From positions 171,306,001-171,370,000 of the forward strand of contig OZ038378.1 in the NCBI GenBank assembly GCA_964036045.1: a stretch of 64,000 nucleotides of DNA, written 5' to 3'. Source of the stretch: Eutreptiella sp. 'Long Island Sound 2002'. Taxonomy: Eukaryota > Protista > Euglenida. Within the stretch, counting starts at the first letter, position 1. Every line of letters begins with the position of its first letter. Of this stretch, positions 1 to 64,000 are shown one piece after another. Both the position numbers and the translations under genes were made by a program. A model generated the notes under the pieces. The model was not told the origin of the DNA and searched no databases. It worked only from the letters and a program-made list of their open reading frames with translations.

Positions 1-1729
1 ATGTGAGCCCCTCTGCACCTGTGGAACTACTGCATATGACACACAATTACCTCTGGTGTATCGATCGAATATCTCCGGATCATCCGGGAGAGTGTACGCC
101 ATTAGCACACGTCACTCCTTCACATGAGCCCTAAGCATTGTTGCAGATTTGTATCACATCAAACATTGACACAATCAGGTGGTGTTTGATAATCATTTGC
201 TCAGGCAGTCCTCAACCAAAATATCATCATCCGAATCTCATGCATCGAGCCGTAGACCAACAGATTGCAATGAACCAACACGGATGTTGAACGATCAATG
301 GAAAACAGGTTTGCAACCCCTTCAGCAGTGCAACGCATCCCCATCGCTGAAAACAACTGCCAGAGGTTCGGCGTGGTAGTGCGTAATGGCATTATCAGGT
401 GGTATTTTATAATCAGGATGTCAATAGTCCTCAACCAAGATTTCATCATCTGCACACCATCACTCGACTCCTGCACCAAGCACCTCAAAGCATACAATGT
501 CACAGCATATGACATCAATCCTAAAATGTGAGCCCCTCTGCACCTGCTGAACTACTGCATATGACACAGAAACACCTCTGGTGTATCGATCGAATATCTC
601 CGGATCATCCGGGAGAGTGTACGCCATTAGCACACGTCACTCCTTCACATGAGCCCTAAGCATTGTTGCAGATTCGTATCACATCAAACATTGACACAAT
701 CAGGTGGTGTTTGATAATCAGTTGCTCAGGCAGTCCTCAACCAAAATATCATCATCCGAATCTCATGCATCGAGCCGTAGACCAACAGATTGCAATGAAC
801 CAACACGGATGTTGAACGATCAATGAAAAAACAGGTTTGCAACCCCTTCAGCAGTGCAAAGCATCCCAATCGCTGAAAACAACTGCCAGAGGTTCGGCAT
901 GGTAGTGCGTAATGGCATTATCAGGTGGTATTTTATAATCAGGATGTCAATAGTCCTCAACCAAGATTTCATCATCTGCACACCATCACTCGACTCCTGC
1001 ACCAAGCACCTCAAAGCATACAATGTCACAGCATATGACATCAATCCTAAAATGTGAGCCCCTCTGCACCTGTGGAACTACTGCACATGACACAGAGAAA
1101 CACCCATTGCGTACAATGCAAAGAGCGAATATCTCCGGATCATCCGGAAGAGTGTACGCCATTAGCACACGTCACTCCTTCACATGAGCCCTAAGCATTG
1201 TTGCAGATTTGTATCACATCAAACATTGACACAATCAGGTGGTGTTTGATAATCATTTGCTCAGGCAGTCCTCAACCAAAATATCATCATCCGAATCTCA
1301 TGCATCGAGCCGTAGACCAACAGATTGCAATGAACCAACACGGATGTTGAACGATCAATGGAAAACAGGTTTGCAACCCCTTCAGCAGTGCAACGCATCC
1401 CCATCGCTGAAAACAACTGCCACAGGTTCGGCATGGTAGTGCGTAATGGCATTATCAGGTGGTATTTTATAATCAGGATGTCAATAGTCCTCAACCAAGA
1501 TTTCATCATCTGCACACCATCACTCGACTCCTGCACCAAGCACCTCAAAGCATACAATGTCACAGCATATGACATCAATCCTAAAATGTGAGCCCCTCTG
1601 CACCTGTGAAACTACTGCACATGACACAGAAACACTCATTGCGTACAATGCAAAGATCGAATATCTCCGGATCATCCGGAAGAGTGTACGCCATTAGCAC
1701 ACGTCACTCCTTCACATGAGCTCTAAGCA

Positions 1730-2759
1730 CACCCTTAAAATAAACACTGGCCCGAGGCTTTTCGGCCAGCGGCCAGTAGACTGTAAATTGTTGTAAATTT
1801 TGTTGTAAATTCCACCTTTTTTTGAGAGAAATCCAAAAAAAATTGTACCTTTTTACTTGTTTTATGCATCCTTCTTCCTACCCATTCCCCAAATGCTTCA
1901 TAAGACACAATTAGTCATTCATGCATATGACCTAGACACCACTAACACCACTCTGCTTGAATGCTGTTTTTTTACAACTCTGGACGTGTGCTGTTTATTC
2001 CGCATCGTCACATGAACATCACTGCTTATTTTTTTCACAACTCTGGATGGGTGCTGTTTATTCCTTATGGTGATTTGGTCTTCACTTTTTAAATTTTTAC
2101 AACTCTGGATGGGTGCTGGTTATTTCTGATTGTTAACTGGTCATCCCTGTTGTTATTTTTTTACAACTCTGCATTGGTGCTGTTTATTCCTGATTCTCAC
2201 ATGTCGACCGTTGTTTATTTTTTCACAACTTTGCATGGGTGCTGTTTGTTTCTCATTGTCATCTGGACATCCATGTTTGTTTTTTTTACAACTCTGGATG
2301 GGTGCTGTTTACTCCTAATTGTCACGTGGCCATCGCTGTTTATTTTTTTTCAACTCCGGATGGGTGCTGTTTTGTGTTGATACCAACGTTGTTGTGCCAC
2401 CAAGTTTGGGGAGGAGGCCACCCCTGTCACCAACCCTCTTCTACCCCCAAGCTTTGCTCTTAACCATTCTCCTATGCATAGATTACCCTACCTCACCACG
2501 CGCGGGAAACTTGCCTGGACAACCATGTATGAATGGCAACAATGTGAACAGAATGACAAAAAGCACGCAACTTGCAAGACAAAGAAGGTCAATTCCATCA
2601 TGAAATGGTGCAAAAATAGCAATTTACACCAATTTACACCGAATTTACACCTATATACACTGCGGTGGCCCAAAAACTGGCCGGTTTCGTAAAATTTACG
2701 CATTTACGCGTAAATTTGCCATTCGGCCAGCGACCCGGCCAGCGTTTAATTCATGGGTG
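1730..2759. mobile_element. 1030-bp non-autonomous TIR element (MITE, hAT/P-like 8-bp TSD) inserted in the array
   Basis: TSD TCTAAGCA at 1722-1729 and 2760-2767. Imperfect 23-bp TIRs CACCCTTAAAATAAACACTGGCC / GGCCAGCGTTTAATTCATGGGTG. Subterminal GTAAAT and ATTTAC repeats and an internal ~63-bp repeat x7. No transposase ORF. A 6-bp TSD reading (CTAAGC) is also possible. Confidence 0.85.
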
Positions 2760-5700
2760 TCTAAGCATTGTTGCAGATTCGTATCACATCAAACATTGAC
2801 ACAATCAGGTGGTGTTTGATAATCATTTGCTCAGGCAGTCCTCAACCAAAATATCATCATCCGAATCTCATGCATCGAGCCGTAGACCAACAGATTGCAA
2901 TGAACCAACACGGATGTTCAAGGATCAATGAAAAAACAGGTTTGCAACCCCTTCAGCAGTGCAAAGAATCCCAATCGCTGAAACCAACTGCCACAGGTTC
3001 GGCGTGGCAGTGCGTAATGGCATTATCAGGTGGTATTTTATAATCAGGATGTCAATAGTCCTCAACCAAGATTTCATCACCTGCACTCCTCCACGAAAGC
3101 GCGCCTTGGGAGACGGCAGATTCTGATTTCCGGACAGTTGCTGCGACACTGCACCCCAAAGCCCCAATCCCGAAAGTGACATGATGACATGATGGATGTC
3201 AGACACAAGCACATGACAATATCAGGTGGTATTTCATAATCAGGATGTCAATAGTCCTCAACCAAGATTTCATCATCTGCACACCATCACTCGACTCCTG
3301 CACCAAGCACCTCAAAGCATACAATGTCACAGCATATGACATCAATCCTAAAATGTGAGCCCCTCTGCACCTGCTGAACTACTGCACATGACACAGAGTA
3401 ACACCCATTGCGTACAATGCAAAGATCGAATATCTCCGGATCATCCGGAAGAGTGTACGCCATTAGCACACGTCACTCCTTCACATGAGCCCTAAGCATT
3501 GTTGCAGATTCGTATCACATCAAACATTGACACAATCAGGTGGTGTTTGATAATCATTTGCTCAGGCAGTCCTCAACCAAAATATCACCATCCGAATCTC
3601 ATGCATCAAGCCGTAGACCAACAGATTGCAATGAACCAACACGGATGTTCAAGGATCAATGAAAAACAGGTTTGCAACCCCTTCAGCAGTGCAACGCATC
3701 CCCATCGCTGAAAACAACTGCCACAGGTTCGGCGTGGTAGTGCGTAATGGCATTATCAGGTGGTATTTTATAATCAGGATGTCAATAGTCCTCAACCAAG
3801 GTTTCATCATCTGCACACCATCACTCGACTCCTGCACCAAGCACCTCAAAGCATACAATGTCACAGCATATGACATCAATCCTAAAATGTGAGCCCCTCT
3901 GCACCTGAGAAACTACTGCACATGACACAGAGTAACACCCATTGCGTACAATGCAAAGATCGAATATCTCCGGATCATCCGGAAGAGTGTACGCCATTAG
4001 CACACGTCACTCCTTCACATGAGCCCTAAGCATTGTTGCAGATTCGTATCACATCAAACATTGACACAATCAGGTGGTGTTTGATAATCATTTGCTCAGG
4101 CAGTCCTCAACCAAAATATCCATCCGAATCTCATGCATCGAGCCGTAGACCAACAGATTGCAATGAACCAACACGGATGTTGAAGGATCAATGAAAAACA
4201 GGTTTGCAACCCCTTCAGCAGTGCAACGCATCCCAATCGCTGAAAACAACTGCCACAGGTTCGGCGTGGTAGTGCGTAATGGCATTATCAGGTGGTATTT
4301 TATAATCAGGATGTCAATAGTCCTCAACCAAGATTTCATCATCTGCACACCATCACTCGACTCCTGCACCAAGCACCTCAAAGCATACAATGTCACAGCA
4401 TATGACATCAATCCTAAAATGTGAGCCCCTCTGCACCTGCTGAACTACTGCACATGACACAGAAACATCCATTGCGTACAATGCAAAGATCGAATATCTC
4501 CGGATCATCCGGGAGGGTGTACGCCATTAGCACACGTCACTCCTTCACATGAGCCCTAAGCATTGTTGCAGATTTGTATCACATCAAACATTGACACAAT
4601 CAGGTGGTGTTTGATAATCATTTGCTCAGGCAGTCCTCAACCAAAATATCATCATCCGAATCTCATGCATCGAGCCGTAGACCAGCAGATTGCAATGAAC
4701 CAACACGGATGTTGAAGGATCAATGGAAAACAGGTTTGCAACCCCTTCAGCAGTGCAACGCATCCCAATCGCTGAAAACCACTGCCACAGGTTCGGCATG
4801 GTAGTGCGTAATGGCATTATCAGGTGGTATTTTATAATCAGGATGTCAATAGTCCTCAACCAAGATTTCGTCATCTGCATACCATCACTCGACTCCTGCA
4901 CCAAGCACCTCAAAGCATACAATGTCACAGCATATGACATCAATCCTAAAATGTGAGCCCCTCTGCACCTGAGAAACTACTGCACATGACACAAAGAAAC
5001 ACCCATTGCGTACAATGCAAAGAGCGTATATCTCCGGATCATCCGGCAAAATTTACGCCAATAGCACACGTCACTCCTTCACATGAGCTCTAAGCATTGT
5101 TGCAGATTCGTATCACATCAAACATTGACACAATCAGGTGGTGTTTGATAATCATTTGCTCAGGCAGTCCTCAACCAAAATATCATCATCCGAATCTCAT
5201 GCATCGAGCCGTAGACCAACAGATTGCAATGAACCAACACGGATGTTGAAGGATCAATGAAAAAACAGGTTTGCAACCCCTTCAGCAGTGCAATGCATCC
5301 CCATCGCTGCAGCCAAATGCCACAGGTTCGGCGTGGTAGTGCGTAATGGCATTATCAGGTGGTATTTTATAATCAGGATGTCAATAGTCCTCAACCAAGA
5401 TTTCATCATCTGCACACCATCACTCGACTCCTGCACCAAGCACCTCAAAGCATACAATGTCACAGCATATGACATCAATCCTAAAATGTGAGCCCCTCTG
5501 CACCTGCTGAACTACTGCACATGACACAGAGTAACACCCATTGCGTACAATGCAAAGATCGAATATCTCCGGATCATCCGGGAGGGTGTACGCCATTAGC
5601 ACACGTCACTCCTTCACATGAGCCCTAAGCATTGTTGCAGATTCGTATCACATCAAACATTGACACAATCAGGTGGTGTTTGATAATCATTTGCTCAGGC

Positions 5701-7805
5701 AGTCCTCAACCAAAATATCATCATCCGAATCTCATGCATCGAGCCGTAGACCAACAGATTGCAATGAACCAACACGGATGTTGAAGGATCAATGAAAAAG
5801 CAGGTTTGCAACCCCTTCAGCAGTGCAACGCATCCCAATCGCTGAAAACAACTGCCACAGGTTCGGCGTGGTAGTGCGTAATGGCATTATCAGGTGGTAT
5901 TTTATAATCAGGATGTCAATAGTCCTCAACCAAGATTTCATCATCTGCACACCATCACTCGACTCCTGCACCAAGCACCTCAAAGCATACAATGTCACAG
6001 CATATGACATCAATCCTAAAATGTGAGCCCCTCTGCACCTGTGAAACTACTGCACATGACACAGAGTAACACCCATTGCGTACAATGCAAAGAGCGAATA
6101 TCTCCGGATCATCCGGAAGAGTGTACGCCATTAGCACACGTCACTCCTTCACATGAGCCCTAAGCATTGTTGCAGATTTGTATCACATCAAACATTGACA
6201 CAATCAGGTGGTGTTTGATAATCATTTGCTCAGGCAGTCCTCAACCAAAATATCATCATCCGAATCTCATGCATCGAGCCGTAGACCAGCAGATTGCAAT
6301 GAACCAACACGGATGTTGAAGGATCAATGGAAAACAGGTTTGCAACCCCTTCAGCAGTGCAACGCATCCCAATCGCTGAAAACCACTGCCACAGGTTCGG
6401 CATGGTAGTGCGTAATGGCATTATCAGGTGGTATTTTATAATCAGGATGTCAATAGTCCTCAACCAAGATTTGTCATCTGCATACCATCACTCGACTCCT
6501 GCACCAAGCACCTCAAAGCATACAATGTCACAGCATATGACATCAATCCTAAAATGTGAGCCCCTCTGCACCTGAGAAACTACTGCACATGACACAAAGA
6601 AACACTCATTGCGTACAATGCAAAGAGCGTATATCTCCGGATCATCCGGCAAAATTTACGCCAATAGCACACGTCACTCCTTCACATGAGCTCTAAGCAT
6701 TGTTGCAGATTCGTATCACATCAAACATTGACACAATCAGGTGGTGTTTGATAATCATTTGCTCAGGCAGTCCTCAACCAAAATATCATCATCCGAATCT
6801 CATGCATCGAGCCGTAGACCAACAGATTGCAATGAACCAACACGGATGTTGAAGGATCAATGAAAAAACAGGTTTGCAACCCCTTCAGCAGTGCAATGCA
6901 TCCCCATCGCTGCAGCCAAATGCCACAGGTTCGGCGTGGTAGTGCGTAATGGCATTATCAGGTGGTATTTTATAATCAGGATGTCAATAGTCCTCAACCA
7001 AGATTTCATCATCTGCACACCATCACTCGACTCCTGCACCAAGCACCTCAAAGCATACAATGTCACAGCATATGACATCAATCCTAAAATGTGAGCCCCT
7101 CTGCACCTGCTGAACTACTGCACATGACACAGAGTAACACCCATTGCGTACAATGCAAAGATCGAATATCTCCGGATCATCCGGGAGGGTGTACGCCATT
7201 AGCACACGTCACTCCTTCACATGAGCCCTAAGCATTGTTGCAGATTCGTATCACATCAAACATTGACACAATCAGGTGGTGTTTGATAATCATTTGCTCA
7301 GGCAGTCCTCAACCAAAATATCATCATCCGAATCTCATGCATCGAGCCGTAGACCAACAGATTGCAATGAACCAACACGGATGTTCAAGGATCAATGAAA
7401 AACAGGTTTGCAACCCCTTCAGCAGTGCAACGCATCCCAATCGCTGAAAACAACTGCCACAGGTTCGGCGTGGTAGTGCGTAATGGCATTATCAGGTGGT
7501 ATTTTATAATCAGGATGTCAATAGTCCTCAACCAAGATTTCATCATCTGCACACCATCACTCGACTCCTGCACCAAGCACCTCAAAGCATACAATGTCAC
7601 AGCATATGACATCAATCCTAAAATGTGAGCCCCTCTGCACCTGTGAAACTACTGCACATGACACAGAGTAACACCCATTGCGTACAATGCAAAGAGCGAA
7701 TATCTCCGGATCATCCGGAAGAGTGTACGCCATTAGCACACGTCACTCCTTCACATGAGCCCTAAGCATTGTTGCAGATTCGTATCACATCAAACATTGA
7801 CACAA

Positions 7806-7861
7806 TCAGGTGGTGTTTGATAATCATTTGCTCAGGCAGTCCTCAACCAAAATATCATCAT
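7806..7861 (-). ncRNA. Representative box C/D snoRNA-like cassette A (also 175-230, etc.)
   Basis: ATGATGA tattttggttgaggactgc CTGA gcaa ATGATTA tcaaacaccac CTGA (56 nt). Confidence 0.72.
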
Positions 7862-8025
7862 CCGAATCTCATGCATCGAGCCGTAGACCAGCAGATTGCA
7901 ATGAACCAACACGGATGTTGAAGGATCAATGGAAAACAGGTTTGCAACCCCTTCAGCAGTGCAACGCATCCCAATCGCTGAAAACAACTGCCACAGGTTC
8001 GGCATGGTAGTGCGTAATGGCATTA

Positions 8026-8080
8026 TCAGGTGGTATTTTATAATCAGGATGTCAATAGTCCTCAACCAAGATTTCATCAT
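8026..8080 (-). ncRNA. Representative box C/D snoRNA-like cassette B (also 395-449, etc.)
   Basis: ATGATGA aatcttggttgaggacta TTGA catc CTGATTA taaaataccac CTGA (55 nt). Confidence 0.68.
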
Positions 8081-11000
8081 CTGCACACCATCACTCGACT
8101 CCTGCACCAAGCACCTCAAAGCATACAATGTCACAGCATATGACATCAATCCTAAAATGTGAGCCCCTCTGCACCTGTGAAACTACTGCACATGACACAG
8201 AGTAACACCCATTGCGTACGATGCAAAGAGCGAATATCTCCGGATCATCCGGGAGAGTGTACGCCATTAGCACACGTCACTCCTTCACATGAGCCCTAAG
8301 CATTGTTGCAGATTTGTATCACATCAAACATTGACACAATCAGGTGGTGTTTGATAATCATTTGCTCAGGCAGTCCTCAACCAAAATATCATCATCCGAA
8401 TCTCATGCATCGAGCCGTAGACCAGCAGATTGCAATGAACCAACACGGATGTTGAAGGATCAATGGAAAACAGGTTTGCAACCCCTTCAGCAGTGCAACG
8501 CATCCCAATCGCTGAAAACCACTGCCACAGGTTCGGCGTGGTAGTGCGTAATGGCATTATCAGGTGGTATTTTATAATCAGGATGTCAATAGTCCTCAAC
8601 CAAGATTTCATCATCTGCACACCATCACTCGACTCCTGCACCAAGCACCTCAAAGCATACAATGTCACAGCATATGACATCAATCCTAAAATGTGAGCCC
8701 CTCTGCACCTGTGGAACTACTGCACATGACACAGAGTAACACCCATTGCGTACAATGCAAAGATCGAATATCTCCAGATCATCCGGAAGAGTGTACGCCA
8801 TTAGCACACGTCACTCCTTCACATGAGCCCTAAGCATTGTTGCAGATTTGTATCACATCAAACATTGGCACAATCAGGTGGTGTTTGATAATGATTTGCT
8901 CAGGCAGTCCTCAACCAAAATATCATCATCCGAATCTCATGCATCGAGCCGTAGACCAACAGATTGCAATGAACCAACACGGATGTTGAAGGATCAATGA
9001 AAAAACAGGTTTGCAACCCCTTCAGCAGTGCAATGCATCCCAATCGCTGAAAACAACTGCCACAGGTTCGGCGTGGCAGTGCGTAATGGCATTATCAGGT
9101 GGTATTTTATAATCAGGATGTCAATAGTCCTCAACCAAGATTTCATCATCTGCACACCATCACTCGACTCCTGCACCAAGCACCTCAAAGCATACAATGT
9201 CACAGCATATGACAGCAATCCTAAAATGTGAGCCCCTCTGCACCTGCTGAACTACTGCATATGACACAGAAAAACCTCTGGTGTATCGATCGAATATCTC
9301 CGGATCATCCGGGAGAGTGTACGCCATTAGCACACGTCACTCCTTCACATGAGCCCTAAGCATTGTTGCAGATTTGTATCACATCAAACATTGACACAAT
9401 CAGGTGGTGTTTGATAATCATTTGCTCAGGCAGTCCTCAACCAACATATCATCATCCGAATCTCATGCATCGAGCCGTAGACCAGCAGATTGCAATGAAC
9501 CAACACGGATGTTGAAGGATCAACGGAAAACAGGTTTGCAACCCCTTCAGCAGTGCAACGCATCCCCATCGCTGAAACCAAATGCCACAGGTTCGGCATG
9601 GTAGTGCGTAATGGCATTATCAGGTGGTATTTTGTAATCAGGATGTCAATAGTCCTCAACCAAGATTTCATCATCTGCACACCATCACTCGACTCCTGCA
9701 CCAAGCACCTCAAAGCATACAATGTCACAGCATATGACATCAATCCTAAAATGTGAGCCCCTCTGCACCTGAGAAACTACTGCACATGACACAGAAACAC
9801 TCATTGCCTACAATGCAAAGATCGAATATCTCCGGATCATCCGGCAAAGTTTACGCCATTAGCACACGTCACTCCTTCACATGAGCTCTAAGCATTGTTG
9901 CAGATTCGTATCACATCAAACATTGACACAATCAGGTGGTGTTTGATAATCATTTGCTCAGGCAGTCCTCAACCAAAATATCATCATCCGAATCTCATGC
10001 ATCGAGCCGTAGACCAACAGATTGCAATGAACCAATACGGATGTTGAAGGATCAATGAAAAAACAGGTTTGCAACCCCTTCAGCAGTGCAATGCATCCCA
10101 ATCGCTGAAAACAACTGCCACAGGTTCGGCATGGTAGTGCGTAATGGCATTATCAGGTGGTATTTTATAATCAGGATGTCAATAGTCCTCAACCAAGATT
10201 TCATCATCTGCACACCATCACTCGACTCCTGCACCAAGCACCTCAAAGCATACAATGTCACAGCATATGACATCAATCCTAAAATGTGAGCCCCTCTGCA
10301 CCTGCAGAACTACTGCAAATGACACAGAGTAACACCCATTGCGTACAATGCAAAGATCGAATATCTCCGGATCATCCGGGAGAGTGTACGCCATTAGCAC
10401 ACGTCACTCCTTCACATGAGCCCTAAGCATTGTTGCAGATTCGTATCACATCAAACATTGACACAATCAGGTGGTGTTTGATAATCATTTGCTCAGGCAG
10501 TCCTCAACCAACATATCATCATCCGAATCTCATGCATCGAGCCGTAGACCAACAGATTGCAATGAACCAACACGGATGTTGAAGGATCAATGAAAAAACA
10601 GGTTTGCAACCCCTTCAGCAGTGCAACGCATCCCCATCGCTGAAAACCACTGCCACAGGTTCGGCGTGGTAGTGCGTAATGGCATTATCAGGTGGTATTT
10701 TATAATCACGATGTCAATAGTCCTCAACCAAGATTTCATCATCTTCACACCATCACTCGACTCCTGCACCAAGCACCTCAAAGCATACAATGTCACAGCA
10801 TATGACATCAATCCTAAAATGTGAGCCCCTCTGCACCTGTGAAACTACTGCATATGACACACAGTAACACCTCTGGTGTATCGATTGAATATCTCCGGAT
10901 CATCCGGAAGAGTGTACGCCATTAGCACACGTCACTCCTTCACATGAGCCCTAAGCATTGTTGCAGATTCGTATCACATCAAACATTGACACAATCAGGT

Positions 11001-12378
11001 GGTGTTTGATAATCAGTTGCTCAGGCAGTCCTCAACCAACATATCATCATCCGAATCTCATGCATCGAGCCGTAGACCAACAGATTGCAATGAACCAACA
11101 CGGATGTTGAACGATCAATGAAAAAACAGGTTTGCAACCCCTTCAGCAGTGCAACGCATCCCAATCGCTGAAACCAAATGCCACAGGTTCGGCGTGGCAG
11201 TGCGTAATGGCATTATCAGGTGGTATTTTATAATCAGGATGTCAATAGTCCTCAACCAAGATTTCATCATCTTCACACCATCACTCGACTCCTGCACCAA
11301 GCACCTCAAAGCATACAATGTCACAGCATATGACATCAATCCTAAAATGTGAGCCCCTCTGCACCTGTGGAACTACTGCATATGACAGTGAAACACCTCT
11401 GGTGTATCGATCGAATATCTCCGGATCATCCGGAAGAGTGTACGCCATTAGCACACGTCACTCCTTCACATGAGCCCTAAGCATTGTTGCAGATTCGTAT
11501 CACATCAAACATTGACACAATCAGGTGGTGTTTGATAATCATTTGCTCAGGCAGTCCTCAACCAAAATATCATCATCCGAATCTCATGCATCGAGCCGTA
11601 GACCAACAGATTGCAATGAACCAACACGGATGTTGAAGGATCAATGAAAAAACAGGTTTGCAACCCCTTCAGCAGTGCAAAGCATCCCAATCGCTGAAAC
11701 CAAATGCCACAGGTTCGGCGTGGCAGTGCGTAATGGCATTATCAGGTGGTATTTTATAATCAGGATGTCAATAGTCCTCAACCAAGATTTCATCATCTGC
11801 ACACCATCACTCGACTCCTGCACCAAGCACCTCAAAGCATACAATGTCACAGCATATGACATCAATCCTAAAATGTGAGCCCCTCTGCACCTGCTGAATT
11901 ACTGCACATGACACAGAGTAACACCCATTGCGTACAATGCAAAGGTCGAATATCTCCGGATCATCCGGAAGAGTGTACGCCATTAGCACACGTCACTCCT
12001 TCACATGAGCTCTAGGCATTGTTGCAGATTCGTATCACATCAAACATTGACACAATCACGTGGTGTTTGATAATCATTTGCTCAGGCAGTCCTCAACCAA
12101 CATCTCATAATGGACATGATGCCAATCCCCTGCCGTAAATCATGGACTCCTTGATGTCTGTTGTCAGAAACCCCCTTGCGAATCTTGTGAACATCAGTCG
12201 AGTCCACCAATTGTGTCCAGATGATGAAATCATGGTCCGGTTTGTACAGCAGTTCTTGAACGCAAGACGCTGCAGGTTGGGTTGCAAAAGGTTACTGATT
12301 CTGGACTACTTCCCAGCTTGTGATCAAATCCTCCTCCCTCCCTCGCCCCAGCAAAAACATGCTGCCAATGGCACATAC

Positions 12379-12522
12379 CGTCGCTTGAATGGCCTTGTCA
12401 TACCAAGCCTTGTCTTCTGCAACATTCAGCTTGTCGCTGAACACACGGCAGCATTCATGTTTCCAGAGATTAGTCAGCATCGCAGGGTCAGTCACCATGT
12501 CTTTGTGGGACATCATGATCCC
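12379..12522 (-). CDS. ODA2: Dynein HC exon w24 (last exon in window)
   Basis: tgcag|GIMMSH...[14 protein letters not shown]...AIQAT|gtatgt; 144 nt; the next intron runs off the left end of the window. Confidence 0.91.
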
Positions 12523-15500
12523 CTGCATCAAATGCATGCAACATTGTAAGGGGCTGGTCTGAGTGCCACACAATACGTACTGGAAAACAGGCATGCTGCA
12601 CCCGACAAGTGGCACCCCATGATAGTTTGTGTTTTCGCAACCGCATCTTGGGGAAGAGGGTCCACAAAGGATGGTAGGTCACCGTGTATTACAGCTGGTG
12701 CCCAGTGCAATGTCTTTTGTATGACAGTGTGTGGCAGTGTGTGTTGTCCATGGGGGCTGGGGAGTCAACACAGCCCCTATGACCCTGCATCTCCACGTCC
12801 CTGTGGTACCCGCAGAAAAAGATGGCAGGAGAATTTTTTTCATTCTGATATTTTGACTGTGGGGGTAAAATCTTCTTTTACCATTCACCAAAATTGCAAA
12901 ATAGCAGGGCATGCCAACAGACAGACAACTGAATCAGCAAAGGCACCTGGATAACCACAATCTTTCCAACACAAAATAAAATAGGTGCGTAACTGCGGGC
13001 CTAATACTCATATTTGAATTCTCCATTCAAATCTGAGCATTTTGGGTATAAACACATTGGGTGCAAAAAAAAAAAACCGCCTACCCTGTCCACAGCCACA
13101 GGAGCCGAAAAAATTTTCAGGGCACCGTTGGCACCTAAACTGGTTGCTCCCCATTGTACAATGCAAAACAAAATGGGTAGGTAGGTGCAAGCCCATTACT
13201 CATACTTAAATTCTCCGTTCAAATCTGAGCATTTTGGAAAGATAAACATTGGATTGAAAAAGTGTTCTGCCCTTGTCCACAGAGCAAGGAAAAATTCTGG
13301 GCCCCGCTGGCGCCCAGATGGTTGTTCCCATTGTTGTTGTTGGGGGGGGGGGGGGGCTTGGAATCCGCGGCCTGACACATAAGCCCCCCCATGGACATTA
13401 GAGGAAGGGCAGAGTAAACCCGAAGGCGGAGTAAACCCGGTGCAAAGCCCTGAACAGCAGGGCCTTTTGGGAGGGCATGGTAATGGTGTCCGGTGCAAGC
13501 ACCTTCGGCGTGAAACACCGGAGGCACTGGGTGTTTCCAGGAGCACTGGGATTTTTCGTGCTAGTGGGCGCCCCGGTCCCCTATCTGTCCCCCCTTGGGC
13601 CCTAGCATAGTCACCCATCGATGAGGTGCCTCTCGGGGCGTAGCCCGGGGTATTCCCCCCCGCCTCCCCCACCTCAGTCCCCACACTGGGACCCAGGAGG
13701 GAGGGAGGGAGGCAGGGAAAGGGGATGGAGAGGAGAGGAATCTACAATGTGGGGCCGGGTGAGAGTTGGGGGGGGCACCCTGCCCATGCCCCTGCACCCC
13801 AGGCTACCCCTGCAGGCCACGTCCTGGAAGACACCTCAACTACAGGTGACTCAACTGTGTCATGCGAGTCTGCATGACAGTCATGCACCTAATTGGTTGC
13901 ATGGTCTGTCACCCAGGGATGGCCCCGCTTAAAGCACAAAGCCCTTCCCTTCCCTACCTGACCCCCCTTTCTCCCCCTCACCACCCTCCATATCCAGTCC
14001 AGTCAGGGAGGGGGCGGGGGGGGGGGGGGGTGGCTGGGTGGCTCGGTAAGAGTGCTAGTTGTAGGCCTGTGAGCTCACTACCACTGTACTCACCAACTCA
14101 CCACCAGAGCCCGGGAAAACAGGCAGAATGGGGGAAATGGGGTGGAAATGAGAGAAGACAGGGTGAAATGGGAGGAAATGGCCAAATGAAGTATTGTAAA
14201 CAGAGAACAAATAAAACAACTGATGGTTAAATTTTCGGGAAATAAGGGAAAATGAGGGGGAAGTGGGTGAAAATTTCTCAATTTCCCCTCAGTTTTCCGC
14301 ATCTCCCCCCCCCCAAATGTCCACCCCGCTGTTGCCTGATTGAAAAACTGCTGACCACCACTCACCGACGGAAAAACGGGAAAAATGTGAACTCACCACA
14401 CTCAGAGAAAAATCGATGAGGTTACATCCCTGTACTTGGTGCTTCCCAGCGGGGGAGGGGGGGGGGCGGGTAAAGGCTGGTATTCGCGGTTCAACACGTG
14501 GGGCATAGAGGCCCCCAAATCTGCGGCCATGCAGTTCGTGTCGTCCTGGGGGGCTCTAAAGGGCCTGGTCAAGGGAGCCGCTGTTTTTTTTTGGTGTGTG
14601 TGGGGGGGGGGGGGGGGGCGTCTGGCCAAGGGCCTCTAAACCTCGCCCCCCCCCCCTTCATAAGCGAAAGTCCGGGAGCTTCTGTCCCCCTGTCATGAAG
14701 CCACATTTCTGTGCCCAGAAGCGCCTGGATCTCTGCGCTGTATGGGTCGTGAGTGGCTTGAGTGGGGGCATCACCTGTGAAATTCGTGACAGATCCCGCA
14801 CGTTGAAAGTGTAGTGGAACTTGGCAGGAGTGGGCAGCATCTTGGCCTGGATTTTCTTCCAGAAATTGATGGTGGTGCTGGTGATCTTCTCTGCAAGAGC
14901 TTGCACCTAAATGAAAACATGGTTTACAGCAATAAGAAGCGCAACGGGGAAAGTGGGTATGGGTGCCATAATTGCTGAGTAAGTATGAGGGGGGGGGGGG
15001 GGGGGGGCTGGAAATGCCAAAACGGCACCTGTCCCAGGGGCAGGTCCGTGTTGCCACGGCATGAATTGCAAGAAACGATGAATGATGCAAGCATATTTCA
15101 GCAAACGAGGGACAAACGGAGAAAACAAGTGAACAGTAACAATATTTTCAACCTATCTAATGTTCCGATTCCTCCGTGTTTTGGCAATGAATCGGCAAAA
15201 TCCAAGAAACCAACAAATCGGCAGAACAAATCGGCGAAGTCGGCCAAATTCAGCCGCCGATTTGGGGGGGTTGGGGGGGGTGGGGGTGGCACTTCCCCTC
15301 CAACCACCACCCAATGCCCTTGATCTACTGGTCTTGCCTATCCTCACCTCCGTGCATTCCCTTCCTTTCCCTTGGTAGGTTGTGCAAACAGAGCCCGAGG
15401 ACTGTCCCTGTTTCATTGCTCTGTGCCCGGGTCCACACAGAGGAGGGCGATGGCCCTCGCCATTGGCCAGGTGCGTCCAGGCAGATACCCTATACCGGTG

Positions 15501-16714
15501 GTGGTGGAGGGATGTCTACATGCGGGGTCACTTCCCCAACAGGGGCACACAACAACCTTAGACCTGTGCTTTCCCGCGCCCAACCCTACTTCTGGCAAAT
15601 GCATGCGAGGGGGGGGGTAGGGGCGGAGGGGCAAGAAACAAAGGCGGGGTGTGTGCCATTTTAGGGGCTATGCAGTGGTTTGCTTGGAGGCCGGGGGGGG
15701 GGGGGGGTGCCGTCAAGGCTGCATGAATATGCCGGTTGGTACGTCCGGGTGTACATACTTGTTCACCTTTCGAGGAAGGAATCCCCTGCGTGGCCAACCC
15801 CAAACCCCAGGGAAAATTACTTTTATGCGGGGGCTGCACTGGGGATGGGGCAGCACATCCGTGGAGCCCTGTCTGGGCGCACCCTAGTCTTAGTTTAGGC
15901 GCCTTCCATGACAATGCCCCTGCGCCCCTTCCTTGGTCATCGGGCCGAGTGCTGGACGCTCCACCGGGTTGGCGGCAGGGTACGGGGGGAAACCAGGGCC
16001 CTACCTCCGGTGTGTAGTGCGGGCCCTCGCGCTTGTCCACTTGCGAGAAACGGCTCGAGAAGATCACTCCGAAGATCTGCTGCAGCGATGTGTCGGTGGG
16101 CAAGGGGACGTTGAAGACGGAGAAGGAGAAGTGGCGCTTGAGGCGGTTGGGGATGTCGTTCTTGCCACCCGTGGGATGGGACATAGCGGAGATGTACTGC
16201 ATGTCCACCAACGTCTTGAACTCCCCGGGTTTGTCGAGTGAGTACAGCCCCTTCATTTCAAACACCTGACCACAAAGGGAAAGTCGGCGAAGGGGGGCTT
16301 GCCCAGAAAGGGAGGAGAGGAGGGGGGGGGGGGGGTCCGGGCTAGCATTTCCACTGGACATGCAGCTGTTTTCTGCAGCAGTCGCAGGCAGCGGTTAGGC
16401 GATTAAAGAAGGCGGTATTGATGAGTGTTGACTCAGTCAAGGCAGACATTCATCACAATTTCTATGCGTCAGTCACGTCACGTCACGTCAGTCGCCAGTA
16501 AAATTCCAGCCAGTCAACTCCGTCAAGTCGCATCAAAGAAAACCTTAGTCAAGTGGCCACGGGGCCATTGGTTCGAGCTGGAGTCTGATGGGAGACCTAC
16601 ACATGCGTCCTTTCTAGTCATAACGGCTGCCAGGTGCGGCTGATGCACGGGGGGCGACTCCTTGGTTGTGGACGCCAACTACCCCCACACTGACCGTTGG
16701 CCGGAGGCCCTTGG

Positions 16715-16747
<33 letters not shown>

Positions 16748-19700
16748 CTTGGAGGAGGGGTTCTGGGAAGGGCAGTGGGGGGGGGGGGGTCAGGATGGTG
16801 CTGGGGGGGGGGTCCGGGAGGGTCGGTTGGGGGGGGAGGGATGTCCAGGTGGGGTGACTTGGGGGGGGGGGGGGATGCCCCCAAGGCCAAGCGTTGATCA
16901 ATCAGAGACTCCCCTTACCTCCCCTTGCCCTCCCTCTAACCATACCATCCCCCTAAACCTAACCCCAACCTTTGCAGCGAGCTGGTTTGGCCATGGCTGA
17001 ACAAGATGCCCCAAATCACCTCGCAGAGGTTGTTAGATCAAAGCCAAGCAGGCGTATATATGGGGAAAACGCCACATACCCCCCCATTTTGGCCTTTTTG
17101 GGCCTATTCGCGTACCCTACCCCAAGGGGTTGAATTGTTATTTTAACCCCTTGTAAAATCATTATTTTGTCCAATAAAACGCATCCCCAATGATTTTTTG
17201 GTCCCGGACCCCCCCAGACCCCCCCCACTTGAAACCCACTTTTTTGAGCTTTTGAGGGAGGGGGGGGAGGGTGGGGGGGGGGTGGGGGTGGGGGTGGGGG
17301 TCAAAAAAATGACCCCCCCTTTTTTTGGGTCGAAAATCACGAATCGTTTGGTTTTTTCGATTTTGAGCCGAAAAAGTGTTTCCGGGTCCCGACTCTATGG
17401 GGTTTGTATGGGCCGGAGTGGGACGAGCGCTTATGCAGTTTATGCACTTTTCAGCCATTTTTGCTATGTTGCCGGTTTTGGCGACCTTGGTGACCCCGTG
17501 GTACCCACTCTGAGGGCTGTGAGTGGGGATGTTGTGACAGTATATGCCTCCCAGGATACGGAAGGACGTTTTTTTGCAGTCTCTAGCCTTGCTTATGGCC
17601 GTTCACAACCCGTGCCAAAGACGCGAAATGGCTGTTTCTGCCAATATTCGCCTCGTGAATGGGCCGGGACACAACCTGCTGATGCAGTTTTTCACCCCGG
17701 ACAGCTCAAAAATCGAAGTTTTTGAAACTTGTTTTTTTGATATTGTGACCACACAATATGACCATCCAAGGTATGTAAAGCATTTTTTAGGCCGTATTTG
17801 GGTGTTTTTCACCCGATTTGGGTATTAGGTCCGGGGGGGGGGGGGGGGTCTCCCAAGGGATTGGTACACAACCTGCTTATGCAGCTTTTCCCCCTGGACA
17901 GCTCAAAAATCGAAGTTTTCGAAACTTGTTTTTTTTGATATTGTGACCACCTAAGCTGACCATCCAAGCTATGTAAAGTATGTTTTAGGCCGTATTTATG
18001 TGTTTTTCACCCGATTTGGGTATTAGGTCCGGGGGGGGGGTCTCCCAAGGGATTGGTACACAACCTGCTCATGCAGTTTTTCACCCTGGGCAGCTCAAAA
18101 ATCGAAGTTTTCAAAACTTGTTTTTTTGATATTGTAACCACACAATATGACCATCCAAGGTATGTAAAGCATGTTTTAGGCCGTATTTACGTGTTTTTCT
18201 CCTGTTTGGGTATTGGGTGGGGGGGGGGGGGGGGTCCTCCCAAGGGGTTGGTACACAACTTGCTTATGCAGTCTTTCACCCCCGGACAGCTAAAAATCGA
18301 AGTTTTCGGAACTTGTTTTTTTGATATTGTGACCACCCAAAATGACCATCCAAGGTATGTAAAGCATGTTTTAGGCTGTATTTACGTGTTTTTCTCCCTA
18401 TTTGGGTATTGGGTGGGGGGGGGGGGGGGTCCTCCCAAGGGGTTGGTAAACAACCTGCTGATGCAGTTTTTCACCCCGGACAGCTCAAAAATCGAAGTTT
18501 TCGGAACTTATTTTTTTGATACCGTGATCACCTAAAATGATCATCCAAGGTATGTAAAGCATGTTTTAGCCCGTATTTATGTAGTTTCCACCCTATTTGG
18601 GGTGTATGTTGGTCAGGGTAGATTCTCTGCGAGGTGGACTTGCCGAAGGCAATAGAATTTTATCATGCCACCCTCCCCCCTTTTCAGCAGGCCATTCGGG
18701 TGTGGTGCCCTCTGGGCCCCCTCGTCTACGCGGGCTGTAGCGCCGCAGCCAGTGCAGCCAGCACCGGTGGCACCCTGGGCAGGGAAGCACTCTCTGCGCC
18801 CTGGTGCCCCTCCACCTGCCTGGGGTACGCCCTTGGCCGTGGGGAGCCGGACCCAGCCCGCGTGGCAGCACCACCTGTGCCGAAGGCAGTCAAGGAGTGC
18901 GGGTCTGACCCCAGTCGTGCCACGTACCACCGCCTTCCCGTGCCAACAGGCAGTCGTGGAGCGGTTGGGTAGCTTGTCTTTGTGATGTGGAGGTTGCGAG
19001 CCCAGGCCCACATCTGTTTTTGCTTTTTGATCTGTAGGTCAGTGCTATCGACCAGGATAACTACCCGGAGCATCTGGTGCGATGCTTCATTATCAATGCC
19101 GGCCGAATTGCAAAGTACGGGTGGAAGCTGATTCCCCGTTTTTGGATGCAAATACCAAGGAGAAGGTGCGCATTTTCGATGGGGATTACGCAGAAGAGGT
19201 GTGCAGCTAGTTGCTCAGAGGGCGGAAAGCATCACCATTGCACAGCGTCGCCTCTGTGTTCCCTTACCAGGTGGGGCTTTAATTAGGGCCTGAAAAAGTT
19301 GATATGGACAAATCACCTCGCAGAGGTTGTTAGATCAAAGCCAGGCAGGCGTATATATGGGGAAAACGCCACATACCCCCCCATTTTGGCCTTTTTGGGC
19401 CTATTCGCGTACCCTACCCCAAGGGGTTGAATTGTTAGTTTAACCCCTTGTAAAATCATTATTTGTCCAATAAATGCATCCCCCAATGAGTTTTTGGTCC
19501 GGACCCCCCCAGACCCCCCCCACTTGAAACCCACTTTTTGAGGTTTTGAGGGAGGGGGTGGGGGTGGGGGTGGGGGGGGGGGTGGGGGGGGGGTCAAAAA
19601 ATGACCCCCCTTTTTTTGGGTCCAAAATCATGAATCTTTTGGTTTTTTTCGATTTTGAGCCGAAAAAGTGTTTCCGGGTCCCGACTCTATGGGGTTTGTA

Positions 19701-22700
19701 TGGGCCGGAGTGGGACGAGCGCTTATGCAGTTTATGCACTTTTCAGCCATTTTTGCTATGTTGGTGGTTTTGGCGACCTTGGTGACCCCGTGGTACCCAC
19801 TCTGAGGGGTGTGAGTGGGGATGTTGTGACAGTATATGCCTACTAGGATACGGAAGGACGTTTTTTGCAGTCTGTAGCTTTGCCGAGGGCCGGTCAAATG
19901 TCCGTGCCAAAGACGCGAAATGGCTATTTCCACCAATAAAGGCCTAGTGAATGGGCCGGGACACAACCTGCTTATGCAGTTTTTCACCCCGGACAGCTCA
20001 AAAATGGAAGTTTTCGAACTTTGTTTTTTTGACATTGTGACCACTCAAAATGATCATCCAAGGTATGTAAAGCATGTTTTAGGCCATGTTTACATGTTCT
20101 TCACCCTATTTGGGTATTGGCCGCATGGGGGGGGGGTCTCCCAAGAGATTGGTACACAACCTGCTTATGCAGTTTTCCACCCTAGGCAGCTCAAAAATCG
20201 AAGGTTTCGAAATCTGTTTTTTTGATATTGTGGCCACCTAAAATGACCATCCAAGGTATGTAAGGCATGTTTTAGGCTGTATTTACATGTTTTTCACCCT
20301 ATTTGGGTATTAGGTTCGGGGGGGGGGGGGGGGGGTCCTCCCAAGGGATTGGTACACAACCTGCTTATGCAGTTTTTCACCCTGGGCAGCTCAAAAATCG
20401 AAGTTTACGAAACTTATGTTTTTGATGTTGTGATCACCTAAAATGACCATCCAAGCTATGTAAAGCATATTTTAGCTTGTATTTATATAGTTTTTACCCT
20501 ATTTAGGGTGTGTTTTGCCTGGGGTAGATTCTCTGCGAGGTGGACTTGCCGAAGGCAATAGAATCACCTCGCAGAGGTTGTTAGATCAAAGCCAGGCAGG
20601 CGTATATAGGGGAAACGCCACATACCCCCCCATTTTGGCCATTTTGTGGCTATTCGCGTACCCTACCCCAAGGGGTTGAATTGTTAGTTTAACCCCTTGT
20701 AAAATCATTATTTTGTCCAATAATCGCATCCCCCAATGAGTTTTTGGTCCGGACCCCCCCAAGACCCCCCCCACTTGAAACCCACTTTTTTCAGGTTTTG
20801 AGGGAGGGGGGTGGGGGTGGGTGGGGGTGGGGGGGGTCAAAAAATGACCCCCCTTTTTTTTGGGTCGAAAATCATGAATCTTTTGGTTTTTTTCGATTTT
20901 GAGCCGAAAAAGTGTTTCCGGATCCCGACTCTATGGGGTTTGTATGGGGCGGAGTGGGACGAGCGCTTATGCAGTTTATGCACTTTTCAGCCATTTTTGC
21001 TATGTTGCCGGTTTTGGCGACCTCGGTGACCCCGTGGTACCCACTTTGAGGGGTGCGAGTGGGGATGTTGTGACAGTATATGCCTCCCAGGATACGGAAG
21101 GACGTTTTTTGCAGTCTCTAGCCTTGCCTAGGGCCGTTCACAACCCGTGCCAAAAACGCGAAATGGCTATTTCACACAATAATGGCCTAGTGAATGGGCC
21201 GGTACACAACCTGCTGATGCAGTTTTTCACCCCGGACAGCTCAAAAATGGAAGTTTTCGAAACTTGTTTTTTTGATGTTGTGACCACCTAAAATGACCAT
21301 CCAAGGTATGTAAAGCATGTTTTAGGCCGTTACGTGTTTTTCACCCCATTTGGGTATTATGTCCGGGGGGGGGGGGGGGGTCCTCCCAAGGGATTGGTAC
21401 ACAACCTGCTGATGCAGTTTTTCACCCCGGACAGCTCAAAAATCAAAGTTTTTGAAACTTGTTTTTGTGATATTGTGACCACCCAAAATGACCATCCAAG
21501 GTATGTAAAGCATGTTTTAGGCCGTATTGACGTGTTTTTCACCCTATTTGGGTATCAGGTCCGGGGGGGGGGGGGGGGGGGGCTCCTAGGGGATTGGTAC
21601 ACAACCTGCTTATGCAGTTTTTCACCCCGGACAGCTCAAAAATGGAAGTTTTTGAAACTTGTTTTTGTGATATTGTGACCACCTAAAATGACCATCCAAG
21701 GTATGTAAAGCATGTTTTAGGCCGTATTTACGTGTTTTTCACCCCATTTGGGTTTTAGGTCCAAGGGGGGGGGGGGGTCTCCCAAGGGATTGGTACACAA
21801 CCTGCTTATGCAGTTTTTCACCCCGGAAAGCTCAAAAATGGAAGTTTTTGAAACTTGTTTTTCTGATATTGTGACCACCCAAAATGATCATCCAAGGTAT
21901 GTAAAGCATTTTTTAGGCCGTATTTACATCTTTTTCACCCTATTTGGGTATTAGGTCCCGGGGGTGGGGGGGGGGGGTCTCCCAAGGGATTGGTACACAA
22001 CTTGCTAGTGCAGTTTTTCACCCTGGGCAGCTCAAAAATCGAAGTTTTCGAAACTTGTTTTTTTGATATTGTGACCACCTAAAATGATCATCCAAGGTAT
22101 GTAAAGCATGTTTTAGCCGGTATTTATGTAGTTTCCACCCTATTTGGGGTGTATGGGGCGGAGTGGGACGAGCGCTTATGCAGTTTATGCACTTTTTCAG
22201 CCATTTTTGCTATGATGGCGGTTTCGGCGACCTCGGTCACCCCGTGGTATCCACTTTGAGGGGTGTGAGTGGGGATGTTGTGACAGTATCTGCCTCCTAG
22301 TATACGGAAGGACGGTTTTTGCAGTCTCTAGCCTTGCTTAGGGCCGTTCACAACCCGTGCCAAAAACGCAAAATGGCTCTTTCCACCAATAATGGCTTAG
22401 TGAATGGGCTGGTACACAACCTGCTTATGCAGCAGATCAACCCGGACAGCTCAAAAATGGAAGTTTCCGAAACTTACTTTTTTGACATCGTGATCACCTA
22501 AAATGACCATCCAAGCTATGTAAAGCATGTTTTAGGCCGTATTTACGTGTTTTTCACCCGATTTGGGTATTAGGTCCGGGGGGGGGGGGTCTTCCAAGGG
22601 ATTGGTACACAACCTGCTTATGCAGTTTTTCACCTTGGAAAGCTCGAAACTCGAAGTTTTCATAACTTGTTTTTTTGATATTGTGATCACTTAAAATGAC

Positions 22701-25700
22701 CATCCAAGCTATGTAAAGCATGTTTTAGCCCGTATTTATGTAGGCTTTACCCTATTTTGGGTGTGTGTTGCTTGGGGTTGAATCTCTGCGAGGTGGACTT
22801 GCCGAAGGCAATAGAATTTCATTCATGGCTGCTTTTGCCACATCATTGCTCTCCATTTTGGACCCCAACACGAACTCTGACCCTAGCCCAAGGGGGGGGG
22901 GGGGGTGACCCCCCTAGACCCCCCCCCTCCTCCCTTCCAATGTTTGAGGCTGACAGCCAAAATCACCTCGCAGAGGTTGTTAGATCAAAGCCAGGCAGGC
23001 GTATATATGGGGAAAACGCCACATACCCCCCCATTTGGGCCTATTCGCGTACCCTACCCCAAGGGGTTGAATTGTTAGTTTAACCCCTTGTAAAATCATT
23101 ATTTTGCCCAATAAACGCATCCCCCAATGAGTTTTTGGTCCGGACCCCCCCAAGACCCCCCCCACTTGAAACCCACTTTTTAGGGGGGGGTGGGGGGGGG
23201 GGGGGTCAAAAATGTCGAAAAAATGACCCCCCCTTTTTTTGGGTCCAAAATCATGAATCTTTTGGTTTTTTTCGATTTTGAGCCGAAAAAGTGTTTCCGG
23301 GTCCCGACTCCATAGGGTTTGTATGGGGCGGAGTGGGACGAGCGCTGATGCAGTTTATGCACTTTTCAGCCATTTATGGTATGTTGGCGGTTTTGGCAAC
23401 CTCGGTGAACCCGTGGTACCCACCCTGAGGGGTGCGAGTGGGGATGTTGTGACAGTATATGCCTACTAGGATACGAGAGGACGTTTTTTGCAGTCTCTAG
23501 CCTTGCTTATGGCCGTTCACAACCCGTGCCAAAGACGCGAAATGGCTGTTTCCACCAATAATGGCCTAGTGAATGGGGGGGTACGAAACCTGCTTATGCA
23601 GTTTTTCAACCCGGACAGCTCAAAAATGGAAGTTTTCGAAACTTGTTTTTTTGATATTGTGACCACCCAAAATGACCATCCAAGCTATGTAAAGCATGTT
23701 TTAGCCGTATTTACGTGTTTTTCACCCTATTTGGGTATTAGGTCCGGGGGGGGGGGGGGGGGGTCCTCCCAAGGGGTTGGTACACAACCTGCTTATGCAG
23801 CTTTTCCCCCTGGACAGCTCAAAAATCGAAGTTTTCGAAACTTGTTTTTTTGATATTGTGACCACCTAAAATGACCATCCAAGCTATGTAAAGCATGTTT
23901 TAGGCCGTATTTACGTGTTTTTCACCCGATTTGGGTCTTAGGTCTAGGGGGGGGGGGGGTCTCCCAAGGGATTGGTACACAACCTGCTTATGCAGTTTGT
24001 CACCGTGGGCAGCTCAAAAATCGAAGTTTTTGAAACTTGTTTTTCTGATATTGTGACCACCCAAAATGATCATCCAAGGTATGTAAAGCATGTTTTAGGC
24101 CGTATGTACATCTTTTTCACCCTATTTGGGTATTAGGTCCCGGGGGTGGGGGGGGGTCTCCCAAGGGATTGGTACACAACTTGCTAGTGCAGTTTTTCAC
24201 CCTGGGCAGCTCAAAAATCGAAGTTTTCGAAACTTGTTTTTTTGATACCGTGATCACCTAAAATGATCATCCAAGGTATGTAAAGCATGGTTTAGCCGGT
24301 ATTTATGTAGTTTCCACCCTATTTTGGGTGTGTGTTGCTCGCGGTAGATTCTCTGCGAGGTGGACTTGCCGAAGGCAATAGAATCACCTCGCAGAGGTTG
24401 TTAGATCAAAGCCAGGCAGGCGTATATATGGGGAAAACGCCACATACCCCCCCCATTTTGGCCTTTTTGGGCCTATTCGCGTACCCTACCCCAAGGGGTT
24501 GAATTGTTGGTTTAACCCCTTGTAAAATCATTATTTTGCCCAATAAACGCATCCCCCAATGAGTTTTTGGTCCGGACCCCCCCAGACCCCCCCCACTTGA
24601 AACCCACTTTTTTCAGGTTTTGAGGGAGGGGGGGGGGTGGGGGGGTGGGGGGGGGGGGGTGGGGGGGGGTCAAAAAATGACCCCCCCTTTTTTTGGGTCG
24701 AAGATCATGAATCTTTTGGTTTTTTTCGATTTTGAGCCGAAAAAGTGTTTCCGGATCCCGACTCCATAGGGTTTGTATGGGCCGGAGTGGGACGAGCGCT
24801 TATGCAGTTTATGCACTTTTTCAGCCATTTTTGCTATGTTGGCGGTTTTGGCGACCTCGGTGACCCCGTGGTATCCACTTTGAGGGGTGTGAGTGGGGAT
24901 GTTGTGACAGTATCTGCCTCCTAGTATACGGAAGGACGTTTTTGCAGTCTCTAGCCTTGCTTAGGGCCTTTCACAACCCGTGCCAAAAACGCAAAATGGC
25001 TCTTTCCACCAATAATGGCTTAGTGAATGGGCCGGGACACAACCTGCTGATGCAGTTTTTTACCCTGGACAGCTCAAAAATCGAAGTTTCCGAAACTTAC
25101 TTTTTTGACATCGTGATCACCTAAAATGACCATCCAAGCTATGTAAAGCATGTTTTAGGCTGTATTTACGTGTTTTTCACCCGATTTGGGTATTAGGTCC
25201 GGGGGAGGGGTCTTCCAAGGGATTGGTACACAACCTGCTTTATGCACTTTTTCACTATGGGGAGCTCGAAACTCGAAGTTTTCGAAACTTGTTTTTTTGA
25301 TGTTGTGACCACTTAAAATGACCATCCAAGCTATGCAAAGCATGTTTTAGGCCGTATTTGCGTGTTTTTCACCCTATTTGGGTGTTAGGTCCGGGGGGGG
25401 GGGGTCTCCCAAGGGACGGGTGCACAACCTGCTTATGCAGTTTTTCAACCCGGACAGCTCAAAAATCGAAGTTTTTGAAACTTTTTTTTTTGATATTGTA
25501 ACCACACAATATGACATTTCAAGCTATGCAAAGCATATTTTAGGCCGTATTTACGTGTTTTTCACCCTATTTGGGTGTTGGGTCCGGGGGGGGGGTGTCT
25601 CCCAAGGGACGGGTGCACAACCTGCTTATGCAATTTTTCAACCCGGACAGCTCAAAAATCGAAGTTTTCGAAACTTGTTTTTTTGATATTGTGACCACCT

Positions 25701-26368
25701 AAAATGACCATCCAAGCTATGGAAAGCATGTTTTAGGCTGTATTTACGTGTTTTTCACCCTATTTGGGTATCAGGTCGGGGGGGGGGGGGGGGCTCCCAA
25801 GGGACGGGTGCACAACCTGCTTATGCAGTTTTTCACCCCGGACAGCTCAAAAATGGAAGTTTTTGAAACTTGTTTTTTTGATATTGTGATCACCTAAAAT
25901 GACCATCCAAGGTATGTAAAGCATGTTTTAGGCCGTAATTACGTGTTTTTCACCCGATTTGGGTATTAGGTCCAAGGGGGGGGGGGTCTCCCAAGGGATT
26001 GGTACACAACCTCCTGATGCAGTTTGTCACCCTGGGCAGCTCAAAAATCGAAGTTTTCGAAACTTGTTTTTTTGATATTGTGACCACCTAAAATGATCGT
26101 CCAAGGTATGTAAAGCATGTTTTAGCCGGTATTTATGTAGTTTCCACCCTATTTTGGGTGTGTGTTGCTCGCGGTAGATTCTCTGCGAGGTGGACTTGCC
26201 GAAGGCAATAGAATTTTGCTTCGAAGAGGATTTGACCTTAAAAAATTTTGGCCCGCCTTTGGCGGGTATGATAGGGGGACCAGGAGGAGGGGTGTCCAGC
26301 CAAACCCCCTGCCCCCCCTTCTAATACATCCCTGGACCCCCTCCCCTGCGTGCACACGCACACACGCA

Positions 26369-26425
<57 letters not shown>

Positions 26426-29400
26426 TGGACGGCGCATTGAAGAGGTGCAGGGTGTAGCGCAAGAGAGGGATAGAACACACCCCACAAACCGGAGCACACA
26501 GAACAAAAATGCACAATGGCACAATGCCTAAACATGCTGCGTACCCCAAATGGATATCACTTGGTGATCCGGAACCCCCTGGGCCCTGTTTCCCCCATCC
26601 TTGGCGGTGAGCACCCTCCAAACTTCACTGGCATGGGAATGAGTGACTGCAAAGCATGCTGGCGCCGGCTTGGAAAGGACGCCATGGGGCAGAAGCAGCC
26701 ATTGTTAGTGGAGGGACAAACTGCTCCACTCTCCCCGACTACAAATACGTTTCTCCAAGCAATGTAACAGGACAAGCAATGCAAACCATTATTCCCAAAA
26801 CCTCAAACCATTGCATACGCCCGAAAGTACCAATCAGCACACTATCCCAGCCTTGATGGCATCCACACCCCCCCCCCCCATGCTGGGCGATTTGTGGCCG
26901 CAGAGCGTCGGACTACCTCCGACTGTTAGCAGTTACTCCCTGAAGGTTGCCACTCAATTTTCTGGACGTCAATATCCCAGGGTCTATGAATGAGGCTTGA
27001 CTGAGTCGAAAAATTGGTGATTGAGTGCAACCAGTCGCCCAAAAACCGTCACCGGGCACTGAGTCATGACTGAGTCATGCAATAATGGTGACTGAGATGC
27101 AATATTAAGTCAAGGGTGTATGACGCCCATGACGCACGAGGCTCAGCGGACAGAATGATGACTGCAGTGCACGATGTCCGCTTGTAGCATACTGCCATTA
27201 GCCCATGGGGGGGGGGGGGGCGACTCCGCAAGTCCGAGGACGCCAACTAACCCCCCCCCCCGCTCCTAGGGGGCCTCCACCCAACATTTAGTTGCCAAAG
27301 GTGCCGCCCTCAGGAGTCCATGGGCGCCGAAGGCGTCCGATGCTCTATGGGCACCAAAGGCGCCCGAAGGAAAATTTTGTCCACTTTGCCCCCCAACACT
27401 ATCCTTAAACCCAACCTTAACCCTAACGCCCACCCCAACCCTCAGCCTAGTCCTAACCCTACACCTACCCCTAGCCTTAACCCTGACCCTTACCCTTCCC
27501 CTACCCCCAGCCCCAGGGCCCAGGGGTCCTGCCCCCACCCCGAACCCCAGCCCTCTACTACATCCCTGGAGGGAGGTTACCGACATGGCCTTAGCTGTCG
27601 AAGGATTTTCGCCCTGTTATTGCTACACCCCTCATACGATTGGTTTCTCCCAGATCCTCACCCAGTGCAGCTCACTGGACCTTCCAAGGCTTGGGGACCA
27701 CTGCTTCCGGCTTCCGACTTCCAGCCGTGGCAGGTGTGGCAAACCTCCCCTAGTTCTGCCCGTTCCCGCCCCCCCTGTGCAGATCTCTTGGACCTTCCCC
27801 ATTGGCCCCTGGGTTTACGCTCCTGTTCTGTGGCCCCTGCATGGGTACTGTGTTATTGGGTGCGTTGTGGCAAGTGGCGAACCAATTAAAACGGATTCGG
27901 TTTGCTGGTAGGCCCCTATCCTGTAGACCCCATCCCTTTAGCGCCCCTGAAGAGGCGGTCTCCTGAAGAGGAAATCCGGGTCAAGGTGGGGTCATGGCTT
28001 TCTCACCGCACTGCCTAACTGCAAGGGGGCAGTAGGCACGAGCACCCTTCTACACAGGGGGCATAGTGGGCAGACACTGCCACAGTGCAGGGGCATAACC
28101 GGCAGTGGCATGCTTCAGAAGACTGCCACGTTGAGGGGGGCAGTGAACTGTGGTACCCTTCTGCATGCTGCCACACTGTTGGAAGAGTGTCTAAAGCTGT
28201 TCCAAAAGGGCTCTACAGTGGGGCCTAGATTGTTGTGCACCGTAGTTGTGCATTCCACCAAGTCCCTTCAGTGGGGCCCAGGTAGTTATGTGCTTTCATT
28301 GTTTGTTCCACCAGGGCCCGGCACCGGGGGGATGGGGGGGTGTCCTATCAAGATTTACAACTAGGATCGAGCTGGGTCCTTATCGTTCTCTTGAACCTGG
28401 TTGAAAATGGCAGATTTTCACCTCAAAATGGACCACTGTATATCACCACGGCATGAGAGACGCCTCGTTGAACACCCATTTGCAATCATTTGATATCCCA
28501 ATCACTGCAGAAGACGAACGGCCCTCATTGGAGAGGCCTACATGACACACTGGTGATTGTCCTCAACTTTCAGGAAAATGGGCCAGACAGCTTAAAATGA
28601 CAGACAACTTGTTTTAGATGATGCGCATTTGCTCTGCTGTCGTTTTGAGCTATTTGGATTCCGATTTTGAGCCACGGTGTCCATACAAATTATTTTGGAT
28701 CGTCTGCTGCTTGCTGCTGCTACTGCTGCTGCTTGCTGCTGTTGCTACTGCTTGCTACTACAATATGTCACTCACCTTGAACCTTAAAATTGGTTGTAAA
28801 ACCTCCACTGGGAAACCCAACTCGGTAAAAAAAGTTGTCATTAACAGAACAACAGACCTGTCCCAATTGGCAACACCCCCTTAGTGTTTGGATGGGTCGC
28901 TCTGCTGGCCTCCATCGGTGGCAAGCTGACAAGCAGACCCAGGTTTGCCCCCCCTGTCTGGGCATCAGCTGTTCCGATCACAGCACACTCTTCCCTTAAG
29001 TGGTGGTGGTGGTGGTGGTGGTGGTATTTATTGTAATCAGTGTTGGCGTTGGCGTTGGTGTTGGCCTGTGTCGTGTTGCATTGGCGTTAGTGTTGAGGTT
29101 TTGCGGTTGGGGCTGTGGTTGGGGTTGAGGTAAGTGTCGACGTCATGCTGCGGTGTGCCAGAACGGCATGCAATGGACAACAGGTGTGGCGACCTGCCGC
29201 ACAATCTCATTCGTAATCTGGTCCCCCCACTCATTGATCTCTGGCATGTTCAGGTCGTCGACAAAGAGGCACATCTTCATGTTCCGCTTGGGGCCGTATG
29301 TCGTGCCCATCCGCTTCTCGATCACGTCCTCAACCACATTCTGGAAGAGCCCGGGCGTTGTCGCCGATGAAAAATTGGACTTTTTCCAGGTGAAGAGGTC

Positions 29401-32400
29401 GTTCTCAGGCTTGGCTGCCCAATTTGTGAGGAACTGCTCGATGGTGACGGTCTTGGCCGTGCCCGAGCCGCCCATCAGCAGCACCGCACGCTTTTGGATG
29501 GCATTGCACTCCATGAGGTAGAGCAGGCGCGAGGAGTCGAGGGTGGAGATGAACAGGGTGGAGAACTCCAGCTTATCATCGCCGGGGTACTTCCAGGGGG
29601 GGATGGACTGGTTCCAATGCATCCATTGCCCGGTCTTGAGGTCTACACGGTACTCAAAGATCGTGTCCTGTAGGAACGCGGTGGGTTGGCCCGGCGACAT
29701 GAACAATTGCACTGGGGGAACAGTAGTAGACAGGAGTTGGGTGGAGGAGAGGGCGCTCTGCTGTTTTCAACAGCAGCCAGGCGGGCTGGCAACCGCACAG
29801 GACACACATCTGCGGCACCAGCAACACCAGTCCGTTCTTCTCGCGCTGTCTCTTATTGTCGTGCTTATTCTCACGCTTTCAGGGCCCCACACGAGGCCGG
29901 CGCACACCCCCGGGGACAGCACAGCGGAAGGCGGATCCAAACGCAGCCCGGCAGAGCTGAGCTCTTGTCTATCCAGCCCGGGTCTGGGCCACCGGAGGGG
30001 GATAGCTTCAGGGAAAAGGGCTCCGAACGGGCTGTACAGGCAGTTGACAAAGCGGTTATCGCTGAGCAGGACAGCGGTGTGAGGCAGTATTGGCGGTTAC
30101 GAATGCGTTCGGCAGCATCCGTTGTGGCGCGCTTGATCGGGCTTTGTAGAAGAAGCCCCTCCAGTGTGCTGGCGCTGGATGCTCAGCGGTACCGCGCATG
30201 GGCTGCTCGCTGCACATCTCATACGACCTGCGTTGCTTGTTCTTGGGTCTTGTTTTGACACGGGCTTGTGGGCAAGGAATCGCTCTGAAGCCCCGCCCAC
30301 CACATCCAGCGTCGCAGGCCATTGCTCTTGGCCAGTTGGGTTCACATCCCCTGTGCCTTTGACGAACTCATGACTCTTGCAAACCGCATGACTCAGACCG
30401 GCCCTGCCACATGAACACACCTCCTGAGGTAAATCGGTCAAGAAGTTCCGCAGGTATGTGCTGAAGCGATCACGGCACATGGTCTCCAACATCCCACCGG
30501 CCGACCACGAGTAAACAAACCAGAACATGCGTTCCACCGCCTCCTTGGACAGCTCTATGCCCTTTTCCGCTGCCTCGTTCACGATGCCACACAGCAGCCA
30601 GAAAGAGTTGGAGATCACGTGGTTGAGGCTGTGGAAAGGGCCACCGGGAACGTAAGGGACAGGTCGCAGATGACCCTTGCAACCCCCCGGACGCACTCCA
30701 GGCAAACCAAAACGCCCCGCACGTCTTTTCTTCCACAGGACCACACCTCCGCGTCCCGGACGGATATACGCCAGCCCCACCGCGTGGGCCCGGGATTCAT
30801 CTACGTGGCCCCTGCTCTTGCGCACTATTCAGACATGTTTGGCAAGATGTCACACCGGGGGGCAGGCTGAGCACTGTGGTGCCTGGGTCGTCCCTGAACA
30901 TGTCCATTGCCAAGTTGCCCCGCATCTTTGAGGACCCAGCCTTCACCAAGTCAATATTGGCCGCCACCACAACGGCCGCGGAAACAATCCACTGCAAATG
31001 CCCCCACGGCATGACCGGAACACACTTTGCGGCTCAGTCCTTGTGCCCCCCGCCCAAATAGTCACTAACTATTACCTCCTCTCCGGCGGTAGTCCCTCTG
31101 CTGGCATTTGCTGTGGCGGACTACTGCACTGGGAACACCCATCCAACAGGCGTAAGGGCTCTTGAGGGTGCATTTCCTGTCTGCCCCCGTTCCGCCCCGC
31201 CGATGGGGGTGACCAAGATTCAGCACTCATCTCCAGCCCCCCCATCCCCGACCCACAGCGCCCACGGTCCGGTCACAGGTGCGGGTCGGCAACAAGAGGA
31301 GCATGGGGGCACAGCTTGGGTTTATTAGAAGTATTAGAAGTATTAGAAGAGAGGGAGGGGGGGGGGGTCTAGGACCCAAAAGTTTGTGTATTAATTCATT
31401 AAAATGGCCCGACCAGATTTTCCCGATGCTAAAAAATCTTGTTTTTTCCCACGATGGTCACTTGGGTCTGGGGGGGGGGGGGCTCCTCCTATGGTGTACG
31501 GCCATTCTAATACTTCCCTGGGTGGGGGGCTTGCATCGGAGCCCCGACTTGCACCATTGCCGCTGGTATCTGGCCAAGGAAAATGCAGGTCAATTGTTGA
31601 ACAAAGCGTTAGCCACGTCCTTTTTTTTTTTGGCATACGTTGCGCTTTTTTTTTGGACCAACAAATTTTTTTTTAACTGTAAGCCGCATGCTCTTTTGGG
31701 GGGGGGGGGGTACAAGGGGGGGGGGGGTTGCCAGGGGACAATTTCGACGGGGATAATTTCGATAGGGGGAAAATTTCACCACCTCCGGGAATCTTGAGGC
31801 TTGTTGCCATATACTAGTGGACTCTGGATGATCCCTGTTATTTCTTGGTGGGCTCTCGATGGTTCCTGTTATTCCGGGCACAACCACTGCATGTTGCAAA
31901 CAAAAACATCCCTGGTCCCTTCTCTCTGCTTGGTACACCGCTGTGCATGTCTGAATTCACAGTACTCACCTGTCACACGCTGCAAAAATTTCGCCAGGGG
32001 GAAAATTTTGCCACTTTTCTTAACGGCGAAAATTTCCCCGCGAAATTCTCCCCTCCCGAAATCCCCCCCCCGTGTAGGTGGCATACCGAAAACAGAAAAA
32101 CCCTTTTTCAGAAAAAAAAGATTTACTAGAAAAATCATAAGAACCACCTGACAACCGCCATTGCTACCGGAGGAGGTGAAGCATATACACTCCACGGACA
32201 TTTTGGGTACCTCCAACATGGGCAAAATAACACAGCCATGGAGTGAAGGGAGGTTTTTATACTCATCACTTGAAGATGGCAGAAAGAAAGAAATAATGTT
32301 GGAGCACACCCATATGAGGTGCTCATCATGATTGCAAACAAAAAATGCAATTTGCCCTTTGGCCTTTGGCAAACGGTATCAAATGACTATATTGCTGCCG

Positions 32401-35400
32401 CCGCCACCGGCTATGAAGCTCAAGTAAGTTATACCACTTGAGTCCGGTCACCTTGGGCCAACTACATTCTTCCCATGCCACCATAATGGCGTGGAGCCAA
32501 CTACAAGAAATTCACAAACACACGCTTGTAGATCAAATCACACTCTGTGCTTGATGACTTAGGCTTTGCGGGCGGATTGGTGTTCCGCTCACAAGCATCA
32601 TGGATATCCTTCACGAAATACTAGTTCAGCTCATCAATAAACTTTTGCTCATTCACCAACCGACCCTCTGCACCCTTTGGATATGCCTCAGGGACCTCGA
32701 ATCGCTTCCCATGGATGAGCACACATGGACGGGTGTCATCACTTGTGGCGGGTTCAAAGAGGCAGAGGAGTGCAGGGTTGGTGGTGGGGGGGGGGGGGGT
32801 TCAACATTGCCTTTTTTACCGACTGTTTATCTGGTGGTATATCCTTGGAGTTGGAGGTTGGGCAAGCAGGAGATTCACCAGCTTTCAGCTCCAAGGAGAA
32901 GGTAGCAATATTGTCCTCGGGTTGTGAAAGAGGATCCTCTTCATCAAAAAGGAGACACAAAGTAGATTGGTGGGGGGAAGGGGGCTCGGAGGTGGAGGCT
33001 AGCGCACGAGGAGATTCTCATGCCTTCCAGCAGGTCACTTCCTCCTCCCACCCATTCTCCGGGATGGTGCCGGGGACTTGGATAGCGCGATCTGGGGGTC
33101 CCCAACGCTTAAGAGCGGGGGGACAAAATCAGCAGTGACCCACAAGTGGGCGGATAGGCTACATAACCCCTCCCCCAACAGGGGACCCCAACGCTTCAAA
33201 GCGGGGTAGAGTAGGTCACGTGCACTTTTTTTTTTTGGATGTAGGTTGCGTAACAGAAAAAAGGTAAATTGTGCATTTTTTTTAAGGCATTTAAGGCATA
33301 GGTCATGTAAAAAAGCGTACATCGCGTGCCATAGCATTTTGGAGTTTTTGTTCCCCACGCGCAACTTACGACCAAAAAGTGCACGCGGCCTACACCAAAA
33401 AAAAAAAAACAAAGTGACTTAGGCCTGACACAATCTCGTCGGAGACTCTGCGCGCCAGCCTGCAGACTCCCCTGTGGCGGTTGCAGCGGCACCTCACAAT
33501 CATGCACTCCTGCGGCTTCGCAGAGGGGCAGTTCCACATCCAGAGCGGGCCTATGACACCGTTGTGGCTGGTGAGCCGGCAGGCACACCCATGGGGGGAC
33601 ATCACAGGCAAGGAATTCTTGTTGGTGCACAAATCTAGTGAGGTCGTGCACCCATCTGCTGGAGCCCGAGCCTCCGTAGCCACTAGACTCTCAACACCCC
33701 CCCAAACTCATTGGGCTCAGGTAAGAACCATTGCTAGGAGGATGGGTAGGGTAGATACAGAGAACGGGCAGAGAAGACCAGTCCACTGCGTAGCCCATGG
33801 CCCAGAAATTAGACGGCGCTTGGCCCACATGGCACTAGACACCAGTTGTACCCCCGTGTGTGACATTCCGTCTAGTTGTTGTTTCTTTGCAAGGCCCTAG
33901 ACAGTCACCTGTTCTTCCCTTCGCATGTTGGGTCGGGTTGCTGCTTTCTGTCGGCCACTGCGGCCGGTGCTCTTGTTGGTGTCGTTTTCACGTTCGCGGA
34001 GCCCAGTGCCACGCTTCGGTGTGGCCCCTTGAGTTGGGCTGATGGACACCCACGCTTCGGTGTGGCCCCTAGTTGGGGTGATGGACTCCCACACTTCAGT
34101 GTTGTCTTTCACGTTGGGGTGATGTTGGGGGGGGCAGGGGGGGCGGAATGGCAGCCTGGGTTCCACCCGCCCACCCACATCAGAAAATTTTTCCTCAAGG
34201 AAAAATGAAATTTATTAGAAGGGCCCGAACTTGGAGGTCAATTTTAGGTACACAAACTTTTTTTGGCCTCTGACCCCCCCCCCTCCCGCCCCCGGAGTAG
34301 GTCATAGTCACCACTAAGCAGTGGCCTGGCCCAGGCACATGTGGTTGGTCACGGCCTTAAAATGTTTCTGCCGGCGAAGGTGGTCCCATAGCAGTTTTTG
34401 ACAAAACCATTCTGCAACAGTTTTCGACCCCTCGGCGACCCCTTGTGACCGTACCTGGGCGCAGTGCGGCATCACTGCCGCATCCTACAACGTGGATGCT
34501 CACCTTCAGGCCCCCCTCCCGTCGCCCCCTGAGCGCGAGAAATGGGTCTGTCACATGGGCAAGGGTCTGTGAGGGGGTTGGAACAACTTCTGACTCCCCG
34601 TCTCCCCGCCACTGGGCAGAACTGACCGAGATCAACCAGCAGGTCACAAAAAAAGATATGGCACTAGACACTGGTCATCCATCTTACCTCCCCTGTTCAT
34701 GGATTAACTCCCCTGCAAATGAATGCTTCCCCATCCCGGTCCAGCTCGTCTGCGAATATCACATTCCCTGGTGTAGTCGTCGAGTGGTGCGCAACAATGC
34801 ATTTGCTGGGCGTGGGTATGCAGGTGCCCAACGACAGGCGACTGAGGCAGTTTCAAAGTCGTCAGGCACCGGAGTGCCGAAGTTTGTTCGCATATGGAAT
34901 GGCCCCATGTCAGCTGAAGCACTCTCACAGAGACCGGGCCCGGGACTTATTGCAGTGGTTCACTGCACTGCACTGCAGCTGCAAGGGATAAGCTTGGCAC
35001 AAGCTTCAGACAGGAAGGTGTCAATTGCCACTCACTAGCCTGTTGGGTGGGTGGATTGCTCCAAGAGGGGAGAGGGGTCCTATGAACCCCTTTTTCAACC
35101 CCCACCCCCCACAGAGGAATGGTGCAACGGATTCTACTTGCGAATCTTGAATACAGTCGAGGGGCATTGTGTGTACCGCAAGCAGGATGCTGGACAAGAA
35201 CCGCGATTTCTGTACTGGAGCCCCACAAATGGAGGGCGCTGAGTGTGCGACAGGAATGAGGATGTGGGCCGGGCTGGGGCTCTGCGAGGCCACTGCAGGG
35301 CCAGACGGCCTTCATGGGACCGACATGGGGACCAAAAACAAAAAAAAAATGAAAATGGCATTTTTGGAACGAGCGCATCGAGGGGGCTCAGAAAAATGGT

Positions 35401-36298
35401 CATTTGCCGCGTCCCCGCGTTGTGGGGGGCTCACACGTCCCCTTGGGGCCATTTTCCACCTGCCTTGCATTTCCGTGGCATCAGTTGCGCAACCCTCTTG
35501 CCGGGGCAGGACCTGGTGTGCATGATCACTTTGCAGTCCCGACGGATGAAGTCCCAAGCCTTGTCCACGTGCGCCTTGAACAGGGGCATGATGCCGTCCT
35601 TAATGGCCTGCGGGATGCGCACAGAGTCGAGATCGCGGTCCGAGTCCTGCGTCGCCTTGTTCATCAGCGCCTCCAGCACCGGGTACCACGGCAGCTCGGC
35701 GTCGGAGATGTAGATGATTCCGGCGCGAGACACAGTCGCTGGACTGGCGTTGACAAGGTTCTCGGGCTCAAAGCAGCACTTCACCGTCGGAGACATGGAT
35801 ATGCGGTCCCCTGAAACAAAGAGCAGGGAGGTAAATGGTTGGAAGAACAGGGAGGGACAGGGAAGTAGGAGCAGAGGCAGGGGCAGGGGAAAGCGGGGGC
35901 AGCAGCAGCAAGCAAGCAAAGGCACAGGTTCGGGTGGACTGGAAGCTGGAGACCCGGACTGACCAGGTGCCCCTCTTTTTGACTGCTGGCACCCTGCGTT
36001 TTGAGGGAGCGCGTTGATGGTCTCCAAAACAAACCGCACCTCAATATCGTCACACAGGGACAGAACACCGCCATCACGTAAACCAGCCCGCCCGGAGGCT
36101 TGCAGCGGCAGTTAGGGGCCAGGGAGGCACGTGCACACACTCACGCACACCACCAGACACGCAACCCCACACCATTTGCCAGTGTCAGCAATTTGTTGTC
36201 GTCCAGCACAGTGTTCAGGTTCTCAATCCAAATAGCGTCCACAGGCCCATCGCAGATCAGCCAAATGTTACGCGACTTGTCCTGCAACAACAACAACA

Positions 36299-36349
<51 letters not shown>

Positions 36350-36560
36350 AACACCATGATTTCTTGGGGCGGGGGGCTTGCACCTCAGGGCAGCAGGAGT
36401 ATTGCACACAGGCACAAGGAGCAGGAGGTTCCTTGACAAATTAATAGTTCGAGGGATTGCCCTTTACGGGCGCCCAAACACAAAAGCCGTATGCACACAG
36501 TGGAACCAGTAAGGTTGTATAACCCTCTTCAACATCTAAGGTGGATGTACCCGTTCTAGC

Positions 36561-36596
<36 letters not shown>

Positions 36597-38204
36597 GCAA
36601 CAGCAAGCTTGCGCCAAAGCGCAATCAGAACTCCGGCGTGGTGGTTCAGATTTAACGGAGGCTTTGGCAGATAATACCTATTTTGATGAATTACAATTGA
36701 AAATTTTTGAGCAAGAAACTCAATAGTAGTGGCGCGCAAATGGCAGACCCAGCTTAAAGATCCATCAAAAAAAGGCCAAAAAATGCTGTTGTTTTTTGCT
36801 GGTTTGGGTGTTTAGGATGTTTGTGGAGGGGGCCATTTGCAGTGGAGCCAACCTAGATGATGAAGGTGGACGGCGCCCCCAGGTGTTTCGTCAAGCCCAA
36901 ATATGGCATATTGTGCATTGCTTGGCACACAATCTGCACACCGCAACTGTGCACTAGCACAATGTAGAAAATTGTAACAGGGCTAGCGGGTCTCTCATCA
37001 CCAAGTGTTACACAACAGTGATGCACTGCACATCCAGAAATTTTGCCTGTGGTGTCCTTCTTGGGTTTGAATGCATGGTGTTTTGTGGTGTCCATGCTGT
37101 CCCTCCTAGTCTGCTGCTGTGCCCTGCTCACCCTGTTCCTGGGAAGAAGTGGTCCCCTGAAGAGCACTCTAGTGGAGGTGGGGTGAGGGGGGTTCCCCTC
37201 TTTGTGGTGCTTGTGCTGCTGTCTTGCAATGGCAAGGAGAGGGGGGCTGTATCGTTGTAGTGTTGCCCCGTTATTGGGTCCTGCCTACGGCCCAATGGTG
37301 GAGGTCAGACACATGCATATGCACACCCAGCAGATACACCTGACACCAACACCCTGCAGCAACGGGGGACGGGATCAAGTGAAGGAACGACTCGTCAGGC
37401 AGCAATACATGAGGAATAAAACAAATGCACAGGCTAGCTGCCTTTCTGAGGCACCATGACGACAGCAGCAGAGTTCATGCAGGGCCCCTCAGTATCAACC
37501 AACCCTGTTGTGCACAAAGATGTACCCTGTGTGTCTGTGCCTCCCATCACTCGCAACAGAAGGGCTATCTCATCTGCCACACGTAACTGGTGACTACACA
37601 CCCACACCCACACAGGAACTGTCATGGAGAGACGCGCACACATGCACACCTTGGCGAGGGAGGGGGGCGGGGGGGGGCTATCAACTGTTGTCACTCTCGA
37701 GGCACCACGGCGCATATCCCCCCCAAAAACGCGATTCCATATCATACAACTGCAAACATAACAGAGGGAGAGCGCCATCCATCTAACAAACTGTGATGTA
37801 TTGTTTTCCGTCAAAGACGCTGAAGACATGTGCCGCAAGCTGCAGAGGGAGCCCTTGGAGAGAAAATTTTCTGCTTTGCAGCACATTTCCAGACCACCCC
37901 AGCCCCTCAGGACTGGCGCTGTATTTAGGCCCCAGTTCCAACCTCCGCCCCCCCCACTCTCGGGGGCTCAAACAACCCGCCCCGCCTCGACAAACGAATT
38001 TGCACTTCCTCTGTGGGTGTTATCGGCTTCAGCAGTCAAATACCCCTCCTCCTTCCTTCCCTGCCTCCCTCTCTCCTTCTCTGAGCCTGCATTGCGTGTG
38101 CGTGCGTGCGCGCGCGGCTGTGTGTGCGTGTGCGCGCGCGTGTGTGTGCGCGCCGAGGTAACGATTGCCATCATGCTCAAACGCGAGGTTCAACATTCCT
38201 ACTC

Positions 38205-38299
<95 letters not shown>

Positions 38300-41200
38300 T
38301 GGGTGGGTGGGTGGGTGTGTGCAGCAACAATCTTTTTCCGACCAATTCAGCATCAGGGGGAGGCACCCTTTCATAGTGGTGTGCCATTAGATATGACGAC
38401 CGAGGCCGCCCGAGACACATCGCCTGTTTTTGAAAGAGGGTGACCATTCACGCAGACTGCACCGGACACCGCAGCGCAAACCTTGTTGGCGCGCCGCCAC
38501 AAATGCGAGAAGATACCGTCGTACCAGTCGCCCGTGGCGTCCATGCGGCCGAACATCTGCGGTGCAGTGATGGCCTTGGGGTTCATGCGGAACTCCTTGT
38601 GGGCGCGCTCCACCTCCGAGAGGGTGCGCAGCAGGGCCTCGTAGCAGCTGCTCTTGCCGGCCCCCGCCGGGCCCACGACCATAATGCCGTGCCGCACCAG
38701 TTTGGTCTCGTACAATTGGATCACTTTGGCGCACCAGTCGTCGTGCAGGATCAGCCCCATGTCTTGCTTCACGACGCGCTCCAGCACCGCCTCGAGCTTG
38801 TCGTACTTGGCCTTGTCAGCGGTCAGGCCCGGGAAGAGATCACCTGCGGAACAAATGGGGCGCGCGCGCGGCAGACCTGAGAATACCCATTCCCTCTCCG
38901 TCCCATTCTGCCCAACGAGGGCAGCCGTGACCTGTCCGCTGCAACACATTCGGTAGTGCGCTTGAGATCGACCCCTGCGCCCTTCGTCGTGCATCCCGGA
39001 CAACATACCCGTCCCCCATGTTGCCTTGAAAATGCAGCGCACCCATGATGGACACCAGTTGGTGGTCCCCTCTCAAATTATCCCGAGCCGTCCTCAGCCG
39101 CCCCAAGCCACTCAAACCCACCCAAAGCCATCCCAAGCCACCCATGCCATCAAGCCACTCCAAGCCACCCCAGTCCACGCAAATCAGACCTCCCACGCTG
39201 CAGCGTTTCCACTATCAACGCCCCGCATTTCGTTTATTCATCGGTTTGCAGGAGTCAAGCACAGTTACCGGTCTCACTTGAAGGCTGACATTGACCCCAT
39301 CGCTGCTCTTGCCTCCTTCTGTTCCATTACTTAAGCGCTCGGGGCTGCAACCTCCTGCATCCAACGCTCCCAAAAAGAGCTGCCCCTCCCCCTTTCACCC
39401 TCAGCACCACGGAAAATTCGCACAACTTGAATACCTGGGATCTCTGGGGTGACTCGATGCTGCGATGGTTTTGTTTCATGCGGCCGTGTGCGAATGGAAT
39501 TCTCCCCAGCAGCCCCCAAAGGCACGCAAAGCATCACACACCCCACACAACGCCCCATACCGAGAAGAGAAATGAACAGCTCAATGTCGTCGAACACGAG
39601 CTTCGACATGTTCATGTCCCGCAGCGTCCGCATGAACAAAAACTCCTCGTCCTTGACCTGCGCCTGCCGCAGTACAGACCCCGCAGACCGGAGCACTGAC
39701 AGAATGTTCCGCAACCCAAAATCATAGTGCCGCTGCTTCGACAGCTGCTGCTCACACAGCCCGTACAGCAGGAAGAACTTCAGACTGATGTCCCCATTCT
39801 TCATGTACCCGGCAGACGCCAGCTTGACCTTCATAATCGCCCGCCGGTCAGGCACCATCATACTGACTCCTCGGAACAGGACCTGCAGGCACACGCACCA
39901 TGAAGCACCAACCAGCCCAACGTACAGCAGCCTGCTGGCTCCCCAACAGCCGGGGGGGAAATTGGTTTTACTGTGTGAGAGTGGGACACGTGTCCCGCTA
40001 CTCACAAATGCTGCTTCTGCCCCCCTTGGCGGCCCTCTCATGCCGGCGCCGGCACGCTCCATACAAAGCCTTTCCCAAGACAGAAATTTGGAGGGTGCCC
40101 ACCACCACCGATGTGGGAAATGCTACACAGGGCCAGGGGGTTCCGGATCACCACGTGACACCCATCAGTGCTGTGCAGCATGCTCAGGCATTTCGCCAGT
40201 TGTTTCGGGGGGTTTCCGCCCGTGCAGTGTGCATTGGGTGTTTCTCCTACCAACGCCCTGCAGTGGGGCCCAGGCGGTGCTGCGCAGCGGGTGTTCGTCC
40301 CCCCAAGGCCCTGTTGTGGCGCCCAGGCAGTGCTTTGTGATGGGTGTTCGTCCTACCTAAGCCCTGCGGTGGGGCCTAGGCAGCGCGCTGCAGTGGGCTG
40401 TGTGTCCCGGGGGTGGGGGGGTCGACCTTCCAAGCTGATACGCCTCGGCGGTATTGGTCGCCAGTGGTGGACTGTGAGGGGCCCCCTTCCAATTCACACT
40501 AATCCATGATCCAACTGCTGGAAAATCTGTGCAAAGCAGTGACAACGCAAAGGAAGGCAGTCCCGAGTGTGCAAACCCATACCTTGAGATTCTCAGGCAG
40601 CTCCTGGCGACCAGCATAGCCAGGGTTCATTGTGATGAAGAAGCCGGTTGTAGGGATGAGCTTGATGAGCTGAACGTAGAGGACAAGTGAGGCGCAATGC
40701 ACCAGGTAGTGGAGGCAAAGCACCGCCATTGTCCCATCTCCCTCAAATTATCCCGAGCCGTCCTCAGCCGCCCCAAGCCACTCAAACCCACCCAAAGCCA
40801 TCCCAAGCCACCCATGCCATCAAGCCACTCCAAGCCACCCCAGTCCACGCAAATCAGACCTCCCACGCTGCAGCGTTTCCACTATCAACGCCCGCATTTT
40901 GTTTATTCATCGGTTTGCAGGAGTCAAGCACAGTTACCGGTCTCATTTGAAGGCTGACATTGACCCCATCGCTGCTCTTGCCTCCTTCTGTTCCATTACT
41001 TGCGCGCTCGGGGCTGCAACCTCCTGCATCCAACGCTCCCAAAAAGAGCTGCCCCTCCCCCTTTCACCCTCAGCACCACGGAAAATTCGCACGACTTGAA
41101 TACCTGGGATCTCTGGGGTGACTCGGTGCTGCGATGGTTTTGTTTCATGCGGCCGTGTGCGAATGGAATTCTCCCCAGCAGCCCCCATGGCACGCAAAAA

Positions 41201-44200
41201 CCACTGACAACCGTGGTCCATGCCCTCTACTCTGTACGTACCCCTACGCTTTGGTACCCGCAGGCTTACATGAAATCCGTTTGCGAAAGCCTTTGCCGTG
41301 CTCCCCCGGGGGAGCCTGCCTTCTGTCCTTCAAAACGGACCTTCGTACATCATTTTGTCTCCATTGATTTACGGCCCCTGGACAGCCCCCCGCTGGGTTT
41401 GATGGACCTGCGACCCCGATGCCGTCCGAGACAGACGAGGAGCTGACACTTGGAAGGACCACTGCTGCCGGGTGTAACGAATATTGCTGCTAAGTGCAGC
41501 CAAGTGGTGGCCTGCCTAGACAAGGGCAAACGAACACAGACACGCACACGCAAGACGGATGGCCATGTGGAGCACATGGGACATCGCATGGAACAACATG
41601 CATCATGGGCTCATGGAACACGGACTGCACATACACGACAGGGGAGTTGTAGGCTCGCTACAGTCAAAGACAGGAAACATGATGGGTGCCGGGAGGGTTG
41701 GAACAGAACAGAACAGAACAGGACAGGACAGGACAGGATAAGACACAACCACACCACACCACATGTGCACGCGACACGGTTTTAGAGGGTTGTGGAGAGG
41801 GGGAGGGGGTCGTGTGTGTGTGGGGGGGGGGGGGATTGGATGGGGGGAATTGGATGGGGGGATAGGGGTTGATCAGGAGTTGTAATTTGTAAACCTCGGC
41901 AGCCTGAAGGGACGGCAGCTGCCGTGGGAGCTGTGTTTAAATCGATGATGCGGACCAGGTATAGTTCCCAGACTATACTGGGAGCTAACACTGTGGTTTT
42001 GTGTTGTGTTGTGTTGTGTTGTGTTGTGTTGTGTTGTGTTGTGTTGTGTTGTGTTGTGTTGTGTTGTGTTGTGTTGTGTTGTGTTGTGTTGTGTTGTGTT
42101 GTGTTGTGTTGTGTTGTGTTGTGTTGTGTTGTGTTGTGTTGTGTTGTGTTGTGTCGTGTTGTGTGGTGTGGTATGCGGTGTGGCGTGGTGAGGCGTGGCG
42201 TGGCGTGGCGTGGCGTGGCGTGGTGTGGATCGCTCGCCAGGTCTCATCAACGTCAAGCGCAGACCTGCCCATCTGTGAAAATAAACTCGGACTTGTGCTG
42301 CTTCATGGCGGTGAGGATGGACGCCACCTGCTGCGCGCACACGGACAGCACCGGCAGATCGATGCGATTGAACTCGTCGAAACAGCCCCAAGCTCCGGAC
42401 TGGGCTAGACCTTTGTAGATCTGATGGGGGGCGATGGTGGCTTGGGGGTATGCAACCCGGGGAGCAGGTAGGGCTGGGTCAAAGGCACAGCGGAATGGGG
42501 GAACTAGGGACATGGAGCAGCAGATGCGGCACCGAGGATTGCCGCCCAGGGAACGCCCCCTTCAGCACCCGTTTCCTCCATCGGCCCATCGGTTTTGGGT
42601 TGGGGCTTCCCTCTTCAGTAGCCTCATCACTTGACTCCTCCCGACGGGCCATGTCTTCAGATTATGTGTGGCTCTTACCCACGCATGCCCCCCAGGGCTG
42701 CCCTGTGGCTGCTGACGCCTCAGCGGCCAAAGCAGGCGCTGCTGGGCCCCACGGCAACGCAGGAGCTGAGTCACTCTGCTTGTGCTCCGTTGAACGTCCG
42801 CACAGAATTCGAACTGCGGATGTCGGGAAGAACTGTTGTGTACAACATATGAAAATTTCCTTCGCAGTCAGCCCTAAAATGGCTCGGCAACGGTTTTGCC
42901 GTCAGTGACATGCGAGGCCCTTTCTGTAGTATCCCTGAAAGACTCACAGAAAACAATGCCGGCACTGCATGCGCCAGCGCTTGGCTCCCGGCCCGGACCC
43001 ACCTCAGCACTGTGGTGAGCATGTACGCCGCGAGGTGGCTGCTTCGTCATGCAACAGGAAGGGGGTGGTGGAGGGTGTTGATGTACGATACTCTGCAGAT
43101 ACTGGCATTGGCATGCAACACACTGATACTATGCTCTCACCGCATGTGCACGCAGGCGTGCGTGGGGCGCGCGCGCGTGTTCGCCTCGTGCAAGGACGGC
43201 CAAAGGCAGGCGAAACGACGCTCAGACCGGGATCCCGTGCGTAGACGAGGCCATGCTTGCGCGCAACCCAGAGCACAGCTGCCGTCGGAGAGAGGCCCTA
43301 GAACATGCCACAGACAGGGGGTGGGCTACGGATGCGGAGTGAGGCACGGTCAACTCGGGCGTCATGCATCACCTCGTGCCCATCCCCCGCATGCACCTCA
43401 AATGAATGCATTGAATCCCAATAGCCACGGGACCAGCAACAGCGGAGGCACCTGCTGGCCAGTGGGGGATGTATGTGACACCCGTGCGGAGCATCGCATC
43501 CAAACAGAGGAATGACGTTGGCCCAGGCATGGCACAGCTCCCTTTCGCACACAACGCACGTCACAAAAATATGGTCCCGAGAATGCTCGACCAGAAAAAA
43601 CGGCGGTCGGACGAATGACGGTCAGACAACGCCCTCCTCGTGCCGGGGGGGGGGGGGGGCGGGGGGGCTGCGTGGACCCCCTGTTCCAGGCCGCACACGA
43701 AGCGGGGGCGCAGGGCCACTCCCAGACCTTGCCCATCGCTCGGAAGTCCAGCTGGTCCCCACAATTGAACACCACGACGTATTTGCCAAACGTGCGCCCC
43801 AAGTCCTTCGTGGTCTCGGTCTTGCCGGTGCCGGCGGGGCCTGCGGGGGCCCCGCCGAGGTACATGGCCAGGGCCTGGGAGAGGGTGATGTAGCAGCGGT
43901 CCGTCAACGGGGTGACCACCAGCCGCTCCTTGACGCCCAAGTACTCGTAGCAGTAGTCCGTGTCTGCGTCGGCGATGGAGGTGATGGCCTGATCCTTTTC
44001 GGTCTTCCAGTAGAACCGCGCCTGCTTTTGCCTGTGAATGGGATGGGGATGGGGCTGGGGATGGGGATGGGGACAGGGACGGGGATGGGAATGGGGATAG
44101 GGATGGGGATGGCCCTGCCCCCCCCCCCACGTCCAAACACGGGCTGGTTCAGGGGGCAAAAGTGTGGAAACACGGGCTCGTCGTTTTTGGACAAGCCCGT

Positions 44201-47200
44201 GTTACCGCGCGGCATGTACCACGGAACACATGTTGCAGACATCAGCCACCCTGACCCCTCAAAACATGACAAAGCAAGGCAACACGCCGGCATACACCCC
44301 AGAACACGAGAGCACATGGAATTGCAGCTGCAACAACACTTTGACGTCCATAATGGACCCTTCCTGCAGCCCGCACAAAGCTACAGACCACACTCTCTAT
44401 TGGATTTGAACCGGAAAAACGATGGTTCCCAAGAAAGACCCAAAGGCACGGAAACACGGGGTCGCCGTGTTCGGACAAGCCCGTGTTTGGTCATAGAACG
44501 ACGATGGTCGTCACCCTCCAGAATCACTCTGGCGCTCTCAACAGTGCAACATGTATCATCCATGCGGCATCCATCAGTTCATGTTCAAGACCGTGTTTGG
44601 ACAAAAAGGGGCGAGGGGGGGGGAGGGATACTGCTACACCTAGACCTCACCAGCGCACCAGCTGGTCAGGAACGCACTGCCTGGGCTGTCAGTGTTGATG
44701 CGACACCCCCCCCCCTAGCTATCTGTCGAAACCTGGCGGGGGGGGGGGGGGGCATTCTGGGGGGGATTGGATTAGATTGGATTGGTGCTTTGCTGTTTTT
44801 GGGAGGGCCATCCCGGGGTCACAGGCCACGCGGCCCACTGGGCCCGTGACTCTGGCATGCAAACGGCCCCTTCACGCCCAGGGACCCAAAGCCGGCATCC
44901 CGTATCCACCCAGTAGGGGCCCCAGTGGGCCCCCCACTCACGCTGCAGAGGCCCAGAGCCAGTGGCCCACTCACCCTGCAAGGGCCCATAGCCGGTGCCC
45001 CACTCACTCCGCAGGGGCCATAGTCGGCACCCCACGCACACTGCAAGGGGCCTCGAGTCGGTGCCCCACACACACCGCAGGGGCCCAGAGCTGGTGCCCC
45101 ACACTCACTGTAGCTCACACACAGCTGTGCCCTCGACCTCCCTAGCAAGAGCAACCGGATAGAGAAAGCAGCATGGCGGTCATCATTCGAGCAGGTCGTC
45201 ATTGTGTGAGGGAGCGTCGTTGTGGGACGAAGCCCCCGAGTCCGATGCGGCGTCATCCACACCATCAAGCGGCGCGGTGTCAGGCCATTCGTCCATACCC
45301 ATGAGGGTCAGACGGGAGTAGAGGGGTGGGGCAGGGAGAGCCTCGGGGAACGACACATACAGCGAATCAGCCACCCGCACCACTATGTAGGCCGCACCAT
45401 CGTGGCAATGCAAGGGGCGGGGGCAACAGAGATGACAGATGGTACATGTAGGGGGGGGGAGCCCAGCAAAACCGGACATGCCGACGGGCAGTGGACAGCG
45501 CCCCCTCCCAGTAGCTCCCAAGCCACATTTGACACCGCGCCCAGAGGGCGCCCTAGACAATGCACCAGCGACACCGCCCACTGATGAGGCCAACCCGAGT
45601 CTGGGGAGGTCATGTCGAGCAGCCACTCGCACCAAAGGTGCGGGGGTAACACCAACCAGGCGACCAGTGCTCCCAGGTATGACACCCTGGTAAGATCCCT
45701 CTCCGCTGCCAAGACGAACAGGGGACCCCGCGGGAAGTGCACTAGCCCCGACTAGGTCACATACACGTCAGGATAGGGGGTATACTGCACCAAACCTGGG
45801 AAGGCGGACTCATGGGCGAGGGCCCAGACTGACTGCGGTGAGACACGGCCAGACTCGACACAGCGGACCCACACAGCAGACGGCCCCGCAGGCACGTCAG
45901 AGATAAAAACATGAGCCTCACTATAGCAGGCCTCATGGACAGCCGAGGGGTCGGCCGCTAGCACGCCACGCCACACGAGGTAGAAGTGGCTACCCAGCCA
46001 CTCACGGAAGGGGGCGCACCCGTACCCGGCAGCTTGCATGCCCTGTTTGGCCCGAGCATCAGATTGTGCCTGCACTAACGCCACCAGCGATTGGGACCCT
46101 GAGGTATGCTGTGCCGGTACATAGATCTCCGGTGCACCATTCTGCAGCAGGGCGGCCGCATACCGGAGCCGCAGGGCATCGACCCACGAGCAGTGGGAGG
46201 CACAACCGCGATCCTCACCATAGGTGGCCCCCGTGTTGTCCGCCACGAAGGAACGGACGGAGCTCAAGGGCACCCCCAGCTCACCTAGGAGCCACACACG
46301 CAGTTTGGGGGGGGGGCGGCTGGAGGGTGTAGGGGGGGGTTCGGCTGCTGGGGGGGAGGGGTTCCCAAGGTGGGGGGGCCTGCTCGCGACCCACTACTAC
46401 CACATGCATACCTCCAGGGGGGATGTGTGTCTGGGGGGTTGGGGGTAGGGAGGTGTGTATGCGATAATAGCACTTTTTGGTCTTTGCCGGGAAGAAAGTC
46501 GTAAGGGTCGTTGTGTTGCCCCCCTCCCCCCTTGTTCCCCCACGCCCCCCGATTAGTTTGTGAGAAAAAGTCCTGAGGCCTGGTTAGAGTTGGGGGTTAA
46601 AAGAAAAAATGGATGGACTTCTGCTTAGAGGTCCTTAAAAAGCTCCCCCTCCGAGGAGGAGGACGAGGACTGCATGTGTTGTGGTTTAGGTTTGGGCACA
46701 CACAGGTTTGGGTTTGGGCACCATGTTGGCTGTTGAAAGATTTTGCAAGGGGAACCGCCCCTTGAGCACTTGCCTCAGAAGAATGCGTAAAAACGTCGTA
46801 TCCCCAACTCAAGGGGCCACGCCAAAGCGTGGAAGTCCGTACCCCCAACTGGAGGGGCCACGCCAAAGCGTGGGAGTCCGTATCCCCAACTCGAGGGGCT
46901 ACGCCAAAGCGTGGGAAAGAGAGACAGAAAGATGAAAGAAAGAACGCAATACGGGCATTCGCCCGTGAAAGAATTTGCGGCTGCACTTGGGCCAGGGTTT
47001 TGCTCTGAATGCAGGATCTTCACTTCGCAACAAACGACATTTGTATCCCGGAGGGGCGACTACAACTGGTCCTGATGCGACACCCCCTCTAGCTATCTGT
47101 CAAAACTTGCGCGGGGGGGGGGGGGGTCGGCGGGAGGGTTGGGGGGGGGGGGTAATTGGCAGCTTGGCCAAGGGGGGGGGGGCTGCTCGCAACCCACTAC

Positions 47201-50200
47201 TACCACATGCATACCTCAAGGATGTGTGTGTCTGGGGACATGGGGGTATGAGGTATGTGTGCGATAATAGCTTCTCGTCTTTGCCAGGAAGAAAGTCTTA
47301 ATAAGGACCAAAGGCATAGTACCCCTCTCAACTAAGCATGGCACAAAAAATTTGGCGCCATTGGTGCCATGGCCCCCGCACCGCTATCTTTCAAAACTCG
47401 GGGGGGGGGGGGGGGGGGGCTGGGGGGTGTCACATACAAGGACTGGGCCCGGCTGCCCCCCCCCCCCCCCGCGGGATTTGTATAGCGCCCCGTCTGGCTA
47501 ATCTGGCGCTCAAAAGCACTGATGGTTTGATGAAAAAGAAGCATACACCAAAAAAGGGGGGGGGGGCGCCGTTGGCGCCATGCCCCCCAACCCACTATCT
47601 CTCAAAACCTGGGGGGGGGGGGCGGGCTGGGGGGCGTCGCATACAAGGACTGGGCCCAGCCGCCCCCCCGTGTGTCAGTGCCCCAACTCGGCACACCCCC
47701 ACCCCCAGGCATGTCTGACATCCGAGGGGTTGCCCGGAATGTGGCTGGACCAGTGGAGGGGGAGGGGAGGGGTGGGGGCGGGGGTTCCGGCCATGGACCT
47801 CATGTTTCATCAGGGCATTCGGGGCGTGGAGCCACGGAAAAGGGGAACGAAAACACGGAACACATCCCCACGTGGTGTATGGAAGCCACCCGCCGGCGAT
47901 TCACTCCCAACCACCGTCTCAGCCTGTCCTTCGGCAATGAAACTAAACATCCCTACGCCCATAGGCACACCCGTACTCGCCCATCGTCCGCCGCTGAAAG
48001 ACATCCGCCGGGGGGGGGGGGGGCTCCCCCCTTCCAATGCATCCCTGCCTGGCCCCCGGGTACACACACAAGGAGCACGTAGCCAAACGCATACCAATCG
48101 AAATGCGACGGGTCCCGGACGCGCTTCACGGTGCTGTCCCAGACCTCCTGCTGGTGCACTTGGATCGTGATCAGGGTCTCGACATTGGTGCGCTTCATTT
48201 TCGTCAGGTCCATCCGCGTGATCTCCGTGAGCTCGTTCTTGATGGCCAGGATGCGCTTGCCGCACTCCCCCACGGCCTTCTTCTGCTCGGACTTCGGGGC
48301 AGAGATGGCCTCCTGCACGTCGGCGGTCCAAAGGAACTGCAGCCCCAGCAGCGTCACCTGCGGTGTGCCCGTGGCAATGCACATTGCTGCGGGACGGAGG
48401 GGCCGGGCAGGGCTGCGCTTGAGGAGGAGAGGGGCTGAGGGGAGGCTGCAAGAGAGGCTGCAGCAGCGGTTACTGGGGGTTGGGGAGCGGTTGCAATAAG
48501 CGTGCGGGTGGTTGCAAAGTGGTTGGAGGGCAATATGAGGCGGACAAAAGCGATTGGGGGGGGAGCTAGCAGTGATCCTCAAAGGGGGGGGGGGGTGGCA
48601 CGAGGCCACGGTGTTGGTTTGCTTGCCTTTGGCGGTGCCTATTGGCCTCTCGCCCTTGCACATTCTGGGGCGAGGGAGGAGTCTGCGCCCCCCCCCCTCC
48701 CCTCTCGAGTTTCTGTTGGTGCATCAACCAAGGCCCACACTGCCCCGGGGGTCTTTTCTGGGCTGCCCTCTGCTGGTGTCAGTATCGCCGTGGCGTTTAG
48801 GTCGTGGTTGGTGTTGCTGTGGTTGTAGCTGAGGTGTGGGGTGTAGTGGGGGGGGGGGGGGGGTCTGTTCCAAGTGGCGTCAGCGTTGCGGTAGGTGATG
48901 CTGCCTCCTGTGGCACTGGCAACCAAATCAATCCCAACATTCGAGTCCTGATGGGGCTGTGTCCGCCATCGGTGACCCTGTCCCCCGGTCTCCGGTTCAC
49001 TTGTGGTCCGGTGGCTGCCAACATCCCTGCCCCACCACTCTTCAGTCCTCCCCACCTCCCCGTGCCCCTGTGCGGTTGTTGTGGTGTGTGGTATGGGCAG
49101 CCCTTCCCCCTGTTGTTGTCGGTGTTAATGTCCACACACTTTCACTGCCAGTTCGGCTGTTATGATGTTTGCGCGGATCGGTTGTGCCATGAGTCTCACT
49201 GGGTCATCCACTATGAAGTGTGTCCCTTCTCCCACGATAAACACTTCCGGTGCCCATATCCTTTCCTCCGGTACCCACACACAGCTTACCACTACCTGCA
49301 CCAGGTGGACTGTCTCTGGTCCCAGGAGGTACAGTCGTGTTCCTCCATCCGGGTAGCCTCCTGTCCAACCCCTTCTCCTCTTTTCCTTCAAAATTCGGTC
49401 TCCCTGTAGCCTTAGCAGATTTGCTATGTACCTCCCCAAGGGTCAGTGGTCTGGTCGTGTTTGTGCTGTATCCTTGTGGTGGGGGCGCCCCTGTCGGCTG
49501 TGGTTCTGCCTGCCGAGTTCTTCCTGTGCCCCATGTGTTCTGAAGGGGGCAAAGGGGAGCCGCAACACCCCCTTCTAGCGCAGGCCTGGGGCCGGGGTCG
49601 TGGGCAGGACACTGGGGCCGGGGGCAACAGAGGGGGTCCACCAGAAGCTTCTGGAACCAGCTCACTCGGAGGCGCAGACAGACATCGATTTCTTGTCTTT
49701 TCTTTGTCTGTCCTCCTCTGTTCTTCTTGCTTCGTGCGTTTTTTTCGGGACCCGAGAATTCCCATGATTTCCTTCTCAAAACTGTCCATGACAAGTGTTG
49801 TGGTCAGGTCCCCTGCGAGCTGTTCTACGCACTAGCCCTGGTGAACGAGTGCGGCACCCGTACCCCTACCTCTCGCACGATGCGGGGCCCAGAATTCATA
49901 CAGCGCCGGGGGGGGGGGGGGGGGATTTCGTCCGGGGACAATTTTGTGAGGGGAAATTTTTGAGACACTTCCAAGTTTGGTGCAGGGCCATCAGACGCAG
50001 GAAGCTTCGACACCCCCAACCCTTGGTTCCTTGTGGGCAATCAGTCGTGTGAAAGTTTGGTAGGACCCAAATTTTGAACAACACCAACTCATGAGAGATG
50101 ACAAAAAAAAGAGCAAGGCCCAGGGTGGCTCTCCATTCTGAAGGAGGCCCCAAATTGTGCGAAAAAAATTTTCGTGGGGCAAATTTCGACACCAAACTGA

Positions 50201-53200
50201 CAACGAAGTTTTCCCCGCAAACCTGTCCCCTGACGAAGTCCCCTCCCCCCCCCACACACACGCTGTAGATATTTCTGTGGGCATGGGGTATAAGTGGTGG
50301 TTGGGGAGTGTTCCTCAGGAGCAGCAATACCGAATCCTTGATGTTTGTGCACCCCAACCCAAGCTCAGGAGGGCCCACTCACAAGCGAATCAGGGTCGTC
50401 TGGTGGTGTGGGCTGCGGCGCAGTACGGGTCCAGTGGATTGGCGTGAGGTGGAGGCTGCAGGGGTGCGCTTTTGATGGCGGCGGCACGGCCATTGGACGG
50501 ACATACGGGCACAACGTGAGGGTACTGCCACGTCCCTACTTGCCCCTCGGCCGCAGTGACATCCATCAGGCGCTACTGCCCCTCAGCAAGGGCCCGAAGG
50601 CCTCCGGATGGACGCACCATCCAAGGCTCAGCCCAGTCTCGGTGGTGCGGCAGCGTTGTGTCACGCGGTGCAGTGGCATGGCATTGGGACCTTGGCATCG
50701 ACGGCCGCAGACAAACGCGCGGTGCGGGGGGCACACACCTGCGCGGGGTACTGGTCGATGAAGTTGCGCAGCCCCATGACGTTGGCGCTGAGCTGTCCAA
50801 CTTCCCCTGCGCAATTCCGCACAATCTCCTTCACTGTGAACATCATCTCTTGGCACATTTTGTTGAGCCAGTCCTCCACGTTCCCGAACGCAGGCACCGG
50901 TGCCGCCATCTTGACTTCCTCGCCCTCCTGCACGTGGAAGCGCACAGGGGGGCTGGGGGGGGGCTTGGCATGATGCCTGGTTGTATTGCTGTCTGCAGCT
51001 GGCGGCGCCTCTTGGCCTCTCACCACTTACCCTTGCCCTGAAACTCCTTCCCTCCGTAGCAGGCGGCGCCCATCGGCCTCTGACCATCTTGCGCCCTCCC
51101 TCTCCCTGCCTGGCCTATCCTTAACTCCCTACACACCCTTCCTTTCCCTTGGCAGGTTGATGTGGGTGCCCTGACGCCCGCGGGCACGGCAGCATACCCC
51201 CCCCCCCCTTGTCCAAGCAACGGTAAATGACCAGAAATTGACGGGACCTACGCCTGGTGTTGCTTGGACACGGGTGTTGCTTACGTGCTACACTGTGCAT
51301 GGCACATGCGGAAAGACATGGTGTACTATTCTGAAACCCAAGGGGGAAAATATGCCACAATGGCTGTCATGCCCCCACCACCAATCAGCTTCTTTGACAC
51401 AGAACATGAACGCCATGCATCTCAAAACCGAGGTATCAGACAGCACACGTAGCGCACAGACAATTCAACAATCCACCGCCTAAAACCGTGGTGCGAAAAT
51501 TGACGGAGCCAACGCCTTGTGTTGCTTGGACCGGGCGGGGGGGGGGGGGTACCTGGCTGATCATCGCCTGGATGCGGAGGCACGCCGGCAGCTTCTCCGT
51601 TGCCTTGGCCTTCTCGAAGACCACCTGGGCCACCCCGTCGAAGATGGACTCCATGTGCGGCTGGATGGCCTGCGGGTCCGAGGCCTGCGACAAGATCTCG
51701 AGCAGCACCCCATCGGACACGAAGTAGAACCGCGGAAACGCGTTGCGCTTCTGCTCGAGGTACGCGCTGAGCTGCCGCTGGCAGGCGTCCAGCTGGTCCC
51801 GCAGGTACGGCAGTCCGGCCAGCAGCTCATTGCCGTGGCAGAACGCCACGACGTTCTTGACCTCGAAGGCCTGCGCGACACGCGGGTACGCGACACGCGT
51901 TGGCTCAATGCAGAGGCTCACGGGGGAAGTGGGGGTCGTCCGGTACCAAACGGTTGGGAGCGGTGCGCCTCCACCGCTGCGTCCACTCTGTTAGTGGTCG
52001 CACAGACGGGCCGCGGTCTATTTTGGCACCGGCCGCCCCGCGCACACACACCTTTGTCATGATCTTGACCCATTGCTTGTCGATCATGGCGAACCGCTTG
52101 GCCTCCTGAGGCAGCTGCTTCATGATGTCACCGCCGGCAAACACGGCCTGAGGCAGAAAGGGGGGGGGTCGGCAGAGGCCAAACGGGGGGCAGAGGCCAA
52201 AGGGGGGGGGGCAGAGGCCAAAAGGGGGGGGGGGGCAGAGGCAAATTGAGAGGGTGACTATTCCCGCAGAAGGGGGGGTGGGGACTGGGGAGCATGGACC
52301 GGCAGTGAGGGGCGGGGGAGAGGCACGATCTTCGTCCAAATTGTAGGTGATCCTCAGCCGTTGCCAGTGCAGTTGTTGTCTGCCGGACTGTCAGCGCGCC
52401 CTCTGTGTCCGCCCCCTGTGCAGGTGTGCGTGCTGTGAACCCTGCTGGCCAAGCAGTAGCCCACACAGTGATTGCCACCCCATCCCGTACCGGGAGTTCA
52501 GGAGCAAAATCTCCGCGGGTGATGCGTACATCAGCACCGAGGCAATCAGCAGTCCGTGCCTCACTTCACACAGTGTTCAGCTCTGGCAGCATGCAATTCG
52601 CCCCTAAGACCAGCACAGGACTCCGGCCCACGACCCATTCCCCAAGGACACGACCAGGGGCATTGAAGCGACCAGCCAGTGTGCTACCAGTTCCTGCAAA
52701 GGTGCAGCGGTGTGATGCTGCATCAGCGCCACAGCAGCGCACTTTCTTTTGTCCAGAAAACACGAAATTTGGACCGTCCGAAAAAACTGGGGGGTTTGCC
52801 TAAACGAGCATGAGGTCCCAAATTCGCGATCCCATGCGTCCCTTGGGGGGGTGCCCCATCCCTCCTCCCTTTCAAGCGCAATTGTTGGTGCGGTTGGATG
52901 AAGGGATGTGTGGGTGGGTCAAAAGCACTTTCTAGTGATTGTGCAGAGCATGTCCTTTGTTTTTGGATGCTGCATTGGATGAGTATCGGGATTGAGGGAC
53001 AGTGAAATGGTGTATGTGATGTGTTGGCTGTAGCACAATGTACTGCACACAGAGCTTTACCCCATTGAACCAGGGCGGAAGGGGGGCGTGCAGTTTTGTG
53101 GGTGAGGGTGGAATGCGTGCCCCACTGCTCAGAACTGCAGCCAGCTGCCCCTGTGGTGCCCATTCCCAGGCACGCGTGGCAGAGGTGTCACGTCCAGCCA

Positions 53201-56200
53201 TTCTCAGACCGTGACTTGTGGAGGTGCTCTCCACCAAAACGGGTGTGGGCATTGTAACGCAGGGGCGGCCGGCGTCTTTGGGTGCAGTCATGTAGGCTAC
53301 AGTATCACCTGCTCCACCATATCTGATGCAACGTCCCTTTGCGTTGGAATGGGGCAGCCAGCAACCACCACCACTGAGCGGAGGTGAGGATGGCTCGATG
53401 GTCGGGGTGAGCGTGTGCAGTTTGGCGCAGTTCGTTCCGCCCAAACCGCTAATGTCTGCCCGCTCCGTCTCACCAACCGTTTTGTTACCGTCAGCCCCCC
53501 CCCCCCCCACATACATCGGCTTATGCAACCATCAGTAACCGATTTTGAGACCCCCCCATCCCCCGTTCAGCCTCCTGACGCCTCAGGCGCATCCCTGGAA
53601 TAGAGCTTCCGCCACAGTACGCAATGGCCTGCTCCACAACTGTGCGGTGTGGTGCTGAACTCCGTGCACAACAGTGCGACAACACCCACACAATTGCGTG
53701 TACTCCGGCTCAGACCCCATGGCAAAGGCACGGCAGACTGCGGGTCCTCGTGAACGCCCCTTTCGCCACCCACTCCCTCAAGGCACACCTCCAAATACAT
53801 CCACGTGGCCTGCACCTCCTGCCACAAAGTGATGTTCTCCGAGACCTCCGTGAGCTTGGCCATCCAGCCCTGGACCTCCTCACGGAACGGCGCCACGTAG
53901 CGGGACGCCAGCATGGACCCGATTTGCAGCTGCGACTCCTCCAGCATTTCCTTGATCTGGTTGGTCTCATCGCCCTTGAGGACGATGGGCCCTCGGTGCT
54001 TGAACTCACCAAACGAGAGTTCTTTGTCATCCCAGTCGCCTACGGCACGGCGTCGCGGTGATGTCATTTGTGGTAAACAGTGTTAAAAGATAGCACAAAG
54101 GGGGGGGGGGGCGAGGGGGAAGATGTGGGAGGAACAGTGCCCAAAATGCTGCACGATTCCGGAAACGAGTACCTCAGCTGTCGGGCGGTTTGGGGCTGGG
54201 ATGCTGCCTCAGTGTGACGCCCACGCCCGCAGCTCTACGGGGAGTGCGTGTGGTGTGCCCATGCTTGCGGGCAGTGCGTGTGTTTGACGTTTGGTTGGTT
54301 TCGTTGTGGGGGTTACAGGGACGCGCTTGAAGAGGGGGACGCTTGGGGGGGGGGGGGTCAACAGTGCAAAAGCGGCTTCTAGCGGTTGGAAAGTGGTTGG
54401 AGGCCCGGCGGGTCCAAATCGGTTGGTGGCGGTTGGGACGGAACGAGCTGTCACTTCGGGAAGAGGAGGGCGCCTCCTCCAAGCGCACGCCTGGCGGCGC
54501 GCAGCATCCCCGTTCAGGCCTGCGTGCCTGCCATGGTCATCGGGCACTCTACGCACACCTGCGATGTTGTTCTTCTTGCCCTCGATGTCAGCCTCTTTGA
54601 CGCTGGACAGGGCGATGTCCTCGATGTCCTCCTTAAAGCGCAGCAGCTGCGCGTCCAGAATGTTCTGCAACTTGAACAAGTCCGAGTCGAGGCGCCAAGA
54701 GTGATTGGAGATCTTCATGATCTCCTTCCAGTGCCGGTCCTTCACCGCAGGCACCGCCAGCAGCTCCAGCACCGGCTGCAGCTCCAAGAAGTCGTCGATG
54801 GTCTTCTTCAGCTCCAAATACGCTTCCCAGTCCCGGAGGGACTTGGGCAACCGCTTGCATTGCCCCTGGAACAGCTGCACCTGTTGTGAGGCGAAAGGGA
54901 AATGGGGGGGGGGGGGGCGTTCCAGACAGGCGGGCTGGGCAGGGATGCATTGGAAGGGGGGGCAGGGCGGGAAGAAAATTGCTTTGCGGGGGGGGGGGGG
55001 GATGGCACGGAAGCCCATTTGCTCAACCCCCCCCCCCTCCTTGGTCGCCGTGCCGGGAGGGGGGTTTGGGCTGGGGCTGCCCTACCTGCCGTGCCGGGGG
55101 GGGGGGGGTCCGACCCCAACATACATGGCTCAAAATGATCCCCACGTCGCGCTGATCATTTTGACTACACATATGTGGGGGAAAATTTTTGAGTGAAAAA
55201 AATTTTCCGGGCCAAAATTTGTGTTCCGGCGCCTTTGGTGGCAACATCCGTCCTTACACAAAACAAAGGGCCCGGCACGGAAGCCCATTTCTGGAACCCC
55301 CCCTCCCTCCTTCGCCGGGCGCCCATGCCATCCCCCCCCCCCAAAGCAATTTTCGGGCCGCCCAGGTACTCCCCCCCCCCACCCCGGCAGGGCGCCCAGC
55401 CTATGCCCAGCCACTGTCTCCCTGACTGGCGACCTCCTCCAACCGCCTGTCCAACTGCTTCTGGGACCGCCTTTGAGGTCCCTTCCCTTCTAATGCAGCC
55501 CTGGGGCTGGGCACCGCGTCGGACAGCCGATGTCCAGTGCCTCTTTGGTGTGACCTGCATCGAGGCTATTGATGGTGGGTTATGGTGGGTTGGGGGGGGG
55601 GGGGGCTAAAGGCTGGTGGGTCACCGTGTTACACACCTGCGGTCCAGCGTCATGTCTTTTGTGTGGCCTGCGTTCTTTGGGGTCGTTCGTGGAGAGAGTA
55701 CGGGTGTGTGTGTTCCATGACCGTACTGGAAGAGTGGGGGGGGAGGGGGACGAAAGCGTGCCATTCTCCACGTTCGCCTTTGACGAACCCTGAGTCCCAA
55801 CACAATGGACCCCGGAGCAGTGGTGATCCAAGTCTGGGTCAGGGTCGCGGATGAAGGAGGGTCGCCAATGGAAGGGACGAGCAACGGAGGCGAGGACGGC
55901 AGAGGGTGGGTGTCCCGGACAGACATGCCACTATGTCCCTCGGGGGAACTGAGTTTCACTGCGACTCGCTGCGCTGTATCAACCGATAGTCCACATCACA
56001 CCTTTACAGACCCCCCACTTCATCTGCGATGTGTATGTTCTGCACATCCATCCGTACGTACACGCGCTTTTCTTGCCGAGCACCGGCTTGACTACCTCTG
56101 CTTTCATGCCTCGGGAGATGGCCACTCCCATCCGCTCCATGCAGCTCGGCTGCGCGCCCTTGACATCGAAGCCCTTGCCCGGCAGAGGTATAGTCAGTGT

Positions 56201-59200
56201 TTTGCTCGTGGGGGGCGATCGCCCAATAGCAGCCCTTTCAAATCATTCGCCCAAGTGCGAGGTGCAGCACCCCATCAATGCACAGCAGCAGGACATCGGC
56301 GTTCGCAGAGATGTCCTTGCTGATGTTCGTCACCCTTTGCCCTGCGTCACCAGTTTCTCTGGCCCAGATCTTCTACGGGGGGGGGGGGGGTTGGCACAAG
56401 GCCTCGGTACGGCGAGGGGGGGGGGGGGGGGCATTTGAGATCCCATGAACTGAGATCTGACGGTGCACAAATGGTGGATTGAAATAAAGCACAATCTTTT
56501 GTGGGTGCAGGAAAAAAAAAAAGACCTGACCACATCAACATTTTGGGCCTCTTCGGAGGAGCATAAAAGCCTCTCAGGGGGGGAGGGGGGCTATCGGTGA
56601 ATGGTCTACCTCTGAGCACCACCCGTTTCGCACAGTGACCCATGTTCCCTTCGCCCATCGAAACCTGGTCTCCTGCTGCTCTCACGCACTTGCTCTTCGC
56701 CCCTCTGTTTTGTGTTGCGATTTACCCGTGTGTGTCGCTGCCGCACTGCCGTCCCTCTCTCCTTGCGTCTCTTGTCGATGGCCCCCCCCATACCCTGTGC
56801 TTTTGCGTGTTGTCAAGATCTCGCCTCAACGGCATCTTGCCATCCGGCCGCAGGGAATCGCGCATTCTGCCCACGATAAAGTCTTGGATGACGGCCACTG
56901 ACAGACGGATTGCCAAGGCATCTGCTGTTGTGATGGACGCGGTGCTTCGCTACGGAGTTGTGACATCATGTGCGGTCCATTGTGGCCTGTGGCCTGTTGT
57001 CAGTCTCCGCTTTGGCACTCACCCAAACCCGCCCCGTCCCCCATGTCCCCGATGCCCCCCGGTCACGGGGCACTGGGCACACCTCATCCGTGATGGACTG
57101 GAAATCCAATTCGGTCCACAGAAGGTCAGCGTAGCCATTGACTTTCTGAATCACGGTGATGTACAGAGTGTACAGCTTCTCCAAAAGCTCCAGCTCCTGC
57201 GCAAGAGGCAGGGGATCGTGCACATGTGTTCAACGGGGGTGACACCGTTCGGGGGCGGGGGGGCGCGATGGATGTGCCTGCGGGAGGGTTCGAGTACTGC
57301 GAAGGCCAGCGCAGGGGGGGCGTGTGCCCGACGGACGCACGCGCACCTTCTTCGTCTTCTTGAGCTCCGGGTACTCGTTCTGGGGCAGCCCAAACAGCTC
57401 CTCGCCCGCCATGTACGTGTCCCACTTCCGCTCCTTGTCGTCGTACAGGCGCTGGTACTTCTTCAGGCGCTCCATCGCCTCCTGCGGGCGGATGCCCTTC
57501 ACCATCGGCCCGTGGTGGTCGAAGTCCTTCCGGAACGCCACCACCTCCAGCGCGAAGCGCTCCACTTGGGCCGTGAGGTCGCGCTTGAAGCCGCCCTGCA
57601 GCAGCGCGATCTGGTTGTTGCGCTCGTTCACGAGGTTGCGCAGCTTGCGCCACTTGAACCGGATGTCCGAGACCTTATCGAACTCGTCCTTGGCCACGTT
57701 GACCTCATACTTCTCGAGCAGTTGGTACATGGACTCCACCGGCCCTGAGGGGGAGGCACAGCCGGATCCCAGACCTTTAACCGGCTCCCACACATGCGGC
57801 GGCTGCGGCATGCGTCCCGCGGTTGGCGGAGGGTACGCGCGACGCAACAACGCTGCGCACGCCCCATGGCCCCGGCGTCAAGCCTCCTAAAGCCCCCGGG
57901 AGTGGTGCGGTGTGCTGGATGGTCTTGCGGCTCCGCGACGCTGGGGGCTCCTCGGACGCTTCCTGTGCGGGCTATCTTTATGGGAGGAGCCTTGGGGACA
58001 CATGCAGTGCTGGGCTGCCTGCTGGACTGCCATGGGGCTAAGGGGGCACCCTTTTTTCATTTTATCGCATACGCACAGGATGGCCCAGCAGCGCACACAG
58101 CGCACCAAACCAAACGCCCCCTCCTTTCGTAGATGACAGCATTTTCTCAGGCCCATGTGGCGTGCCGCGGCGTGCGGCAGAACGCCCACGGGCTCACTGT
58201 CGTGGATTTGACACAAGGCAAAGCCGGGGTGGCGGATCCCCCTGGCAGCGCAGCCCCGCCCCACAGCGGCTCAAACGACCTCCCACATCATTTCCGGCCA
58301 CACACACTGCACAGCGCCCCGCCACGGGCTCTCACGAAAGCCAAATGGACTGAAAGGAGCCACAGTCACAGCAAAGGCGGCGACAGATGCATCTCCTGCC
58401 TCCAGCCCTATCTCAACCTCTGCCCGCCGTCGACCAATGACAACATCACTGCCCAGTACAGCAGTGGTGCCGCACTGCGCCCAGGTACGGTCGCACGGGG
58501 TCGCCAAGGGGTCAAAAACCGCTGCAGAATGGTTTCGTCGAAAAATGATACGGGACCACCTTCGTCGGTGGGAACCCGCATCTTAAGGCCGTGACCAACC
58601 ACATGTGCCCGGGCCAAGCCACGGCTTAGTGGCGACGGTGACCTATACCGGGAGGGGGGGGGGGGGGGTCAGAGGCCAAAAATAAATGTCTCCTGCCGAT
58701 CAGGGTCCCCAAATGAGAGGAGACGTGGCCCTATTGGTTTCGGGGGCTCTACTGACCCCCCGACGCCGGCATCCCAAACCCCACTGCCCTACGACTACTG
58801 CTACTGAAAGGGGCTTTGGCAGTGCCACCCATATTGATCCGTTCATGCGGTAGTGCCCGGGCGGTTGTTGAGATCGAGAGCGGGGGCGCACACCGAATTT
58901 GAGCTCCACCTCCGATTCACGCTCGCGGATGTCCTTGAGGGCATCCATGAGCACCCGCAGGTCTGCGAGATTGTCCGTGATCTCAGACTGCAAGAGCTTC
59001 TCGTTCTCCTCCATTTCCAGAATGATGCGCTCCAGATCCGCCTGGGCCTGACCGGCAAAAAGCAATAAATGATCAGCAACCGCTCCGCCAAGTTTTCAGG
59101 CCAAATTGCGGACAAAAGAGGAAAGAAATCCGAGTGTCTTCATGCGGATGTTCATGCGGCCACAATTTGGCCACTACCAACTCATGGGAACCGAGCATCA

Positions 59201-62200
59201 GTGCCCACAGTTCGGCGAAGACAACGCTTTGAGTCGGCTGAACAAAACGGCGAGAGCCACCTGTTTCCCAGCGGCCGAGTTGGTTGAACTTGGGCCAAAG
59301 CCGGGGTGGGGCGGGGGGGGGGGGGGGGGGGGGTGTCGGGGAGGAGCGTCCGGGAGACCCCAATGCAAATACAGAGAGGGGGGAAAGTTTTGTATGGGGA
59401 TTATCTCGCCACCCTTGGAATTCCCAAAGCTCGCGACAGCCTCACGCACACGCACACAACATGCAAACCCATGCTCCGTTCAGAGGCAGACAGATCTGCA
59501 CATCAAACGGCCACTGAACGCAGCATCAGTGCACAACATCTGAAAGAATGAATCTGCTGTTCCAAACACTTGCCCAAAGACTGTGGACCCACCGGATGCA
59601 GTGCAGTGTGCAGTGTCCATTGGCATCTTCACTGCACTGCCGACACCCCTGAACTTCGGGGGAAGGTTTCGCCACCTTCCAAAAAGACGAAAATTTCCCA
59701 CGAACCCCGCCTGAAAATTGTCCCTCCCCCTGTACCAAAATGACCACAGCAGCGCGCTGGTCATTTGGAGAGCTCAGTGTCAATGGGCGACAATGCGTCA
59801 ATGTGTTCGTTGCTGCGTCTGTTCCATACAGGGGGAGGGAAAATTTTGCCAGGGGAGAATTTCGCGGGGAAAATTTCGCCGTTAAGAACGGTGGCGAAAT
59901 TTTCCCCTGGCGAATTTTTTGGCGGAACAGTTCCATCCTTTGCCACCGCGGCAGAGGGATTGTGTTTCCTAAGAAGAGCCAAGCGCTTACCAACGCGCCT
60001 GAGCCCACCGTTTCTTGCGCAGATGTATGGAATCTGGTGCTGCTGATCCGGTAGTATTGGTGCTGGAGGGGCTGGGGCCTGTTTTTTGTGGTGATGTGTT
60101 GCAATTTTGGAGTCTCCGTCTGGGGCGTGTCTTGTTGTGTTATCACCGTCATTTGGGCGTATGGCACTTGGAGCTTTGGGGATTTCAAGGGTGGCGAAAT
60201 TTTCCCCCGGCGAAATTATCCCCAGCGAAATTGTCCCCGGGCGAAATTTTCCCTCCCCCTGTATTTCATGGGCTGGTCATGACAAAGACAGGCAGACTTC
60301 CGTGGGAAACCACTCCTTGCCCGCTCGGGTTCGACCTGCTGATGAAGATTCTTCGCATATTGGGACTTCCACTCCTCCGCTTCGTGCTTCAGGGCATTCT
60401 TCAGGGGCGTGGTCTGCAGGCAGAGAGACCCAATGGTGTACGAGGAGGTGATGCTGTTGATCTCCTGTTCGACGTTCATGTACTTCTTGAGTTCGTTTTC
60501 GAAGTCCTCCAGTGTGGGCTGGCTCTGCAGGAATTGCTTGTACGCCTCCTCCTTGTCCTGCAGCCAGAGATATTCATATCTCTTGAAAGAGTTGAGGTAG
60601 TCCATCACCTGCAAAACAGTTGCATCGTGGGCCAGGCAGTGACGTGCCCGCGGCATCCAGCACCGCTGGCTGCAACCAGTGAGTGTTGACCTGGTTCAGT
60701 GCTTACACAGTGCATCTCACACACTTCCTCACTGTGCCTCCGGTGCAAGGAGGGGGAGGGGGTTACCTGAGGGGATTGCTGACTGAAGCGGCTCCTATTG
60801 GCCTCTCGCCACTGTCCACCGCCTTGCCAGCACTCACAGGCTTCACATTCAGTCACCCCCAGACCGTGAAATTTGGAGGGTGCCGGGGGGGGGGGGGGTC
60901 GGCATGTGGCGCTTTGCCCTGTCCAGGCTGCCCCCCCCGCAGCCCCTGTCTCTGTGGCACCGCTGCACAGGCCGTCTCCTGAAAGCGGACCAGCCCTAGG
61001 GTTTCGCGATGCAAAAGGGGGGCACGGGGGTTGGCCACGGTGCAATAGGTTGACAACCCCCACAGTTGTCTGCTCTGTTGGTCTCCTGCATTACTTCTCT
61101 GTCAGGGTCTCTGTCAGTCTGGCAAACGCCCCGTGTTTGGAGGTGGTGCACGGGTGATACTCACAGGCGGGGTAATCTGAGGGGGAGGGTTTTGGAGGGA
61201 GAAAATTTTGATGTGGACAAATTTGGAAGCCGCCCCTCCTACCAAATATGTCGTTCATTTCTAGGGATGCTGTGTGCTACAATGTGTGCACAGGGAATAA
61301 CAGCAACCATCCAGAGCCCCCTAGGAAACAACAGCAAGGGACCTTGTACCAAAATTTTCCTTCATTTCTCAGGAGGAGTACCAAATCCCCCAAATTGGGC
61401 CCTTCTAAAATTTTCCCCTCCCGGTGTTCCTTCCGTGCAGCATGCATTCATTCACCCTGCCATCCACCGCGGTCATGCTGCAAACAGGACGCAGACGCTC
61501 GACACTTTTTCTGCTGCAATGCCTCGCGAACAGTGCTCAGAGAACACTGTTGTGCCTGGTCGCCATTGCTTGTCCAGGGCCACTGGCGGCACGTACACGA
61601 TGACCACCTGCATCACAGGGGCCACTGCTGCATCGCACCATGTACCACCGCCACAAATCTGCCAAATGCTTTGGATGAGGGAACGCCCATGCGCAACGCG
61701 GACCGGGAGGGTACCACCTGTTTGTTCAATCCATGCATGCCGCCCGTCAGCAGCAGGACCACCTTGACGATCTCCTTGTTCTTGGCGATCTCCTCGAAGA
61801 ACGACACCGAATGCACGCCGTCCCATTGCTTGATGAATTTGGAGCACCGCAACACGGCAGTGGCACATTTGTTGATGGATGCCTGAGCGTCGTGACGGGG
61901 TGGCAGGCAGGGTCAGCAGCAAGCGAAGCCCAGGTGACGGTGTAACCACAGGACCCCATGCGCCCAAATCCTCAAACTGTGAAATGGCACTTTTAGGGAA
62001 ACCAACAGCGGTTGGACAGCAACCAACGGCAGTGGGATGGATTCTCGAGCGAGCTTTAGGGACAGTCTCGATGGGAAAACACCCTCAGCGGCAACTTGTA
62101 CTCCTCCTTAGAAATGAAGGAAAGTTTTGGTACAAGGTCCCTTGCTGTTGTTTCCTAGTGGGCTCTGGATGGCTGATGTTATTGCCTGATGGGCTTTGGA

Positions 62201-63964
62201 TGGCTGATGCCATTGCCTGATGGGCTTTGGATGGTTGCTGTCATTCCCTGTGCACACATTTTGGCACATCGCATCATGAAAATTGAAAGAAGTATGTGGT
62301 AGAAGGGAGGGCTTCCAAATTAGTCCATAAGGTCACGTCAGGACAACTGACGGGCGCACAAGACAACTGAGGGGCGCACAGGACAACTGATGAGCGCACA
62401 GGACAACTGAGGGGCGCACAAGACAACTGAAGGGCGCACAGGACAACTGAGGGGCGCACTACAGTCATCGAGGCACTCTAAAAACTGTGCCCCAAGATGA
62501 TATGCCATGCCTCAGCGAACCGATCCCTGGTCCTCTACAGCCCTGCCAAGGTACCCGCGTGTGCCGTTCACACGGTGATGCCTCTCGCGGCAGTGCCACC
62601 CCACTTGGGTACGGGTGGGGGTCCACTGCCCTTCTGCAACCCAGCCTTGGCTGAGAACACAAGACATCTCCAGTTGTGCCCCCCTGCACTTGCTTCCCCT
62701 TGCTGGCGATCCAAATACCGGTGCATCTGTCACATGTACAGATCCCAGCCACAAACGAGAAAAATCAGAGGTACAAGAATCTGAACTGATAGTCACAGTT
62801 GTGCATGAGGCCTGCTGGTGCCCTGGGACGCTGCGGGGCAGTACCACTCATATTCGCAGTGGTCCGTCGAACCACGCTATCTGGCACATTACACTCTTCC
62901 CGAACAAACACGGAGACAAACCTCTGCCTCAATGAAAAGGGGTGAAGTGGTCCGTTTGCCTTAAAGCGCTTTTCCAGATGTCTTATTCATCCGCCCCTGT
63001 GCCATTCATTCTTCCTCTTTGGAGAAACACCTCCGCTCCCACAGTTCCCACAGGGGACGGCTTTGATACAATTTCTGTCATCCATCTTTAACGCGCGCGC
63101 GGCGGGGGGAGGGGGGGGGCACGTTAACCTTCACCATGACCAGTCACCGACGCAGTTGGCGGTTACCCAAGCAGTTGGAGGTTACGACCCGGCGGTTGGA
63201 AGGGACCGACAAATGTTGTCCGGTAATTGCAGGGGGCTGCCAGTCGACTGCCGGCGGTTGGCAGTTAAGCACCGTTGCTTGGCCGTTAATCACTGGTTCA
63301 GGCGACCTTTGTAAAAAGAAAAAAATTTTCGGTCTGCTGAGAAGAGCCCTCATTTCTTTTCACTGTACTGTACATTTTTACACGGTGCGGCATTGTACTG
63401 GCGGGTTCGGTGGTGTGCTCTGTGGGTGCACAACATCGAAGGCGGCCATGTGGGGCGGTTGTGCACATGGCTTTCGCAGTGAACTCCGTATCTACCACTT
63501 CCTACTTGCCCGCTTTGGGGCCCATTCATGTGTGGAAACTGGCCGAGCCCCAGCCCAAGTCCCAGCCCAGCCCAGCCCTATCCCAGCCCCAGCACTCCCA
63601 GCCCCAGTCCCAGCCCCAGTTCCAGCCACCGCCCCAGCCCAAGTCCCAGCCCCAGCCCCAGCCCTCGCCAGCACACATCGATCCCTCCTGCAGCGAGACG
63701 CACCTGCACTTCCTGCAACGAAGGGTTCAAAAGAACGTTGGGCGAGTGGAGCTCCACAGAGACGTCGAAGAAGGGCTTGTCCACAAACATAAAGCCCTGG
63801 CGGTTGCGGGTCCCCACGCGCTTTTTGATGAGGTTCAGAGACTTGGTGGTGGTGGTCAGGATGGCCTTGAACATCAGGCGATTGAAATGCGATTTCAGCT
63901 TCATCTCTTCGTCGCGATGGATTTCAGAGACCACGCCCTCACTGGCCTGGGCCCCAATCACACA
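12379..63964 (-). CDS. ODA2: Axonemal dynein heavy chain, outer-arm gamma type (DNAH5/DNAH8/ODA2-like); partial, 24 exons in window, 1887 aa
   Basis: Manually spliced GT-AG exons join in frame (5661 nt). AAA1 Walker A GPAGTGKT and Walker B CFDEFNR, AAA2 [11 protein letters not shown]3 GGSGTAKT. The motifs [14 protein letters not shown] and [13 protein letters not shown] are characteristic of the DNAH5/8 (gamma) class. Confidence 0.95.
14775..14906 (-). CDS. ODA2: Dynein HC exon w23
   Basis: tttag|VQALAEK...[23 protein letters not shown]|gtgatg; 132 nt. Confidence 0.93.
16005..16265 (-). CDS. ODA2: Dynein HC exon w22
   Basis: gtcag|[16 protein letters not shown]...[14 protein letters not shown]...HYTPE|gtaggg; 261 nt; follows a 12,928-bp intron. 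Confidence 0.92.
17016..18657 (+). mobile_element. Non-autonomous Helitron2/Helentron-like element, monomer
   Basis: 5' end T-CACCTCGCAGAG with hairpin ACCTC-GCA-GAGGT. 3' end CTCTGCGAGGTG-gac-TTGCC-GAA-GGCAA-TAGAA. Flanks aaa|...|tttt, no TSD. Five internal ~195-bp repeats. Confidence 0.8.
17670..26150. repeat. ~195-bp tandem repeat carried inside the Helitron2-like copies (about 5, 3, 5+2, 4 and 6 units)
   Basis: Unit caacctgcttatgcagtttttcaccccggacagctcaaaaatcgaag...ggtccG(n)tctcccaagggattggtaca recurs every ~190-200 bp within each copy. Confidence 0.93.
19313..22816 (+). mobile_element. Helitron2-like head-to-tail dimer (junction 20563/20564) with an internal fusion near 22150
   Basis: Same termini. 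The junction reads ...GGCAATAGAA|TCACCTCGCAGAG. Outer flanks gacaaa|...|tttcatt. Confidence 0.8.
22963..26213 (+). mobile_element. Helitron2-like head-to-tail dimer (junction 24383/24384)
   Basis: Same termini. Outer flanks agccaaaa|...|ttttgcttcg reconstitute an AAAA^TTTT target with no TSD. Confidence 0.8.
26353..26424. repeat. (CACG)n(CA)n microsatellite
   Basis: Read directly. Confidence 0.95.
26520..26640. repeat. Dispersed repeat; inverted copy at ~40085-40205
   Basis: gtgatccggaaccccctgg..ccctccaaact versus aatttggagggtg..ccagggggttccggatcacc. Confidence 0.7.
27405..27560. repeat. Degenerate CCCTAA-like hexamer tract
   Basis: ccttaaacccaaccttaaccctaac...cctaaccctacacctacccctagccttaaccctgacc. 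Confidence 0.75.
29194..29667 (-). CDS. ODA2: Dynein HC exon w21 (AAA3 Walker A/B)
   Basis: tacag|DTIFEYRV...GGSGTAKT...[24 protein letters not shown]|gtcgcc; 474 nt. Confidence 0.96.
30421..30628 (-). CDS. ODA2: Dynein HC exon w20
   Basis: cacag|(S)LNHVISNSF...FVYSWSAGG...DLPQE|gtgtgt; 208 nt. Confidence 0.91.
31713..32074. mobile_element. Related TA-flanked MITE, 362 bp
   Basis: TA|CAA-G(n)...AATTTCG ... CGAAAT-C(n)-GTG|TA. Its right arm is the reverse complement of the left arm of 59829-60261. Confidence 0.62.
34258..34471. repeat. Dispersed ~210-bp SINE-like repeat; inverted copy at 58468-58682
   Basis: ...gtgaccgtacctgggcgcagtgcggca versus tgccgcactgcgcccaggtacggtcgcac...; homology extends across the element. 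Confidence 0.8.
35513..35810 (-). CDS. ODA2: Dynein HC exon w19
   Basis: ttcag|(G)DRISMS...[13 protein letters not shown]...VIMHT-ag|gtcctg; 298 nt. Confidence 0.92.
36173..36281 (-). CDS. ODA2: Dynein HC exon w18
   Basis: tgcag|[36 protein letters not shown]-g|gtgtgg; 109 nt. Confidence 0.95.
36285..36350. repeat. (CAA)n(CAGA)n microsatellite abutting the exon w18 acceptor
   Basis: Read directly. Confidence 0.95.
36561..36597. repeat. (CAG)n microsatellite
   Basis: Read directly. Confidence 0.9.
38206..38298. repeat. (GT)n microsatellite
   Basis: Read directly. Confidence 0.97.
38482..38843 (-). CDS. ODA2: Dynein HC exon w17 (AAA2 Walker A)
   Basis: cgcag|(G)DLFPG...[16 protein letters not shown]...[13 protein letters not shown]...RRANK|gtttgc; 362 nt. 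Confidence 0.95.
39072..39530 (+). repeat. ~458-bp direct repeat, copy 1 (intron w16-w17)
   Basis: Near-identical to 40742-41198. Confidence 0.93.
39561..39882 (-). CDS. ODA2: Dynein HC exon w16
   Basis: tgcag|[12 protein letters not shown]...[19 protein letters not shown]...ISLL-g|gtatgg; 322 nt. Confidence 0.95.
40583..40669 (-). CDS. ODA2: Dynein HC exon w15
   Basis: ttcag|[29 protein letters not shown]|gtatgg; 87 nt. Confidence 0.95.
40742..41198 (+). repeat. ~457-bp direct repeat, copy 2 (intron w14-w15)
   Basis: Near-identical to 39072-39530. Confidence 0.93.
41999..42227. repeat. (GTGTT)n ~30 copies grading into (GTGGC)n
   Basis: Read directly; begins ~40 nt into the intron after the exon w14 donor. 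Confidence 0.97.
42265..42420 (-). CDS. ODA2: Dynein HC exon w14 (AAA1 Walker B)
   Basis: atcag|[20 protein letters not shown]...FTDGQ|gtctgc; 156 nt. Confidence 0.96.
43728..44031 (-). CDS. ODA2: Dynein HC exon w13 (AAA1 Walker A)
   Basis: cacag|(W)QKQARFYW...[12 protein letters not shown]...[15 protein letters not shown]...AMGK|gtctgg; 304 nt. Confidence 0.96.
44039..44112. repeat. (GGGATG)n hexamer tract abutting the exon w13 acceptor
   Basis: Read directly. Confidence 0.9.
44765..46303 (-). mobile_element. Probable decayed, 5'-truncated retroelement-like insertion with a pseudogenised ORF
   Basis: ORFs 46297-45752 and 45742-45383 are in the same frame, separated by one stop, and an overlapping frame runs to 45183. 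There is a ~33-bp tandem repeat at 44930-45120 and a (CCAAT)n-like tail at ~44765-44785. The insertion appears to split a short repeat whose intact copy is 47073-47297. No diagnostic RT motif seen. Confidence 0.35.
46797..46917. repeat. ~41-bp minisatellite x3; related inverted copy at 34009-34101
   Basis: Unit tatccccaactcaaggggccacgccaaagcgtggaagtccg. Confidence 0.8.
48095..48357 (-). CDS. ODA2: Dynein HC exon w12
   Basis: cgcag|[11 protein letters not shown]...[13 protein letters not shown]...HFD-tg|gtatgc; 263 nt. Confidence 0.93.
49901..50265. mobile_element. Related TA-flanked MITE, 365 bp
   Basis: TA|CAGCG-G(n)-ATTTCG ... CGAAGT-C(n)-..CGCTG|TA, with subterminal AAATTT motifs. Confidence 0.65.
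50739..50927 (-). CDS. ODA2: Dynein HC exon w11
   Basis: tgcag|EGEEVKM...GNVEDWL...DQYPAQ|gtgtgt; 189 nt. Confidence 0.93.
51553..51870 (-). CDS. ODA2: Dynein HC exon w10
   Basis: cgcag|AFEVKNVV...[13 protein letters not shown]...AMISQ|gtaccc; 318 nt. Confidence 0.93.
52052..52147 (-). CDS. ODA2: Dynein HC exon w9
   Basis: ctcag|[19 protein letters not shown]...KIMTK|gtgtgt; 96 nt. Confidence 0.93.
53789..54039 (-). CDS. ODA2: Dynein HC exon w8
   Basis: cgtag|(G)DWDDKELSF...[12 protein letters not shown]|gtgtgc; 251 nt. Confidence 0.93.
54559..54880 (-). CDS. ODA2: Dynein HC exon w7 (DHC_N2/linker)
   Basis: aacag|[18 protein letters not shown]...RHWKEIM...NNIA-g|gtgtgc; 322 nt. Confidence 0.93.
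57083..57196 (-). CDS. ODA2: Dynein HC exon w6
   Basis: cgcag|[12 protein letters not shown]...FQSITDE|gtgtgc; 114 nt. Confidence 0.92.
57347..57744 (-). CDS. ODA2: Dynein HC exon w5
   Basis: ctcag|(G)PVESMYQLL...[16 protein letters not shown]...ELKKTKK|gtgcgc; 398 nt. Confidence 0.93.
58894..59047 (-). CDS. ODA2: Dynein HC exon w4
   Basis: gtcag|AQADLERII...EVELKF-g|gtgtgc; 154 nt. Confidence 0.92.
59372..59732. mobile_element. Related TA-flanked MITE, 361 bp, diverged TIRs
   Basis: TA|CAGAGAGGGGGGAAAGTTTT ... AAAATTGTCCCTCCCCCTG|TA. Confidence 0.6.
59829..60261. mobile_element. TA-flanked MITE (Tc1/mariner-like ends), 433 bp
   Basis: TA|CAGGGGGAGGGAAAATTTTGCCAGGGG ... CCCCGGGCGAAATTTTCCCTCCCCCTG|TA; 27-bp TIR with 2 mismatches. 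Confidence 0.85.
60336..60608 (-). CDS. ODA2: Dynein HC exon w3
   Basis: ttgcag|[15 protein letters not shown]...AKNLHQQ|gtcgaa; 273 nt. Confidence 0.92.
61268..62275. repeat. Inverted repeat pair (61268-61381 / 62098-62275) bracketing exon w2
   Basis: The reverse complement of 61307-61381 matches 62098-62172 almost perfectly. The right arm has an internal tandem expansion. Confidence 0.88.
61718..61882 (-). CDS. ODA2: Dynein HC exon w2
   Basis: ctcag|[15 protein letters not shown]...GLNKQ|gtggta; 165 nt, phase 0-0. Confidence 0.9.
62341..62460. repeat. 20-bp minisatellite x6
   Basis: (rgacaactga-nrrgcgcaca)6. Confidence 0.95.
63547..63663. repeat. Degenerate (CCCCAG)n hexamer tract
   Basis: Read directly. 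Confidence 0.9.
63704..63964 (-). CDS. ODA2: Dynein HC exon w1 (tail)
   Basis: ctgcag|[10 protein letters not shown]...PSLQEVQ|gtgcgt; 261 nt, phase 0-0. Confidence 0.88.
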
Positions 63965-64000
63965 CTGCAGCAGAGATTGGGCAGATGAGGAGTGGGGCTT

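Follow-up and report, generated by a model that had tools for sequence, protein, structure and literature searches.

Organization of the array and its host intron

The stretch of Eutreptiella DNA analysed here (64,000 nucleotides, hereafter the window) begins within a tandem array of cassettes carrying the box motifs of C/D snoRNAs, and this array lies in an intron of a dynein heavy-chain gene (Table 1). First, the cassettes are of two related types, A and B, all on the minus strand; counted by the 13-nt guide core common to both, there are 21 A and 21 B copies in positions 1–12111, where each A is followed by a B at a spacing of 315 nt and each B by an A at 220 nt, giving units of 525–535 bp. 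Secondly, the array continues for about 21 kb past the start of the window, the remainder being read on an identical public contig, and in full it consists of 123 cassettes (58 A and 65 B) arranged head-to-tail, all in the sense orientation of the host, in about 58 units of 525–731 bp with two or three cassettes each. Seven B-B pairs at a spacing of 196 nt occur across the full array, and within the window a 196-bp partial duplication at 3080–3275 brings an extra B-type cassette (B′) into it. Thirdly, one of the A-to-B spacers is interrupted by a MITE-like element with imperfect terminal inverted repeats of about 24 bp that start ACACCC; it also shows a duplication of 6 bp (GCTTAG) and has a 62-bp tandem repeat in its interior. 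The array is invisible to TRF because the longest period that this program reports is 500.

The intron is 33,754 nt in length with GT-AG borders, extending from window position 12378 down to −21375; the array makes up 98% of it, and unique intron sequence is confined to 267 and 389 nt at its two ends. RNA contigs aligning at 12376–12525 (with 3 nt ambiguous at each end of exon 12379–12522) splice this exon to one outside the window, 33.75 kb away. The location of the whole array in one conventional GT-AG intron, in host-sense orientation, is confirmed, because spliced RNA contigs cross it and because the exons on either side encode consecutive parts of one dynein (residues 2752–2791 and 2808–2866). 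Typing of the host with an upstream exon ORF gave as best matches outer-arm heavy chains of the kinetoplastid type, Chlamydomonas gamma and human DNAH5; the best PDB matches are labelled 'Dynein heavy chain, putative', chains which we take to be kinetoplastid. The host is confirmed as a protein-coding gene for an axonemal outer-arm-type dynein heavy chain. A prior reading of the window from its letters alone (the sequence-only reading) had proposed an amplified snoRNA cluster of about 530-bp units, with 21 A and 21 B minus-strand cassettes hosted by one dynein intron; the unit length and both counts were recovered, the single host intron is borne out by the spliced contigs and the read-through on the public contig, and the amplification proves to be about three times what the window displayed.

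Table 1. Features of the array and its host gene, in window coordinates.
Feature	Position	Strand	Remarks
Array portion within window	1..12111	-	21 A + 21 B; ~534-bp units
Insertion in one A-to-B spacer	1730..2767	.	1038 bp, MITE-like
Extra B-type cassette (B′)	3026..3080	-	C box GTGATGA; own upstream flank; 196 nt after B at 3222-3276
Damaged A	3536-3591	-	C box ATGGTGA
Damaged A	4070-4125	-	C-box deletion
Damaged B	4820-4874	-	C box ATGACGA; absent from the sequence-only reading
Representative consensus B cassette	5355..5409	-	55 nt
Representative B, 5′ half	C box 5403-5409; D′ guide 5385-5402; D′ 5381-5384	-	D′ TTGA
Representative B, 3′ half	loop 5377-5380; C′ 5370-5376; D guide 5359-5369; D box 5355-5358	-	C′ CTGATTA
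Representative consensus A cassette	5669..5724	-	56 nt
Representative A, 5′ half	C box 5718-5724; D′ guide 5699-5717; D′ 5695-5698	-	D′ CTGA
Representative A, 3′ half	loop 5691-5694; C′ 5684-5690; D guide 5673-5683; D box 5669-5672	-	C′ ATGATTA
Damaged B	6424-6478	-	C-box deletion
Damaged A	8874-8929	-	C′ ATCATTA
Terminal degenerate A	12056-12111	-	First copy at array 5′ edge; C box ATTATGA, D box GTGA
Unique 5′ intron segment	12112..12378	-	267 nt; donor GTATGT at 12378-12373
Dynein heavy-chain exon immediately preceding the array intron	12379..12522	-	PDB 9e5c_7a residues 2752-2791
Upstream dynein exon ORF	29146..29712	-	AAA3 region; used for host typing

Architecture of the cassettes

Each cassette reads, in order, box C, a guide, D′, a 4-nt loop, C′, an 11-nt guide and box D. 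Box C is ATGATGA or GTGATGA and box D is CTGA (both present in 106 of the 123 copies of the full array), D′ is CTGA or TTGA, and C′ is (A/C/G)TGATTA, with spacings of 18–19 nt from C to D′ and 11 nt from C′ to D; the consensus sequences of A, B and B′ each have an intact C and D. A strict pattern ([AG]TGATGA, N10-25, [CT]TGA, N2-8, NTGAT[TG]A, N8-14, CTGA) has 36 matches on the minus strand of 1–12111, corresponding to 36 intact cassettes among the 42, and none on the plus strand, in the remaining 52 kb, or in 20,000 shuffles of the 534-bp unit. Across the full array the canonical order and spacing are found in 105–106 of the 123 copies, on the sense strand only, such that 86% are intact and about 14% have box-damaging changes. 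The box order given by the sequence-only reading is thus upheld; the damaged copies that it listed (at ~3535, ~4069, ~6423, ~8875 and 12056–12111) are all present in the sequence, as are the two variants that it placed within the consensus (GTGATGA at 3074–3080 and a C′ of GTGATTA near 10705).

A and B differ at 13 of 56 positions, and all 17 residues that are critical to the boxes escape these changes (hypergeometric p = 0.004); the differences among A, B and B′ likewise spare every one of them. The 13-nt guide core is identical in A and B, while the loop between D′ and C′ shares none of its four positions and the similarity of the flanks drops to random past about 30 nt; within the pairing regions the only differences are two C/U changes, either base of which would still pair with G. 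Because the paralogues have kept the critical boxes and guide cores while loop and flanks have diverged, the cassettes are most likely real genes for compact methylation-guide snoRNAs, as judged from this pattern of divergence.

Searches with Rfam over the array gave no family at gathering score. There are weak matches over the cassettes (E = 0.6–8, 14–18 bits; SNORD74, snoZ17 and sR11), and these are without exception to box C/D families and on the minus strand; to our knowledge Rfam has no Euglena families, so that this miss says little. An external stem of 10 bp, which would bring C and D together, is predicted for B (z = −1.56) and a weak one for A (z = −0.47), neither with covariation because the flanks are invariant among the copies. 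The spacers were searched by folding and with Rfam for an AGA-box pseudouridine guide and none was detected; an AGA lying 5 nt before the C box of A was considered as a sign of a third RNA and rejected, since the spacer folds no better than its shuffles.

Guides and predicted targets

The guides upstream of D′ are UAUUUUGGUUGAGGACUGC in A and AAUCUUGGUUGAGGACUA in B, and those upstream of D are UCAAACACCAC in A and UAAAAUACCAC in B; the sense-strand cassette sequence UUGGUUGAGGACU is that expected in the candidate RNA. Box C/D RNAs pair with rRNA or snRNA through a guide of at least 9 nt and direct methylation to the nucleotide that faces the fifth guide position before D or D′. By this rule the D′ guides would specify 2′-O-methylation of adjacent nucleotides, U by A and C by B, in a target 5′-AGUCCUCAACCAAG-3′, and the D guides of A and B alike would specify methylation of a U in 5′-GUGGUGUUU-3′; the predicted marks are an adjacent Um-Cm in AG[U][C]CUCAACCAAG and a Um in GUGG[U]GUUU. 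The guide between C′ and D has a possible pairing of only 9–11 bp. The target is most likely rRNA, by analogy with nearly all known Euglena box C/D RNAs.

Metagenome contigs were scanned for the D′-guide complement followed by a conserved helix-69 anchor, a design based on a 9-nt match, UCAACCAAG, to yeast 25S rRNA; the six matches were all chance bacterial ones, with no rRNA among them. A scan of a viral collection for both guide targets 25–55 nt apart found none, and a search of literature full text for the guide and target strings returned only unrelated primers and CLIP tags. The predicted target has some likeness to the 5′ end of the LSU and to the region targeted by SNORD74, but this is too loose and was set aside, as was pairing with the host gene, in which complementarity is limited to one wobble-allowed 12-mer at 58522 with about two expected by chance. 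A stranger and only tentative possibility is that the two guides have no rRNA target, the array making orphan C/D RNAs with another role; the sequence-only reading had likewise allowed that the guides may be orphans.

Proposed expression from the dynein intron

We regard the locus as probably a recently amplified and homogenized sense array of two compact C/D snoRNA genes, together with B′, within the dynein intron. The array would be transcribed either within the pre-mRNA of the dynein or in a long polycistronic transcript, with fibrillarin, Nop56, Nop58 and Snu13 assembling on every C/D and C′/D′ pair; an endonuclease cutting within spacers, followed by exonucleolytic trimming, would then free RNAs of about 55–75 nt, and selection would act on the consensus of the family and not on single copies. 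The RNA data are metatranscriptomes from long-insert libraries in contig form, in which the array is present but not as a small RNA. At 10132–10624 contigs of these libraries take in A, spacer and B in one piece, although DNA carry-over is possible. Depth is 3–7 over the array and 7–9 over the exon, and carry-over multiplied by some 60 copies could yield the array depth.

An alternative that we consider rather doubtful is that these are real snoRNA genes forming a transcription unit of their own, polycistronic and driven from an upstream or per-unit promoter, with the dynein gene uninvolved and the sense orientation a coincidence. Such an orientation has a prior of 50%, the clusters of Euglena and trypanosomatids are described as tandem and polycistronic with no host gene stated, and the RNA runs cover the array but not the unique intron sequence at 12112–12378. 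However, copy number alone accounts for this gap in coverage, and the intron, with so little unique sequence at its ends, has intact splice signals and is spliced.

More generally, and only tentatively, euglenids may place their amplified snoRNA arrays, in the sense direction, in introns of protein-coding genes transcribed by Pol II and express them from there. If so, the pre-mRNA of a flagellar dynein would double as the precursor of more than 100 guide RNAs per transcript, which would explain how promoter-less arrays get transcribed and would make the supply of guide RNAs depend on a host gene unrelated to them.

Variation among copies

The sequence-only reading had named as evidence against function a mutation rate in the boxes equal to that of spacer DNA, and the outcome is divided. 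In an alignment of 50 units, variable columns are depleted in the guides relative to the spacers (3 of 51 compared with 90 of 414; Fisher p = 0.005), but the boxes (14 of 44) are no less variable than the spacers, and some spacer stretches match the guides in their invariance. The variants of the array itself include TATGTTGG in A and GTGATTA in B, and the change ATGGTGA, which kills the C box, has spread to five copies. Conservation within the array is therefore a mixed test of function, and one confounded by concerted evolution.

These data also bear on the proposal that the array is a snoRNA-seeded satellite spread by neutral unequal crossing-over, most or all of its copies being unexpressed or unprocessed relics and the functional supply lying elsewhere. 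The variability of the boxes, the proportion of damaged copies with one such change shared by five, and the persistence of a transposon inserted in the array are in its favor; nonetheless the consensus boxes are perfect in all three cassette types, the A/B/B′ differences avoid critical residues, the guide columns are depleted of variants and the great majority of copies are still intact, and we find this proposal quite improbable. That the repeated unit carries its box-like motifs by chance, with no RNA function, is very unlikely because of the shuffling result (and the empty remainder of the window) and the paralogue comparison: the copies do descend from one or two ancestral sequences and so provide few independent observations, but two to three diverged paralogues keep four boxes in register.

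Comparison with known snoRNA gene clusters

The favored reading, an intronic array of C/D snoRNA genes, can be compared with several known systems. As in mammalian SNORD115 and SNORD116 (and SNORD113/114), dozens of near-identical C/D copies share a locus and a strand, and intact copies are interspersed with decayed ones. In the mammalian arrays each copy has an intron to itself within a non-coding host made of repeated exon-intron units, whereas here a single splicing event takes out all 123 copies from a protein-coding transcript; the analogy to SNORD115/116 drawn by the sequence-only reading thus holds for copy number but not for layout, as the copies share a single intron of a protein-coding gene. 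The clusters of trypanosomatids, to which the host lineage is related by its dynein PDB matches, have the same reiterated organization and a polycistronic expression of the kind proposed here. Those clusters mix C/D and H/ACA-like genes, are not known to have more than a few repeats and are intergenic, in genomes almost without cis-introns, in contrast to the highly repeated and intronic C/D-only genes described here.

Intronic snoRNA gene clusters are reported in plants and Chlamydomonas (Chen et al. 2008; PMC7671301). As far as those accounts describe them, they resemble the array in having several snoRNA genes on the sense strand of one Pol II host intron, and in both cases endo- and exonucleolytic release from a polycistronic intronic precursor is presumed. 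As far as is known, the plant and algal clusters consist of a few different snoRNAs in short introns, unlike the two paralogues repeated about 60 times here, which take up almost all of a very long one.

The closest parallels are with Euglena, which possesses hundreds of snoRNAs and an rRNA modified more heavily than any other known (PMC2784804; PMC6366073), and whose snoRNA genes are summarized as multi-copy, linked and polycistronic, with isoforms (PMC2784804; PMC7671301 citing Moore and Russell 2012). The E. gracilis clusters, as presented in these sources (Russell et al. 2004, 2006; Moore and Russell 2012; via PMC2784804, PMC7671301), share with the array compact C/D RNAs of about 55–60 nt, internal D′ and C′ boxes that are well formed, repeats that each hold several linked genes and follow one another head to tail, and isoform guides shifted to neighboring target nucleotides. 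They differ, on the same accounts, in that the unit here is solely box C/D, with no AGA-box guide detected, and in that the setting is defined, with the 123 copies filling, in sense, a single GT-AG intron of 33.8 kb in a protein-coding gene. The A and B RNAs may already be catalogued among Euglena snoRNAs; snoRNAs go unmentioned in the text of the genome papers that we searched.

Amplification of snoRNA genes, as already known from Euglena, is thus found here on a larger scale and inside an intron. The locus allows a test of whether such an array rides on a dynein pre-mRNA, and of how a repetitive intron of 34 kb can undergo splicing and also be cut up into snoRNAs. It demonstrates that a 'satellite' of this genome may be an array of genes, a point of consequence for annotation and for the masking of repeats, and it provides a fully resolved example of such an array, with every copy counted, exact intron borders, a named host and proven splicing across it.

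Box C/D cassettes in the window

On the minus strand of positions 1-12111, 36 matches were found to a strict expression (C box, guide, D', short loop, C', guide and D box, in that order), with none on the plus strand or in the other 52 kb of the window; shuffling the 534-bp consensus unit 20,000 times produced none. The box C/D architecture proposed from the sequence alone is thus borne out, as is the count of 42 minus-strand cassettes, since anchoring on the common 13-nt guide core TTGGTTGAGGACT recovers exactly 21 A and 21 B copies, the two paralogous types, alternating at spacings of 315 and 220 nt. All copies previously listed as damaged or as tolerated variants are present, and one damaged copy (B, ATGACGA) had been overlooked. 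The array is missing from the TRF output, since TRF looks for periods of up to 500 only.

Coordinates of the features described (window numbering; negative positions lie beyond the window start)
Feature	Position	Strand	Description
Array intron	12378 down to -21375	minus	33,754 nt, GT-AG
A cassette		minus	56 nt: ATGATGA, 19-nt guide, CTGA, GCAA, ATGATTA, 11-nt guide, CTGA
B cassette		minus	55 nt: ATGATGA, 18-nt guide, TTGA, CATC, CTGATTA, 11-nt guide, CTGA
Extra B-type cassette	3026-3080		brought in by a 196-bp partial duplication interrupting the array
Overlooked damaged B copy	4820-4874		
Insertion	1730-2767		1038 bp, breaking one array unit
Tandem repeat in insertion	1967-2372		62 bp, 6.5 copies
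Invariant stretch upstream of B	976-1015		40 nt, consensus columns 275-315
Tandem-repeat blocks	17669-26159		five blocks, 193-200 bp, 2.8-5.8 copies each, 85-91% alike
(GT)58	38206-38321		microsatellite
(TTGTG)34	41999-42169		microsatellite
Duplicated segment	39096-39170 / 40766-40840; 39331-40062 / 40943-41221		copies ~1.67 kb apart

The insertion in the array is bounded by imperfect ~24-bp terminal inverted repeats (ACACCC...GGCC) and has inner ones as well (AATTTACA motifs), along with the tandem repeat and a 6-bp GCTTAG duplication; it is apparently a non-autonomous DNA transposon that homogenisation has not reached.

The host gene and the intron

Exons of one dynein heavy chain form minus-strand ORFs across the window. 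For the exon ORF at 29146-29712 the best match is PDB 9e5c_7a ('Dynein heavy chain, putative'; residues 2448-2608, E = 2e-58), with Chlamydomonas outer-arm gamma and human DNAH5 as runners-up, and a second dynein exon gives the same order; this places the host, correctly recognized as a dynein, among the axonemal outer-arm-type heavy chains. Its introns carry other repeats, including the two long microsatellites and, in the next intron or introns, the five tandem-repeat blocks, all of them close to long runs of G or GGGTGG. The duplicated segment adjoins a dynein exon, both copies having the same AGCCACCCAA repeat and ORF tail, and is a local duplication within the gene.

Contigs from two estuary metatranscriptomes match positions 12376-12525 with no mismatch and then run into non-adjacent sequence, which on one side is located at 14778-14807, the upstream exon, and on the other is not found anywhere in the window. 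The exon upstream of the array ends ACG/GTATGT. It corresponds to residues 2752-2791 of a dynein that is 4639 residues long, so about 40% of the protein must lie beyond the array. Spurious ORFs within the repeat are recorded in the protein collection, all from one 278-kb ENA contig. Four loci (L007-L010; 179838-222574) of this public contig, ERZ25074135:ctg8970_34x_l, tile 42.7 kb and are identical at every base to window positions 1-12700, including the repeat array; the contig comes either from the same strain or from the same data. Dozens of 55-91-residue 'proteins' that its gene caller placed inside the array are spurious. The RNA-derived continuation is found 33.75 kb downstream of the exon, directly after ...GGTGCAG, and translates to dynein residues 2808-2866, thus defining a GT-AG intron of 33,754 nt. 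Both splice junctions of the exon (12376-12378 and 12523-12525; 14413-14415 in L007) carry a 3-nt ambiguity, identical letters (GTA, CAG) flanking the join on either side; short direct repeats are very common at Euglena intron borders, according to PMC12501133.

The array fills 33,098 nt (98%) of the intron, leaving unique ends of 267 and 389 nt, and contains 123 cassettes (58 A and 65 B) with none on the opposite strand; 105 match the strict pattern and 106 are intact by explicit box criteria. Seven B cassettes occur in B-B pairs at 196-nt spacing, the extra member being a subtype, B', with GTGATGA, its own upstream flank and, in most copies, AAAC and GTGATTA. With spliced RNA contigs and dynein residues on both sides, placement of the array inside a single dynein intron is secure; the original observation was right, as was its structural interpretation, and the locus proves bigger than first seen.

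Divergence between paralogues and among copies

The best evidence that the cassettes are snoRNA genes comes from comparing A with B. Of 56 aligned positions 13 differ, and the 17 K-turn residues (UGAUGA of C, UGA of D', UGAU of C' and CUGA of D) include none of them (hypergeometric p = 0.004). Both types have the same 13-nt core in the first guide and agree at 9/11 positions of the second, versus 0/4 in the D'-C' loop; the flanks share ~57% identity over 30 nt upstream and are random beyond, and are random past 10 nt downstream. Changes within the pairing regions are U/C in the first guide and C/U in the second, and G would pair with either. Between B and B' the only changes are at the R of the C box, at the first, free position of C' and in the distal part of the guide. 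This divergence is the pattern expected if selection had held the boxes and guide cores while the remainder drifted. In B, an external stem of 10 bp is predicted, which would bring C next to D. No Rfam family is matched at gathering score; at relaxed thresholds every family that the cassettes match is of box C/D type, on the minus strand (E = 0.6-8).

Variation among copies was scored by column across 50 regular units. A comparison of box and spacer mutation rates had been proposed, and its outcome is mixed: guides vary less than spacer (3/51 versus 90/414 columns; Fisher p = 0.005), whereas boxes vary no less (14/44). A C-box-inactivating ATGGTGA has spread to five A copies, and some spacer stretches, notably the 40 nt upstream of B, equal the guides in invariance. 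The units are 97-99% alike, and the array is therefore young or homogenised; given its ~60-fold redundancy, selection on any one copy should be negligible. We read this as individual copies turning over neutrally around a selected consensus; an early-stage decaying satellite seeded by snoRNA genes would equally show the same copy variation.

The 40-nt stretch upstream of each B, without variation across the 50 units, holds TTGGTGCAGGAGT, which agrees with the guide core at 10/13 positions, and then GTGATGG; it looks like what remains of a decayed cassette, a part of it now forming the external stem of B. A has a weaker counterpart, TTGGTCTACGGCT.

Expression and predicted targets

The spliced dynein message is present in RNA libraries, and RNA-library contigs cover A, spacer and B unbroken (10132-10624) at a word depth of 3-7, versus 7-9 for the exon; the unique intron flank is absent from the contigs of these long-insert libraries. 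Given ~60 unit copies, the array contigs fit low-level intron or precursor RNA, and DNA carry-over fits equally well. In the estuary metagenome and metatranscriptome runs X9-X16 the array and the spliced dynein exon occur at 0 mismatches, so the source organism or a near-identical strain inhabits that estuary.

Under the D/D'+5 rule, methylation by the A D' guide would fall on the U of 5'-AG[U][C]CUCAACCAAG-3' and methylation by the B D' guide on the C next after it, a one-nucleotide shift arising because GC (A) versus A (B) precedes D'; for both D guides the predicted site is the U of 5'-GUGG[U]GUUU-3'. A metagenome scan for the target, built on a similarity to yeast 25S, gave chance bacterial matches only, a scan of the viral collection for guide targets gave no match, and literature text searches for the target were empty or irrelevant.

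Comparison with known snoRNA clusters

The likeness in layout to SNORD115/116 drawn in the sequence-only reading does not hold, because here a single splice removes every copy. For Euglena it is established that modification-guide snoRNA genes are linked and multi-copy and that polycistronic clusters with isoforms occur (PMC2784804; PMC7671301, which cites Moore and Russell 2012); for plants and Chlamydomonas the same is true of intronic clusters (PMC7671301). The texts of the E. gracilis chromosome-level assembly paper and the E. agilis nonconventional-intron paper do not mention snoRNAs. The locus is a newly and fully resolved example of an amplified, Euglena-type cluster of putative snoRNAs, hosted by an intron.
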